Notes: a model not told the origin generated them from the letters alone. Shown: positions 1 to 64,000, counted from the first letter of the stretch. The stretch: DNA of 64,000 bases from Gemmatimonadota bacterium (GCA_965116475.1 OZ220691.1:2432001-2496000), one strand, 5' to 3'. A program made the numbers and translations.

Positions 1-421
1 GCTTGACGAGATTGGAGTTCTGGTTCAGCGGGATGCGCACGGAGCGGGTCTGCTCGGCCAGCGCCTGCAGCACCGTCTGCCGGATCCACCACACCGCGTA
101 GGAGATGAACTTCACGCCCTTGTCGGGATCGAACTTCTTGACGGCCTTGAGCAGGCCCTCGTTCCCGATGCAGACGAGTTCGGCCAGGTTGAGCCCCCGG
201 CCCTGGTACTTCTTCACATACGAGATCACGAAGCGCAGGTTCGCCGTGACGAGGCGCTCCGCCGCGTGGCGGTCGCCGGCACGCGCCTTCCGCGCGATCT
301 CCCGCTCGATCTGCGGGTTCTCGATGAGCGGATAGCGCTCGACGTCCTGCAGATACTGGTCGAAGGAGTCCAGCGCGTGCGTGTCGAAGAACATGCGTCG
401 GCCTGTAGCCGTCTTCGCCAT
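1..421 (-). CDS. RNA polymerase sigma70-family factor (short RpoD/SigA-like), truncated by the window edge
   Basis: Manual translation from ATG 421: MAKTATGRRMFFDTHALDSFDQYLQDVERYPL...ERLVTANLRFVISYVKKYQGRGLNLAELVCIGNEGLLKAVKKFDPDKGVKFISYAVWWIRQ, i.e. regions 1.2 and 2. Not in the ORF track. Confidence 0.92.
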   Translation of the reverse strand, partial: MAKTATGRRMFFDTHALDSFDQYLQDVERYPLIENPQIEREIARKARAGDRHAAERLVTANLRFVISYVKKYQGRGLNLAELVCIGNEGLLKAVKKFDPDKGVKFISYAVWWIRQTVLQALAEQTRSVRIPLNQNSNLVK

Positions 422-580
422 ATGAAATCCGAATCCTGACCCGGGTCGGTTGTTGAAAACCATCGCCGCGGGGTGGGCCAACCGGAACTCCGCCCCGCCA
501 CGGTTCGATCCGATCGCTTTTGATACAAACTTGAGATAATAGAGAAAATCGGAGTGAACCGCACGTTTTCCCGACTGCTT

Positions 581-727
581 CTACCGCGGACCCCCCGCTC
601 CGGCTCCCTCGCCGCCCCGGCCCGAAGCCGCGGCGCGTTCCCGGCGTCGCAGGCGGAGGAGATACCAGCCCAGCGCGACCCAGGTGATGCCGTACCCGGC
701 GCCGATAAACAGCCAGTGATCGTTCAT
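581..727 (-). CDS. ccmD: Heme exporter protein D-like small membrane protein
   Basis: 48 aa, MNDHWLFIGAGYGITWVALGWYLLRLRRR: one TM helix plus basic tail, directly downstream of ccmC. Confidence 0.7.
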   Translation of the reverse strand: MNDHWLFIGAGYGITWVALGWYLLRLRRRERAAASGRGGEGAGAGGPR

Positions 728-734
728 ACCCGGT

Positions 735-1394
735 TCACCCTTCCTCCGGTCCCGACAGTTCGAGTTCGAGTTCCGTTGCGGCCAGCCGGTAGCGCCGCAG
801 CCACAGGTACGCGAACGCGAGCGCATAGGCGACGAATCCGAGCAGCATCACGAGCCCGTACGCGCTCCACATCGACTGCGGCGACGACGGGGGCTGGTGC
901 AGGCTCCGCCACCAGAACACCGACAGGTACACGATCGGGACCTGGACGAACGCGATGAGGCCGATCACGGCCGCCCAGCGCGCCCGCCGGTCCGGATCCT
1001 CCGCCATCGACCGCACGACGAGGTATCCCGTGTAGATCGGTACGAGGAGCGCCGTGGTCGTGATTCGCGGGTCCCACGCCCACCAGATGCCCCACGTGGG
1101 CCGGCCCCACAGCGTGCCGAGGATGAGGGTGAGGACGGCGGCAAGCACCCCGAGTTCCGCCGCGGAGACCGCGAGCAGATCCCATTTCAGCCGGCGCTGC
1201 ACGAGGTAGAGGATGCTCATGAGGAAGACGACGAAGAAGGCGAGCATCATCACCCACGCGACCGGCACGTGGACGTAGAGGAGGCGCTGGACCTCGCCCT
1301 GCAGCGCGTCGGCGGGCAACACGGCGAGTCCGAGCACGCTGCCCACGGCGATGAGGGCGATCGCGAGCCACCCGAGCATGGTCAGTCTGTTCAT
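735..1394 (-). CDS. ccmC: Cytochrome c biogenesis heme exporter CcmC
   Basis: WWD motif WGRPTWGIWWAWDPR, YVHVP and SLHQP histidines. Confidence 0.93.
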   Translation of the reverse strand: MNRLTMLGWLAIALIAVGSVLGLAVLPADALQGEVQRLLYVHVPVAWVMMLAFFVVFLMSILYLVQRRLKWDLLAVSAAELGVLAAVLTLILGTLWGRPTWGIWWAWDPRITTTALLVPIYTGYLVVRSMAEDPDRRARWAAVIGLIAFVQVPIVYLSVFWWRSLHQPPSSPQSMWSAYGLVMLLGFVAYALAFAYLWLRRYRLAATELELELSGPEEG

Positions 1395-1404
1395 GAGACC
1401 CGCA

Positions 1405-2085
1405 TCACTCCTCGAGGACGACGGGGAAGATCCAGAGGCAGACCACGAACAATATCACGTCGTAGGACGCCAGTAACCTCAGCCACCCTGACGCCCGTCC
1501 GAGCGGGTCGCCGGCCAGGAACGCCTCGGTCGCGCCCACGCTCCCGAGGACGACGGGGACGAGGGCGGGGAAGAGGAGGAGCGGCAGCAGGAGTTCGCGC
1601 GCCCGGAGGTGGACGGTGAGGGCGGAGAAGAAGGTCCCGATGACGGAGAAGCCGAAGGTGCCGAGGGCGGCCACGAGGAGGAGCGGGCCGGCCTGCGCGG
1701 TGAAGTCGACTTGGTAGAGGATCGCGGCGGCGGGGAAGAGGACGACCTCGAGCGCGGCGAGCACCACGAGGTTGCCGGCCAGCTTGCCCAGGTAGATCGC
1801 GCGCACGTCGCCGGGATAGAGCCGCAGCAGGTGGGTCCCGCCCGCAAGCTCCTCGTTCTGGAACGTCCGGCCCAGGGAGAGGGTGCCGGTGAAGACGATC
1901 GCCACCCAGAGGAGGCCGCCGGCCAGCCGTCCGAGCAGGTCGTTGTCCACGCCGATGGCGAAGCTGAACATGAAGAGGACGAGGGCGGCGAAAGAGAGCA
2001 TCGCCGTGAACCCCTGCCGCGTGCGGGTCTCCGAAAGGATGTCCTTCCACAGGATGGCGGCGGCGCGCCGCGCGAGCGCGCTCAT
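1405..2085 (-). CDS. ccmB: Heme exporter permease CcmB
   Basis: ILWKDILSETR, YLGKL, RELLLPLLLFP motifs; ATG overlaps the ccmA stop. Confidence 0.92.
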   Translation of the reverse strand: MSALARRAAAILWKDILSETRTRQGFTAMLSFAALVLFMFSFAIGVDNDLLGRLAGGLLWVAIVFTGTLSLGRTFQNEELAGGTHLLRLYPGDVRAIYLGKLAGNLVVLAALEVVLFPAAAILYQVDFTAQAGPLLLVAALGTFGFSVIGTFFSALTVHLRARELLLPLLLFPALVPVVLGSVGATEAFLAGDPLGRASGWLRLLASYDVILFVVCLWIFPVVLEE

Positions 2086-2732
2086 GCGGTTCCCGCGGCC
2101 ACCCGGCCGCCCACCAGCCGCACGACCTCGTCGGCGTGTCGGGTCGCGTCCTCGACCCGGTGCGAGGCGATGACCACGGCGGCGCCGGCCTCGCGCCACC
2201 CGCGGACCGCCTCGTGCACGAGGCCCACGCCGTCCTCGTCCAGGCTCACGAAGGGCTCGTCGAGCAGCACCAGTTCCAGGGGGCGGAGCCGGAGCCGCGC
2301 CAGCTCGAGGCGCTGGCGCATCCCGGTCGACCACGCGCGCACCGGGACGTCCGCCGCCGCGCCGAGATCGACCGCGGCCAGTGCGCCCCGCAGGTCGTCG
2401 TCCGCGGCCGCCGTCCCGGACATGCGGGCCGCGAAGCGCAGGTTCTCGACCCCGGTCAACTCCTCGTAGGCGTGCCCGCCGGCCGTCATGAACGCGGCGC
2501 CCGTGCGGATCTCGTCCCCGCCGGCGGGAAGCGTGTGACCCAAGACCTGCAGCCGGCCCGCCGTCGGCCTGAGCAGCGTCGAGATGAGGCGGAGCAGCGT
2601 CGTCTTGCCCGTCCCGTTGGCGCCGAGCAGGGCGACGACCGCCCCGCGCGGCACGGCGAAGTCGACCCCCCGCAGCGCCCAGCGCCGTCCGAAGCGCCGG
2701 GTGACGCCCTCCGCGGCGACCGCGAGACTCAC
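2082..2732 (-). CDS. ccmA: Heme exporter ATP-binding protein CcmA
   Basis: Walker A GANGTGKT, signature WSTGMRQR, LLDEP; position in ccm operon. Confidence 0.9.
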   Translation of the reverse strand: MSLAVAAEGVTRRFGRRWALRGVDFAVPRGAVVALLGANGTGKTTLLRLISTLLRPTAGRLQVLGHTLPAGGDEIRTGAAFMTAGGHAYEELTGVENLRFAARMSGTAAADDDLRGALAAVDLGAAADVPVRAWSTGMRQRLELARLRLRPLELVLLDEPFVSLDEDGVGLVHEAVRGWREAGAAVVIASHRVEDATRHADEVVRLVGGRVAAGTA

Positions 2733-2785
2733 CGGCGCGCCCGCGCGATTGGCCAGCCGCCGAGGGCGCTCATACGTTCCGCCGC

Positions 2786-3991
2786 ATGGAACTCGACCGG
2801 ATCGCCCGTCTCGCCGGAGGCGGCGGGGGCAAGGTGCTGCTCTACGTGCTCGACGGGCTGGGCGGGCTGCCCCGCGAGCCCGGGGGGCCGACAGAACTCG
2901 AGGCCGCCCGCACCCCGCACCTCGACGAACTCGCCCGCGCCGGGACGTGCGGTCTCCACGACCCCGTTGCCCCGGGCATCACCCCGGGCAGCGGCCCCGG
3001 CCACCTGGCCCTGTTCGGCTACGACCCCCTCGTGTACGAGACCGGCCGCGGCGTGCTCGAAGCCCTCGGCATCGACTTCCCCCTCCGACCGGGCGACATC
3101 GCCGTGCGGGCCAACTTCTGCACCCTCGACGCCCACGGCCGGGTGGCCGACCGCCGCGCGGGCCGCATCCCGTGCGAGGAAGCCGCCCCCCTGGCCGCCC
3201 GGCTCAACGGCATCGAACTCGACGGCGCCCGCTGCACCGTGCGCCACGTGAAGGAACACCGCTTCGTCCTCGTCCTGCACCCCGACGCCCCCGCGGGCGA
3301 CGCCGTGAACGACACCGACCCCGGCCGGCCCGGCCTGCCGACCAGGGCCCCGGTGGCGCGGAACGCGGCAGCCGAGCCGACCGCGCGGCTCCTCGCGGCG
3401 TGGCTCGAAGCCGCCGCCGAACGGCTCGCCGACCGGACCCAGGCGAACATGGCGCTCCTGCGCGGCGTCTCCAGCCAGCCCGACTGGCCCCGCTTCGGCG
3501 ATGTATTCGGCATGCGGGCCACGGCGGCGGCCGCCTACCCCATGTACCGGGGCGTCGCGCGCCTCGTCGGCATGGACGCGCGCACGGTGCCCGCGGGCGC
3601 CCCCCCGCTCGTCGACGCCCTGAAGGCCCGGTTCGCCGAGCACGATTTCTTCTTCCTCCACTTCAAGCCTCCCGACAAGGCCGGAGAAGACGGCGACTTC
3701 GACCGCAAGGTAGCCGCCATCGAGGAAGCGGACGTCATCGTCCCGGATCTCGTCGATGCGGGCCCCGACGTCATCCTCGTGACCGGCGACCACTCGACCC
3801 CCTCCGTCATGAGCAGCCACAGCTGGCACCCCGTGCCCTTCCTCCTCCACGGCCCCCCGGCCCGCAACGACGCCGCCACCACGTTCGGCGAGACCGCCTG
3901 CCGCGCCGGCGCCCACGGCCGCGTTCGAGGCTGCGACCTCATGCGCCTCGCCACGGCCAGCGCCGGTCGCCTCACGAAGTTCGGAGCCTAG
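2786..3991 (+). CDS. apgM: 2,3-bisphosphoglycerate-independent phosphoglycerate mutase, ApgM type
   Basis: VLDGLGG, TPGSGPGHLALFGYDP, DRRAGRI, DKAGEDGD, TGDHSTP, HSWHPVP. Confidence 0.88.
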   Translation: MELDRIARLAGGGGGKVLLYVLDGLGGLPREPGGPTELEAARTPHLDELARAGTCGLHDPVAPGITPGSGPGHLALFGYDPLVYETGRGVLEALGIDFPLRPGDIAVRANFCTLDAHGRVADRRAGRIPCEEAAPLAARLNGIELDGARCTVRHVKEHRFVLVLHPDAPAGDAVNDTDPGRPGLPTRAPVARNAAAEPTARLLAAWLEAAAERLADRTQANMALLRGVSSQPDWPRFGDVFGMRATAAAAYPMYRGVARLVGMDARTVPAGAPPLVDALKARFAEHDFFFLHFKPPDKAGEDGDFDRKVAAIEEADVIVPDLVDAGPDVILVTGDHSTPSVMSSHSWHPVPFLLHGPPARNDAATTFGETACRAGAHGRVRGCDLMRLATASAGRLTKFGA

Positions 3992-4146
3992 CCGCCGCGC
4001 CCGAATCCGTACAGCCCACGCGGGTTTTCGGCGATTCCCACGCCCCCATCCGGCCCCACCGCCCATCGAGCCCGATGCAAGTTTGATGCTCGGGCGGGCA
4101 ATTAAGAGTAGGGGGGTGCATCGGAAACGCTCGGAGGGAGTACCGG

Positions 4147-5357
4147 ATGATCAACGTTCTTGCGGGCTCGGAAAACGACGCCGCGCTCATCGCGCAAGCC
4201 GTCGGCAACGCCGCACAGGTCGTGGCGGATGCGGCTCAGTTCACGAACGGCGATGGCCCCGTGGAGTGCCTGATTCTCGGTTGCCGCCATCCCATCCCGG
4301 CGGAGACGATCGAACTCCTGCGGGACATCGAACGGAAGAGGCTGTGGATGCCCCTCATCCTCGTCACGGATCGCGTGCCCGAGGCCGCGCGCCGGCTGAG
4401 CGACGATAAAGCGCCCCTTGCGCTTCAGTTCGGTTCGATTGCCGGAGCCGCAAGGGGCCCGTCGGGGACCGTCTTCGTGCTTGATGCCCAAGCGTCGGAA
4501 CTTCGGGCGTTCACGAGCGGGACGGGCGTGGCAAGTTTCGCGGTCGACACCTTCCAGGTGCTGGGTGGAGCGGGCCTGGGGCCTGGCGAATTCCAGTCGC
4601 CGAGGGCGTTGGCGCTCGGTGCGAACGGTACCGTGGCCGTGTTCGAGTCCATGGGCAGTGTGCACCAGTTCACGAACCGGGCAGGCGTGCTCGAGCACGA
4701 TGGCACCATTCAGCTCCGGATCGATGTCGACGATGCGTGTATTCTGGGTTCGGAACTCGTCGTCGCCGGCAGGGACCTCCAGCGGCCCGGGTCGATACAC
4801 GTATTCACCCTGGAGGGAGAGTGGCTGCGGTCTTTCGGCCACTTCTACGATACGGACAATCACCGCGTGTCGGCCGTGCTCCACCGTTCCAAGGTGGCTT
4901 GCCTGGAAGCATCGCGGCAGATTGTCGTGGCGCCGTGTTTCTGCCGGAACTCAGGAAGTACGATGCACACGGCCGATTGCTCTGGTGGTCCGCCTTGGAC
5001 GGCCTGTCGCCGGTGTACCTGGAGGAGATGCCCAATGGGGCCATTGCGACCGGCACGCCGGAGGACGGATACCACGGGACGGTGGCGGTGCAGGCCGACG
5101 AGAACCTCAACGCGGTGATACTCCAGGTGGCTTTCGTAACGCGGGAACGCCGGCGGAAGGGTGAGGCTCCCGATATTTTGACCTATGTGTTCAAACTGGA
5201 CGAGGGTCACGGTACGCTATTCGAGGGCGATGTCGATACCGTCCGGGATTTGTTTCCCGACGGTGCTCTGTTGTCGGCCCGACTTCCGTTCCCGACCCTG
5301 CGGATGGTTTCGTGGGCCGAGGGCGTGAGTCGGAGAGTCGCCGGGGGTGCGCCGTGA
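4147..5357 (+). pseudogene. Frameshifted chimeric gene: receiver-like N-terminus joined to an NHL/6-bladed beta-propeller
   Basis: ORF 4147-5118 reads as propeller (FVLDAQ, GAGLGPGEFQSP) until IVVAP; plausible protein continues in the frame of ORF 4737-5357 (FLPELRKYDAHGRLLW); frame switch near 4933-4940. Confidence 0.6.
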
Positions 5358-6817
5358 CGCCTGCTGCCTTCATGTCAACGAACCTTATGCGCTCGCGCGC
5401 TCACGGGGTAACGTGGCGCAGGATGTTCATTGCGTTCGCGCTGAGCGTCGCGTGGCCGTCGGGGGCGGCGGGTCAAGAACCGGGACGGGTGATGGGCGTG
5501 GTCCGCGCCGAGGACACCGGCGCGCCCGTGGAGGGGGCTGCGGTACGGCTGGCGGGAGCCGACGTCGTGGTGGCGGAAACCGTCACGGGCTTGGGCGGCG
5601 CCTTTGCCTTCGACGGGATCGCGCCGGGCGAGTATGTGCTCGGCGTGCGGCGCATCGGGTTCGCCGCGTACAGCGTGCCACTGGAGGTGGGGCCTGACGG
5701 GACGGCCCCGCTAGATGTGCGGCTGTCGCTGGACCCGGTTGAGATGGCGCCGCTGGAGGTGGACGTCGAGGGCCGACCGCTCCGCCTGGTCGAGACCGGT
5801 TTCTACGACCGGCTGGAGGAGGGCTGGGGCACGTACTTCGAGCCGGAGTGGATCAGGACCCGAAGCGTGGGAGTCGCACGACTGGCGCACTTCGTGTCGA
5901 ACCTGCAGATGCGGGCCCCCCTGTCCCGGTGTCCCACGGTGCAGGTCTGGTACGACCGGAGACTCATCGGGACAGTCGCTGGCTGGGGAACCAGCCAGCC
6001 GGCGTCGATCAATCCCGGCGGGACGCACCGGTCCGCCGGGGAGTCGCCCGCGCAACTGCTGGACGAACTGTCCGTGACGGATCTGGGCGCCGCTGAACTG
6101 TACCCGACTTCGTCTCCCATCCCGCTCTTTGCGCTCAACACTCACACGGTTCGCTGCGGGGCCATCATCCTGTGGTCCGACTGGATGGCGCAGATAGGGG
6201 GAGAGGTTCCGCAGATCGAAGTGAAGCTCTGCGAGCCGACTGGCGGTTCCGGCGCAGTGACGCTGGACGGGACCATCGAAGACCGGCTCACCGAGGTGCG
6301 GCTGCCGGCGGCCCGCATCCGGGCGTCGTTCGCGCCGGAGGGCGAGGTTGATCCGCCCGAACTCCGCGAGATCGAGGTGCGGTCCGACTCGACCGGCCGC
6401 TTCCGGCTCTGCGACCTCCCGTCGGGAACCGACGTCACGCTCGCGCCCTCGTACGGTCCCCATCCGGGCGAGGTCGCTGTGCTCCGTGCCGAATCCGGTG
6501 AAGCGGCCCGTCTGGTCGTCCCCGTCACGATGCCGGGATCGGTTGCCGGACGGGTCGTGAACGGGAACACGGGGCGGGGGTTCCCGGCCGTCCCCGTCAT
6601 GCTGGTCGGCACAGATGTGCGGGCCGTGACCGATGGTGCAGGCCGCTTCACGATGGAGGACCTGCCCCCGGGCTCGTACCAGGTGCGGGCCGACTGCGGG
6701 GGCTTCGAGTCGCCAACGCCGCGGGTTGCCGTCTCGGAGGCAGGACAGGCCCGGGTCCTCCTCGTCCTCGAGCCCGAAGACCGCTCCGGCCGCGATCTAC
6801 GCCGCTGCGACAACTGA
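5354..6817 (+). CDS. Secreted protein with carboxypeptidase-regulatory-like domains and a central TonB-plug-like domain, paralog A
   Basis: Signal peptide; GVVRAEDTGAPVEGAAV, VRSDSTGRFRLC, AVTDGAGRFTMEDLPPGSY repeats; C...AELYP...CGAIILW central domain; start uncertain (5354 or 5372). Confidence 0.75.
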   Translation: MTPAAFMSTNLMRSRAHGVTWRRMFIAFALSVAWPSGAAGQEPGRVMGVVRAEDTGAPVEGAAVRLAGADVVVAETVTGLGGAFAFDGIAPGEYVLGVRRIGFAAYSVPLEVGPDGTAPLDVRLSLDPVEMAPLEVDVEGRPLRLVETGFYDRLEEGWGTYFEPEWIRTRSVGVARLAHFVSNLQMRAPLSRCPTVQVWYDRRLIGTVAGWGTSQPASINPGGTHRSAGESPAQLLDELSVTDLGAAELYPTSSPIPLFALNTHTVRCGAIILWSDWMAQIGGEVPQIEVKLCEPTGGSGAVTLDGTIEDRLTEVRLPAARIRASFAPEGEVDPPELREIEVRSDSTGRFRLCDLPSGTDVTLAPSYGPHPGEVAVLRAESGEAARLVVPVTMPGSVAGRVVNGNTGRGFPAVPVMLVGTDVRAVTDGAGRFTMEDLPPGSYQVRADCGGFESPTPRVAVSEAGQARVLLVLEPEDRSGRDLRRCDN

Positions 6818-6823
6818 CACGCC

Positions 6824-6858
6824 GGTCGGGTGGTGCTGAGCGCCTCATCGGAGTGTTC
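6824..6858. repeat. Diverged copy of the SPW gene 3' end (10057-10091)
   Basis: ggtcgggtggtgctgagcgcctcatcggagtgttc vs ggtcaggcggtgctgggggcctcgtcggagtgttc, 30/35 identical by hand. Confidence 0.85.
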
Positions 6859-6904
6859 ACAGTTCAGAGCTTGAAGACTCTCCAGATGCCGTTACAGCCC
6901 GAGA

Positions 6905-7176
6905 GTGACCCTGACCTGCGGCGCGTTGCTGCTCCTGGCGGGCCTCCTCGCTCGTGGGGTGAGGGTGACCGCCCGGATTTGGGAGTTGCGGACGACCGGG
7001 AGGTGGTTGACGTCTCCGCGTCTCTGGAGGCGCTCATCGGGCCCAGCTTGCGAATCGGGAACGGAGTCCGGAACCCACTTCATTCCGGCTCGCGGCGGAT
7101 CTCCCGCCTTCTACACGAGCAGCGAGGTGTGGACTATGACGCCTTCGTACGGGCGCTCGGCGTGGAGCCACGGTAG
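6905..7176 (+). pseudogene. Remnant of a probable lipoprotein/propeller gene
   Basis: Hydrophobic signal-like LTCGALLLLAGLLA in one frame, then GEGDRPDLGVADDREVV...PSLRIG...VRALGVEPR* in another; too short for an intact gene. Confidence 0.35.
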
Positions 7177-7179
7177 GAG

Positions 7180-7213
7180 ACGTTCCCGCGGGAACGTGCG
7201 GGGTCAGGCGGTG
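7180..7213. repeat. Copy of the SPW gene stop and downstream region (10033-10068) with a perfect 18-bp palindrome
   Basis: acgttcccgcgggaacgt matches 10033-10050 at 17/18; ggggtcaggcggtg matches 10055-10068 at 14/14. Confidence 0.85.
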
Positions 7214-7317
7214 GTACTCGCACCGCCCGCCCGCAGGCGTCAGATTTCGATCTGGAACAGGAGAGGAAAGGGAAGTTCCGGGCTACCCGAGAGGGAGGTT
7301 GGACGATCGGAGTTCCG

Positions 7318-8811
7318 GTGGATTCGTCACGCGAGGCCGTCCTGATCGAGCGGACGGTCGGTGCCGTGGCGACGAGTCTCGCAAGGTCGTGCGCTCGCGG
7401 CGTGACGCGGCGCCTGGTGCTCGTGGCGCTCGCGCTGGGCGTCGCGTGGCCGATGGTGGCGGCGGGGCAGGAGCCGGGACGGGTGATGGGCGTGGTCCGC
7501 GCCGAGGACACCGGCGCGCCCGTCGAGGGGGCTGCGGTACGGCTGGCCGGAGGGGACGTCGTGGTGGCGGAAACCGTCACGGGCCTGAGCGGCGCCTTCT
7601 CCTTCGACGGAATCGCGCCGGGCGAGTATGTGCTCGGCGTGCGGCGCATCGGGTTCGCCGCCTACAGCGTGCCGCTGGAGGTGGGGCCCGACCGGCCGGG
7701 CCCGCTCGATGTGCGGCTGTTGCTGGACCCGGTCGAAGTGGCGCCGCTGGAGGTGGACGTCGAGGGTCGGCCGCTCCGCCTCGTCGAGACAGGCTTCTAC
7801 GACCGGCTGGAGGAAGGCTGGGGCACGTACTTCGAGCCCGAGTGGGTCCGAACCCGAAGCGTCGGCTTCACCCGGTTGTCGCACTTCGTGTCGAGCCTGC
7901 AGATGCGGGCCCCCCAGTCCCGCTGTCCCTCTGTACCGGTCTACTACGACCGGGAACTCATCGGCGAAGCCGATGGCTGGGGAACCAGTCGGCCGCGGTC
8001 GCTCAATCCGGCCGGCACGCAACGATCCGCCGTGGAGCCGCCCGCGCAATTCATGGACGAACTGTCCGTGGCGGATCTGGGTGCCGCCGAGGTCTATCCG
8101 ACTTCGTCTCCCATCCCGCTCTTCGCATTCAACGATACCACGATCAGCTGCGGGGCCATCATTCTGTGGTCCGACTGGATGGCGCAGATAGGGGGAGAGG
8201 TTCCGCAGATCGACGTGAAGCTCTGCGAGCCGACTGGCGGTTCCGGCGCAGTGACGCTGGACGGGACGGTCGAAGACCGGCTCACGGAGGTGCGGCTGCC
8301 GGCGGCCCGCATCCGGGCGTCGTTCGCGCCGGCCGACCAGGAGGGGCCGCGCGAACTCCCCGAGATCGAAGTGCGGTCCGACTCGACGGGCCGCTTCCGG
8401 CTCTGCGACCTTCCGTCGGGAACTGGCGTCACACTGGCGCCCTCCTACGGCCCCCATCCGGGCGAGGTCGCCACGCTCCGCGCCGAACCCGGCGCCGCGG
8501 CGCGTCTGATCGTCCCCGTCACCATGCCGGGCTCGGTCGTCGGGCGGGTCGTCAACGGGAACACGGGGCGGGGGTTCCCGGTCGTACCGATCGTTCTGAT
8601 CGGCACTGATGTCCGGGCCGTGACCGATGGTGCCGGCCGCTTCACGATGGAGGATCTGCCCCCGGGCTCGTACCAGGTGCGGGCCGACTGCGGGGGCTTC
8701 GAGTCGCCAACGCCGCGGGTCGTCGTCTCGGAGGCAGGGCAGGCCCGCGTCCTCCTCGTCCTCGAGCCCGAAGACCGCTCCGGCCGCGACCTGCGCCGCT
8801 GCGACAACTGA
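7318..8811 (+). CDS. Secreted carboxypeptidase-regulatory-like/plug-like protein, paralog B
   Basis: Collinear with 5354-6817, with long identical stretches and an identical C-terminus ...GRDLRRCDN. Confidence 0.75.
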   Translation: MDSSREAVLIERTVGAVATSLARSCARGVTRRLVLVALALGVAWPMVAAGQEPGRVMGVVRAEDTGAPVEGAAVRLAGGDVVVAETVTGLSGAFSFDGIAPGEYVLGVRRIGFAAYSVPLEVGPDRPGPLDVRLLLDPVEVAPLEVDVEGRPLRLVETGFYDRLEEGWGTYFEPEWVRTRSVGFTRLSHFVSSLQMRAPQSRCPSVPVYYDRELIGEADGWGTSRPRSLNPAGTQRSAVEPPAQFMDELSVADLGAAEVYPTSSPIPLFAFNDTTISCGAIILWSDWMAQIGGEVPQIDVKLCEPTGGSGAVTLDGTVEDRLTEVRLPAARIRASFAPADQEGPRELPEIEVRSDSTGRFRLCDLPSGTGVTLAPSYGPHPGEVATLRAEPGAAARLIVPVTMPGSVVGRVVNGNTGRGFPVVPIVLIGTDVRAVTDGAGRFTMEDLPPGSYQVRADCGGFESPTPRVVVSEAGQARVLLVLEPEDRSGRDLRRCDN

Positions 8812-8813
8812 CC

Positions 8814-8879
8814 CTCCGCCCATCCCGGTGCCCGTACCCACGGTGGTGACGCCGAAGACGAGGTCGTTGAACAGGGCCT
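8814..8879. repeat. Diverged copy of SPW coding sequence (10100-10165)
   Basis: 57/66 identical and ungapped; minus strand reads ALFNDLVFGVTTVGTGTGMGG vs AFFNDLMFGVITVGTGAAMGG. Confidence 0.9.
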
Positions 8880-10021
8880 ATCGCCGTCACCGGCTGGCGT
8901 CGCCCAGGCTTCGAACCGCGCTCGCGGCAGTCACGCTGTTCGCCGCCTGCGGCGAGCAGACCGAGTCCGGGTCGCAGCCGCTCCAGCTCGATCCGTATGC
9001 TTCCGTGATCGCGCCGCCGAGCCTGATCGACGAGATCGTGCTGCTGGAGGGTGAAAGGGCCTGCGTCATCGATACCTACTGGTACCGTGTCGTCTGCACC
9101 GATCCGGGCGGTGATTCCTTCAGGTTCGGCAGGGAAGGCGAAGGGCCGGGCGAGTTCACGGACCCGACCGAGGTCCTCCGCGGGCCAGCGGGAATGATCG
9201 GTGTAGTGGACCCGCGATCGAACCGCCTGTCGATGTTCTTGCGGTCCGGTGAGTTTGTGGCTTCCACTCCGGGGCTGCAGGGGATCCCGGGCATCCTGAC
9301 CAGCAGCGGCCCGTCCGCCACGGGCGGGACGATGGCCACAAGCTTTCGGAAGTTCGGTCCGGACAGGCGTTCAGGCTCTTCCACCGCGCAAGCGGAAATC
9401 GATACCGCCACGGGCCGGGTCGTATGGGAGCGGACGTTCCCGGACGAGGCCGATGTGGTGAACTGCTCGACCCCCAGACCCGGATCACCCCGCCGTCAGA
9501 TGGGAACGGGATACGATGACGGGGACGGCGGCTTGGTCTTCGTGACGTGCTACGGGGAGTTCCTGGTTTGGTATGCCGACCGTGACGCGGACGAACCGGG
9601 CGCCATCGTGCGGACCACGTACGTCGAGCGATACCCGACCGACGAAGACGTCGCTTCCGAGCTTCGGTTCCTGAACTCGATTCCATCGGGCGGCTTCCGC
9701 CCGGACGTCGATGAGGAAGACATCCGGGCGCGACCCAAGGCCTGGTACGGCGCGCGCGTGGTGGACGACGAGTGTCGATTCTGGGCGGTGTCGCATTGGA
9801 ATTCGAGCGACGTAACCCCGTCGCTCAGCTACATCGACATGTTCCGGCTCACCGACACAGGCCCCGGGTACGCGCTGACGCTGCAAGTGGCGGACAAGGT
9901 GGTGGGGATGGATGTGCTCGGAAACGCGCTCGCCGTGCTCGTGGAGCGCGAAACCGGTGGCGTAGTCCGCGAGCGCCGCGTGGACTGGTACGACGTGACC
10001 GACGTGGCCCCTCAACGCTGA
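8843..10021 (+). CDS. Beta-propeller lipoprotein (NHL/6-bladed-like)
   Basis: Lipobox ALAAVTLFAAC; FGREGEGPGEFTDP motif; start uncertain (GTG 8843/8846 or TTG 8867). Confidence 0.65.
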   Translation: MVTPKTRSLNRAYRRHRLASPRLRTALAAVTLFAACGEQTESGSQPLQLDPYASVIAPPSLIDEIVLLEGERACVIDTYWYRVVCTDPGGDSFRFGREGEGPGEFTDPTEVLRGPAGMIGVVDPRSNRLSMFLRSGEFVASTPGLQGIPGILTSSGPSATGGTMATSFRKFGPDRRSGSSTAQAEIDTATGRVVWERTFPDEADVVNCSTPRPGSPRRQMGTGYDDGDGGLVFVTCYGEFLVWYADRDADEPGAIVRTTYVERYPTDEDVASELRFLNSIPSGGFRPDVDEEDIRARPKAWYGARVVDDECRFWAVSHWNSSDVTPSLSYIDMFRLTDTGPGYALTLQVADKVVGMDVLGNALAVLVERETGGVVRERRVDWYDVTDVAPQR

Positions 10022-10058
10022 CAAGGCGGGCCACGTTCCCGCGGAAACGTCCAGGGGG

Positions 10059-10400
10059 TCAGGCGGTGCTGGGGGCCTCGTCGGAGTGTTCGATTCCGGC
10101 TCCGCCCATCGCGGCGCCGGTGCCCACGGTGATGACGCCGAACATGAGGTCGTTGAAGAAGGCCTGCGCGTTGGCGAGATACCCGTGGATGAAGGGCGAC
10201 AGCATGCTGTAGGCGCCGAGGGCGATGAGTCCCCAGCCGCTGATCCGGTTGATGCCGAGGTTGAAGGTGATGGTGACGACGAGGATGGAACCGCCGAGCA
10301 CCACGCTGTGCCACCACAGGAAACCGAACGGGTATCCCCAGATGAACGGGGCGCCCAGGAACCAGAGTCCCAGCGCGAGACCGACCCAGCGTGACGCCAT
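10059..10400 (-). CDS. SPW-repeat-like small membrane protein
   Basis: 113 aa, four TM helices, two repeats (GLWFLGAPFIWGY and GAYSMLSPFIHGY...NDL). Confidence 0.7.
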   Translation of the reverse strand: MASRWVGLALGLWFLGAPFIWGYPFGFLWWHSVVLGGSILVVTITFNLGINRISGWGLIALGAYSMLSPFIHGYLANAQAFFNDLMFGVITVGTGAAMGGAGIEHSDEAPSTA

Positions 10401-10479
10401 CGAACCTCTCTCGGAAGAAACCGGATGAACCGTCGAACCGGCGCCTATGATGCGCCCCGGCAGGGGCAAAGGCAACGTC

Positions 10480-12780
10480 CTACAGGCGGGCGCGGCGGAG
10501 GCGGTTCGCGTTCGTGACGACGGAGATCGAACTCAGCGCCATGGCGGCCTCCGCGAGGACGGGGTGGAGAAGGCCGAGGAAGGCGACGGGGATCGCGACG
10601 ACGTTGTAGACGTAGGCCCAGAAGAGGTTTTCGCGGATCTTGCGGAAGGTGGCGCGGGAGAGCTTCGTCGCGCGGACCACGGAGCGCAGATCTCCCTGCA
10701 CGAGGGTGATGTCGGCGGCTTCGATCGCGATGTCGGTGCCGGTCCCCACGGCGATGCCGACGTCGGCCGCCTTGAGGGCGGGGGCGTCGTTGATCCCGTC
10801 GCCGACGAAGGCCACGGTGTGGCCGTCGGCGCGGAGTTGCCGCACGGCCTCGACCTTGTCGGCGGGGAGCAGCCCGGCCCGGAAGTCGTCGATGCCGAGG
10901 TGCTCGGCGACGGCGGCCGCCACGGCTTCATGATCGCCGGTGAGCATCACGGTCCGGAAGCCGCGGCGGCTCAGCTCCAGGAGGGTCTCCCGGGCGTCTT
11001 CCTTCACCGGGTCGGCGATCGCGATCGCGCCGAGCAGCCGCCCGCCGGCGGACACCCAGGCGACCGTGCGCGCGTGGTCGCCGAACCGCCGCTCGACCCG
11101 GGCGATGTCCTCCTCCGGGATGCCCTCCTCGCGCAGCAGCCGCGCGCTGCCCACGGAGACCCGCTGGCCATCGACCTCGCCGACGATGCCCATCCCGACG
11201 CGGGCTTCCACGCCGCCCGCCCGGGAGAAGGGGATGCCGCGCCCGCGCGCCTCCTCGACGACGGCGCGGGCGAGCGGATGCTCCGAGGCGTCCTCCACCG
11301 CGGCTGCGAGTGCGAGCACGCGCCCCTCGGCGGCTTCCTCCGTCGCGAAGATCTCGACCACGCGGGGGGCGCCGCGGGTCAGGGTGCCGGTCTTGTCGAA
11401 GACGAGCGTGTCCGCCCGGTCCAGCGTCTGCACGGCGGCCCCGTCCCGGATGAGGACGCCGCGGGTCGCCCCGAGGCCGGTCCCGACCATGAGCGCGGTG
11501 GGCGTGGCGAGCCCGAGCGCGCAGGGGCAGGCGATGACGAGCACCGCGACCGCGGCGTAGAGCGCGAGGGACAGGCGGCCCAGTTCCGGGTTCACCCACG
11601 GGATGAACCCCGACGCCCAGCGCGCGGCCTCCGTGAAGACGCCGGGCACGACGAACCAGCCCGCGAAGGCCGCCAGCGCGACGACGAGGATGACGGGCAC
11701 GAAGATGGCGGTCACCCGGTCCGCGAACTCCTGGATCGGGACCTTGCTCGCCTGCGCCTCCTCCACGAGGCGAATGACGTTGGACAGGAAGGTGTCCTCG
11801 CCCACACCCGTCGCCCGCACCCGAAGCGCGCCGGAGTGATTGACGGTCGAACCGAGGACGGAGGACCCCGGTTCCTTCTCGACCGGAATCGACTCGCCCG
11901 TCGCGAGCGACTCATCGACCGCGCTCCGCCCCTCAAGGACGACGCCGTCCGTGGGGATCTTCTCGCCCGGGCGGATGATCATCACATCGCCCACCGCGAC
12001 GTCGCGGGTCGGGATCTCGAGTTCGGTGCCCTCCCGCTCCACGCGCGCCGTGGGCGCTTCGAGCGAAAGCAGCGCCTGGATCGCCGACGAGGAGCGGCCG
12101 CGCGCCTTCGCCTCCACGTAGCGGCCCGTGAGGTGGATGGCGGCGATCATCGCGCCTACCGGCGCGAAGTTCATGATCATCGGGGCGAACCCGAGGACGT
12201 GCAGGACGGCCCACGCCCCCGTGAGCACGGAGACGCCGGCCCCGAGCGCGATGAGAACGTCCATGTTCGGCGTGCGGCCCCGCGCCGAACGCCACGCGCT
12301 GCGCAGCGTCGCCCCCCCCGGCCCGATGAGGACGGCGGCGCCGAGCACGGTGACGCCGAGGTCGAAGACGAGCGGCGACGGCCAGCGCACCCCGGCGAAC
12401 ATCTCCGGCAGCATCCACACCATGGCCGGGACGGTGAGCGCCCACGCGGTCCACATCGTTTTCCACGCCTCGCGCGAGCGGGCTTCCGCCTCCGCAAGGC
12501 GCGAGCGCTCCGCCTCTCCCCGGTCCACGTCGGCGATGGGCTCGATCTCGTAGCCGGCCCCCTCGACGGCCGCGGCGAGTTCCTCGAAACCCACGTCCCG
12601 GGTGAGCGTCAGCGTCGCGGACTCGGCGGGGAGGCTCACCGCAGCCTCCACGCCGTCGACCGCGTTGAGGCTCCGCTCCACGGCGCCGACGCAGGCCGAA
12701 CAGTGCATGCCGGCGATCCGATAGGTCTTCCTTGCCGCGGTCGGCGTGGGGGCCGAGGCGTCCATGGTCATCCTTGTCAT
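10480..12780 (-). CDS. copA: Copper-translocating P1B-type ATPase
   Basis: GMHCSAC metal-binding domain, TGES, CPC, DKTGT, GDGINDAP, YN and MALSS motifs. Confidence 0.93.
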   Translation of the reverse strand: MTRMTMDASAPTPTAARKTYRIAGMHCSACVGAVERSLNAVDGVEAAVSLPAESATLTLTRDVGFEELAAAVEGAGYEIEPIADVDRGEAERSRLAEAEARSREAWKTMWTAWALTVPAMVWMLPEMFAGVRWPSPLVFDLGVTVLGAAVLIGPGGATLRSAWRSARGRTPNMDVLIALGAGVSVLTGAWAVLHVLGFAPMIMNFAPVGAMIAAIHLTGRYVEAKARGRSSSAIQALLSLEAPTARVEREGTELEIPTRDVAVGDVMIIRPGEKIPTDGVVLEGRSAVDESLATGESIPVEKEPGSSVLGSTVNHSGALRVRATGVGEDTFLSNVIRLVEEAQASKVPIQEFADRVTAIFVPVILVVALAAFAGWFVVPGVFTEAARWASGFIPWVNPELGRLSLALYAAVAVLVIACPCALGLATPTALMVGTGLGATRGVLIRDGAAVQTLDRADTLVFDKTGTLTRGAPRVVEIFATEEAAEGRVLALAAAVEDASEHPLARAVVEEARGRGIPFSRAGGVEARVGMGIVGEVDGQRVSVGSARLLREEGIPEEDIARVERRFGDHARTVAWVSAGGRLLGAIAIADPVKEDARETLLELSRRGFRTVMLTGDHEAVAAAVAEHLGIDDFRAGLLPADKVEAVRQLRADGHTVAFVGDGINDAPALKAADVGIAVGTGTDIAIEAADITLVQGDLRSVVRATKLSRATFRKIRENLFWAYVYNVVAIPVAFLGLLHPVLAEAAMALSSISVVTNANRLRRARL

Positions 12781-12790
12781 CCTTCCCGTA

Positions 12791-13126
12791 TTACCTGTCG
12801 GCGAAGCGCGTGAAGAGATCCGCGATCTCCGCGCGCACCCGCGCGGCGTCGTCACCGCCTTCCTCGATGGCATGGGTGGCGCAGCGCTCGAGGTGGTTCA
12901 GCAGGAGTTCCTTCTCGGCCGCGCGCAGCGCGGAGTGAACGGCGGCGAACTGCTGCAGGATGTCCGGGCAGTACCGTTCATCCTCCACCATGCGGGCGAT
13001 GCCCCCGACCTGTCCCCGGATACGGGCCAGCCGACGGCCGAGGTCCTGTTTCGTCCCATCCGCGATCCCCATCGCATGCGGCCCCGCGTCGCTCACCGCC
13101 ATTCCCTCCGCGCTTACGTCCATCAT
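12791..13126 (-). CDS. csoR: Copper-sensing repressor, CsoR family
   Basis: RLARIRGQVGGIARMVEDERYCPDILQQ...NHLERC (Cys-His-Cys); upstream of copA; start uncertain. Confidence 0.9.
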   Translation of the reverse strand: MMDVSAEGMAVSDAGPHAMGIADGTKQDLGRRLARIRGQVGGIARMVEDERYCPDILQQFAAVHSALRAAEKELLLNHLERCATHAIEEGGDDAARVRAEIADLFTRFADR

Positions 13127-13172
13127 CGTCCGACCGTGGGTCGGGTAACCGTGGGTCGTTCCTGCGTAAAAT

Positions 13173-13194
13173 ATACTATACAGGGGTATGGTAT
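13173..13194. promoter_or_regulatory. CsoR operator
   Basis: ATACTATAC-AGGG-GTATGGTAT: AT-rich inverted repeat around a G tract, the known CsoR operator layout, ~47 bp upstream of csoR. Confidence 0.8.
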
Positions 13195-13288
13195 TCTCCG
13201 CAAGCCGTGAACCCCGATCCGAACCGCGGCGCGAAATCGGGACGTGAGCGGTGGCGGCGTTTTGCCGGGGGCTGCTAAACTCAGGGCC

Positions 13289-13957
13289 ATGTTCAGAAGA
13301 CTGAGGCAGATGGTCGACGAGGCGCTCGACCGGATGGAGGCGAAGCAGCCCGGCGCGTCCGAGGACGACATCGACCGCGTCATCCGCGCCATGCGCCAGG
13401 AACTCGTCGATACGCGGGCGCGGATCTCCGAACTCGAGGACCTGCTCGAGTCGCAGGTGCGCCAGGCCGACAAGGAAAGGGAGGCGGCCGGGGTCGCCGA
13501 ACGGCGCGCGGCGAAGGCGGCCGAGATCGGCGACGCCGAGACGGTCGAGGTCGCGAACCGGTTCGCGGCGCGGCACCGCCAGCGGCTCGAGGTGCTCGTC
13601 CTCAAGGCCGAGGGGACGCAGGCCGAACTTCAGCAGCAGAAGGCCGAGGCCGCGCAGGGCGCCGAACAACTGAAGAGCGCCATGGCCCGGCGGGATTCGC
13701 TCAGCGTGCAGCAGCGGCGCGCACAGGCGATCCAGCACTCGTCCGACCGGATCGACTCCGTCGATGCGTTCGACCGCATGGCCGAGAAGATGGAGGGTAG
13801 GAGCGACCTCGACGACGCCCGACGCCAGGTGGAGGAGGCGCTCGACCCGATGGCCGGCGCGCCGGAGCGGGACTTCGTGGCCGAGCGGGAACTGCGGGAG
13901 GCGCGGGCGGACGCGATGCTCGAGGAGTTGAAGCGTCGCATGTCGAAAGGGGAGTAG
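13289..13957 (+). CDS. pspA: PspA/IM30 family protein
   Basis: ~222 aa coiled coil, AERRAAKAAEIGDAE..A, AFDRMAEK, LEELKRRM C-terminus. Confidence 0.75.
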   Translation: MFRRLRQMVDEALDRMEAKQPGASEDDIDRVIRAMRQELVDTRARISELEDLLESQVRQADKEREAAGVAERRAAKAAEIGDAETVEVANRFAARHRQRLEVLVLKAEGTQAELQQQKAEAAQGAEQLKSAMARRDSLSVQQRRAQAIQHSSDRIDSVDAFDRMAEKMEGRSDLDDARRQVEEALDPMAGAPERDFVAERELREARADAMLEELKRRMSKGE

Positions 13958-13960
13958 CGG

Positions 13961-15460
13961 ATGGACCTGCTGACCATCGCCGTCTTCGGCTACCCGCTCG
14001 TCCTCATCGGGATCGGCGTGTGGCGCTCCAGGCAGATCAAGAGCCACGCGGACTTCATGGTGGCCGGCCGGAACGTGCCGGTGGCCCTCCTCGTGGGGAC
14101 GCTCATCTGCACCTGGATCGGGTCGGGGTCGCTCTTCGGCGGGGCCGGGCTGGCCTACCGCACGGGGGTCGCGGAGCTGTGGTTCTCCTTCGGCGCCTGG
14201 GTCGGCCTCCTCGTGGCCTTCTACCTTGCCCCCCGCGTGCGCTCGATCGCCAAGTACACCGTCCCGGACCTCCTCGAACAGCGCTACAACGCGGCCGCGC
14301 GCGTCCTCGGCACGGTCGCGATCATCCTCGCCTACGTCACGATCGCCGCCTACCAGTTCCGGGGCGGCGGCTGGATCCTGAGCATCGTCACCGACGGCGC
14401 CATCTCGCCCACCACCGGGATGATCATCACCTGCGTCACGATCGTGGCGTTCACGGCGCTCGCCGGGATGGTGTCCATCGTCTCCGTGGATCTCCTGAAC
14501 GGGATCATCATCACCCTCGGCATCGTCATCGGCCTCCCCTATCTCGTCCTCTCCAACGGCGGCGTGGGCGAGATCGCGGCCGCGCTGCCCGAGGGTCACC
14601 TCACCGTACTCGGCGGGCACAACGTGCTCTGGGTCATCGGCGTCGCGATGCCCACCTTCCTGCTCATCCTGGGCGAGAGCGGGATGTACCAGAAGTTCTT
14701 CTCCGCCAAGGACGCGGGGTCGGCGAAGAAGGCCGTGGTCGGCATGTTCCTCGGGGTCGTCTTCATCGAGACGACGCTGGCGCTGATCGCAATCGTGGGC
14801 CGGGCCGTCTTCCCGGAACTCGCGGACCCGGAGCAGGTGTCGCTGGTCGGCCGCGCCGCGTCGGAGACGATCATCCTTCACATCGCCGCCAACGGCCTGC
14901 CGATCGTCGGGGGCGCGATTCTCCTCGCCGCGGCGGTCGCCATCGTGCTCTCCACCGGCAACACGTTTCTGCTCGTGCCCTCGACGAACGTGAGCCGGGA
15001 CCTCTACGAGCGCTTCGTGGATCCGGACGCGAGCGAGGGGCGGAAGCTGGCGCTGCAGCGCCTCTGCGTCGTTCTGTTCGGCGGGCTGGGGCTCGTGTTG
15101 CTGACGCAGTTCGACACGGTGCTCGAGATGGCGCTCTACGCGTACTCGCTCGTCGGGGCGAGCCTCACGCCGGCGCTCCTCGCGGCCTTCCTCTGGCGCC
15201 GCGTGACGCCGCAGGGAGGGATGGCGTGCATCGCGGGCGGACTCGGGAGCATCGTGGGGATCGCGCTCCTGTCGAAGTTCGGCGTGAACTTCACCGCCAC
15301 GATCGGGGGGACCGCGTTCGACTTCGCCTCGAGCGACTACATCGTGATCCCCGGCGTCCTCATCTCGCTCGGACTCCTGATCGTCGTGAGCCTCCTCACG
15401 CCGCCCTCACCGGAAGAGAAGTGGCGGCCCTTCTTCCAGGAGAGCCCCGAGAAGCTCTGA
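13961..15460 (+). CDS. Sodium:solute symporter (SSS family)
   Basis: DFMVAGR, TWIGSGSLFGGAGLAY, YTVPDLLEQRY; many TM helices. Confidence 0.9.
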   Translation: MDLLTIAVFGYPLVLIGIGVWRSRQIKSHADFMVAGRNVPVALLVGTLICTWIGSGSLFGGAGLAYRTGVAELWFSFGAWVGLLVAFYLAPRVRSIAKYTVPDLLEQRYNAAARVLGTVAIILAYVTIAAYQFRGGGWILSIVTDGAISPTTGMIITCVTIVAFTALAGMVSIVSVDLLNGIIITLGIVIGLPYLVLSNGGVGEIAAALPEGHLTVLGGHNVLWVIGVAMPTFLLILGESGMYQKFFSAKDAGSAKKAVVGMFLGVVFIETTLALIAIVGRAVFPELADPEQVSLVGRAASETIILHIAANGLPIVGGAILLAAAVAIVLSTGNTFLLVPSTNVSRDLYERFVDPDASEGRKLALQRLCVVLFGGLGLVLLTQFDTVLEMALYAYSLVGASLTPALLAAFLWRRVTPQGGMACIAGGLGSIVGIALLSKFGVNFTATIGGTAFDFASSDYIVIPGVLISLGLLIVVSLLTPPSPEEKWRPFFQESPEKL

Positions 15461-15494
15461 GCCTCACGCTCCCGGGCGGCGCCGCGCCGCAAGG

Positions 15495-16559
15495 TCAGCT
15501 CAGGAAAGCGCGCAGTTCGTCGAAGCTGGAAGTAGGTCCGAGCACCACGAGATCATCGCCGGCCCGCAGCTTCTCCTGCGGCCCCGGGTTGTAGACGAAA
15601 CTCTCGGCGTCGCCGCCCCCTCCGCTTCCGCGCTGGATCGCGACGACGAGCAGGCCGGTCCGGGCCTGGATCTTCGCCTCGGCCAGGGTGAGTCCGGCGA
15701 CCTCGGACGACTCCCGCACGGATACCTGCTCCAGGAGAAGCCCCGTGCCGCCGGCGTCGCCGGGGGTGTCGAAGTCGACGAAGAGCGTGAGGTCCGGCCG
15801 CAGGACGAGCGAGGCCATCTGGATGCCGCCCGTCGAGTTGGGGGTCACGACGCGGTCGGCGCCGGCTTTCTTGAGCTTGCTGACCGCGTCCTCGGAACGC
15901 CCCCGCCCGACGATCGTGAGATCCGGGTTCAGCTCGCGTGCCGCCAGGCACACGAACGCGTTGTCGGTGTCCGCGCTCAGCGAGGCGATGAGCCCGCGTG
16001 CCCGCTGGATCCCCGCTGCCACGAGTGTGTCGTCATCGGTCGCATCCCCCTCGACGACCAGCGCGTCGGGGTCGATCCGGCGTACCTCCTCGATCTGCGC
16101 GGGGTCGCGTTCGACGGCGACGTACGGGGTCCCGCGCGTGACGAGCCTGTTCAGCGCGGCGAGGCCGGTGCGGCCCGCCCCGCACAGGATCACGTGGTCG
16201 CTGCGGCGGTCGATCCTCTTCATCGTTCTTCGTCTCTTGAAGGACTGGGTCAGGTTCATCTCGAGGAGGGTGGCGGTGATGAGGGCGAACCAGATCGCGA
16301 GCGTGATGATGCCGCCCGCGATCATGAAACTCGCGAAGATGCGGCCGCCATCCGTGAGCGTCCGGATTTCGCCGTACCCGACCGCCGAGACCGTGATCAC
16401 GGTCATGAAAAAGGCGTCGGACACGTCGTATTGGGGCATGAGGGCGAAGCCGGTCGTCCCGATGACCGTGAGGCTCACCGTGAAAAGGACGGCCCCGAAG
16501 AGGCGGCCTTCGAACCGGGTGAAGTCGAACAGGCGCCGCGCGAGGCCCCTCCGTCTCAT
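15495..16559 (-). CDS. Two-TM potassium channel with RCK (TrkA-N/C) domains
   Basis: Pore TVITVSAVGYGE, Rossmann CGAGRTG, GDAT, C-terminal TrkA-C. Confidence 0.88.
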   Translation of the reverse strand: MRRRGLARRLFDFTRFEGRLFGAVLFTVSLTVIGTTGFALMPQYDVSDAFFMTVITVSAVGYGEIRTLTDGGRIFASFMIAGGIITLAIWFALITATLLEMNLTQSFKRRRTMKRIDRRSDHVILCGAGRTGLAALNRLVTRGTPYVAVERDPAQIEEVRRIDPDALVVEGDATDDDTLVAAGIQRARGLIASLSADTDNAFVCLAARELNPDLTIVGRGRSEDAVSKLKKAGADRVVTPNSTGGIQMASLVLRPDLTLFVDFDTPGDAGGTGLLLEQVSVRESSEVAGLTLAEAKIQARTGLLVVAIQRGSGGGGDAESFVYNPGPQEKLRAGDDLVVLGPTSSFDELRAFLS

Positions 16560-18187
16560 CGCGCCCCGCGGTCCAGGCGCGCGACGACCTGGCGCCCCTT
16601 GATCCGGCTGCCGTCGAGGCCGCGGACCACCGCGTCGGCCGCCAGCGAATCGACGTCGACGAGGGTGAAGTTCTGCCGGATGTCGATGCGGCCGATCTGT
16701 CCGCCCGCAACGGAGGTTTCGCCGGTGATCGCGCCGACGAGGTCGCCGGGGCCCGCGCCGTCGCGCTTGCCGACGCCGACGAAAACCTTGGTCCAGGTGG
16801 GGCGGGTGGCGCGCCGGGCGCTCCGGTCGGGCGGTGCGGCCGCGGTGTCGCCGGGCGGTGCATCGCCGGGTGCTGCGTCGCCGGGTGCCGTCTCTCGCGC
16901 TCCGGTGGCCGGGGCGGGCCGGTCCGCCGTGCGGAGGAGTCCGGCGAGGGCGGCGGCCACGCGCGCGGCGCCGTGCTCCTGGATGAGAGGGGCGAGGAGG
17001 AGCGCGCCGGCCGCGAGATCCTGCTGCTCGAGCGCGGCGGCGACGCGGGTCCGGAAGGCGGCCACGTCGTCCATGAGCGCGGGGTCGGCGGGTTCGGCCA
17101 GGGGGGCGGCCCCCATCCCGGCCCGCAAGGCCGTCAGCTCGAACTGCCGCTCGTGCAGGGAGTCCACGACGGCGTAGCAGCGCTCGGCGCCGGCCGCCGC
17201 CCGGGCGAGGGGCTCCGGTGCCGCCGGCAGCTCGAACGCGACCGCATGGGCGGCGGGCTCGACCTCGCCCCACGCCCCGACCCGCACCGCTACGCCGCCG
17301 CCGGTTTCGCGCGCGGCGCTGTCGGTCTCAGCCGCGGCGTCGTCTGTCTCGGCCACGCCGCCGTCGGTTTCGCCCGCGCCGGCTTCCTCGGCCCCGGCGA
17401 CATCGAGCCCGGCCAGCGAGAGCGCGGTGCGCACATCGGAGACGGCGTCGGGGGCCGTCTCGACGCTGACGGCGGCTGCCGCGCCGGCCCGCGTGAGGTC
17501 GCGGAGCAACTCGGCGAGGCGCGCCAGCCGGCCCTCGCGCGTCGCCCGGCTCGCGACGGCGACCGGAGTGCCCGCCGCGCCGCCCGCCTCCGGCCCTCCG
17601 GCCCGCGGCTCGGCGAACAGGTCGTTCGGCCACCGGCGCGCGCGCGGCAGCCAGCGCTCGATCAGCTCGTCGAACGCCGCATCCCGGGCGTGGGTCGTCG
17701 CGATCCGACGTGCCCCGTCGCCCGAGGCCTGCACCACGGCCTCGACGGCGGCCCGCGCCGGCTCGAGCGCACGCACGTCATCGAGGACCAGGGTGCACAG
17801 CGCCGCGGCCGGGATGTCGCCCCTTCGCACGCCCTCCAGCAGGTCGGCCGGCGGCCCGACCAGGATCGGCGCCCGCGCCACCGCCCCGCCCGCGGCGCCC
17901 GGCACGACGACGACCTCATGCCCCGCGGCGCGGGCGGCGGCATGCATGCGCGCCGCGCAGCGCCGCGCGCGGTCCGCCGTCGCGGTAAGCACGAAGGCGC
18001 GGCCGCCTGCCTCGCCGGCGGCAAGGTCGCGCACGGCGGCGGCCGCGTAGAGCGCGGCCAGGCCCCCTCCCTCCGCGGCAATGAGCGCGATGTGGCGGCG
18101 GCGCTCGACCGCGCCCGAGAGCGTGTCGAGGGCTTCGGGCAACGGCGGCGGCGTTCCCGCCGCGGGCTCCGACTGGTCCTGGTTCAA
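16556..18187 (-). CDS. Degenerate DEAD-box-helicase-like protein with DbpA RNA-binding domain
   Basis: C-terminal [26 protein letters not shown]...[16 protein letters not shown]-terminal RecA-like pattern without intact motifs; start uncertain. Confidence 0.7.
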
Positions 18188-18345
18188 GTGCGGGATCCCG
18201 GAAAACGAATTGGACAATTGGACAAAGTCGTGCGCGGGCCTTCGCCCAGCGGTGGGGAAGGTACGCACGCCGTCCGTCCGTCCAAAGTGGACCCGCCCTC
18301 CGGGAGTGGACCCGGCCGCCCGGCCCCCACGCAGCTCATGTCACG

Positions 18346-18375
18346 TTGACGGCGCCTCGGAGGCGCGCCTAACGT
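18346..18375 (+). promoter_or_regulatory. Putative sigma70 promoter of the alanine/glycine symporter
   Basis: TTGACG-N18-TAACGT, ~70 bp upstream of the GTG start. Confidence 0.4.
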
Positions 18376-18446
18376 CACGATTCGCTCGCCGTGGTCGCCC
18401 AGCGCGACCGTCCGGCGCGCTTGCCCCCGATGACCTCCAGTACAAG

Positions 18447-19799
18447 GTGACAGCAATTTCCACCATCGGAACGCTGGAGGCGATTCAGGCCGGGGTGTGG
18501 GGCGTCCCCCTCATCATCCTCCTCCTCACCACCGGCCTCGTCTACACGCTGCTGCTGCGCGGCCTCCAGTTCCGCCGCCTGCCGCAAGCCCTCTGGCTGG
18601 CGCTCGTCAAGCGCCGCGAACCGGAGGGCGAGGGCGACATCTCGCACTTCCAGGCGCTCATGACCGCGCTGGCCGCCACGGTCGGCACGGGGAACATCGT
18701 GGGCGTCGCGACGGCCATCGGCGCGGGCGGCCCGGGGGCGCTCTTCTGGATGTGGGTGACGGGACTCCTCGGGATGGCGACGAAGTACGCGGAAGCGGTA
18801 CTCGGCGTCCGCTACCGGGAGACGGACTCGCGGGGCGAGAAGGCGGGCGGTCCCATGTACTATCTCGAGCACGGCCTCGGCCGGGGCGGGCTCGGCCGAG
18901 GCCTGGCGATCGCCTTCGCGCTCTTCGCGACGCTCGCCGCTTTCGGCATCGGCAACGGCGTCCAGTCTCAGGCGGTGGCGGACGCGATGAACGAGTCGTT
19001 TCACCTGCCGCACTGGATCACGGGACTCGTCACGGCGGCCGCCGTCGGGCTCGTCATCATCGGCGGGATCCGGTCCATCGGGCGCGTGGCGAGTGTCATC
19101 GTGCCGGCGATGATCATCCTCTACATGGGCGTCGCCGGCGTCGTCCTCATCTCCAATGCGGCGGCGATCCCCGCGGCCTTCCGGCTCGTGTTCGAGCATG
19201 CGTTTGGGGGGCGGGCAGCGGCCGGCGGGGTCCTCGGCTACACCGTCCTCCAGGCGATGCGTTTCGGCGTCGCGCGCGGGATCTTCTCGAACGAATCGGG
19301 ACTGGGCACCGGGGCGATCGCCGCCGCCGCGGCGCAGACGCGCGAGCCGGTGCGGCAGGCGCTCGTCTCCATGACGCAGACGTTCATCGACACCATCGTC
19401 GTCTGCACCTTCACGGGGCTCGCGATTCTGACCACGGGGGCGTGGAAATCGGGGGCCGAGGGCGCGAACATGACGCAACTGGCCTTCGACACGAGCCTCC
19501 TCGCGGGCGCGGGGGACATCGTCGTCGCGCTCGGCCTCGCGACCTTCGCCTTCAGCACGATGCTCGGGTGGTCCTACTACGGAGAACGGAGCTTCGCCTA
19601 CCTCTTCGGCGAACGCGTGATCCGTCCCTATCGGCTGGTGTTCGTGCTCGTGGTCGGGCTCGCCGCGGTCGTGGAACTCGATGTCGTGTGGCTCATCTCC
19701 GACATCCTCAACGGCCTCATGGCCGCGCCGAACCTGGTGGGACTCCTCCTCCTCTCCGGCCTCGTGCGGCGAGAGACACGGAGCTACTTCAGCCGCTAG
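18447..19799 (+). CDS. Alanine/glycine:cation symporter (AgcS family)
   Basis: [43 protein letters not shown]. Confidence 0.93.
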
Positions 19800-19814
19800 C
19801 GTCGTGTACGGACG

Positions 19815-20090
19815 CTAGCCGCGGAAGGGCGGGTAGTGGCCGAGGTCGTAGGCGCGGATCGAGAGGACGCCGTGCGACCCGATCCCCACGTCGGCGAGGG
19901 TGCGCGTCTCGTCGCGGATGCGGCGCTCGGCGAACTCGGTGTAGAAGTCGCCGGGGTTGTCCGAGGAGCGCTGGAGCATCGCGCGGATGCCGAAGGCCTT
20001 GGCGTCGGCGACGGTCGTGTCGTCGGGCAGTTCGGCGACGTGCTCGAGCCAGCGGTCGGGCATGATGAGGCGAACCGTGATGGCGTTCAT
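19815..20090 (-). CDS. Small ubiquitin-like (beta-grasp, YukD/EsaB-like) protein
   Basis: 91 aa; ITVRL...DDTTVADAK...RDETRTLADVGI...VLSI follows the ubiquitin pattern. Confidence 0.55.
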   Translation of the reverse strand: MNAITVRLIMPDRWLEHVAELPDDTTVADAKAFGIRAMLQRSSDNPGDFYTEFAERRIRDETRTLADVGIGSHGVLSIRAYDLGHYPPFRG

Positions 20091-20353
20091 GCGTGGACGT
20101 TGCGGAGGGTGTAGAGGAAACGCTTCGCGAGGTCGGTCACGTCGAGGCCCACGACGCGGTCGGTCTCGACGCGGACGTTCGTGTGGCCGCCCGCCCGGTC
20201 GACCGCAAAGCGGGCCAGGCCGATCTCGCCGGCGAAGGTGACCGATGCGTCGGTCTCCTCGTGAACCCGAAGCCTGGAGTGCTCGCCGAAGAAGCTCTTC
20301 GCGCGGTCGAGCACATCTTCCGGGGACAGGTCGGTGATCGTGACGTATCGCAT
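20087..20353 (-). CDS. Hypothetical protein (88 aa) coupled to the ubiquitin-like gene
   Basis: MRYVTITDLSPEDVLDRAKSFF...; genome-typical codon usage; ATGA overlap with the next gene. Confidence 0.7.
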   Translation of the reverse strand: MRYVTITDLSPEDVLDRAKSFFGEHSRLRVHEETDASVTFAGEIGLARFAVDRAGGHTNVRVETDRVVGLDVTDLAKRFLYTLRNVHA

Positions 20354-20519
20354 GTCGATTCCGGTTCGGCGATCGCAGCCCGGGGCCCGCGGCGCCGAAG
20401 CCGGGGCCCTCGTTGGGGCCGCAAAATCTTGCCGCCCCGGCGGCGCGTCAACCGGACCGCGGGAGGACCGCGAGCAAACAATTCGCCACAGGCGGCTGGG
20501 GGCGATACCATCTCCCGCC

Positions 20520-21620
20520 ATGAACCCTCCAATCTCGTTCGGCCGCTTCTTTCTGCCCGGCCCGACCGAAGTCCCTCCGGATCTGTTCGATGCCATGCGG
20601 CGACCCGTCGTCGGACACCGGAGCGCCGAGGTCTCGGGCTTGGTCGAGGCGATGCAGCCGCTTGCGTCGCGACTCTTCCGGACGTCGCGGCCCGTGTATC
20701 TCTCGACCTCGTCCGCCACCGGCATGATGGAAGCGGCGATCACGAACCTCACGCGCCGCCGCGTCCTCTGTCTCACGAACGGGTCGTTCAGCAAGCGGTT
20801 CCACGCGATCGCCGAAGCGACGGGGCGTCCCGCGGATGCGCTCGAGGCGGAGTGGGGTGAGCCGAACCTGCCGGAGCGGCTGCGCGACGCGCTTTCCGCG
20901 GCGCCCGGCCGCTACGACCTCGTCACCGTCGTCCACTCCGAGAGTTCGACCGGCGTCCTCAATCCGCTGGAGGAACTCGCCGCCGTCGTGCACGAGTTCG
21001 ACGACGTGCTGATCGCCGTCGATACGGTCTCGTCGCTGGCCGGGGCGCCGGTGGAGACGGACGAGTGGGGACTGGACTTCGTCCTCACGGGGTCGCAGAA
21101 GGCGGTGGCGCTGCCGCCGGGCCTCGCGCTGGCCGTGGCGTCCGAGCGGGCGCTCGCCCGCGCGGAGGAGGTCGAGCACCGGGGCTTCTACTTCGACATC
21201 CTCAAGTTCGAGAAGAACCTCGAGCGCTGGCAGACGCCGAACACGCCGGCCGTCTCGCTCTTCTTCGCGCTCGAGCGGCAGTTGGACCGGATGATGGAGG
21301 AAGGGCTCGAGGCGCGCTGGGAGCGTCACGATGCGATGGCCCGCCGCACGCACGAATGGGTGGACGAGACGGCCGCGCGCACGGGCCGGCCGTGGCGCGT
21401 GCTGGCGCCGGAAGGCTACCGCTCGCCCTGCGTGACCGTCATCATGCTTCCGGACGGTCTGACGGGTCCCGAGGTCGTCTCCCGCGCGCTGGCGCACGGA
21501 TACACGGTGGCGGCGGGCTACGGGCCCCTGAAGCAGCCGTCCTTCCGGATCGGACACATGGGCGAGCACACGCTCGACGAGCTGGAGGCGCTCCTGGCCG
21601 TCCTCGACGAAGTTCTGTGA
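20520..21620 (+). CDS. Class V PLP aminotransferase (alanine-glyoxylate/phosphoserine type)
   Basis: FLPGPTEV, VHSESSTG, DTVSS, GSQKAVALPPG, FRIGHMG; precedes serA. Confidence 0.9.
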   Translation: MNPPISFGRFFLPGPTEVPPDLFDAMRRPVVGHRSAEVSGLVEAMQPLASRLFRTSRPVYLSTSSATGMMEAAITNLTRRRVLCLTNGSFSKRFHAIAEATGRPADALEAEWGEPNLPERLRDALSAAPGRYDLVTVVHSESSTGVLNPLEELAAVVHEFDDVLIAVDTVSSLAGAPVETDEWGLDFVLTGSQKAVALPPGLALAVASERALARAEEVEHRGFYFDILKFEKNLERWQTPNTPAVSLFFALERQLDRMMEEGLEARWERHDAMARRTHEWVDETAARTGRPWRVLAPEGYRSPCVTVIMLPDGLTGPEVVSRALAHGYTVAAGYGPLKQPSFRIGHMGEHTLDELEALLAVLDEVL

Positions 21621-21655
21621 TCTGAACGCGAGCCACCCACCGTGAGCGAGACGCC

Positions 21656-23266
21656 GTGAGCGAGACTGCCGGAGACGCCCAGCGCCTTCTCATCGCGGAC
21701 CCCCTTCTCCCGGAGGGGATCGAAACGCTGCGCGCCGCTCCGGGAATCGCCGTCGAAGACCGCAGCGAAGGGGACCGCGAGGGGCTCCTGCGCGCGCTGC
21801 CGGGCGCGTCGGCGCTGATCGTGCGCAGCCGCACGAAGGTGGATGCGGAGCTCATCGAAGCCGGCGATTCGCTCCGGGTCATCGGCCGCGCGGGCGTCGG
21901 CGTGGACAACATCGACATCCCCGCCGCGACCCGCCGCGGGATCGCGGTGCTGAACGCTCCGGCCGCGAATACCCAGTCGACCGCCGAGTTGGCGTTCGCG
22001 CTCCTCCTGGCGGCGGCCCGCCGGATTCCGGAGGCGGATGCGAGCATCCGCGCGGGAGAGTGGAGGCGAAAGGAACTGCGGGGCATCCAGCTCAGCGGAA
22101 AGACGCTGGGCGTGATCGGGCTCGGCCGCATCGGGGCGGAGGTGGTCTGGCGCGCGCGGGCGTTCGGGATGCGCGTGATCGCCCACGATCCGTTCGTGAG
22201 CGCCGACCGGGCGAGCGACCTGGGGGTCGAGCTCGCCGACCTCGACGCACTGCTGCCCGCGTGCCACGCGATCACCGTCCACGTCCCGCTCTCCGCGGAG
22301 AACCGCGGTTTCATCGGCAGCACGGAGCTTGCGGCCATGCGGCCGGGCGCGATCCTGATCAACGCGGCGCGCGGCGGGCTCATCGACGAGGCCGCGCTGG
22401 CCGACGCGCTGCGGAGCGGCCATCTGGGCGCCGCCGGACTCGATGTGTTCGCGACGGAGCCGCTCCCCGCCGACAGCCCGCTGCGGGATGCACCGCAACT
22501 CGTATTCAGCCCCCACCTCGGGGCCTCGACCTTCGAAGCCCAGCGGCAGGTATCCCGGCAGATCGCCATCGCCGTGCGCAACGCGCTCATCGAGGGCGAT
22601 TTCAGCGCCGCGCTCAACGCCCCGTTCGAGGCCGAAGATCGTGACGGGGCCGGGCCCATCATGTACCTCGGCCGCTGTCTTGGCCGCCTGCTGGCCGGAC
22701 TCGACGACGCGGCGCCGAGCCGGATCGAAGTCCGCTACGGCGGGCCGCGCGATGGCGTCCTCGGACCCCTCGCGGCGAGCGTGGCGGTGGGCTTTCTCGA
22801 ACGCCGGGTCGACCCGCCCCTCAACGTCGTGAACGCGCTGTCGATCGCGGGCGAGCGCGGTCTGGAGATCGTCCGCGTCCGCACGCAGGCCGAGGGGGAC
22901 TACACGAACTACGTCGAACTCGGGGTGCGGTACGGCCGGAGTGAGTCGGAGGTCGTGGGCGGCGCGCTGATGGGCACACGGATGGAGCCGCGGATCGTGC
23001 GCGTGGGCACGTTTCGCGTCGACACGCAGCCGCGCGGCACCTGCCTCTTCATCCGCAATCGCGACCGGCCGGGCGTGATCGGCGCGGTGGGCACCGTCCT
23101 CGGCGAGGCGAACGCGAACATCGCCGAATACCACCTGGCGCGTCGCCGCGGCGGGGGCCGTTCCCTCGGCGTGGTGCGGATCGACGGCGAAGTCCCGCCG
23201 GAGGTGCTCCGCGGCCTGAGCCAACTCGACGGCATCGACGAAGTCCGCCAGATCCACTTCGACTGA
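21656..23266 (+). CDS. serA: D-3-phosphoglycerate dehydrogenase
   Basis: RAGVGVDNID, GLGRIG, INAARGG, SPHLGAST, C-terminal ACT domain. Confidence 0.93.
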   Translation: MSETAGDAQRLLIADPLLPEGIETLRAAPGIAVEDRSEGDREGLLRALPGASALIVRSRTKVDAELIEAGDSLRVIGRAGVGVDNIDIPAATRRGIAVLNAPAANTQSTAELAFALLLAAARRIPEADASIRAGEWRRKELRGIQLSGKTLGVIGLGRIGAEVVWRARAFGMRVIAHDPFVSADRASDLGVELADLDALLPACHAITVHVPLSAENRGFIGSTELAAMRPGAILINAARGGLIDEAALADALRSGHLGAAGLDVFATEPLPADSPLRDAPQLVFSPHLGASTFEAQRQVSRQIAIAVRNALIEGDFSAALNAPFEAEDRDGAGPIMYLGRCLGRLLAGLDDAAPSRIEVRYGGPRDGVLGPLAASVAVGFLERRVDPPLNVVNALSIAGERGLEIVRVRTQAEGDYTNYVELGVRYGRSESEVVGGALMGTRMEPRIVRVGTFRVDTQPRGTCLFIRNRDRPGVIGAVGTVLGEANANIAEYHLARRRGGGRSLGVVRIDGEVPPEVLRGLSQLDGIDEVRQIHFD

Positions 23267-23336
23267 GCTGTTTCGGGGGGGCGGCCGGCGTTTCCGGGGC
23301 ATTCGCGCCTCCGAGCTGCCTCGCACATCATGTATC

Positions 23337-23530
23337 ATGACTTCCAGCCATGATTCTGCCGGCAAACCTCGTCTTTCGGACCCGGATCGCCACCCCGCGC
23401 TCTCGATCGTCGGACTCTTCCGCGGTACGCCGCGGCTGGAGGCGGAGCCTCCCTGCAATGTGGCGCGCGCCCACGACGAGTTTCTCGCCGATGCGGAAAT
23501 CGCCTCGTGGTCGTCCGATCAGAGCGATGC
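23337..23530 (+). pseudogene. Possible antitoxin-like fragment
   Basis: HPALSIVGLF...NVARAHDEFLADA resembles antitoxin C-termini; no DNA-binding domain or toxin nearby. Confidence 0.25.
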
Positions 23531-23535
23531 AGCCG

Positions 23536-24453
23536 TCAGGCGGGAGGACTCCACACGGCGGCGACCGCCGGGTTCGGGGTGGAGAGACGGTCGGGATGGA
23601 GGAGTCCACCGAGGATTTCGACGCCGGTGACGAAGCGGGGGCCCGAGCGGTTGAAGTAGGAGGAGGCGTCGACGACCCAGGCGCGGCCCTCGGCGACGGC
23701 GCGCGGAGCGACACGTTCAAGTTGCTGCGCATGGGCGTCGGCGTCCGTCCGCGCCGCCTCCAGACCGTAGCCGCACGGCATGAGGAGGAGCGCGTCCGGA
23801 TCGAGGTCTCCGATCTCCTCCCAAGACACCTCGCGGGAAGGCTGCCCCGCCTCGCCCGCCAGGTTCCGGCCGCCGGCGAGTTCGACCATCTCGGGCACCC
23901 AGTGGCCGGGCGCGAACGGCGGATCGAACCACTCGATCCCGAGCACCCCCGGCGGGTCCGCGTCCCCCACGGCCGCCCGCACCGCGTCGAGTCGCCTTCG
24001 GAGCGATCCTCCCGCGTCCCGGGCGACGTGCGGATGGCCGGCGGCCCGCGCCACCTGTGTGAGCGAGGCGAGGATGTCCTCGATCGTATGCGCGTCGAGC
24101 GACACGACCTCCGCATCGATCTCGCGCGCCCCGAGCACCTCCCGCACCCCGCCGGTCGGCACGGCGCACACCTCGCACACGGCCTGCGTGAGAATGATGT
24201 CCGGATCGAGCCCTTCGAGGACGGCGCCGTCGATCTCATACACGCTGCCGTGTTCGATCATGGCCTGCCGCACGGCGGCGTCGATCTCCCCGCTCGAGAG
24301 GCCTTCCGGATCGAAGCGGGGGCGGCTGACGCGGGGACGGTCGAGCAGGTGCGGCGGGTGATCGCACTCGTGCGAGATGCCGACGAGGCTTTCGCCGAGA
24401 CCGAGCGCGTCGACGATCTCCGTCCCGGACGCGAGAAGCGAAACGATCCGCAT
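23536..24453 (-). CDS. BtuF/cobalamin-binding-like protein without signal peptide
   Basis: MRIVSLLASGTEIV, VGISHECDHP, LTQAVCEVCAV, GHWVPEMV, YFNRSGPR. Confidence 0.85.
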   Translation of the reverse strand: MRIVSLLASGTEIVDALGLGESLVGISHECDHPPHLLDRPRVSRPRFDPEGLSSGEIDAAVRQAMIEHGSVYEIDGAVLEGLDPDIILTQAVCEVCAVPTGGVREVLGAREIDAEVVSLDAHTIEDILASLTQVARAAGHPHVARDAGGSLRRRLDAVRAAVGDADPPGVLGIEWFDPPFAPGHWVPEMVELAGGRNLAGEAGQPSREVSWEEIGDLDPDALLLMPCGYGLEAARTDADAHAQQLERVAPRAVAEGRAWVVDASSYFNRSGPRFVTGVEILGGLLHPDRLSTPNPAVAAVWSPPA

Positions 24454-25619
24454 CAGTATTGCGGCATCGCGGGGTCGATCTCCTCGGCCCACGCGAGGAT
24501 CCCCCCCGCGAGGTTCACGGCGTTGTCGAATCCGACCGCGCGCAGGTACTCGACGGCGCGATCGCCGCGGGGACCCGAGCGGCAATGGATGATGAGGGGT
24601 TCCGACGCGTCCAGGCTCTCGACGGCCTGCGGGAGCGTGGCGAGCGGCACGAGACGCGCCCCGGCAGCCTCTTCGAGGTTGCAGATCGCCCACTCGTAGT
24701 CCTCTCGCACGTCGATGAGCTGGAAGCGCTCGCCGGCATCGACCCGGCGCTTCAGTTCGTGTACGTCGATGTCGAAGTCATCCATCACACTCTCCGCTTC
24801 CGCCGCGCCGTCCGCAGTCCCACCGCAGAAGCGCTCGTAGTCGATGAGTTCCGTCACCGTCGGCTCGGGGCCGCACACCACGCACTCGGGGTCGGGCGCG
24901 ATGTCCAGCGAACGAAACTCCATGCGGAGCGCGTCGATGAGGAGCAGCCGGCCGGCGAGCGTCTCGCCGATCCCCGCCAGCCACTTGATCGCCTCGTTCG
25001 CCTGGATCGACCCCACGATCCCGGGCAGGACGCCGAGCACCCCGGCTTCCGCGCAATTCGGCACGAGATCCGGAGGCGGAGGATCGCGAAACAGGCAGCG
25101 ATAGCAGGGACCATCCGGCGCCGCGAACACCGCCGCCTGGCCCTCGAAGCGGAGGATGGCCCCGTACGCGAAGGGCGTCCCGAGCATCACGCAGGCGTCG
25201 TTCACGAGATAGCGGGTCGGGAAGTTGTCGCTCCCGTCGATGACGAAATCCCACCCCTCGAGAATCTCGAGCGCATTCCCGGAATCCAGCCGCGTCTCGA
25301 AGGTCTCGACGGCGATGTCCGGGTTCAGCCCCGCGAGCCGCGTCCGGGCCGAGGCGAGCTTCGGCGTCCCGACCGAATCCGTGTCATACAGCACCTGGCG
25401 CTGCAGGTTCGAGAGGTCCACGCGGTCGTGGTCCACGAGCCCGATCCGTCCCACCCCCGCCGCGGCGAGGTAAAGCGCGGCCGGCGAACCCAGCCCGCCC
25501 GCGCCCACGATGAGCACGCTCGAAGCCAGCAGGCGCCGCTGGCCCTCCACCCCCACCTCCGGGATGCTGACGTGACGCCCGTAGCGGACGAGTTCGTCGC
25601 GGGACAGGCCGCCGGTCAT
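24453..25619 (-). CDS. moeB: MoeB/ThiF adenylyltransferase fused to rhodanese (MoeZ type)
   Basis: GAGGLG, SNLQRQ, CYRC and CVVC zinc motifs, NCAEAGVLG, rhodanese HCRSG. Confidence 0.92.
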   Translation of the reverse strand: MTGGLSRDELVRYGRHVSIPEVGVEGQRRLLASSVLIVGAGGLGSPAALYLAAAGVGRIGLVDHDRVDLSNLQRQVLYDTDSVGTPKLASARTRLAGLNPDIAVETFETRLDSGNALEILEGWDFVIDGSDNFPTRYLVNDACVMLGTPFAYGAILRFEGQAAVFAAPDGPCYRCLFRDPPPPDLVPNCAEAGVLGVLPGIVGSIQANEAIKWLAGIGETLAGRLLLIDALRMEFRSLDIAPDPECVVCGPEPTVTELIDYERFCGGTADGAAEAESVMDDFDIDVHELKRRVDAGERFQLIDVREDYEWAICNLEEAAGARLVPLATLPQAVESLDASEPLIIHCRSGPRGDRAVEYLRAVGFDNAVNLAGGILAWAEEIDPAMPQY

Positions 25620-25626
25620 CCCGTCC

Positions 25627-26331
25627 TCAGCCGTAGGGCGCGAGCGCGTCGCGCAGCGCCGCCATGTTCGCGGCGATGCCGGGCGCCCACCGGAAGACCG
25701 AGGAGCCGGCCACGAACACCGACGCCCCCGCCGCGGCGCACACGGGAGCGGATGTCGGATCGATCCCTCCGTCCACCTGGATGGCCGGCGCGGCCAGCCC
25801 GCGATCCGCCGCCATCCGAAGCACGGTGGCGATCTTCGGCACGGCCTCGGCGATGAATTTCTGTCCCCCGAACCCCGGGTTCACCGTCATCACGAGGACG
25901 AGGTCCACGTAGCCCAGGACTTCCGACAGCGTTTCCGCGGGCGTGGCCGGGTTGAGCGCGACGCCGGCGTAGCAGCCCAGCTCCCGGATCCGGTGCAGGT
26001 CGCCGTGCAGGTGGGCCGACACCTCCTGGTGGACCGTGACCATGTCGGCCCCCGCCGCCGCGAACGGTTCGAGGAACTCGCCGGGGTTGTCGATCATCAG
26101 GTGCACGTCGAGGAAGGAGTCGGAGACCGCGCGCAGCGACTCCAGCACCGGCAGCCCGATCGTGAGGTTCGGCACGAAGTGCCCGTCCATGACGTCGAGC
26201 TGGAACCACTCCGCGCCCGCGGCCTCCGCCTCGGCGACCTCCGCCCCCAGCCGCGCGTAGTCGGCGGCGAGGATGGACGGGGCGATGACCATCCCCCCGG
26301 GCATGTCCCGATTCAGTCCCCGCTCAGTCAC
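25627..26331 (-). CDS. rpe: Ribulose-phosphate 3-epimerase
   Basis: IAPSILAAD, DVMDGHFVPN, MTVNPGFGGQ, VDGG. Confidence 0.95.
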   Translation of the reverse strand: MTERGLNRDMPGGMVIAPSILAADYARLGAEVAEAEAAGAEWFQLDVMDGHFVPNLTIGLPVLESLRAVSDSFLDVHLMIDNPGEFLEPFAAAGADMVTVHQEVSAHLHGDLHRIRELGCYAGVALNPATPAETLSEVLGYVDLVLVMTVNPGFGGQKFIAEAVPKIATVLRMAADRGLAAPAIQVDGGIDPTSAPVCAAAGASVFVAGSSVFRWAPGIAANMAALRDALAPYG

Positions 26332-26427
26332 GATCCCACTCTCCCCCTCGGTTCTCCCTCTCGGTTCTCCGTCGCGGTTCTCCCGCGCGATCCCGTTTTC
26401 CTGGCCGGCTTGTCGGCGCCAACCGTG

Positions 26428-27654
26428 TCAGATCAGGCGAAGCCGTTCGCCGACCTTCTTCAGGGCGGCGAGGGCGGCGTCGATGTGTTCGCGCTCGTGC
26501 GCGGCCGACAACTGGCAGCGGATCCGGGCCTCGCCGCGCGGAACCACGGGATACCCGAACCCGATGACGAACACGCCCTCGCGCAGCAGTTCGCGGCTGA
26601 GCCGGATCGCATCCGCCGTCTTTCCGATGATCACGGGGACGATCGGCGTGCCGCCGGGAATCGGCCTGTACCCGAGTTCGATCAGCCCTTCGCGATAATA
26701 CTCCGTGTTGTCGCGAAGCCGGGCCACGAGTTCCGGATGCATCTCCAGGTGCTCGATCGCGGCCATGGCCCCGGCCGCCGAATGGCAGGGCAGGGCGTTG
26801 GTGAACAACTGCGTGCGCGACGCCTGAACGAGATAGTCGATCACGGCTTCGGAACTTGCCGTGAAGCCGCCGGCCATGCCTCCGAGCGCCTTGCCGAGCG
26901 TCGACGTGACGATGTCGACCTCGCCGTGCATCCCGAAGTGCTCGGGCGTCCCCCGCCCCGTGTCGCCCAGCACCCCGGTCGCGTGCGAGTCGTCCACGGC
27001 CATGATCGCGTCGTAGCGGTCGCACAGTTCCCGGATCTCCGGCAGCGGCGCGATCTCCCCCTCCATCGAGAAGATGCCGTCGGTGATGACGAGCCGGTGG
27101 CGCGCGTCGCGGCTCGCCTCGAGGGCGTCGCGCAGCGAGTCCATGTCCATGTGGTCGTAGATGAAGCGGCGCGCCTTGCAGAGGCGGATCCCGTCGATGA
27201 TGCAGGCGTGGTTGAGGCGGTCCGAGATCAGGGCGTCGTCCGCGCCCAGGAGCGGCGCGAAGAGGCCCTCGTTCGCGTTCCAGGCGGAGGTGTAGGTGAG
27301 GGAGGCCGGCGTCTCCAGGAAGTCCGCGATCTTCGCCTCGAGTTCGCGGTGGATGTCGAACGTGCCGCAGATGAAGCGCACCGAGGATGTCCCCGCGCCG
27401 TACTTGTCCACCCCGTCCTTCACCGCCTGCATCACCGAGGGTTCGTCGCACAGGCCCAGGTAGTTGTTCGAGCACATGTTGATGGTTTCGCCCAGACCAT
27501 CGATGTCCACGACGGGAGCCTGCTGCCCCATGATGTGCAGCAGTTCCTTGTGAACCCCGTTCTCCTTCATCTCCCCGAGTTCAGAGACGAGGCGGTGCTC
27601 GAGGCCCCGGTTCACGTTCGACGTCATCACATCCCGCTCCTCATACAGTGTCAT
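26428..27654 (-). CDS. kbl: 2-amino-3-ketobutyrate CoA ligase
   Basis: SNNYLGL, SVRFICGT, STLGKALGG, ARIRCQLSAAH; near tdh. Confidence 0.93.
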   Translation of the reverse strand: MTLYEERDVMTSNVNRGLEHRLVSELGEMKENGVHKELLHIMGQQAPVVDIDGLGETINMCSNNYLGLCDEPSVMQAVKDGVDKYGAGTSSVRFICGTFDIHRELEAKIADFLETPASLTYTSAWNANEGLFAPLLGADDALISDRLNHACIIDGIRLCKARRFIYDHMDMDSLRDALEASRDARHRLVITDGIFSMEGEIAPLPEIRELCDRYDAIMAVDDSHATGVLGDTGRGTPEHFGMHGEVDIVTSTLGKALGGMAGGFTASSEAVIDYLVQASRTQLFTNALPCHSAAGAMAAIEHLEMHPELVARLRDNTEYYREGLIELGYRPIPGGTPIVPVIIGKTADAIRLSRELLREGVFVIGFGYPVVPRGEARIRCQLSAAHEREHIDAALAALKKVGERLRLI

Positions 27655-27681
27655 GATCGCGCCGTCCCGGACTCGTGTCGC

Positions 27682-28353
27682 TCAGGGGTAGAAGTCGCCG
27701 ACCCGCTTGTCGGTGGCCCACGCGGTGTCCACGCGGATTCTGGGGCGCGACCCCCAGTTCCCGCACGAGATGAAGCCTCGCAGCCGCCCGCGCACGTGGA
27801 GAACGCGGTCGGTCCCCGCCTCGCGAAGCTCGGGGCTGAGGCCGTCGAGCGCGAATACCCGCTGGCCTCCGATCCACCCCGGCCCGAACAGCCAGCACCC
27901 GGCCGCCTCGCGGATCGTCCCCTCGCCCCAGGTGCGGATGCCGGAGAATCCTCCGCTGTCCGTCGCCACGAGCGTGCCGAGATCGATGTCGGTCCCGGTG
28001 CGGATCCGGTAGCGCCCGGGCGTATCGAGCGTGATGGGCCGCGCCTCGTAGTAGCTGACGTGCTGGGGCGCGCACACCGCCCGGAACGTCGTGCGGCGCG
28101 CCGCGAGATCGATCGAGGAGTCCGTCACGGCAAGCGTGGCCGTGTCCAGCCGTCCGCACGCGTCCTCGGACACGGGCCCGCCGAACTCGAAGGAGAACGG
28201 CGCCCCCACCTCGACGGTCTCCGGATACGCGACCCAGGTGACGAGCGCTTCGCTGGAGGTGCCGTCCCCGAGCCGCCAGCAGCCGGCCGTCAGCAGCGCG
28301 GCGGCGGCGAAGGCCGGGACGATGGGGGTAGCGAGGGGGACGGCGCGCGCCAC
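27682..28353 (-). CDS. Hypothetical lipoprotein
   Basis: Lipobox AAAALLTAGC; several cysteines. Confidence 0.65.
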   Translation of the reverse strand: MARAVPLATPIVPAFAAAALLTAGCWRLGDGTSSEALVTWVAYPETVEVGAPFSFEFGGPVSEDACGRLDTATLAVTDSSIDLAARRTTFRAVCAPQHVSYYEARPITLDTPGRYRIRTGTDIDLGTLVATDSGGFSGIRTWGEGTIREAAGCWLFGPGWIGGQRVFALDGLSPELREAGTDRVLHVRGRLRGFISCGNWGSRPRIRVDTAWATDKRVGDFYP

Positions 28354-28366
28354 GGCGTCGAAACGG

Positions 28367-29398
28367 CTAGTCCAGCATGAGGACGACCTTCGCCGCCTCG
28401 CCGGAATACATGGAGTCGAACCCTTCCTCGAAGCGGTCGAACGGGAGCCGGTGGGTGATCACCGGCCCGATATCGAGACGTCCCGACGCCAGGAAGTCCC
28501 GCATCTCGATCCACGTCCGGTACATGAGGCGCCCCACCACGCCATACACGTGGAGACCCTTGAAGATGACGTCGCGCGCGAGGTCGACCTCCACCGGATC
28601 CTTCGGCAGCCCCAGCAGCCGGACGTGGCCGCCGTTGCGGCACATGCGGAACGCGGAGCGCACGCCCGCGGGGTGCCCACTCATCTCGCACACCACGTGC
28701 GCCCCGTAGCCATGCGTGAGGTCGGCGATCCGCGCCTCCACCTCCCCGTCCGCCGGATCGAGGCAGTCGTGCGCGCCCATCCGCGCCGCGAGTTCCCGCC
28801 GCCCCTCGTGCGGCTCGACCGCGATGACCCTGGAGGCGCCCGCCGCGCGCGCGATCCCGATCGCGAACAGGCCGATCGGTCCGCACCCGACCACGGCGAC
28901 GACCCGCCCCGCCACGTCCGTGTGCAGAACCGTGTGGAAAGCGTTCCCGAGCGGGTCGAACACCGCCGCCAGATCGTCGTCGATGGAATCGGGAACGTGG
29001 ATGATGTTCGCCGCCGGGATGGAGACGTACTCGGCGAACGCGCCGTCCCGGTCGATGCCGATGATCCGCGTGTCCCGGCACACGTGCGCCTGCTCGGTGC
29101 CGCAGTACTCGCAGTGTCCGCAGACCAGGTGCCCCTCCGCCGAGACGCGGTCGCCGACCTCGATGTTCCGCACCAGGCGCCCCGTCTCGACGACCTCTCC
29201 CATGAATTCGTGGCCGAGGGTGACGGGGGGATTCACGCGATGCCGCGACCAGCGATCCCACTGGTGAATGTGCAGGTCCGTGCCGCAGATCCCCGCGCGC
29301 CGCACCTTGACCAGCACGTCGCGGGAGCGAATCTCGGGCACCGGCGCGTCGCACAGCACGAGGCCGGGGGCCGGCCCGGGTTTGCGGATCGCTTTCAT
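28367..29398 (-). CDS. tdh: L-threonine 3-dehydrogenase
   Basis: ICGTDLH, GHEF, VSAEGH, CGHCEYC, FDPLGNAFHT. Confidence 0.93.
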   Translation of the reverse strand: MKAIRKPGPAPGLVLCDAPVPEIRSRDVLVKVRRAGICGTDLHIHQWDRWSRHRVNPPVTLGHEFMGEVVETGRLVRNIEVGDRVSAEGHLVCGHCEYCGTEQAHVCRDTRIIGIDRDGAFAEYVSIPAANIIHVPDSIDDDLAAVFDPLGNAFHTVLHTDVAGRVVAVVGCGPIGLFAIGIARAAGASRVIAVEPHEGRRELAARMGAHDCLDPADGEVEARIADLTHGYGAHVVCEMSGHPAGVRSAFRMCRNGGHVRLLGLPKDPVEVDLARDVIFKGLHVYGVVGRLMYRTWIEMRDFLASGRLDIGPVITHRLPFDRFEEGFDSMYSGEAAKVVLMLD

Positions 29399-29632
29399 GG
29401 AGACGGAGGATGACTCCTGGTGACGTGTCGGGTGGCGCATGCCGGGTGGCGCATGTCGGGTGGCGGATAATGTGCCGGAGGATCTCACCGGGCGGCAAGC
29501 GCCGGGAACCCGGGGGGGCGGCCCTCCGTACGATGTCTCAGCGGGGAGTCGCTGACCGCCGCTGACCGCCCCTGGCCGCCGCGTGACGCCGTCCCGACGG
29601 CCTCGGGACCATTCTGGAGTCGGATCGGACCT

Positions 29633-30313
29633 GTGCGCACGACGACAAGGAAACGACCGGACTGGCGATACCGGGTTGCGTCATCGCGCTCCCGCCGCCG
29701 CGAGCGGGCCGTGTGGTGGGGCGGGATGCTCGCTTCCGCCCTCCTGCACGCGTTCCTCCTCCTCGCCTGGGTGCGCCCGGCGCCCGAGTTCGAGCCGGCG
29801 GCCCGGCCCGGCGTGGATCCCGATCTCCTCGCCGGTGGCGGTGGTCTGCAGGCGGTGCGGGTTTCCATGCCCCGCAGGATCGAGATCCCTCCGCCTCCGC
29901 GGCCCGTCCTCGCCGTCGACATGCCCGAGATCGAGGTTCGGGAGGCGGCGATCCAGGTCGCCTCCGAACTGCTCCCCGTCGGCGCGCCGGCGCCGTCGCC
30001 CGGGCGCGGGGCCGGGACCGGCGCCGGAGAGGAGGGGGCGGGCGGGGGCGAGGGCGATGGATACGTGTCGCCCGTGCCGAGGTCCGTCGTGCCGCACTGG
30101 GACCCCCCGAGCGCCGTCCGCGGCATGGAGGTGACGGTGCGCGTCTTCGTCGACGCCACCGGGCGTCCCGGCCTCGTCGAACTGGATCCCCCGACCCCGG
30201 ACGAGGACTTCAACCGCGACATCATGCGCCAGGTGCGCGCGTGGGAATACCGCCCCGCGCTCCGCCACGGAACCCCCGTCGACGGCTGGGCCGAGATCAC
30301 CTTCATCTTCTGA
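29633..30313 (+). CDS. TonB-like energy transducer
   Basis: TM helix with SALLH, proline-rich linker, C-terminal WEYRPA..GTPV. Confidence 0.75.
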   Translation: MRTTTRKRPDWRYRVASSRSRRRERAVWWGGMLASALLHAFLLLAWVRPAPEFEPAARPGVDPDLLAGGGGLQAVRVSMPRRIEIPPPPRPVLAVDMPEIEVREAAIQVASELLPVGAPAPSPGRGAGTGAGEEGAGGGEGDGYVSPVPRSVVPHWDPPSAVRGMEVTVRVFVDATGRPGLVELDPPTPDEDFNRDIMRQVRAWEYRPALRHGTPVDGWAEITFIF

Positions 30314-30383
30314 TTTGATGGCCGGTTGATCCGCTCACCGATCCTCGGGCAGGCATCGGACCTGTTACGGGGGGGGGTGAGGG

Positions 30384-31082
30384 GTGTGGGATCTGAATCG
30401 CGCGGAACGCAAGGCCATGGGCGCCGCGCTCGTGCTCGTGGGCGTGAGTCTCGTGACGCGCACCCTCCTCGCGCCCGACCCGGGCCGGCTTGAAGGCCTC
30501 GACACGATCGACCCCGCGACGGATCTGGAGGGCATCGAGGGCGAGGTCGTCGCCGCGCTGACCCGGGAGCAGCGAGCGCAGACCCCGCTCGCCGCCGGGG
30601 AAAAGATCGATGTGAACCGTGCCCCGGCCGACGAGTTGCGTCGGCTGCCCGGCGTCGGTCCGAGCCTGGCGCAGGCGCTCATCGAGGAGCGGCAACGCGC
30701 TCCGTTCCGCGCAACCGCCGACCTGGAGCGGGTCCCCGGAGTGGGGGAGGTCACCGCGCGCCGCCTCGCGCCGCATATCCGTTTCGAGCCCGGGGCGCCC
30801 CGCTCGGCCCCCGATCCCGGCGCGCGCCGCCCGGCTCCCGCCCCCGCCGCGCCGATGGCGATGGGCTGTCCGCCCGGCGGCGCACGGATCGATCTCAATC
30901 GGGCCGATCGCGCACAACTCGAGACCCTGTCCGGCATCGGACCCGCCCTCGCGGCCCGCATCATCGAGGACCGAAGCGAGAACGGACGGTTCGAAACGCC
31001 GGAGGCCGTGACCCGCGTCCGGGGCATCGGCCCACGCTCGCTCGCCCGCTTCCGGGAACAGGTATGCGCGGGGACGCGGTGA
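30384..31082 (+). CDS. comEA: ComEA-family DNA receptor with two helix-hairpin-helix domains
   Basis: IDVNRA..ELRRLPGVGP and IDLNRA..LETLSGIGP; N-terminal TM helix. Confidence 0.85.
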   Translation: MWDLNRAERKAMGAALVLVGVSLVTRTLLAPDPGRLEGLDTIDPATDLEGIEGEVVAALTREQRAQTPLAAGEKIDVNRAPADELRRLPGVGPSLAQALIEERQRAPFRATADLERVPGVGEVTARRLAPHIRFEPGAPRSAPDPGARRPAPAPAAPMAMGCPPGGARIDLNRADRAQLETLSGIGPALAARIIEDRSENGRFETPEAVTRVRGIGPRSLARFREQVCAGTR

Positions 31083-32590
31083 CTCCCTCCCGGGCCGCGG
31101 ATAGCCCGGCCCCGAAGCGGAAGCGGCCGGCGTCGGATCCGAAGGTTCTTCGTCTCATCCCGGCGGAGTTTGCGAGTCGGCATCTCGTGCTCCCGCTGCG
31201 GCGCACCGGCCGGACGCTTTCCGTCGCGATGGCGGACCCGTCCGACGCGGCGCTCATCGACGACCTGCAGTTCCTCACCCAGTTCGAGATCGACGCCGTT
31301 GGAGTGGGAGAACACACGCTCCGCCAACGGATCGACCGGAGTTATGAAGCCGCCACGACACGCGGGAGCGGGCGGGCGGAGGAAGTGACCGGGGCACCGC
31401 CGGCCGAAGCCGATTCGGCCGAAGCGAGTGAGGAACCGGCCGTGAGGCTTATCGACGACATCCTCGGCGATGCGGTACGTCGCGGCGCATCGGACATCCA
31501 CTTCGAGCCGTACGAGACCGAACTGCGGATCCGCTATCGCCTGGATGGGAGATTGCGCGAGATCCTGCGGCCGCCCTTCCGGCTGGCGGCAGCCCTGACG
31601 TCTCGCCTCAAGATTCTGGCGGACCTGGACATCGCGGAGCGCCGGATTCCCCAGGACGGCCGGATCCGGATGCCGGTCGCCGACCGGGTCATCGATTTCC
31701 GGGTCTCGACGCTTCCCACGCTGTTCGGCGAGAAGGTCGTCCTCCGAATCCTCGACAGGGAGCGGCAGGCCTTCGACCTCGAAGCCTTCGGGATGGAGAC
31801 GCGCGCGGAGCGCGAGCTGCTCGCGGCGATCGCGCAGACGTCGGGCATGGTTCTGGTCACGGGCCCCACGGGATCCGGGAAGACCACGACGCTCTACAGC
31901 GCCCTCGCGAGACTCAATACGCCCCAGGCGAACATCATGACCGCCGAGGATCCGGTCGAGTACAGCATCGAAGGCATCAACCAGGTCCAGATTCGTCCGA
32001 AGATCGGTCTCACCTTCGCCACGACGCTTCGCGCCTTCCTGCGGCAGGACCCCAACATCCTCATGGTAGGCGAGATCCGCGACCGCGAGACGGGCGGCAT
32101 CGCCGTGAAGGCGGCGCTCACGGGCCATCTCGTGCTCTCCACGCTCCACACCAATGACGCCGCTTCGACCGCGACGCGACTCGTGGACATGGGGATCGAA
32201 GCGTTCAACGTGGCCGTCGCCGTCAAGGTCATCACCGCCCAGCGGCTCGTCGGCCGGATCTGTCCCGACTGCCGGGTCGAGACGAGCTACGCACCCGAGA
32301 TCATGAGTTCGGTCGGGCTGGAAGCGGACGGACGCGGCGCGGGCGCCTTCTACCGCGGCGCGGGCTGCGATTCGTGCGACGGGTCGGGGTATTCGGGCCG
32401 TCAGGGCCTGTATGAAGTCCTTCCGATGTCTCCCGCGATCCGCCGGCTCGTTCTGGCAGGCGCTTCGTCGGAGGAGATCGAGCGCTGTGCCGTCAAAGAG
32501 GGGATGATCACCCTGCGACAGGATGGGTTCGCCAAGGCGAAGAGGGGGATCGCGACGCTCGAAGACGTGCTCAGGGAGACGCCGGCGTAG
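31064..32590 (+). CDS. pilB: Type IV pilus extension ATPase
   Basis: ASDIHFEP, GPTGSGKTT, EDPVE, LRQDP, TGHLVLSTLHTN, Cys zinc motif. Confidence 0.92.
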   Translation: MRGDAVTPSRAADSPAPKRKRPASDPKVLRLIPAEFASRHLVLPLRRTGRTLSVAMADPSDAALIDDLQFLTQFEIDAVGVGEHTLRQRIDRSYEAATTRGSGRAEEVTGAPPAEADSAEASEEPAVRLIDDILGDAVRRGASDIHFEPYETELRIRYRLDGRLREILRPPFRLAAALTSRLKILADLDIAERRIPQDGRIRMPVADRVIDFRVSTLPTLFGEKVVLRILDRERQAFDLEAFGMETRAERELLAAIAQTSGMVLVTGPTGSGKTTTLYSALARLNTPQANIMTAEDPVEYSIEGINQVQIRPKIGLTFATTLRAFLRQDPNILMVGEIRDRETGGIAVKAALTGHLVLSTLHTNDAASTATRLVDMGIEAFNVAVAVKVITAQRLVGRICPDCRVETSYAPEIMSSVGLEADGRGAGAFYRGAGCDSCDGSGYSGRQGLYEVLPMSPAIRRLVLAGASSEEIERCAVKEGMITLRQDGFAKAKRGIATLEDVLRETPA

Positions 32591-32600
32591 GCCGGGCCGG

Positions 32601-33689
32601 ATGGACGCACGTGTGGTGGAACTGCTGAGCGAGATGGTCGAACGGGGAGCGTCCGACCTGCACCTTACGGCGGGCGAACGCCCGAAGCTGCGGATCGACG
32701 GCAACCTCACGGACAGTCGCGCGGAGAACGCGCTGGATTCGGAGGATACCGAAGCTCTCGGTCTCTCGATGCTGTCGAAGGAACAGCGCGAGCGCTTCGC
32801 GGGCGAGCCCGACTTCGATTTCGGCTTCGCGATCCCCGGCCTCTCCCGCTTTCGCGCGAACCTGTTCCGGCAGCGAGGGAGCGTGGCGTGCGCCATCCGC
32901 CGCGTGCCGGTCGAAATCCCGAGCCTGCGCGAACTCGGCGTGCCATCGGTCGTCGGCCGGCTGGCGGACAAACCGCGCGGGCTCGTGCTGGTGACGGGGC
33001 CCACCGGCTCGGGCAAGTCGACGACGCTGGCGGCGATGGTGGACCGCATCAACACGGCCCGAGCGGGCCACATCGTGACCATCGAGGATCCGATCGAATT
33101 CGTCCATCCGCACAAACGCTGCATCGTGAACCAGCGCGAGATCGGACAGGACACGCCCGACTTCGCCAGCGCCCTCCGCTACGCCCTGCGCCAGGACCCG
33201 GACGTGATTCTCATTGGCGAGTTGCGGGATCCCGAGACGATTCAGGCCGCGCTCACGGTCGCGGAGACCGGACACCTCGCGCTCGGAACGCTGCATACGC
33301 GTTCGGCGGCGGAGTCCATCCACCGGATCATCGATGCCTTCACGGCCCATCGACAGGAGCAGGTGCGCGCCCAGTTCGCCCACGTCTTCGAGGGCGTCAT
33401 CACCCAGACGCTGCTTCGTCGCGCGCGGGGCGGCGGACGGGTCGTCGCGTGCGAGATTCTGGTCGCGACGCCCGCGGTCCGGGCTCTGATTCGGGAGGCG
33501 AAGGTCCATCAGATCCACTCCGCCATGCAGGCCGCGCGCAGGTTCGGCATGCGGACGCTCAACGATGCGCTCCACCAGCTCTATGTCCGGCGGCAGGTGG
33601 ACTTCGAGGAATGTCTTCGGATCACCTCCGATCCCGCCGAGTTCCGTCGCATGACGAGTACGTCGGCGCCAGACGGGTCCGCCCGATGA
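32601..33689 (+). CDS. pilT: Type IV pilus retraction ATPase
   Basis: GASDLH, GPTGSGKSTT, VNQRE, ALRQDPD, AVRALIRE. Confidence 0.93.
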   Translation: MDARVVELLSEMVERGASDLHLTAGERPKLRIDGNLTDSRAENALDSEDTEALGLSMLSKEQRERFAGEPDFDFGFAIPGLSRFRANLFRQRGSVACAIRRVPVEIPSLRELGVPSVVGRLADKPRGLVLVTGPTGSGKSTTLAAMVDRINTARAGHIVTIEDPIEFVHPHKRCIVNQREIGQDTPDFASALRYALRQDPDVILIGELRDPETIQAALTVAETGHLALGTLHTRSAAESIHRIIDAFTAHRQEQVRAQFAHVFEGVITQTLLRRARGGGRVVACEILVATPAVRALIREAKVHQIHSAMQAARRFGMRTLNDALHQLYVRRQVDFEECLRITSDPAEFRRMTSTSAPDGSAR

Positions 33690-33810
33690 AGGGAATCGAC
33701 GTGAAGGGAATCGACGTGAAGAGAGGGGTAGCGGCCGACCGTCGGCAATGGTGCGGGGTGGATGATGTGGGGGCCGGCGGTCGGTCCACCTCTCTCCCGG
33801 CCGGAAGCCC

Positions 33811-34908
33811 GTGACGTCCGCCGCGGCGAACATCGTCCGGCACGCGAGGCGCCGCATCGTCGCTCCGCCGCCACGGGTGAAGACGCGTGATCTCGTGCTC
33901 TTCACGCGGCAGTTCTCCGTGATGATCAGCGCCGGGTTGCCGCTTACCCGGACGCTGGAGACCCTCGCGCTCCAGGCGGAAAACCCGGCGCTTCGGCAGG
34001 TGGCCCGCGACACGCTTCGCGACGTCGAAGCCGGCAACACGCTCGCCGGCGCGCTCGGGAGGCATCCGCGCATTTTCACGCAGCTCTACGTGAACATGGT
34101 CCATGCGGGCGAATCCGGGAGCCGGTTGGACGGGATTCTCGACCGCCTCGCCACCTTCCTCGAGAAGAGCGAACAGATCCGTCGAAAGGTGAAGGGCGCC
34201 ATGCTCTATCCGGCCGTCGTGCTCGCGGTGGCCATCGCGGTCGTCGCGACGCTCCTCCTCTTCGTGATCCCGACGTTCGAGACCGTCTTCGCGAGTTTCG
34301 ATGCGACGCTCCCTCTCCCGACACGCGTGGTCATCGGTCTTTCGGGGATCGTCCAGAACTGGTGGTGGGCGCTGCTTGCTACGGCGGCGGGCGCGGCCGT
34401 GGTGCTGCGCCGCTGGATCGCCACGGACGCGGGACGACGGCGTTTCGACCGTATCCTGCTGCAACTGCCGGTGCTCGGCACGCTGATTCGGAAGGCCGCC
34501 GTGTCCCGGGTCACGCGGACCCTGGGAACGCTGCTCTCGTCGGGCGTTCCGATTCTCGAAGGACTCGAGATCACCGCGCGGACGGCAGGGAACCGCGTGA
34601 TCGAGGATGCGATACAGGCTAGTCGGGTCGCGATCCGGCGAGGTGACTCCATCGCGCGGCCCCTGCGCGAAACCCGGGCCTTCCCACCCATGGTGGCCCG
34701 AATGATCCATGTCGGAGAAGAGACCGGCGATCTCGATGGGATGCTGGCCCGGATCGCCGACTTCTACGACGACGAAGTCGATGCCGGCGCCGAAAGTCTG
34801 CTGAGGATACTGGAGCCCGTTCTCATCGTGATCCTCGGAGGTCTCGTCGGTGGGATGATCGTCGCCATGTACCTCCCCATTTTCGAACTTATCAACGCGA
34901 TCCAGTAA
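33811..34908 (+). CDS. pilC: Type IV pilus platform protein
   Basis: FTRQFSVMISAGLP, AMLYP, GEETG, AMYLPIF. Confidence 0.92.
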   Translation: MTSAAANIVRHARRRIVAPPPRVKTRDLVLFTRQFSVMISAGLPLTRTLETLALQAENPALRQVARDTLRDVEAGNTLAGALGRHPRIFTQLYVNMVHAGESGSRLDGILDRLATFLEKSEQIRRKVKGAMLYPAVVLAVAIAVVATLLLFVIPTFETVFASFDATLPLPTRVVIGLSGIVQNWWWALLATAAGAAVVLRRWIATDAGRRRFDRILLQLPVLGTLIRKAAVSRVTRTLGTLLSSGVPILEGLEITARTAGNRVIEDAIQASRVAIRRGDSIARPLRETRAFPPMVARMIHVGEETGDLDGMLARIADFYDDEVDAGAESLLRILEPVLIVILGGLVGGMIVAMYLPIFELINAIQ

Positions 34909-34978
34909 CGCCCGTTGAATTCGAGGGACACGGATCCGCGCGGCTTGCGGGGTTCCTCCTCGTTCCTCTTCTTGCCGC

Positions 34979-35440
34979 ATGTCCGCGAGCACGAACGACG
35001 AAGACACGATCCGCCCCGAGACCGCTCCCCACGTGCGGGATCTCCTCGGTGAGCCGGTCGACGCGGCCTTCGAGCGGTTCGGACGCGCGGCGGCGGACCG
35101 GCCGTCCGGCGAAGACCGGTGGCTGCGCTTCGAGGCTCCGAACTGGACGTTGCGCCTGCGAGCCAGGCCGAACCGGGTCGGCGGTCCGGCACTCATCCGG
35201 TCGTGGACGGCCGCTTTCGCGGAGGGGTTCCCCACCGTGCCGGAGGCGCTGCGCGCGCTGGGGTTGCCGTCTCCAGAACCGTCGCCCCGGACGGAGAGTA
35301 TTCGTCTCCCGCTGCGTGACGGCGCCGGGCGGGTGCATTCGCTGACCCTGTCGGCGCGGCACGGTCGAATCCGCGCCGCTACGGGTTTCGATGAACCGCC
35401 GGACTGGGACGTTGAGACTCCGTTGCTGGACCATGCCTAA
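34979..35440 (+). CDS. Hypothetical protein inside the pilus locus
   Basis: 153-aa ORF filling the pilC-pilA gap; no recognised motif. Confidence 0.5.
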   Translation: MSASTNDEDTIRPETAPHVRDLLGEPVDAAFERFGRAAADRPSGEDRWLRFEAPNWTLRLRARPNRVGGPALIRSWTAAFAEGFPTVPEALRALGLPSPEPSPRTESIRLPLRDGAGRVHSLTLSARHGRIRAATGFDEPPDWDVETPLLDHA

Positions 35441-35536
35441 ATATGGGGTAACCGTCCGCGGTGGCCGGCGCCCCGCCGGAGCCGCGGCCCGGGCAGCCCC
35501 ACGGGAGGGGCTGCCGAAGATCCAACCCGGGCGGAA

Positions 35537-35974
35537 GTGAGGAGAGGGATGAGAAGAACGACGAGGAGTGGCGCCGAGGGGTTCACGCTGATCGAACTGC
35601 TGATCGTGGTGGTCATCATCGGCATTCTCGCGGCCATCGCGATTCCGCAGTTCACGAGCACGAAGGAAAAAGCGTTCGATGCCGCCGCGCAGAGCGACAT
35701 TCGCAACATGATGACGGCGGAGGAAGCGCACTTCTTCAACAACCAGGCGTATGCCGCGGTCAGCGTGGCCGCCGGTGGCGAGGCGGACCTCGACGGCGAC
35801 GGGACCCCAGACTTCCAGGCCAGCACGAACATCGCGCTTGCAGTGACGGCCTATACCGACGGCTACCAGATCACGGCGAAGCACGCATCCTCGCCGAACA
35901 CCTGGTGCGTCAATTCGTCGTCCGGGAACGCCGCGGGCGCCGTCGGGCAGATCATCGAGGCCACCAGTTGCTAG
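35537..35974 (+). CDS. pilA: Type IVa major pilin
   Basis: G|FTLIELLIVVVIIGILAAIAIP, C-terminal Cys pair. Confidence 0.88.
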   Translation: MRRGMRRTTRSGAEGFTLIELLIVVVIIGILAAIAIPQFTSTKEKAFDAAAQSDIRNMMTAEEAHFFNNQAYAAVSVAAGGEADLDGDGTPDFQASTNIALAVTAYTDGYQITAKHASSPNTWCVNSSSGNAAGAVGQIIEATSC

Positions 35975-36063
35975 CGGCCCGCCGGTCGTTGATGCGCCGT
36001 TGACGCGACGGGCGATGCTTACGGTGAGAATCGGAAACACTCATTCGAGGAAGGGAGCACCCC

Positions 36064-36531
36064 GTGCAGCACAGCGGATCACCCGGGTCGCATGGATCGC
36101 GAACGGGGCGGAGCGGGTTCAGTCTGGTGGAGGTCGCGGTCGCGCTGGCCATCACGGGGTTGGCTGCGACCTTCATCATCTCGCGCCAGCCCCTCGACCG
36201 TTTCAGTCTGACGCGAGCCGCGCGGGTGGCGGAGTCGCAGCTCACGCTGGCCCGCCTCCACGCCGTGGCAACCCACGCGCCGACGACGGTGACGCTCACG
36301 GGAACCCGGCTCGAAGTGTCGCGCCGCGGAGGGTCGTTGCTGTCTCGCGTCGATCTGGGGGGGCGCGCCCTCGGCCGGCTCGACTCGGTGCGGCTGCGGC
36401 CCTCCACGCTCCGGTTCAACGCCCGGGGTCACGGGTCCCCCGGTAACCTCTACCTGTATCGCGGAGAGCGCGGCATTCGGCTCGTGTCGAATTTCGTGGG
36501 CCGGGTTCGGGCGGAACCGTTGCCGAATTGA
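36064..36531 (+). CDS. Minor pilin, FimT/GspH-like
   Basis: G|FSLVEV, LARLHAV, LRFNARG. Confidence 0.75.
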   Translation: MQHSGSPGSHGSRTGRSGFSLVEVAVALAITGLAATFIISRQPLDRFSLTRAARVAESQLTLARLHAVATHAPTTVTLTGTRLEVSRRGGSLLSRVDLGGRALGRLDSVRLRPSTLRFNARGHGSPGNLYLYRGERGIRLVSNFVGRVRAEPLPN

Positions 36532-36896
36532 AGACCACCGGCTTCAGTCTGGTCGAGGTCCTGCTGGCCATCGTCGTGACGTCCGTCGGGGTCCTTGGAG
36601 CCGCGGGCGTGGTGCTTGGGATCGGTTCCCAGGCGCTCCGGGCGGAGCGGGACACGGAGCATGCGCTCGCGGGTCGAAACGCCACGGAGTCGCTTGTCCG
36701 GGCCGGACATGCGGTCGCAACGTCGCACACGAGTACCGTCGATATCGGTGAACATCGATTCGACATCCGGCACGACGTGACCGAGTCCTCGCCACGGCTA
36801 AGACACGCCCGCGTGACCGTGTCCGTGCCGTCGGTCCCGGCGGCGGAATTCGAGATCGTGCTCGTGCGGCCCCGCCCGCTCCCCGCCGCGCCATGA
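36528..36896 (+). CDS. Minor pilin, PilV-like
   Basis: G|FSLVEVLLAIVVTSVGVLG. Confidence 0.75.
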   Translation: MKTTGFSLVEVLLAIVVTSVGVLGAAGVVLGIGSQALRAERDTEHALAGRNATESLVRAGHAVATSHTSTVDIGEHRFDIRHDVTESSPRLRHARVTVSVPSVPAAEFEIVLVRPRPLPAAP

Positions 36897-37738
36897 CCGT
36901 TCCACGACGCCTCGTGCCCGCCGGAGCCCGCCGGCAGAGCGGGTTCACGCTGCCCGAGATGCTCGTCGCGCTCACAAGCGCGGGTCTGCTCATCGGCCTG
37001 CTCATTGGGCTGCTGGCGAGTCAAAGCGCCTTTCATCTGCGAAACGAGGACGCCATCCAGGCCTTGCAGATTACGCGCGCCCTTTCCGATGGACCGGGAG
37101 CGGAGATCCGCGGCGCCGGGCCGAGCGATCTGCTCCTTGCGACGCCCGACACGGTGTCCATCCGCGTCGACGTGTTGACGGCCGTCGTATGCGACACGGC
37201 GAGCGGTTCGATCGATCTCTTCGTCTACGATTCCATCGCCGCGAACCCTCAACCCGGGTGGCGCGGTACGGCGATTTCCGGGCCGTACTCGGCGACCTGG
37301 ATCTACGCGGACGGATTCACGCCCGTGTCCGGTGTCTCGGCGGCGGCGGAGACCGGTTGCCGGGCAGCCGGAGCGGATCGTGCGAATCGCATGCCGACCC
37401 GGTGGTTCCGCCGCACGAGCGGCTGGAGCGGCGGTTTCGCCGCGATGCCCGTGCCCGGCTCGCTCGCTCGCCTCTATGGGCGGCTCACCTACGCCATCCA
37501 CCGATCCGATTCCGAGCCGGGGACCGTGTCCATCCGGCGTAACGGCCAGGCGTTCGTGTCTCCGCTCGAGCCCGGAACGGCGTTCGAGTATCGGTTGTCG
37601 GGCGGCGCGATCCAGGCCCGCGTGGCGCCCGGGGATCTTTCCCGCGTGCGCGAAGTCCGGCTGACCGGCACGGCCATCGGCCGAAACGGCCGCGCCACGG
37701 GTCGGCGCGTCGTCTACGCGCTGTCGCTCCGCAACTGA
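36893..37738 (+). CDS. Minor pilin, PilW-like
   Basis: G|FTLPEML, EIRGAG, C-terminal LRN. Confidence 0.75.
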   Translation: MTVPRRLVPAGARRQSGFTLPEMLVALTSAGLLIGLLIGLLASQSAFHLRNEDAIQALQITRALSDGPGAEIRGAGPSDLLLATPDTVSIRVDVLTAVVCDTASGSIDLFVYDSIAANPQPGWRGTAISGPYSATWIYADGFTPVSGVSAAAETGCRAAGADRANRMPTRWFRRTSGWSGGFAAMPVPGSLARLYGRLTYAIHRSDSEPGTVSIRRNGQAFVSPLEPGTAFEYRLSGGAIQARVAPGDLSRVREVRLTGTAIGRNGRATGRRVVYALSLRN

Positions 37739-37741
37739 GAC

Positions 37742-38701
37742 ATGATGGGATTCGGATTGCGGCGCCGGAAGGCGACCGTCGGCGTCGATATCGGCAGCGG
37801 CTTCAGCAAGGCCGCGGTGATCGAACACGGCGAAAGCGGGCCGCGCCTGACAGCGCTCGCGATCGCGCCGAACGAGGCGGACGCCGTGCGCGGCGGGACG
37901 ATCCGGGACCCGGAGCGTGTCGCCGACACGCTTTCCTCGATGTTCAGGCGGGAGCGAATCAAGCCCCGCGATGTCGTGATCGGCATCGGCGGGCGCGACG
38001 TCCTGAGCAAGGTGATCGAAATCGACCGCATGGAGGAAGTGGAGGCCCGCGCCGTGATGCCGTGGGAAGCTGAGCAGCACGTCCCCTTCGATATGAAGAA
38101 CGTGGAACTGGACTTCGCGATCATCGATCCGAACGGCGAAGGCTCGACGATGACCGTGTTGCTCGCGGCGGCGAAGCGAGATGTCGTCGAGACGAGGGTC
38201 GCGCTCCTGCGGCGGGCGGACTTGAACGCCACAACGGTCGATGTTGAAGCTCTGGCCCTTCGCAACGCGTTCGAGGCGAACCATCCGACGGCCATGAAGG
38301 ATGTGACCGTGCTCGTCGACATCGGGACGCATGCGACCGCCCTGCACCTGCTCAGGAACGGCCTGCCCCTGCTGACCCGCGAACTGGCCACCGGCGTTCC
38401 GGCGTCGGATGACCTTGATGAGTTCGTCCGCCGGATCGCACGGGGCATCAACCGCGCGGGAGCGTTCGTGGAGACGGGACCGGGGATTGCACGCGTATAC
38501 CTGTGTGGGGGAGGGGCCACGGCGTCCGGGCTGGTCGAGGTTCTCGCGGAAACAACCGGCGTCGAGACGCGCCTCGCGAGTGCGTTCGAACGCATCGAGG
38601 TCGCGCACGACGTTGCGGACCGGACAGATCTGGACTCGGTGGCGCCGCTGCTAATGCTCTCGGTCGGGCTGGCCCTTCGGCCGCCGGTCCGGGGCCGCTG
38701 A
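37742..38701 (+). CDS. pilM: Type IV pilus assembly protein PilM
   Basis: VGVDIGS, EAEQHVPFD, LVDIG, LCGGGA, VGLALR. Confidence 0.9.
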   Translation: MMGFGLRRRKATVGVDIGSGFSKAAVIEHGESGPRLTALAIAPNEADAVRGGTIRDPERVADTLSSMFRRERIKPRDVVIGIGGRDVLSKVIEIDRMEEVEARAVMPWEAEQHVPFDMKNVELDFAIIDPNGEGSTMTVLLAAAKRDVVETRVALLRRADLNATTVDVEALALRNAFEANHPTAMKDVTVLVDIGTHATALHLLRNGLPLLTRELATGVPASDDLDEFVRRIARGINRAGAFVETGPGIARVYLCGGGATASGLVEVLAETTGVETRLASAFERIEVAHDVADRTDLDSVAPLLMLSVGLALRPPVRGR

Positions 38702-38723
38702 GCGTGGGAGCGAGGGTACGGCA

Positions 38724-39344
38724 TTGATCGAGATCAACCTCCTGCCCGGATCTCTGCGCGCGCGGCAAGGGTTCGCGATCGACGGAAACGCCGAGGGCGG
38801 GCGCCGCATCGACGTGTGGGGTATCGCACTGCTGATTTCGGCGTTGACGATACCGCCGGGCGCGGCCGCGCTGTGGTGGTCGCAACGGACGGAATCGCTA
38901 GCACTCGGGGTGCGGCTTGAAGCGGTCGTGGCGGACTCGGCGCGGCTCGCCGAGCTCCGGGCCGCGAGCGACAGCTTGGCGGAAAGGTCTCGCGAGATTC
39001 GAGAGCGCGTCGCCCTGGTCGAACAACTGGACCGCGACCGGTTCGCGTGGCCGCACCTGATGGACGAAATCAGCCGCGCCCTCCCGCCCCCGGCCTGGCT
39101 GACTTCCCTTCGTCAACTTTCGCCTCCACCCGACCTTTCGGTCGAACTCGAGGGGGTTGCGGGCAATCCGCTCGCGATCACGGAGTTCGTCCGTGACCTG
39201 GGGACCTCGGACTATATCGCCGACGTGAAGATCGTCGGCAGCCAGCAGCAGGCATCCGATCCGGATCAGGTCTCCCGGCAGGCCTTCACCCTCGTGCTTC
39301 GGTTTGCCCACGCGTCCGCCGCGTGGCGGGTCGAACCCTCGTGA
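38724..39344 (+). CDS. pilN: Type IV pilus assembly protein PilN
   Basis: IEINLLP, TM helix, WPHLMDEISRALP..WLTSL. Confidence 0.88.
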   Translation: MIEINLLPGSLRARQGFAIDGNAEGGRRIDVWGIALLISALTIPPGAAALWWSQRTESLALGVRLEAVVADSARLAELRAASDSLAERSREIRERVALVEQLDRDRFAWPHLMDEISRALPPPAWLTSLRQLSPPPDLSVELEGVAGNPLAITEFVRDLGTSDYIADVKIVGSQQQASDPDQVSRQAFTLVLRFAHASAAWRVEPS

Positions 39345-39931
39345 CCGTGCTGCCCCGGGATCCGCGCTCCCGGTACCGGATGCTCGCGTTCATACTCCTG
39401 CTGGGCTGCGGTACGGTCTTCCATCTGCGCTTCTGGAACCCCCGCCGGGTGGAGTTGGCCGAGTTGGCGGAGCGGGTTGAGCGGGCCGAACGCACCCACG
39501 CCCTCGCCGAGCTCGGCGAGGGCAACCTGGATGCGGTGCGCGAGGATCTCGTGCTCGGCGAACGACAACTCGGGGTGTTGAAGCGGCTTATTCCGCGAGA
39601 GGGGGAAGTCGAGGCCATCTATGAAGCCATCGCGGCCGAAACGCAGTCGCTCGGTCTCGAACTCGTCCACGCCTTGCCCGCCGATCCCGTGGCCGACTCC
39701 ACCGGGTACTTCGTGCGGCAACGGTGGGCGCTTCAGATCGAGGGAGCATACCACGATGTTGGGACGCTCCTGACGCGAATCGCCGGCTTCGCCCGCCTCG
39801 TCCGACCCGAGGTCGAGGAGATCGTACCCTCCCGGATCGCCGATTCGGGACGGCAACTCGTTCACGCCCGCTTCAGCCTCGAGACGTTCGTGCTTCCGCC
39901 CGAGGACAGCGCTTCGCCGGAGGAAAGATGA
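39341..39931 (+). CDS. pilO: Type IV pilus assembly protein PilO
   Basis: TM plus coiled coil, LIP..EV, GAYHDVG; operon position. Confidence 0.85.
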   Translation: MTVLPRDPRSRYRMLAFILLLGCGTVFHLRFWNPRRVELAELAERVERAERTHALAELGEGNLDAVREDLVLGERQLGVLKRLIPREGEVEAIYEAIAAETQSLGLELVHALPADPVADSTGYFVRQRWALQIEGAYHDVGTLLTRIAGFARLVRPEVEEIVPSRIADSGRQLVHARFSLETFVLPPEDSASPEER

Positions 39932-40332
39932 ACCGCCTGATCATCATCGTAGTGCTCGCCGCGACGTTCCAGGCCGAGCCATGGGACGTCGCGGCACAGA
40001 CGCGGCGGCCGATCTACGAGCGGGAGGTCTTCACCTACCCCGCCTTCGACCGACGCGACCCGTTCCAGCCGCTTCACCTCGACACGGGGGCGGGGCCGCG
40101 TTTCGGCGACCTTACGCTGGTCGGCGTGCTGTACACCCCCCAATCCGGAAGCGTGGCGATCCTGACCGATCGAGCGACCGGCCGGCGATACCGTGCCCGC
40201 GAACGTGACGACGTCGGCGCCGCCCGCATCGTACAGATTCGCACGGACGAGGTGGATTTCGTGATCACGAGCTTCGGGGTCAGCCGTCGGGAGACGCTGC
40301 GGGTGCGGCGCGACCGGGGGCCAGGAGCATGA
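39928..40332 (+). CDS. PilP-like protein
   Basis: Y...RRDPFQPL, LTLVGVL; between pilO and pilQ. Confidence 0.75.
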   Translation: MNRLIIIVVLAATFQAEPWDVAAQTRRPIYEREVFTYPAFDRRDPFQPLHLDTGAGPRFGDLTLVGVLYTPQSGSVAILTDRATGRRYRARERDDVGAARIVQIRTDEVDFVITSFGVSRRETLRVRRDRGPGA

Positions 40333-42092
40333 TCTCCCGGACCATTCTCGCCTTCGCCGCAGCGGTTGCGGCGGCGCCCGCAGCCGACATGCGGGAAGTG
40401 ACGATCGCGTCGGAGGGGACGGACACCGAAATCACCGTGGTCGTCGGCGGACCGGCCACGCCCCGCCACATGATGCTGAACAATCCTCCGCGGCTGCTTC
40501 TGGACGTAACGGGCGCGAACCTCGGACCGGTGCGCCGTCGCTACGACCGGATCGACCGCGGCGGAGTTCTCGGCATGCGTTCAACCCAGTTCCGGCCCGA
40601 GACGGCGCGGCTCGTATTCGACCTCGAGCGGGAAACCGCCTACCGCGTGACCGCGGACTCCGGCATGATTCGCGTGACCTTCCAGAACCCCGGCCCGCCT
40701 TTCTCTCCCTGGTCCACGACGGACGTTGCGGGGGCTTCCGAGACGGATGTTCGGGTGGCTTCCGGGCCGTTGCCTGTCGTGCAGGAGACCGAGCCGCGCA
40801 TCTCGGTGGTGTACGACAGTGCCAGCATGCTCGATGTTCTCGCCGGTTTCTCGGAGTTTGCGGACATCTCGGTCGTCCCGAACGGGGAGGTCGCGTCTGT
40901 CGTCGTTCGAGGTGTCGACATCCGCGACCAGTCGTGGGACGTGGCGCTGAACGCGATCCTGTCGGCCCAGAACCTCGGCTGGCACCGGACCGAGAGCGGG
41001 ATCATCGTCGTCGACTGGCTGGAGAACCTGCAGGCGCGGGATCAATTGCTGAGCGAAACGCGCGTGATCCGGGTCAACTACGCGAGGGCCGATTCGGTGG
41101 CGGAAACGCTCCGGCATCTGGCCACGCCCGACCGCGGCCAGGTCGTGTCGTTCTCCGGCAGCAACACCGTCATCGTGACGGACGCACCGTCCGTCGTCGC
41201 GCGGATGGACACGATCATCGCCATGCTGGACCGGCGTCTCCCCCAGGTCGCGATCGAGGCGAAGATCGTGTTCGTGGACCGGACGGACGTACAGCAACTG
41301 GGGATCGTATACGACCTCAAGGACCGGAGCGGCGGCGTCGTGGAACAGGGCCTCAACGACCTCATCGCGGTGCCCGACCCTGACGCGCCGCCTCAACTCG
41401 TCGATGTGGACGGCGATGGGACCGTCGATCAGGGGTTCGTCAGGCGGACGAACGAAACGATCGTGAGTCTGGGAGGTTCGGCGGTCGCCGCGCTGGCGAA
41501 CGCGAATGACCGCCCGATCGGGCCCGCCCTCCAGATCCTGACGGCCGTGGCGTTCGGCGAGTTCTCCCTCTTCTCGTTCCTCGAAGCGCTGGAATCTCAC
41601 CAGTTGTCGGACGTGCAGGCGGCGCCCTCGATCCGGGTCGTGGATCACGCGCACGCAAGAATCCAGGTTGGCGAGCGCACCCCCATACGGGTCCTGGAGC
41701 CGGGAGCCCAGACCGAATCCGCACGCGTCAACGTCGACTTCGAGGACACCGGGATTATTCTCGACGTCGTTCCGCACGTGACGAACAACAACCAGATCCG
41801 GCTGGAGCTGATGGCCGAACGGTCCGGCCTGAAGCTCGGGCTCTCGGATGTGGGCTTCGTGTTCGAGAAACAGATCGGCGAGACGACATTGCTGCTCGAT
41901 GACGGCGAGACCGCCGTGATCGGCGGACTGACACTCAGCGAGGTGACCCGGAGCCGCAGCGGGATTCCCGGGCTGATGAATCTCCCGCTGATCGGAAATC
42001 TGTTTCGGAGTTCCAAGGAGCGGGAGGTGAAGCAGGACCTCATCATCCTCGTCACGCCACACATCATCCATCGCGGGCCCGAGGGACGATAG
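40329..42092 (+). CDS. pilQ: Type IV pilus secretin with AMIN domain
   Basis: NPPRLLLD, LD....QVAIEAKIV, GETAVIGG, GIPGLMNLPLIGNLF, LIILVTPHI. Confidence 0.92.
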   Translation: MISRTILAFAAAVAAAPAADMREVTIASEGTDTEITVVVGGPATPRHMMLNNPPRLLLDVTGANLGPVRRRYDRIDRGGVLGMRSTQFRPETARLVFDLERETAYRVTADSGMIRVTFQNPGPPFSPWSTTDVAGASETDVRVASGPLPVVQETEPRISVVYDSASMLDVLAGFSEFADISVVPNGEVASVVVRGVDIRDQSWDVALNAILSAQNLGWHRTESGIIVVDWLENLQARDQLLSETRVIRVNYARADSVAETLRHLATPDRGQVVSFSGSNTVIVTDAPSVVARMDTIIAMLDRRLPQVAIEAKIVFVDRTDVQQLGIVYDLKDRSGGVVEQGLNDLIAVPDPDAPPQLVDVDGDGTVDQGFVRRTNETIVSLGGSAVAALANANDRPIGPALQILTAVAFGEFSLFSFLEALESHQLSDVQAAPSIRVVDHAHARIQVGERTPIRVLEPGAQTESARVNVDFEDTGIILDVVPHVTNNNQIRLELMAERSGLKLGLSDVGFVFEKQIGETTLLLDDGETAVIGGLTLSEVTRSRSGIPGLMNLPLIGNLFRSSKEREVKQDLIILVTPHIIHRGPEGR

Positions 42093-42229
42093 GGGCACGG
42101 CAGGTTGCGGGTCCCGCCCTCGGGGCATCCTTTTCCCGCCGTTGGAACGGCCGTTCGACGAAGAGAGATCCACGCGGTGTTTCACGCGGTGAGGCACGAT
42201 GAGGCGCGATGAGGCGCGATGAGGACTGA

Positions 42230-43423
42230 ATGCTGAGATGTCTGAGGTTGACCACGGCGGGCGAAACGCACGGCCCCGCCGTGGTCGCCGTGCTGGAGGG
42301 AATCCCCGCCGGATTGGCGCTCGAGCCCGACGATGTCGCCTGGGAACTCGCGCGCCGGCAGGGCGGGCACGGCCGCGGAGGCCGCATGAAGATCGAGAAG
42401 GATGTGGGCGAGATCTTCGGCGGCGTGCGCCTCGGGGAGACGCTCGGGGCTCCGGTCGCCGTCCGGATTCCCAACCGCGACTTCAGGAACTGGGGCGCGG
42501 CGATGGCGGTCGAGGCGCCGGATGTGGAGGACGACGAACTCCTGCGCCGGGTGTACCTGCCGCGGCCGGGACACGCCGACCTCGCGGGCATGCTCAAGTA
42601 CGGCAGGCAGGACGCGCGCGACATCCTCGAGCGGGCGAGCGCGCGCGAGACGGCCGCGCGCGTCGCCGCCGGGGCCGTCGCCAAGCGGCTGCTGGGCGAG
42701 TTCGGCGTGCGCGTCGAGAGTCACGTGGTGTCGATCGGTCCGGTGGAAGCGCCGCCGCGGCTGCCGCTGCCGGAGGATCTTCTCTCCGTCGCCGACGCCT
42801 CGCCCGTGCGCTGCATCGACCCCGACGCGACGGCCGCGATGGTCGAGGCGATCGATGCGGCCCGCCGCGCCGGCGATTCGCTGGGCGGCGTGTTCGAGGT
42901 CGTCGCGCGCGGCGTGCCCGTGGGCCTCGGGAGCCATGTCACGTGGGAGACCCGCCTCGGCGGGCGCATCGGCGGCGCGATGATGTCGATCCACGCGATG
43001 AAGGGCGTCGAGATCGGGATGGGGTTCGAAGCCGCGCGTCGCCGGGGGTCCGACGTCCACGATGAGATCGAACGGGACCCGGCGCGCCGCGAGAGCGGGG
43101 GCTACAGGCGGCGGCGGAACAACGCGGGCGGCCTCGAAGGCGGTATGACGACGGGAGGCGATATCGTGGCTCGCGTGGCGATGAAGCCGCTCAGTTCGCT
43201 GCGCCGCCCCCTGGACAGCGTGGATACCCGGACCGGAGAGCCGGCCAAGGCGATCCGTGAGCGCAGCGACGTGTGCGCGGTGCCGGCGGCCGGGATCGTC
43301 GGAGAAGCGATGATGGCGCTCGTGCTGGCGGACGCCTGGGTCGAGAAGTTCGGCGGCGACAGCCTCGCCGAGATGCGGTCAAACGTGGAGAGCTACCTCG
43401 CGCGGATCGGGGACGCGGAGTGA
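42230..43423 (+). CDS. aroC: Chorismate synthase
   Basis: TAGETHG, PRPGHAD, ERASARETA, GGLEGGMT, RSDVCAVP. Confidence 0.96.
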   Translation: MLRCLRLTTAGETHGPAVVAVLEGIPAGLALEPDDVAWELARRQGGHGRGGRMKIEKDVGEIFGGVRLGETLGAPVAVRIPNRDFRNWGAAMAVEAPDVEDDELLRRVYLPRPGHADLAGMLKYGRQDARDILERASARETAARVAAGAVAKRLLGEFGVRVESHVVSIGPVEAPPRLPLPEDLLSVADASPVRCIDPDATAAMVEAIDAARRAGDSLGGVFEVVARGVPVGLGSHVTWETRLGGRIGGAMMSIHAMKGVEIGMGFEAARRRGSDVHDEIERDPARRESGGYRRRRNNAGGLEGGMTTGGDIVARVAMKPLSSLRRPLDSVDTRTGEPAKAIRERSDVCAVPAAGIVGEAMMALVLADAWVEKFGGDSLAEMRSNVESYLARIGDAE

Positions 43424-43424
43424 C

Positions 43425-43994
43425 GTGGCGAGTATGCCCCGAAGGATCTGGCTCGTCGGTCTCTCCGGGTCGGGGAAGAGCACCATGGGCCCGATCCTCG
43501 CGCGGCGTCTGGGGTATCGGTTCGTCGACCTGGACCGCGAGATCGAAGCGCGGGCCGGCGAGTCGATCTCCCGGATGTTCCGTCGCCGCGGGGAGGGCGA
43601 GTTCCGGAGGCTCGAGGCCGCCGCCGCCGCCCGCGTGGCACGGAAAAAAGACGTGGTCGTCGCGACCGGGGGCGGGTGGATGGCGCGCCGGGACATCGAC
43701 CGCGCGTCCGGCGGCCGGGTGCGCGTCTGGTTGCGCGTGCGCCCCGAGACCGCGATCCATCGCCTCTCCGGGAAGGGCGCCGAGACCCGGCCGCTGCTGG
43801 CCGGACCCGACCCCGCGGCCGCGCTCGCCACGCTGCTCGCGGAGCGGGAGGCCGCCTACGCGGAGGCCGAATTGGCGCTGGAGACGGATGGCCGGGAACC
43901 GGAGGATGTCGTGGAGGTAGCGCTGGAGAGTCTGCGGCGTTTCGCCGCCCGCCAGGTGGCGGACGGACCAACGGAAGGACAACAGGAGAGTTGA
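43425..43994 (+). CDS. aroK: Shikimate kinase
   Basis: GLSGSGKST, GEGEFRRLE, ATGGG, RPLL. Confidence 0.93.
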   Translation: MASMPRRIWLVGLSGSGKSTMGPILARRLGYRFVDLDREIEARAGESISRMFRRRGEGEFRRLEAAAAARVARKKDVVVATGGGWMARRDIDRASGGRVRVWLRVRPETAIHRLSGKGAETRPLLAGPDPAAALATLLAEREAAYAEAELALETDGREPEDVVEVALESLRRFAARQVADGPTEGQQES

Positions 43995-44004
43995 GAGACC
44001 GCCC

Positions 44005-46560
44005 GTGAATCTCGTCATCGTGGAGTCGCCCGCGAAGGCCCGCACCCTGGAGTCGTATCTCGGGGCCGGCTTCAGCGTAGAGGCATCGGTCGGGCACGTC
44101 CGGGACCTCCCCAGGAGCGGCCTCGGCGTCGACGTCGAAAAGGGGTTCGAGCCGGAGTACGTCACGATCGAGGGGAAGGAACCCGTTCTCCGCAAGCTGC
44201 GGGCGGCGGCGGCGAAGGCGGACTCCATCCTTCTCGCCACGGACCCTGACCGTGAGGGCGAGGCGATCGCCTACCACATCGTGGAGGCCCTGACCGCGCG
44301 GAAGCGGGCGCTGCGGGAACGGTTCCACCGCATCACGTTCAACGAGATCACGAAGAGCGCCGTGCTCGAGGCGCTCAAGGAGCCGGGAGAGATCGATCTC
44401 CCCCGCATCGAGGCCCAGCAGGCGCGCAGGATTCTGGATCGGCTCGTCGGCTACCGGGTCTCGCCGCTCCTGTGGAAGAAGATCAAGCCCGGGCTCTCGG
44501 CGGGCCGCGTGCAGTCGGTCGCCGTCCGCCTGCTCGTGGAGCGCGAACGGGAGCGGCGCGCCTTCCGGAGCGGCGCCTGGTGGCGGCTGCGCGCGCACCT
44601 CGCCGCCGACGGAGGCGCCTTCACGGCCGATCTGGCCGCGCTCGACGGGGTGCCGATCGCGACGGGCCGGGACTTCGACGAGCGCACCGGCGCCCTCAAG
44701 GCCGGCCGCAAGGTCGTCCTGCTGGACCGGGAACGCGCCGAGGCGCTCCGCGCGCGGCTGGCCGACGCGGCCTTCACGGTCGTCAGCCTGCGCGAGAAGC
44801 GTTCGAAGCGAAGCCCGTATCCTCCGTTCACGACCGCGACCCTCCAGCAGGAGGCCAACCGCAAGCTGAACCTCGGGGCCCGGGAGACGATGCGGATCGC
44901 CCAGGCGCTCTACGAGGCCGGCCGCATCACCTACATGAGGACCGATTCCGTCACGCTCTCCGAGGCCGCGATATCGGCGATTCGAAGCCGTGTCGCGACG
45001 CGGTACGGGGAGGAATACCTGAGCCCGGCCCCGCGGCGCTACAAGACGAAGTCCCGCTCGGCGCAGGAGGCCCACGAGGCGATTCGCCCCGCCGGCACCG
45101 ACATGCGGACGGCCGATGAACTCGGACTCACCGGCCGGCAGAAGGCGCTCTACGAACTGATCTGGCGACGCGCGGTCGCGACGCAGATGGCCGATGCCCG
45201 TCTGCGGCACCTGAACGTGCAGGTGGATGCGGAGGAGGCGCGCTTCCGCGCCGCGGGGAAGGTGATCGAGTTCCCCGGCTTCTTCCGCGCCTACGTCGAA
45301 GGCTCCGATGATCCGGACGCGGCGCTGGAGAACCAGGAAACCGTTCTCCCCGACATGCGGGAGGGCCAGGTGCTCGAGAACCGCAAGCTGGAGAGCCGGA
45401 AGCACGAGACGAAGCCGCCCCCCCGCTTCACGGACGCGGCGCTCGTGAAGGAACTGGAGGCGGACGGCATCGGGCGTCCCTCCACGTACGCCGCCATCAT
45501 CTCCACCGTCGTCGATCGAGGGTACGCGGTACGGCAGAACAAGCAACTGGTCCCCACCTTCATCGCCTTCGCGGTGACCGGCCTCCTGGAGGATCACTTC
45601 CCGAACCTCGTCGACACCGGCTTCACCTCCGAGATGGAGGAGGCGCTGGACGACATCGCTCGCGGCAACGTGGACTGGCGCGCCTACCTCGGAGAGTTCT
45701 ACAGCGGGGGAGACGGTCTCGAGGCGCGGCTCGCCGAGCGCGAAGCGGCCATCGACCCGCGCGAGGCTTCGACTGTGCGGCTGCAGGATCTGACGCCCCG
45801 CGTCCGGATCGGCCGCTACGGCCCCTTCCTCGAACTCGAGCGCAACGGCGACCGGCTCACCGCGTCCCTCCCCGACGACGTGGCCCCGGCCGACCTCAGC
45901 GAGGAACAGGCGATCGACCTCCTCCGGAAGCGGGCGGAAGGTCCGGACCGGCTGGGGGAGGACCCCGACTCCGGCGAGACCATCTACCTCATGGAGGGTC
46001 GGTTCGGCCCCTACGTACAGCGAGGCGAGAGGGCGGACGGGAAGAAGCCGAAACGCGCCTCTCTCCCGAAGAACGTGCGGCCGGAGGACGTGTCGCTGGC
46101 GACGGCGCTCAAGCTGCTCGCCATGCCTGCCCCGCTCGGCGCGCACCCGAAGAGCGGCGACCCGGTGAAAGTGGGCATCGGGCGCTACGGGCCGTACGTC
46201 GTCCACCAGTCCGACTACCGCTCGCTGACGGAGAACGACGACCCGCTCGACATCACCTTCGAACGTGCCATGGAGCTGCTCTCCGCGCCCAAGACGCGGG
46301 GCCGCCGGGCGAGCGCCACACCGCTGCGGGAGGTCGGCGCGCACCCGGATGACGGCGAGCCGATCGCCATCTACAAGGGTCGCTACGGTCCCTATGTGAA
46401 ACACGGCAAGACGAACGCTTCGCTGCCCAAGGGAACCGAGCCCGACGACGTCACGCTGGACGTGGCCCTGGATCTGCTGAGGAAGCGAAAGGAGCGCGAC
46501 GCGACCAGGCAGGCGGGCGGGCGGCGCGGCGGCTCCCGCAAGAAGTCGTCGAGAAAATGA
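44005..46560 (+). CDS. topA: DNA topoisomerase I with C-terminal repeats
   Basis: [39 protein letters not shown] repeats. Confidence 0.97.
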
Positions 46561-47501
46561 CCGAAACGTCCGCGCCCGCCGACGCGCGAGCGCGAGCCAG
46601 GCGCGCATGGGTCGACGACTTCCTTCGCTACGCCCGCGCGGAGCGCCGGCTGTCCCCCAACACCGTGTCCGCGTACCGTCGCGACCTCGGCCAGTTCGAG
46701 GCCTTCGTGAGCGCGTACGAGGGGACGCACGACTGGGGCTGGGCTGACGTACATCGCGTGTCCATCCGTTCCTTCATGGGAGACCTCGAGTCGCGCGGGC
46801 TGAAACGCGCCTCGATCGCCCGCAAGCTCGCCGCCGTGCGCGCCTTCTTCGACTTCCTCCAGCGCACGGACCGTCTGGAGGCCAGCCCGGCCCGGCTCGT
46901 CCGCACCCCCCGCCGGGACCGGACGCTGCCCTCCTTCCTGAGCGAGGACGACGCCCGCGAACTGCTGGACTCCGCCGGCGAGGCGGCGCGGCGCGACGGG
47001 TCCGCGGTGGCGCTCCGGCGCTGGGCCCTCCTCGAGCTGCTGTACTCGTGCGGACTGCGCCTGGCGGAGGTGCAGGGCCTCGACGTGACCGCCGTCGACC
47101 GCCGCACCGGGCAGGTTCGTGCACTCGGCAAGGGCGGGAAGGAGCGCGTGGTCCCTCTCGGGCGGCGCGCCTCGGACGCGCTCGGCGCCTATTTCGGGAA
47201 GCGGGGGGAAAGCGCCTCCCGCGCCGCCTTCCTCTCCGTTCGCGGCACCCGCCTCTCGCGGCGGCAGATCCAGCGCGACGTGACGGCCCAGCTCGCGCGG
47301 GTCGCGGAGGGCGACCGGCTGACCACGCATTCGCTGCGGCACTCCTTCGCGACCCACCTCCTCGATCGCGGGGCGGACCTCGTTTCGGTGAAGGAGATGC
47401 TGGGGCACGCGAGTCTGAGCACGACCCGGATTTACACGCACACATCCGTGGACCGCCTCAAGCGCGTACACTCCCGGGCCCATCCACGCGGAGGCGAATG
47501 A
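46557..47501 (+). CDS. xerC: Tyrosine recombinase XerC
   Basis: [30 protein letters not shown]...TTRIYTH; topA-xerC-hslVU synteny. Confidence 0.88.
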
Positions 47502-48063
47502 AAACCATGATACGAGCCACGACGATCCTCTGCGTCAGAGTCGGAGGGGAAGTCGCGATGGCGGGCGACGGCCAGGTGACCATGGGAGACACCGTCGTCA
47601 AGGCGAAGGCCAGCAAGCTGCGCACGATGCGCGATGGCCGGATCCTGGCGGGCTTCGCCGGCGGCGTCGCCGATGCCCTCACGCTGTTCGAAAAGTTCGA
47701 GGCGCAACTCGAACGCTACCCTCGCCACCTCACCCGCGCGGCGGTGGAACTCGCGAAGGAATGGCGGAGCGACCGCTATCTTCGGCGGCTCGAGGCGCTG
47801 CTGGCCGTCGCCGACCGGGAGACGAGCCTGCTTATCGCCGGCACGGGCGAGGTCATCGAGCCGGACGACGGCATTCTCGCGCTCGGGTCCGGCGGGCCGC
47901 ACGCGCTCGCCGCCGCGCGGGCCCTCGCCCGCCGCACGGATCTGCCTGCAGCGGAGGTGGCCCGGCAGGCCCTCGAGATCGCGGCGGAGATCTGCGTGTA
48001 CACGAACCGGGAGATCACGGTGCTCGAGCTGCCGGGCAGCGGCGACCGAAACGGAAGCGAGCC

Positions 48064-48067
<4 letters not shown>
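47498..48067 (+). CDS. hslV: ATP-dependent protease subunit HslV
   Basis: [35 protein letters not shown]. Confidence 0.95.
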
Positions 48068-49548
<1,481 letters not shown>

Positions 49549-49595
49549 AAACCTGGTAGAAACCTGCAGATAGAGACCCGAGGACTCACGAAGCC

Positions 49596-50509
<914 letters not shown>

Positions 50510-50513
<4 letters not shown>

Positions 50514-52099
50514 AGGACCTGAAAGAGACCCCGCTGTTCGAAGAACACGTCCGGCTGGGCGGGAAGATCGTGCCGTTCGCCGGCTACGCGATGCCCGTTC
50601 AGTATCCGACCGGCATCAGGGCCGAACACCATGCCGTGCGCGAGAAGGCGGGCCTGTTCGACGTCTCCCACATGGGAGAGTTCCGGGTTCGCGGCGCGGA
50701 CGCGCGGGCGTTCGTGGCTTACGCGACGACGAACGACCCCTCGCGCCTGGAGCCGGGAGACGCCCAGTACAGCGCCATGTGTCACGAGACCGGCGGCGTC
50801 ATCGACGACCTCATCGTCTACTGCATGGGCGAGGCCGATTATCGGCTCGTCGTGAATGCGGCCAACATGGCCAAGGACTGGGCGCACCTGGGCGGGCTCA
50901 CGCAGGGGTTCGACGTGGAGATGACGGACGAGAGCGATGAGATCGCCCTCCTCGCCCTCCAGGGTCCGCTGGCGGAAGTGATGCTTGCGCCCCTGACCGA
51001 CCAGCCGCTGGCCGAGATCGAGTACTACCGGTTCGTGCTCGGCGACGTCGCGGGCGCGCCGTGCGTCATCAGCCGGACCGGATACACGGGGGAGATCGGG
51101 TTCGAACTCTACCTGCCGAACGCGTTCGCGGTGCCGACGTGGCGGGCGCTCGTCGCCGCCGGCGCCGTTCCCACGGGCCTGGGCGCCCGCGACTCGCTCC
51201 GGCTCGAGATGGGCTACGCGCTCTACGGCAACGACGTGGACGACGAGACGACCGCGCTCGAGGCCGGGCTCGGGTGGCTCGTGAAGCACGGAAAGGGCGA
51301 CTTCGTGGGTGCGGAGGCCCTCGCCGCGCAGCGCGCCACCGGCCTCACCCGCAAACTGCGCTTCCTGAGACTGCTCGAGCGGGGCTTCCCCCGGCCGGGC
51401 TACGATGTCCGATTCGAGGGGGAAGCCGTCGGCGTCGTCCGCAGCGGCACGGTGAGTCCTTCCATGGGGTACGGGATCGCGACCGCCTACCTGCCGGTCG
51501 CCGCCGGGTTTGGGGACGCGGTCGAAATCATGATCCGGGGGAAGGCGATCGCGGCCGAGGTCGTCCGCCCGCCCTTCTATCCGCGCGGCTCGCTGCACCG
51601 GATCGCGCCGAGGATCGCCGTCATGACCATCTCCGATGCCGTGCACGCCGGAGAGCGCGAGGACGGTTCCGGGGACCTCATCGGGAAGTGGATTCGGGGG
51701 CGTGCCTACTCGCTGTCCGGCGCGGATGTCGTGCCGTGCGAGAGCGACGCGATCGCCCCGCGCCTCCAGCACTGGTGCGACGTACGGGGGGTCGATGTCG
51801 TGCTCACGACCGGCGGTATCGGGCTCGCGGCGCGCGATGTGACGCCCGAGGCGACGCGCACCGTCATCGAGCGCCACGCACCGGGGATCGCCGAGCTGCT
51901 GCGCCGCGCCGGGGCCGAGTCGACACCGTACGCTGCACTCGGTCGCGGGCTGGCGGGAATCCGCGGTGAGACGCTCGTCATCAATCTGCCCGGCAACCCG
52001 GGCGGCGTCTCCGACGGCCTCGCCGCGCTCGAGTCCGTGATCGACCACGCGGTCGATCTGCTGCGCGGCGAGACCGTGCACGCCTCGCCCGGCGGCTGA
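50510..52099 (+). CDS. gcvT: Glycine cleavage aminomethyltransferase T fused to a MogA/MoaB-like domain
   Basis: FDVSHMG, SRTGYTGE, GARDSLRLEMG, PFY; in-frame C-terminal RIAVMTISD...TTGGIG...RDVTPEA...INLPG. Confidence 0.9.
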
Positions 52100-53754
52100 T
52101 GGCGCGCGTCTTCGTCGACGGGCGCGCGGTGGACGCCGCCATCGCCGTTCGGCAGGCCGTGCAGGCGGACGGACACGAGGTCGAGTTCGTGGAGTCCGTG
52201 CGCGAACTCGAGGGGCGGCTGGGCGGCGCGGCCGACGTCGCGCTCGTCCTTACGGGCCCGCCCGGCGAGTCGCGCGCCGCCGCCATGCGCGGACTGTTCG
52301 AGGCGGAGATTCCGCGACCTCCAGTGCTCGGACTGACGGAGGAGGCCCACCCGGACCAGCGGCGGCAACTGGCACGGTCCTTCGATCTCGACGAGGCGCT
52401 CTCCCTTCCCGTCGATCCCGACGAGATCCGCGTGGTCCTGCAGGCGCATCTAGACCGCTACGACCTCCAACGCCAGACGGGGATCATCGGGCGCACCGAG
52501 GCCGTGCGCGAGATTCTCGAGCGGGTGCACCTGATCGCCCCCGTGATGAGCACCGTCCTCCTCACGGGCGAGAGCGGCACCGGAAAGGAACTCGTGGCGC
52601 GCGCCTTCCACCGGCTGTCCCCCCGGCGCGCCAAGGCCTTCATCGCGGTGAACTGCGCCGCCCTCCCGGAATCACTGCTCGAATCCGAACTGTTCGGGCA
52701 CGAGAAGGGCGCCTTCACCGGAGCGACCTCGCTGCGCCGCGGGATGTTCGAACTCGCCGACGGGGGCACGCTCCTCCTCGACGAGATCGCGGAGATGCCG
52801 CTCCCCACCCAGACGCGGCTCCTGAGGGTCCTCGAGAGCCGCCGCTTCATGAGGGTGGGCGGGGACCACGAGATCCAGGTCAGCGTGCGCGTCGTCGCGG
52901 CCACGAACCGCGACCTCAGGCAGGCGGTCGAAACCGGCGAGTTCCGCCGCGACCTGTACTACCGGCTCAACGTCCTCAACGTCCACGTCCCCCCGCTCCG
53001 CGAGCGGCGCCGCGACATCCCCGTCCTCATCCGCCGTTTCATCTCCGAGTTCAGCCGCCAGCACGACCGGGAGTTCCGCGGACTCGCGCCGGAAGCGCTC
53101 CAGATCCTCCTGGACTACGACTGGCCGGGGAACGTCCGCGAACTCCGCAACCTGATCGAATCCATGGTTGTGCTCGCGCCCGGTTCCGTCATCCGTCCGG
53201 AGGACATCCCGCCCGAGATCCGGTCGGGCGGCGTGAGCCTCGTGCCGTCCCCCACGCGCATCGCGCCTCCGGTCGATGCGGGCGCCGGCGCCGTCCCGAG
53301 TTCACCGCAACTCGCGTTCGTCTTCCGCACCCTCGTCGATCTCAAGGTGGACATCGACGATCTCAAGCGGGAGTTCGAGGCCTACCGGCTGGGCGCTCGC
53401 CGACTCCCTCCGGCCCCCTCCCGGCGCGAGGCGGGGGAGGACATCGAGGACGCGATCGAGATCGACATCACCGACGCGACCGACGCGATCGACGCCACCC
53501 CAGCCGGAGTCGCCTCGCCGGCGGGGGACAGTCCCGAGCCGGAGGACAGCTCCGAGCCGGAGGACAGCCCCGTCCCGGAGGATGCGGACACGATCGCGAT
53601 CCGGCCGGGGATGACGATGGACGAGATCGAGCGCGCGGCGATCATCGCGGTGCTCCGCCAGGCCGGGGGCAACCGCCGCAGGGCCGCGGAGGCGCTCGGC
53701 ATCGGCGAACGCACGATCTACCGCAAGATCCGGAAGTACGGCATCGACGACTAG
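52099..53754 (+). CDS. Sigma54-dependent transcriptional activator
   Basis: GESGTGKE, GAFTGA, WPGNVREL, Fis-type HTH. Confidence 0.93.
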   Translation: MARVFVDGRAVDAAIAVRQAVQADGHEVEFVESVRELEGRLGGAADVALVLTGPPGESRAAAMRGLFEAEIPRPPVLGLTEEAHPDQRRQLARSFDLDEALSLPVDPDEIRVVLQAHLDRYDLQRQTGIIGRTEAVREILERVHLIAPVMSTVLLTGESGTGKELVARAFHRLSPRRAKAFIAVNCAALPESLLESELFGHEKGAFTGATSLRRGMFELADGGTLLLDEIAEMPLPTQTRLLRVLESRRFMRVGGDHEIQVSVRVVAATNRDLRQAVETGEFRRDLYYRLNVLNVHVPPLRERRRDIPVLIRRFISEFSRQHDREFRGLAPEALQILLDYDWPGNVRELRNLIESMVVLAPGSVIRPEDIPPEIRSGGVSLVPSPTRIAPPVDAGAGAVPSSPQLAFVFRTLVDLKVDIDDLKREFEAYRLGARRLPPAPSRREAGEDIEDAIEIDITDATDAIDATPAGVASPAGDSPEPEDSSEPEDSPVPEDADTIAIRPGMTMDEIERAAIIAVLRQAGGNRRRAAEALGIGERTIYRKIRKYGIDD

Positions 53755-53770
53755 CCGCCCGCGGGCCTCG

Positions 53771-54259
53771 TCACTCCGTCGAACCGGCTTCCGCGTGGGC
53801 TTTCAGCCCTCGGGCGACATCGTTGAAGCCGCGGCGCACGAACCCGCCGAAGAGCAGCATCACGAGCGGGATGAGGAGGCCGGAGAAATCGTCCGACGTC
53901 CGATACCGGCAGCGGCCCTCGCCGATGACTTCAAGACGCTGCTCCCGCAGGGCCGAGATCAGGAAACGGTGGCCCATCGTCGTGCTCCAGGCGATGAGGT
54001 GCGGCGGATCGACGGCCTCGATCCGTTCGACCTGCTTCAGCCTCCAGGGTCCCATTCTGACGTACAGTTTGACCGGCGAGCCGATCTCGAAATCCGTGGC
54101 GACCGAAGGCGTGAAAGGGTTCCATTCGCCGTAGCGCTCGAAGTCGGTGAGGATGTCCCACGCCCGTTCGATGGGCGCGTCGATTTCCACCGGTTCCGAG
54201 CGCACGTGTCCCTTGAACCAGGCGACGAACCAGGCGACGCCCCTCCGCTGTGATTTCAC
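53771..54259 (-). CDS. SRPBCC/polyketide cyclase-like protein
   Basis: IDAPIERAWDILTDFERYGEWNPF...LKAHAE. Confidence 0.85.
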   Translation of the reverse strand: MKSQRRGVAWFVAWFKGHVRSEPVEIDAPIERAWDILTDFERYGEWNPFTPSVATDFEIGSPVKLYVRMGPWRLKQVERIEAVDPPHLIAWSTTMGHRFLISALREQRLEVIGEGRCRYRTSDDFSGLLIPLVMLLFGGFVRRGFNDVARGLKAHAEAGSTE

Positions 54260-55278
54260 TCCGCTTCACCCGTGGCGAACCCGCGCGCACCCTCCTCGCC
54301 GGTTCTCGGGTGTCGTGCCAGTAGCGCCTCGCTCTCCCGCCACAGGCGCGCGCCGGCGGCGGCGTTCATGGCCGGCGCGGACATCTCCTTCTCCCGCATC
54401 AGGTGCAGATAGACTCCGCTGCGCCGACCCATGTCCTCCGCGCAGCAGGCATGGGTCACGGGCGCCACCGCCCTGTGCGGCGCCGCGAAGAGCAGGCGTT
54501 TCGCCGGGTGGAGCAGGGGCTTCAGCCACCACGGCGCCTCCCGCATCAGGTCGGAGTCGACCGCTCCCGGGCACAGCGAGTTCACGGCGATCCGCACTTC
54601 TCCCCCCGGGTTCAGCCGGCGCGACAGCTCCTGCGCATAGGTGCACAGGTGCAGCTTGCTCAGCGCATAGTACTTCAGCCCGTCCTTCAGCCCGTAGTCG
54701 GCAAAGGCGCCGAAGTCGTCGAAGTCGATCAAATCGGCGGCTCGATGCGTTTCGGACACGATGAAGACGATTCTGGGGATCTCTCCATTGCGGTCGCCCG
54801 GCCGGACGATGCCGTCCGCCAGGAGTCGGTCGACGAGTACGCGGTTGGCCAGGAAATGAACCGCGAACATCAACTCGTAGCCCTGGGCCGACCTGCGTGC
54901 CTTCGCCGGCATCACGCCGGCGTTGAGGACGAGGACGTCCACCCTGCGGCGCTCGCGCCGGAGCCGGTCGCAGAGCGCGTGTACGGAGTCGAAGTCGGCG
55001 AGATCGACGCGAAGCATGTCGACCGTGTCGGAACCCGCGAGCCGCCTGACGTCTTCACCCGCTTCGGGATGTCCACCGCGGCAGGCCATGAGCACTTCGG
55101 CGCCGCGTTTCGCCAGGTCGACCGCCACGGCCCTCCCCAGCCCCCGGTTGGCCCCCGTGACCAGGCAGACCTTTCCGTCGAGGCGGACGCGCTCCGGGAC
55201 CGGGCTCAGCGTGGGGCGCTGGACGAAACGATCGACGACCCCGCTGGCGAAGGCCCTCAACTTCCGGTTGTACTTCAC
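54256..55278 (-). CDS. Short-chain dehydrogenase (retinol dehydrogenase-like)
   Basis: TGANRGLG, LNAG, YALSK. Confidence 0.9.
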   Translation of the reverse strand: MKYNRKLRAFASGVVDRFVQRPTLSPVPERVRLDGKVCLVTGANRGLGRAVAVDLAKRGAEVLMACRGGHPEAGEDVRRLAGSDTVDMLRVDLADFDSVHALCDRLRRERRRVDVLVLNAGVMPAKARRSAQGYELMFAVHFLANRVLVDRLLADGIVRPGDRNGEIPRIVFIVSETHRAADLIDFDDFGAFADYGLKDGLKYYALSKLHLCTYAQELSRRLNPGGEVRIAVNSLCPGAVDSDLMREAPWWLKPLLHPAKRLLFAAPHRAVAPVTHACCAEDMGRRSGVYLHLMREKEMSAPAMNAAAGARLWRESEALLARHPRTGEEGARGFATGEAE

Positions 55279-56540
55279 GTGACGGCCTCGTCCGGGATCC
55301 GGTACTCGCGCCGGTAGGCGGCGGAGTATCCATCAATCGTCTCGTCGTCGAGACCGAAGCTGGCCGGCGAGTAGACGTGCCTCCCGTGGCCGTCCCCCCC
55401 GCTTCGTTCGGAGACGTTTCTCGCGGCGTCCGCGGCTTCCTCCGTGAAGTCGATCCCCGCGGCTCCGTAGATCCGGCGCAACTCGCCGAGCGGGTCCGCG
55501 ATCAGGTCGTAGAACGATACATCGATGAACACGCCGTCGTCGGCGCTTCGTCGCACGCCCATGGAGCGCGCCATCATCCGGCGGATCTTCCTCATCCAGT
55601 GCGCCCCGATCTCCCCCGGATCCACATCGTCGCTGAAGATGCCGCGCCCGTGCGCCACCATGCTGCAGAACGATGGCACCGACTTCTTCGGGTCGCGATG
55701 GGTCTGGATGATGCGCACGTCGGGAAAGACGTCGAGGATGACGTCCAAATACTCCATGTGATGCGGCGACTTCAGCACCCAGCGGTCGCCCGGCCGTTGC
55801 CAGTGCAGGATCTTCAGCATCGTGCGCAGGTACGCGTAGCACCTTGTGTGGTCCCGGGCTTCAAGCCAGCGTGAGTAGCTCGGCACGTGCATCGCCGCTT
55901 CCGGCGCCTGGCTCATGAAAGAGAGGTCGAGCAGCAGGACGTCCTCCTCCGGCGCATCCCAGGCCATGGGGTGGACGGCGCGGAAATCGGGCGCCAAAAA
56001 CCCGATCGCCCGCGCGGCGCGCTTCGCCTGCCGCATGCGCCGCCGCGGCGCCCCCGGCCCTTCGTCCTCGAGAGGCACGGGGCTGAGGACTTCCCACGCG
56101 CGCAGGGCGCGAATGCCCGGGTCCGCGGCAAGCAACCGGTGCAGCGTCGTCGTCGCGGTGCGCTGCAGGCCCGCGATGAGGAGGATTCGCCCAGGATCCA
56201 CGTCGAGAATCTCCGGGTGTTCCCCGAGCAACTTCTCCGCGCGCAGCCGGACCGCCAGGGCCGACACGATCCGTGCGCGCTGGATCGTCACGCCGAGTGG
56301 CGTCAGCCGAGCCTCCGTATTGATCGATTCGACGAGCATCTCGAGGGGTTCCAGGAACCACTCGTCGCCGAAGTCGGAGAGTCCCGTCCTTCGCCTCGCG
56401 GCGGCGATCATGCGGCCGACGTCGAGGGGGCCGCCGAGGGGAGCGCCGAGGCCGAGCCTCCGGGCCGCGCGCGCCGCCCGGTTGAAGAGGGAAACGGCCA
56501 GGGGGCGGTGCGGCCTGCGGTACTCCGTCGAGGTCCGCAT
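55275..56540 (-). CDS. Sulfotransferase family protein
   Basis: AGLQRTATTTLH, WVLKSPHH, THRDP. Confidence 0.85.
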   Translation of the reverse strand: MRTSTEYRRPHRPLAVSLFNRAARAARRLGLGAPLGGPLDVGRMIAAARRRTGLSDFGDEWFLEPLEMLVESINTEARLTPLGVTIQRARIVSALAVRLRAEKLLGEHPEILDVDPGRILLIAGLQRTATTTLHRLLAADPGIRALRAWEVLSPVPLEDEGPGAPRRRMRQAKRAARAIGFLAPDFRAVHPMAWDAPEEDVLLLDLSFMSQAPEAAMHVPSYSRWLEARDHTRCYAYLRTMLKILHWQRPGDRWVLKSPHHMEYLDVILDVFPDVRIIQTHRDPKKSVPSFCSMVAHGRGIFSDDVDPGEIGAHWMRKIRRMMARSMGVRRSADDGVFIDVSFYDLIADPLGELRRIYGAAGIDFTEEAADAARNVSERSGGDGHGRHVYSPASFGLDDETIDGYSAAYRREYRIPDEAVT

Positions 56541-56560
56541 CGGGCGGTCGTCCGCCTCGC

Positions 56561-57757
56561 CTACGCCTCGCGGAGTCCGCGCAGTTCCGAGAGCTTCACG
56601 AGCCGCGTTCGCGGCTGCGGATGCTCCTTCGCCCTCACCCAGCGAAAACACATCGTCCCCGACGTGTGACCCGCCGTCTCCAGCCAGTTCGGGAGCCCGG
56701 GATCCTCATGCGCGACGACAAGGCAGATGGAACCATCTTCTTGATGGTGCGCGAGGTGCTTGTTCGTGTGGATGGTGTGATAGCGGTAGTCCAGCGACTC
56801 CATCCAGTAGTTGTTCAGTTGAAAGTTCCAGTGCTCGCACTCGGGCGGCATCGCTTCGATGAGGAGCGCTTCGTCGTCGGCTATGGCCCAGTGGCTGTGG
56901 TAGTAGACGATGTTCGGGTCGCCGCCCGCCTGAAGCGACACGTCCGGATCGAACATGGGCAGCGTGTTCGAGTGTCTCCGGAAGCCCCGCGCCCAGTTCG
57001 CGAACAGCATGGCCGCGCCCGCCACCAGTGTGCCGGCGGACTTCAGTCCCTCGTCGAGCTGCTCCGGCGTGAGCGGGCGGGGTTGCCTCTCGTCCTCGGC
57101 GCACCCGATGCGCTCGATGTGAAGTTCGGCCGGCGTCTCGGACTCCCGGTCCAGGAAGGTCTGGCGCACGATCAGCGTGCGGCTCTCGGCCGTCATCGGC
57201 AGCCAGTTCCCGTCGCGGCGCCGACTGCTGACGATGAGTTCGAAGGTCCCGTCCTCGCCGATCTCGATCTCGCCGGCCTCGACATGGCCGGTGGGGGGCA
57301 GCCCCCCGCTCTGCCCGTAGTGGCCGGCCTGCGTGCCGAAGCTCAGGTAGGTCACGGTGTTGCGCCGCCCGGAGATCCGGTACTCCAGGTCGCCGTGAAT
57401 CGCGGCCGTCTGATAGTAGTTGTCGGGGTTGTCGCTCCCCAGCTTCACCGTCTCGTGGGCCACGCGGTGCAGCACGGGCGCCCGCGGGTCGGCGTGTTCC
57501 ACGAAGGCCATGAGTCCCCCGCGGGCCAGACGGCTCAGATACCGATATCCCTCCGCCTGGTTGAACGGATCGCGGGGCGCGCCGGGGAAGGTCAGCGCGG
57601 CCCCTGCCGCCTTCAGCGTGTCACAGAATTCGTCCCACGCCTTGCCGCTGACGACGCGTTGCGCGGCGGCATCCCCCGGCGTCCGGCGCCGCAGCGTCTG
57701 CGCCGCGAGCGACAGGCGCCGAAAGAGCCCGAGCAGTCCGATGACGAACGTTCTCAT
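56561..57757 (-). CDS. DUF1214-like protein
   Basis: AEGYRYL, GSDNPDNYY, LIVRQTF, WMESLDY, NWLETAGH..G. Confidence 0.7.
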   Translation of the reverse strand: MRTFVIGLLGLFRRLSLAAQTLRRRTPGDAAAQRVVSGKAWDEFCDTLKAAGAALTFPGAPRDPFNQAEGYRYLSRLARGGLMAFVEHADPRAPVLHRVAHETVKLGSDNPDNYYQTAAIHGDLEYRISGRRNTVTYLSFGTQAGHYGQSGGLPPTGHVEAGEIEIGEDGTFELIVSSRRRDGNWLPMTAESRTLIVRQTFLDRESETPAELHIERIGCAEDERQPRPLTPEQLDEGLKSAGTLVAGAAMLFANWARGFRRHSNTLPMFDPDVSLQAGGDPNIVYYHSHWAIADDEALLIEAMPPECEHWNFQLNNYWMESLDYRYHTIHTNKHLAHHQEDGSICLVVAHEDPGLPNWLETAGHTSGTMCFRWVRAKEHPQPRTRLVKLSELRGLREA

Positions 57758-57824
57758 CGCGTCTCCCCTCCGCCCGTCCCGCGGCCTCGATATCCGTCGT
57801 GCGCCGGGCGACGAGTCGGATCGG

Positions 57825-58445
57825 CTAGCCGGTCTCCGCTTCGGCGAGGAGGGCGGCGACGCTCTCCCGCAGGGTATCGACGCCGGCGCCGGTGCGCGCG
57901 GACGTCTCGACGAGCTGATCCGCATCGAGTTCGAGCGCTGCGCGCAGCTTGACCATCGCCCGCCGACGCCCGGACCGGTTCAGCTTGTCCGTCTTCGTGA
58001 GCGCGAACAGCGTCGGCGTCCCCGTCGATCCCAGGAACTCGACCATCCGCTCGTCGTCGTCCGTGAGTCCGCGGCGTGCGTCCACGAGCAGCACGAGCCC
58101 GAGTAGCTTCGGCGTCCGGCGCAGATATCCGTCGATCAGCCGGCCCCACTTCTCCCGCACGGTCTTCGGCGCCTTCGCGAACCCGTATCCGGGAAGATCG
58201 ACGAGCATATAGCGGTCGTCGACCAGGAAGAAGTTGATCTCGCGCGTGCGCCCGGGCTGCTTCGAGGTGCGGGCGAGGCTCTTCCGCCCCACCAGCCGGT
58301 TGAGCAACGAGGACTTGCCGACGTTCGAGCGCCCGGCGATGGCGATCTGAGGGAGGTCGCGCGGCGGTTTCTGGCCGGCCGCGCCGACCGCGCCGACGAA
58401 CTCGACGGTCCTGACCCACGCGACGCCCCCGTCCGCCGCCGGCAC
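57825..58445 (-). CDS. engB: GTPase EngB/YihA
   Basis: GRSNVGKSS, PGRT, DLPGYG, TKTDK. Confidence 0.93.
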   Translation of the reverse strand: MPAADGGVAWVRTVEFVGAVGAAGQKPPRDLPQIAIAGRSNVGKSSLLNRLVGRKSLARTSKQPGRTREINFFLVDDRYMLVDLPGYGFAKAPKTVREKWGRLIDGYLRRTPKLLGLVLLVDARRGLTDDDERMVEFLGSTGTPTLFALTKTDKLNRSGRRRAMVKLRAALELDADQLVETSARTGAGVDTLRESVAALLAEAETG

Positions 58446-58449
58446 GGGG

Positions 58450-59697
<1,248 letters not shown>

Positions 59698-59733
59698 CGT
59701 CGCCTCCCCTCGGTCCCTCGGGTTTGCCCGGCG

Positions 59734-60369
59734 CTACTTTGTTACGGCAGGGCCGGGTCGGCCGTTCTTGCCGTCGACCTCCGCCTCGCGCGCGACCACC
59801 AGGTCGATGAGCCCGTAGTCCCGCGCTTCCTCCGGGGACATGAAGCGGTCGCGGTCGACATCCTCCGCGATCCGATCGAGGTCCTGCCCGGTGTGTTCGG
59901 CGAGAATCCCGTTCAGCCGCTCGCGGGCGTTCAGGATTTCCTTCGCCTGGATCTCGATGTCCGCCGCCGTCCCGTAGGAGCCGCCGGAAGGCTGGTGGAT
60001 CATGATCCGCGCGTTCGGCAGCGAGCGCCGCCTGCCGGGCGTGCCGGCGGCGAGCAGGAACGCTCCCATCGACGCAGCCATCCCCATGCACATCGTCGCC
60101 ACCGGGGCGTTCAGGAACTGCATCGTGTCGTAGATCGCGAGACCCGCCTGGACGCTTCCCCCCGGCGAGTTGATGTAGATGTTGATCTCGCGCTCCGGGT
60201 TGTCCGCCTCCAGGAAGAGCAACTGGGCGATCACCACGTTCGCCACATCGTCGTTGATTGGAGCCCCGAGGAAGACGATCCGGTCCATGAGGAGACGCGA
60301 GAAGATGTCGTACGTGCGTTCCCCGCGGCTCGACCGTTCGATGACGTACGGTGCAAATATCGTGCTCAA
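59734..60369 (-). CDS. clpP: Clp protease proteolytic subunit
   Basis: [24 protein letters not shown]. Confidence 0.97.
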
Positions 60370-60399
60370 ATCAGTCCCTCACGTAGTTTGCGAAGCCCA

Positions 60400-61668
60400 T
60401 CAGCTCACGTCCGAGCCGTCGATCAGAAACCGGAACGCCTTGTCGATGGCAAAACGGCGGCGGAGCGGGTCGAGCTGCTTCTCCCTTGCGAGCTCCCGGC
60501 GTACCTCCACCAGGCTCTTGCCCCGCGCCTTCCCCAGTTCCGACAGGCGCTCGTCGAATTCCTCGCTCGACAGATCGAGCCCCTGGTCCTCGATGAGTCG
60601 CTCGAGCACCAGATCCCGCTTGATCTGACGCTCCACCTGAGGGGCCACGGACTTGCGGGCCTCCTCGACCTGCTCGGGATCCGCTCCCTCGGGGGCGTCG
60701 ATCACCCGGTCAAGATAACGCGACGTGAGACTCGGCGGCACCTCGAAGGCGTTGGCTTCGATCACCGCGTCGAGGAGTCGTTCTCCGACCTCCTCGTCCG
60801 CCTGACGTTCACCCCGCGCCTGGAGTTCCTTTCCCACCGCTTCGCGAAGTTCTCCCAGCGTCCCGAAACTCCCGATCTCGCTCGCGAACTCGTCCGTAAG
60901 GTCCGGCAGCTCGCTGGCACGGACGTCGTCGAGGCGGATCTGCAGCGACCGGGTGGTTCCCGCGAGTTCCTCGGCCCCGAAGTCATCCGGGTAGGAGACG
61001 GTGAACGTGCCTTCCTCGCCGGGCGCCAGCGCGAGGATCGCGTTTTCGACATCCGGAATCGCGTAGCCCGCGCCCAACTCGAACCGATACGGTTTCTCCG
61101 CGCCGTCATCTCCGTCGTGTTCCCTGATCGCCACGGCGACGACGTCGCCGTTCCGCGGCGCCCGGTCCACGGGCTGGAGCACCGCGTTTTCCTTCCGGAT
61201 GTTCTCGATGACCTCGTCGACGTCCGCATCCTCGACCGCCACCTCGCGCCGCTTGATCCGGAACCCTCCGGTCCGCGCAAGCTCGATGGCCGGCATCACT
61301 TCCACGTCGATGCGGAACGAGAGCCGCTCCCCCGGCTGGTAATCGAGTTCGCTGACCACGGGTTCCCCGATCGTGGAGAGGTCGTGCCGCTGCACGGCGT
61401 CCCGAAACGCCCGGTTGACGAGCGCATCGACCGTCCGTTCGTCGATGAGGGGACCGTAGCGTTCCTCGACGATCCGCACCGGGACCTTCCCCTTCCGGAA
61501 TCCCTTGATGCGGGTCGTCTTCCGGATCCTGGCGGCTTCCCGGCGACGCGTTGCCGCCACCTGCGCGGGGTCCACGGACACGTCGAGGCGGCGCAGGTAA
61601 TCGTTCTCCTGCTTGATCGCGACGTCGAACGGATCCGTCGCGGCGGCTTGTGAGTCGGCTGCGCTCAA
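60400..61668 (-). CDS. tig: Trigger factor
   Basis: GFRKGKVP motif; tig-clpP-clpX order; start placed at TTG 61668 because the longer ORF overlaps the tRNA. Confidence 0.92.
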   Translation of the reverse strand: MSAADSQAAATDPFDVAIKQENDYLRRLDVSVDPAQVAATRRREAARIRKTTRIKGFRKGKVPVRIVEERYGPLIDERTVDALVNRAFRDAVQRHDLSTIGEPVVSELDYQPGERLSFRIDVEVMPAIELARTGGFRIKRREVAVEDADVDEVIENIRKENAVLQPVDRAPRNGDVVAVAIREHDGDDGAEKPYRFELGAGYAIPDVENAILALAPGEEGTFTVSYPDDFGAEELAGTTRSLQIRLDDVRASELPDLTDEFASEIGSFGTLGELREAVGKELQARGERQADEEVGERLLDAVIEANAFEVPPSLTSRYLDRVIDAPEGADPEQVEEARKSVAPQVERQIKRDLVLERLIEDQGLDLSSEEFDERLSELGKARGKSLVEVRRELAREKQLDPLRRRFAIDKAFRFLIDGSDVS

Positions 61669-61727
61669 GGTCGGTATGGCTCCCGCTCGTGTCTGCACAC
61701 GATTTACGGCACGAAGTGCGAAAGGAG

Positions 61728-61810
61728 TGCGAAAGGGGGGACTCGAACCCCCACGGCCAAGGGCCACCAGCTCCTAAGGCTGGCGCGTCTGCCAATTCCG
61801 CCACTTTCGC
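61728..61810 (-). tRNA. tRNA-Leu (anticodon TAG)
   Basis: GCGAAAG acceptor stem, TGGCGGAATTGGCAGACG D arm, CCAGC-CTTAGGA-GCTGG anticodon arm, long variable arm, GGTTCGAGTCC; CCA not encoded. Confidence 0.96.
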
Positions 61811-61912
61811 GCGACTCCGCCAGGTCGAACGCGGCGCCGGATTGGCCGGGAATCTCGGCACCGGCTGGAACGGGGGCAAGCAGGAACCCCCGCTCCGCCG
61901 GCGTCCCGCGGA

Positions 61913-63556
61913 TCAGCGTTCCGGGATCACGACGCTCCGGAACACGTTCTGCCACCCCCCATCGCGCGTGCGAAAGCTGAACTGGAGGCTGACGGCATCG
62001 CCGGACTCGAATCCGGAGATGATGCGCTCGTAGTCGCCCGCCGTGCGGACCTCCTCGCCGTTGATGTCGACGATCAGCGCGCCCTCGGGAGCGATGCCTG
62101 CCCGACCTACCGCGCCCCGCGAATCGGCATCGACGACGACGACGCCCGTGAACCCGGGGTCGATCCCGTAGCGCGCATGTTCGCGCGCTGGCAGACCCGC
62201 GTCGTCCCGGACCTCGAGACCGAGGACGTCACCCGTCGGTTCGGGCATCTCGGGACGTGACGCGACCTGGGGAGGGGAGTCGTCCTCCGCCGAGATGAGA
62301 CGGACCTGCGCCCGGTCGCGCTCCAGCGTGGCGCGGCGCACGACATCCAGTTCCACCGTCTCCCCCGGCTCGAAGGCGCGGATCCGCCGCTGCAGTTCCG
62401 ACACGCCGGAGACGGGTTGCCCCGCCACGCCGACGATGACATCTCCGCCTTCCAGTCCGGCCAGCCGCGCGGGGCTGTCGTCGAAGGAGAAAGTCTGGAT
62501 TTTCGCCCCCCCGACCCGATCGAGTCCGTAGAACGCGGCGTCCGCTGCGTCGACATCGGTGATCGACACGCCGATCAGCGCCCGCCGGACCTCTCCGAAC
62601 TCGATCAGGTCGTCCACGACTTCACGCGCCAGTTCGATGGGGACCGCGAAGCCGTACCCCTGGTAGTTTCCGGTTGTCGAGAGGATCGCGGTGTTGATCC
62701 CGATCACCTCCCCGGCGGCATTCACGAGCGGCCCCCCCGAGTTGCCCCGGTTGATGACCGCGTCCGTCTGGATGAAGTCCTCGATCGCGAGGGGCGAGCG
62801 GTTCTGAAGGATGCGGATGTTGCGTCCCTTGGCGGAGACGATCCCCGCCGTGACGGACGACAACAGCGGCCCCGACCCCGACACGGTGCGGAAACCGGGA
62901 CTCCCGATCGCGAGTACCCACTCACCGACCGCTGTCGCGTCACTGGAGCCGATCGGCAGGACGGCAACGTCGTCCGCCTCGAGCCTGAGCAGCGCGACGT
63001 CGGTCTGCGGATCGCGTCCGACGAGTTCCACGTCTTCGAGCACCCGCCCGTCGTGGAGTTCGATGTCGATGCGCTCGGCGCCCGCGACGACGTGGTTGTT
63101 CGTCACCACGTAACCGTCCTCGGAGACGATGAACCCGGATCCGCTCCACGAATCCCTTCGCGTCGGCGGGTCGGCCCCGGGCGACTCATCCTCGGCGGAG
63201 GGTTCGTCCCCGGCGGGCGGTTCGAAGCCGGGCGGAAACTCGAAGCCGGGCGGGAATTCAAAGCCCGGGGGCGGCTCGAACCCGGGCGGGAACCGACCCT
63301 CGGTCACCTCCCGTTCCGCCGTCAGGTAGATCGTTACGACGGCGGGAGCCACGCGCTCCGTCACATCGGCGAAGCCGTTCTCCATCGTCATCCCGGCGCC
63401 CGAGGGGGCGCCGACTACCCACCCCGCATCCCGGTCCGTGTCCGCCGCGATCGAAAACGGCGTCAGATCCAGAACCGACGCCAGTCCCACCCCGAACGCG
63501 AACGCGATCGCCGTGGCGATCAGCAGATTCAGTCGAGTACGCAACGATTCGCTCAT
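61913..63556 (-). CDS. HtrA/DegP family serine protease with two PDZ domains
   Basis: GSGFIVS, TNNHV, DVALL, GNSGG. Confidence 0.93.
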   Translation of the reverse strand: MSESLRTRLNLLIATAIAFAFGVGLASVLDLTPFSIAADTDRDAGWVVGAPSGAGMTMENGFADVTERVAPAVVTIYLTAEREVTEGRFPPGFEPPPGFEFPPGFEFPPGFEPPAGDEPSAEDESPGADPPTRRDSWSGSGFIVSEDGYVVTNNHVVAGAERIDIELHDGRVLEDVELVGRDPQTDVALLRLEADDVAVLPIGSSDATAVGEWVLAIGSPGFRTVSGSGPLLSSVTAGIVSAKGRNIRILQNRSPLAIEDFIQTDAVINRGNSGGPLVNAAGEVIGINTAILSTTGNYQGYGFAVPIELAREVVDDLIEFGEVRRALIGVSITDVDAADAAFYGLDRVGGAKIQTFSFDDSPARLAGLEGGDVIVGVAGQPVSGVSELQRRIRAFEPGETVELDVVRRATLERDRAQVRLISAEDDSPPQVASRPEMPEPTGDVLGLEVRDDAGLPAREHARYGIDPGFTGVVVVDADSRGAVGRAGIAPEGALIVDINGEEVRTAGDYERIISGFESGDAVSLQFSFRTRDGGWQNVFRSVVIPER

Positions 63557-63701
63557 CTCTCTATCTCCTCATCCGGCCGCGACTCCACGCCCGCAGCACG
63601 AATATAGCAAACGAAACCGGCGTTCCTCCAACTCACGCTCCAATGACGGTGACCGGACCGGGTCCGTCACCCCCGAACGCCGAACCATGGGATGAACGGC
63701 A

Positions 63702-63743
63702 CGCGACCCGGGGTTGCCCGCAGGCCGGGCTCCCGGGTCGCGC
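63702..63743. terminator. GC-rich hairpin downstream of dnaK
   Basis: cgcgacccggg...cccgggtcgcg 11-bp stem; no clear U tract. Confidence 0.4.
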
Positions 63744-63766
63744 GGTGAGGCGTCGCCGGCGGGGGG

Positions 63767-64000
63767 CTACTTGTCGTCGGACTCCTCGACGATCTCGTAG
63801 TCCGCTTCGACGACTTCCAGTTCCTCGGCGTCGTCTTCCTCCGCCTCGACACCGGCCGCTCCGTCGCCGTCGTCCGGCATGTCGCCCGGCATGTCGCCCG
63901 GCGCCGCGTCCGCCCCCATCCCGGCCGCGGCGTACATCTTCTGCGCCGCCGCGCCGACCGCTTCCTGGATGGCGGCCGTCGCCGCGGCCACTTCCTCGGT
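63767..64000 (-). CDS. dnaK: Chaperone DnaK, C-terminal end (partial)
   Basis: AAAQKMYAAA...VVEADYEIVE acidic tail typical of DnaK. Confidence 0.8.
   Translation of the reverse strand, partial: TEEVAAATAAIQEAVGAAAQKMYAAAGMGADAAPGDMPGDMPDDGDGAAGVEAEEDDAEELEVVEADYEIVEESDDK

Follow-up and report, generated by a model that had tools for sequence, protein, structure and literature searches.

Displaced ends of both flanking genes in a variable apgM-SPW interval of a sponge-associated Gemmatimonadota bacterium

Content of the apgM-SPW interval

The window, a 64,000-nt stretch from a sponge-associated Gemmatimonadota bacterium (Candidatus Palauibacter), contains the convergent genes apgM (left) and SPW (right), and the interval between them is a variable slot (Table 1). 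Here, the slot is occupied by an island of cargo genes, all on the + strand, with stops at 6817, 7176, 8811 and 10021. The original prediction had described three of these stops as followed by displaced pieces of the SPW 3' end (fragments 1 to 3), and its stop positions, strand, fragment coordinates and identities were all reproduced.

Table 1. Features of the apgM-SPW interval and its flanks, in window coordinates.
Feature	Position	Strand	Basis
apgM, cofactor-independent phosphoglycerate mutase, conserved left anchor	2786..3991	+	Pfam PhosphMutase 2.3e-45, Metalloenzyme
ATCCGTACAGCCC motif, conserved left edge of variable slot	4005..4017	+	13 nt past apgM stop
Decayed cargo gene, overlapping frames 4147-5118 and 4737-5357	4147..5357	+	Sequence comparison with relatives
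parA, secreted-type protein, two CarboxypepD_reg domains	5312..6817	+	Pfam 1.2e-33
Fragment 1, relic of SPW last 35 nt (10057-10091), stop codon mutated	6824..6858		30/35 identical
orf107, collapsed remnant of ~368-aa lipoprotein gene (lipo2)	6853..7176	+	blastp, tblastn
Putative relic of apgM last 18 nt, stop and CCGTACAGCCC motif; with fragment 1, joint J1	6859..6900		Homology to G002 copy
PAL, 18-nt perfect palindrome ACGTTCCCGCGGGAACGT, member of genome-wide repeat	7180..7197		Repeat count
Fragment 2 proper, first 12 nt of SPW end (10057-10068)	7202..7213		Rare 12-mer
parB, parA paralog	7318..8811	+	88.6% nt identity to parA
Fragment 3, relic of SPW 10100-10165	8814..8879		57/66 identical
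lipo, lipoprotein-type gene, newest module	8846..10021	+	LFAAC lipobox by eye
PAL copy, one mismatch, between lipo and SPW	10033..10050		Repeat search
SPW-repeat membrane protein gene, conserved right anchor	10059..10475	-	Pfam SPW 2.1e-11
Copper-type P-type ATPase gene	10480..12873	-	Pfam E1-E2_ATPase, HMA, Hydrolase

Genomes G023 and G020 have an intact beta-propeller-like protein of 450-463 aa to which both frames of the decayed cargo gene are related, and intact copies in relatives match DUF5128. The parA gene clusters with the first par copy of G002 (support 0.98). Only N- and C-terminal pieces remain in orf107, corresponding to lipo2 residues 36-66 and 354-368 as judged by blastp with the lipo2 of G012 and G007. 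No Pfam family was matched by lipo, which shares 33-36% identity, across 55-205 aa, with four further lipoprotein genes of the cargo (G010 lipo2, E2first of G022, the G023 g4147-like gene and G013_7538), and the cargo lipoproteins are distant paralogs of each other. Signal peptides and lipoboxes of the cargo were assessed by eye only.

No integrase or transposase domain was found by Pfam in the six island ORFs scanned (3992-10058), in agreement with the original statement that the island carries neither, and no tRNA or known RNA was found in the island. An integron cassette array was considered and rejected, given the lack of an integrase, the absence of any Rfam match in 2500-11000, and the position of PAL, which adjoins the 3' side of only two of the five cargo units.

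Misassembly of the island, named originally as a refuting case, is unlikely. Contigs of run X18, which may be the sample from which the window was assembled, span 6808-8419 and 8656-10500 with zero differences and bridge all three joints, and run X19, from a different study, gives read depth in 30 of 30 bins.

Displaced SPW and apgM ends

When the SPW end was compared with the genome by BLASTN, a check proposed with the original prediction, fragment 3 was the sole significant match of 10022-10480 (blastn-short E 1.4e-9 over 3.62 Mb). It also matches a profile of native SPW 3' ends with an E-value of 1.6e-14. As read from the sequence, the candidate start codons of lipo, GTG 8846 and TTG 8867, lie inside fragment 3.

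Fragment 2 as first delineated (7180-7213) is identical to 10033-10068 at 32 of 36 positions, with one gap. Its first 18 nt are the palindrome, which occurs genus-wide and is present in this genome in 45 exact copies, or 85 at up to two mismatches. The adjacent GGTCAGGCGGTG has four occurrences in the genome, both strands counted, and adjoins only two of the 85 palindrome copies, both within the island; since it is rare and paired with the palindrome only here, the SPW-end part of fragment 2 is locus-specific. Thus, the piece assigned at 7180 does include a real SPW end, but 18 nt of it belong to a genome-wide palindrome. The proviso that the pieces might be such a repeat applies to this palindrome part, but neither to GGTCAGGCGGTG nor to fragment 3. 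Fragment 2 is a relic of a lipo2-PAL-SPW adjacency, which is native in G007, G013, G010, G050 and G051, and PAL lies beside SPW at the corresponding position in 14 genomes. The suggestion that parB split a single copy into the pieces at 7180 and 8814 is not supported. In G002, the same kind of piece as at 7180, and parB after it, lead into a complete native SPW end, and source positions 10069-10099 are absent between the two pieces of the window.

In a crude test, 42 of the 85 palindrome copies were located outside coding-like frames, as compared with 68 of 400 random sites. A REP/RAYT system was rejected for the palindrome, which has many copies but no accompanying match to Y1_Tnp (RAYT transposase) in the genome.

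Fragment 1 is weak by itself, with an E-value of 1.3 genome-wide and a profile E-value of 0.032 (27 oriented sequences searched). It is nevertheless regarded as real because parA and fragment 1 align unbroken to the native par-SPW junction of G002, G011, G023 and G041, and because the same relic is found in five genomes, in which the 35-nt relics (n=7) all end at GTGT(T/C)C-AC. Fragment 1 is the remnant of an earlier par-SPW adjacency.

The source of the sequence that follows fragment 1 at joint J1 would be the last 18 nt of apgM (3974-3991). The window's own copy scores at chance level against the apgM end. An apgM-end profile matches the homologues in G002, G022 and G003 at or beside the joint with E-values of 0.016, 0.042 and 0.23 (318 kb), values that are modest and drawn from homologous copies of one joint. 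These matches show two conserved blocks with native spacing, the G022 alignment begins 12 nt within the 35-nt relic, and 4737-7059 of the window aligns unbroken to the G002 copy. On this comparison, the sequence to the right of fragment 1 is best read as an apgM 3' relic, directly in the three relatives and by homology in the window. Since a 35-nt SPW relic is followed by an apgM-end relic, J1 would be a head-to-tail joint of whole intervals. In the window, fragments 2 and 3 are followed by no demonstrable apgM relic. At J1, SPW (GTGTTC-GA) and apgM (CCTC-AC) share only TC. The GTGTTC-AC breakpoint has three left contexts (par, lipo and the diverged copy of G002) and two right contexts (the apgM relic with lipo2, and ACGAAG with another lipoprotein gene).

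All three displaced pieces of the SPW 3' end are genuine. It is extremely improbable that the matches reflect coincidence, a repeat spread through the genome or a faulty assembly. Such a reading would draw on the 18 of 34 nt of fragment 2 contributed by the palindrome and on the E-value of fragment 1 alone, but it is at odds with the E-value of fragment 3, with the locus-specific 12-mer next to the palindrome, with relics kept at the same places in independent assemblies, and with the contigs from two studies that cover the stretch, and the evidence given above largely refutes it.

Variation across the genus and the newest module

The comparison set consisted of 36 genomes of the genus, mostly metagenome-assembled. 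Both apgM and SPW are present in 35 of these and lie on one contig in 31, where the gap between them is 21-147 nt (n=13), 486 nt (n=1, collapsed), 1.3-12.2 kb (n=16) or 72 kb (n=1). Cargo sets vary by genome and include par only, lipo with lipo2, lipo2 only, a two-component system, and other genes. Of the 20 loci with a located apgM 3' end, 15 have the CCGTACAGCCC motif, at up to two mismatches, after apgM, and the genes beyond it vary among the loci that carry it there. Orphaned SPW relics between modules were also found in G002, G003, G020, G022 and G043. SPW breakpoints at the joints fall at +12/14 (fragment 2), +24 (G020), +35 (the J1 type) and +109 (fragment 3), of which only +35 recurs. 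The data support the apgM-SPW gap as a gene-gain hotspot that has undergone several rounds of insertion. The original prediction of a hotspot, to be checked in relatives, is thus borne out by an interval that varies in size and cargo, and its minimum of two insertion rounds is consistent with the at least three distinct joints in this genome.

Alternative junctions, which the original prediction had proposed to seek in reads, were found in other strains, on contigs where apgM runs straight into lipo or 7197 is joined to 10057. In run X1, a 938-nt contig known only from a table of joints has the apparent order of a par end and fragment-3-like sequence, 10 nt, apgM 3962-3994 (a piece of just 33 nt) and lipo.

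The last ~130 nt of SPW fall into two allele classes. The resident 3' 130 nt match G012, G006 and G041, whereas fragment 3 belongs to the class of G002, G023 and G016, being 92% identical to that allele and 86% to the resident one, and agreeing with G002 at five of six diagnostic sites read by eye. G002, the nearest relative, has the same array, but its parB abuts a complete SPW, with neither lipo nor fragment 3. The newest module, absent from G002, therefore consists of lipo, the palindrome and a fresh SPW 3' end; it adjoins the anchor, where the displaced piece is of the G002 class and the resident end of the G012/G006 class. Because the displaced piece carries the nearest relative's SPW allele, the sequence points to import of this module. 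Later gene conversion of SPW, with no link to the gain of lipo, could also explain the allele mismatch. Fragment 3 lacks 10057-10099, and an additional deletion is needed for this in the best explanation.

A history without import, in which the apgM-SPW interval was tandemly duplicated in situ through unequal or illegitimate sister-strand exchange, followed by divergence and differential loss, is considered unlikely. A head-to-tail joint is exactly the trace a tandem duplication would leave, parA and parB are paralogs spaced 1994 nt apart, the cargo lipoproteins are distantly paralogous, and decay by deletion is common, as in orf107, the frameshifted gene at 4147-5357 and the collapsed interval of G048. 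However, fragment 3 and the resident SPW end are of different allele classes, G002 is without lipo though its remaining modules match, unrelated genes occupy the slots on either side of a joint, one joint type has differing left neighbours between genomes, and parA and parB are no closer to each other than to the copies in other genomes.

Proposed mechanism and relation to known systems

The explanation towards which we lean, though by no great measure, is additive, homology-anchored illegitimate recombination followed by module exchange and decay. DNA from a related strain would pair with the conserved SPW/copA side or the apgM side, and the copper-type ATPase gene, conserved in relatives, could act as a recombination anchor by offering long homology past SPW. 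The other end would be joined illegitimately, with microhomology minimal or absent, at a point within the final ~110 nt of the resident SPW. A module of cargo and a fresh SPW 3' end would thereby be added beside SPW, and the old SPW end would be pushed inward as a relic. As the incoming piece would often start in or just after apgM, the SPW-end relic would at some joints be fused head-to-tail to an apgM-end relic. The relics would then serve as short homology patches for module swap, duplication (parA/parB) and deletion, and may have been kept for supplying the next gene's start codons. The joints would probably derive from homology-facilitated illegitimate recombination after DNA uptake and not from duplication in situ. 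ComEC and DprA homologues are present in the genome and lend weak support to DNA uptake, being matched also in 10 of 14 control genomes; natural transformation in this uncultured genus is only a proposal. Of the mechanisms listed originally, a trans-acting recombinase is a poorer fit than homology-anchored capture or duplication.

The identical GTGTTC-AC in several contexts counts against homology-anchored addition, as it needs later crossovers inside a relic of about 10-35 nt, and the recurrence of this breakpoint is more simply explained by a site-specific process. A recombinase encoded elsewhere might act at SPW +35 (GGAGTGTTC), and possibly at the palindrome, to insert and exchange cassettes as in an integron or in genomic-island accretion. 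All seven 35-nt relics end at one base with several left and right contexts; G012 carries a P4-type tyrosine integrase ~80 nt from a split palindrome beside SPW, with the palindrome centre CCGCGG on both sides; and G000 has integrases elsewhere that are 60% and 44% identical to it. We regard this process as decidedly unlikely nonetheless. Pfam finds no recombinase in the island ORFs, none was found among the ORFs of at least 90 aa scanned in the 5.7-kb G022 module, the remaining joints break SPW elsewhere, to the right of the joint lies the 3' end of the other flank and not an element end, the G012 element is inserted in the palindrome and not in SPW, and no repeated att-like core flanks the modules.

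Genomic islands and ICEs that integrate into gene 3' ends can accrete in tandem, with att repeats and a displaced gene 3' end, and leave the gene intact. The locus resembles these in its displaced 3'-end copies by former neighbours, several rounds and an intact gene, but differs in having no integrase in the island, no constant att core, variable breakpoints, and the 3' end of the other flank to the right of a relic. The original idea of elements integrating into the SPW 3' end fits poorly, given the apgM relic at J1 and the differing breakpoints. An integrase-mediated 3'-end island was rejected, with no recombinase among the island and G022-module ORFs scanned, no constant core or boundary, and host flank DNA inside the displaced repeat. 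Additive flexible genomic islands occupy a core-gene interval that is empty in some genomes and filled with varied cargo in others, as is the case here, but the seams at this locus are legible at the nucleotide level and run flank-to-flank, not at tRNA or integrase sites.

C-terminal displacement in Rhs proteins was reportedly described by Jackson et al. in 2009. For T6SS effector-immunity arrays of V. cholerae, a case of sequential displacement, homology-facilitated illegitimate recombination has been proposed (Kirchberger et al. 2017, PMC5361080). Those arrays and this locus share new modules beside a conserved anchor, older material displaced and kept, orphaned anchor 3' pieces, the lack of an integrase, and the same proposed mechanism; here, the orphaned SPW pieces lie between modules, and the newest module lies beside the anchor with the older allele in the displaced piece. 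In contrast to those arrays, as described there, the anchor is a small SPW membrane-protein gene and not a toxin, the cargo lies past the gene end and comprises lipoproteins and CarboxypepD_reg proteins, not immunity genes, and at least one joint also holds a relic of the opposite flank gene. Tandem lipoprotein paralog clusters, with recombination units spanning gene ends (Tsuru and Kobayashi 2008, PMC2568036), are similar as one-strand arrays of fast-evolving paralogs with units spanning a 3' end, the intergenic region and the next 5' end. Here, however, two housekeeping flanks have left the relics that form the boundaries, and unrelated genes are also taken in.

Rather unlikely, and offered as speculation, is a further reading in which the fused relic of 35 nt of SPW, the apgM end and the CCGTACAGCCC motif is a cassette boundary that can be carried from place to place. 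It would serve repeatedly for recombination, through a recombinase from outside the locus or through very short homology. The locus would then resemble an integron that lacks an integrase, an array in which surface lipoprotein genes would be shuffled among sponge symbiont strains and the relics would supply the next cassette's start codons.

The locus is a variant of known sequential displacement and additive-island behaviour, tidy but not unprecedented. It shows base by base how a single position can gain genes with no machinery supplied by a mobile element, and the pieces of both neighbours retained in the seams allow the events to be put in order. As the cargo is made up of fast-evolving secreted proteins and lipoproteins, the hotspot may drive differences in the cell surface between strains. 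Should the recurrent joint turn out to be a recombination site in repeated use, it would be a landing pad for cassettes that the locus itself has made; for now, the locus clearly exemplifies a process that others have put forward for arrays of toxin and immunity genes.

Island content and displaced SPW ends

The cargo between the phosphoglycerate mutase gene (apgM) and the convergent gene for an SPW-repeat membrane protein (SPW) extends over six kilobases, all on the + strand. No integrase or transposase domain was found in the island cargo ORFs by Pfam, and no Rfam family was found at the island. A tRNA or tmRNA as integration target was ruled out, none being present in window positions 1-14000 or at the corresponding loci of G012 and G022, two other genomes of the genus Candidatus Palauibacter. 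The 107-codon ORF (orf107) is a collapsed form of a further lipoprotein gene, lipo2; what it retains aligns to residues 36-66 and 354-368 of the 368 residues encoded by the gene in G012. The cargo lipoproteins, whose signal peptides were assigned by eye, are distant paralogs (33-36% identical over 55-205 aa). Copies of the CarboxypepD_reg paralog (par) are mutually 82-93% identical; parA clusters with the first par copy of G002 (support 0.98), and parB has no clear partner among the par copies compared.

Features of the apgM-SPW interval and its flanks (window coordinates)
Feature	Position	Strand	Remark
ccmCBA		-	left of apgM
apgM	2786-3991	+	left anchor
frameshifted beta-propeller-like gene	4147-5357	+	first cargo gene
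parA	5312-6817	+	two CarboxypepD_reg domains
fragment 1	6824-6858		30/35 identical to 10057-10091
orf107	6853-7176	+	cargo
fragment 2	7180-7213		32/36 identical to 10033-10068
palindrome copies	7180-7197, 10033-10050
parB	7318-8811	+	88.6% identical to parA
fragment 3	8814-8879		57/66 identical to 10100-10165
lipo, lipoprotein-type gene	about 8846-10021	+	last cargo gene
SPW-repeat gene	10059-10475	-	right anchor
copA, copper-type P-type ATPase gene	10480-12873	-	beyond SPW

The three displaced pieces of the SPW 3' end (fragments 1-3), as described in the original prediction, are present. Fragment 3 is the only significant match of the SPW end in the genome (E 1.4e-9; SPW-end profile, E 1.6e-14), and fragment 1 is weak when taken singly (genome-wide E 1.3; profile E 0.032). 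The leading 18 nt of fragment 2 are a perfect palindrome, ACGTTCCCGCGGGAACGT, which is dispersed over the 3.62-Mb genome in 45 exact and 85 near-exact copies and is common across the genus. The 12-mer that follows it, GGTCAGGCGGTG, occurs four times in the genome and stands beside only 2 of the 85 palindrome copies, both in the island. The objection that the pieces belong to a genome-wide repeat is therefore limited to half of fragment 2, and the pieces otherwise stand as locus-specific. Misassembly is unlikely, as contigs of the metagenome run X18, which may itself be the source sample, cover 6808-8419 and 8656-10500 with zero differences, and X19, from a separate study, gave depth in 30 of 30 bins. 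A metagenome scan with the pattern TCGGAGTGTYCACGNRG was too unspecific, returning at least 120 stretches; none of the 80 loci examined matched the island by blastn.

The dispersed palindrome and an element in G012

The palindrome is enriched outside coding-like frames (42/85 copies vs 68/400 random sites in a crude test). A RAYT-associated origin was rejected, since the genome has no Y1_Tnp match and the ORFs of one ~1-kb inter-palindrome stretch belong to no Pfam family, as was a terminator role, with the folds of three contexts no better than those of shuffled sequences (z -0.5 to -1.6). Paired palindromes about 0.96-1.07 kb apart occur at no fewer than five places (e.g. G000:C1:548249-549260, locus L150, in the genome of the window) and have conserved flanks in common, so the pairs appear to be copies of one multi-copy element. 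Between par and SPW, the palindrome is present in G023, G011 and G044, but G002 and G041 lack it there; hence it comes and goes.

In G012, an element lies within the palindrome between lipo2 and SPW (L033, about 2440-2452; L013, about 10290-11650). On the left contig the palindrome breaks off at ACGTTCCCGCGG and AT-rich sequence follows, and the SPW-side contig restarts with CCGCGGGAACGT, with CCGCGG on both sides. The SPW-side half-site is separated by about 80 nt from the start of a gene for a P4-type tyrosine integrase (Phage_integrase, Arm-DNA-bind_3, Phage_int_M). Given that the element splits the palindrome and an integrase is encoded nearby, the palindrome may be an integrase target, with the G012 island divided over two contigs. 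Upstream on the SPW-side contig, and perhaps part of the same element, are genes for an IS1595 transposase, a PadR regulator and two large Ig/PKD-domain proteins.

Joints of the island and its formation

Every relic continues a gene-to-SPW adjacency found in its native form in another genome. ParA together with fragment 1 gives an uninterrupted alignment to par and the native SPW end of G002, G011, G023 and G041. Orf107, with the palindrome and fragment 2, corresponds to the lipo2-palindrome-SPW junction that is native in G007, G013, G010, G050 and G051. Fragment 2 followed by par is common to the genome of the window and G002, G003, G022, G023 and G041.

The same array is found over two contigs in G002 (apgM, decayed gene, parA, relic, apgM relic, lipo2 remnant, palindrome, fragment 2, parB), where parB adjoins a complete native SPW end and palindrome, lipo and fragment 3 are absent at that position. 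The lipo module is therefore the latest gain in the lineage of the window. Strains differ in SPW chiefly over its final ~130 nt (window 10072-10190), with 0-2 differences per 60 nt in the remaining gene. Two allele classes are distinguished in this end; the resident end has 0-3 differences per 60 nt from G012, G006 and G041 and 3-8 from G002, G003, G022 and G016. Fragment 3 shares 92% identity with the G002/G023/G016 class vs 86% with the resident class, and agrees with G002 at 5 of 6 diagnostic sites, as read by eye. Import from another strain, bringing in lipo together with the palindrome and a new SPW 3' end, is the simplest account; a later conversion of SPW is a possible alternative explanation of the allele mismatch.

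Seven relics of the 35-nt type of fragment 1 were identified in five genomes (the window, G002, G043, and two each in G003 and G022) using a profile of native SPW ends and one pattern match, and all seven stop at an identical base, GTGT(T/C)C, with AC as the next letters. The ~50 nt beyond the relic in G002, G022 and G003 read ACG.AGTTCGGAG ... TAG ... ATGCCGTACAGCCC. A profile of 15 native apgM ends, searched in 318 kb, matches there in two conserved blocks with native spacing, with modest E-values of 0.016, 0.042 and 0.23, respectively, for three copies that descend from one joint. The evidential weight of these matches comes from their position at or next to the joint, the G022 alignment starting 12 nt within the relic. 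In the window the copy (6859-6900) has decayed further: its score against the apgM end is at chance level, and it lies inside a continuous 86% alignment with G002. Based on the matches in the three relatives, this joint is thus SPW, broken 35 nt inward from its end (+35), fused to apgM(-18), so that the interval as a whole is joined head to tail, with only TC shared.

In a second right-hand context, found in G022, G003 and G043, the relic is followed by ACGAAG and a gene for a 400-aa lipoprotein (L017, 6475-7677 in G022; N-terminus MFTKSGPIGLVCTVTFGVAGC), the first or only available start codon of which is a GTG within the relic. When sought in a native context beside apgM, this gene was found only behind par and the relic in these three genomes.

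The remaining joints break SPW elsewhere, at +12 (window) or +14 (G041 and G023) for fragment 2 and after about 24 nt in G020, where par precedes and lipo follows; fragment 3 spans +43 to +109 and is followed by lipo DNA, beginning about 30 nt past the apgM stop in G022. Neither local alignment nor the apgM profile revealed an apgM relic beyond the right edge of fragment 2 or 3 in the window; local alignments of these flanks, and of that of fragment 1, to the apgM end were not above shuffles, and an apgM-like stretch at about 7273-7296 was rejected likewise. According to the joint table, a 938-nt contig of run X1 apparently joins the par end and fragment-3-like sequence as far as 8858, 10 letters, 33 nt of apgM (3962-3994) and lipo (8920-9638). 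In further contigs of X1, X2 and X19, apgM adjoins lipo directly, the lipo end is linked to the orf107 region, or 7197 to 10057.

With somewhat better than even confidence, we attribute the island to additive, anchor-assisted illegitimate recombination. Incoming DNA would be held by homology in SPW/copA or in apgM, and its other end would be joined without homology within ~110 nt of the 3' end of the resident SPW, adding a module and displacing the resident SPW end; the relics could afterwards provide short homology for exchange, duplication or loss of modules. The same mechanism, with an added module and a displaced anchor end, is proposed for T6SS immunity arrays (PMC5361080). ComEC and DprA are present in the genome, which leaves DNA uptake conceivable. 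The main difficulty is that the exact +35 breakpoint recurs with several left and right neighbours, as would be expected if a site-specific recombinase acted at SPW +35. Such a recombinase is nevertheless unlikely, as none is encoded in the island, the other joints lie at other SPW positions, and the right side of the SPW-apgM joint is derived from the flank rather than from element DNA. Pure in-situ duplication of the interval accounts for that joint and for the par pair, but leaves the allele mismatch and the differing neighbours of one joint unexplained, and is considered rather unlikely. Relics may persist because they are now sources of start codons: the 400-aa gene uses the GTG of the 35-nt relic, and lipo would start at GTG 8846 or TTG 8867 within fragment 3.

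Variation of the interval across the genus

All 36 genus genomes were surveyed, the relatives being mostly metagenome-assembled, and gap sizes were derived from match coordinates. Thirty-five genomes yielded both SPW and apgM, the queries used detecting neither gene in G014; the two genes are on one contig in 31 genomes and on separate contigs in G002, G016, G012 and G008. The gap measures 21-147 nt in 13 genomes, 486 nt in G048, 1.3-12.2 kb in 16 and 72 kb in G019. It is short in 12 of the 13 genomes with apgM ≤77% identical to that of the window (the exception is G019), and among closer genomes (>77%) only in G006 (76 nt) and G048. The cargo consists of par alone (G011, G044), lipo2 alone (G007), lipo and lipo2 (G010, G051), these two with five other genes (G013), or a 5.7-kb segment including a histidine kinase and a response regulator (G022, G003).

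The G048 interval (L152) is a collapsed island in which the CCGTACAGC motif is fused directly to an internal par fragment of 390 nt; behind this stand the terminal ~45 nt of lipo2 and the palindrome. Variation in gap length and cargo, together with this collapse, therefore supports the proposal that the locus is a gene-capture hotspot, and G048 shows how fast deletion trims it.
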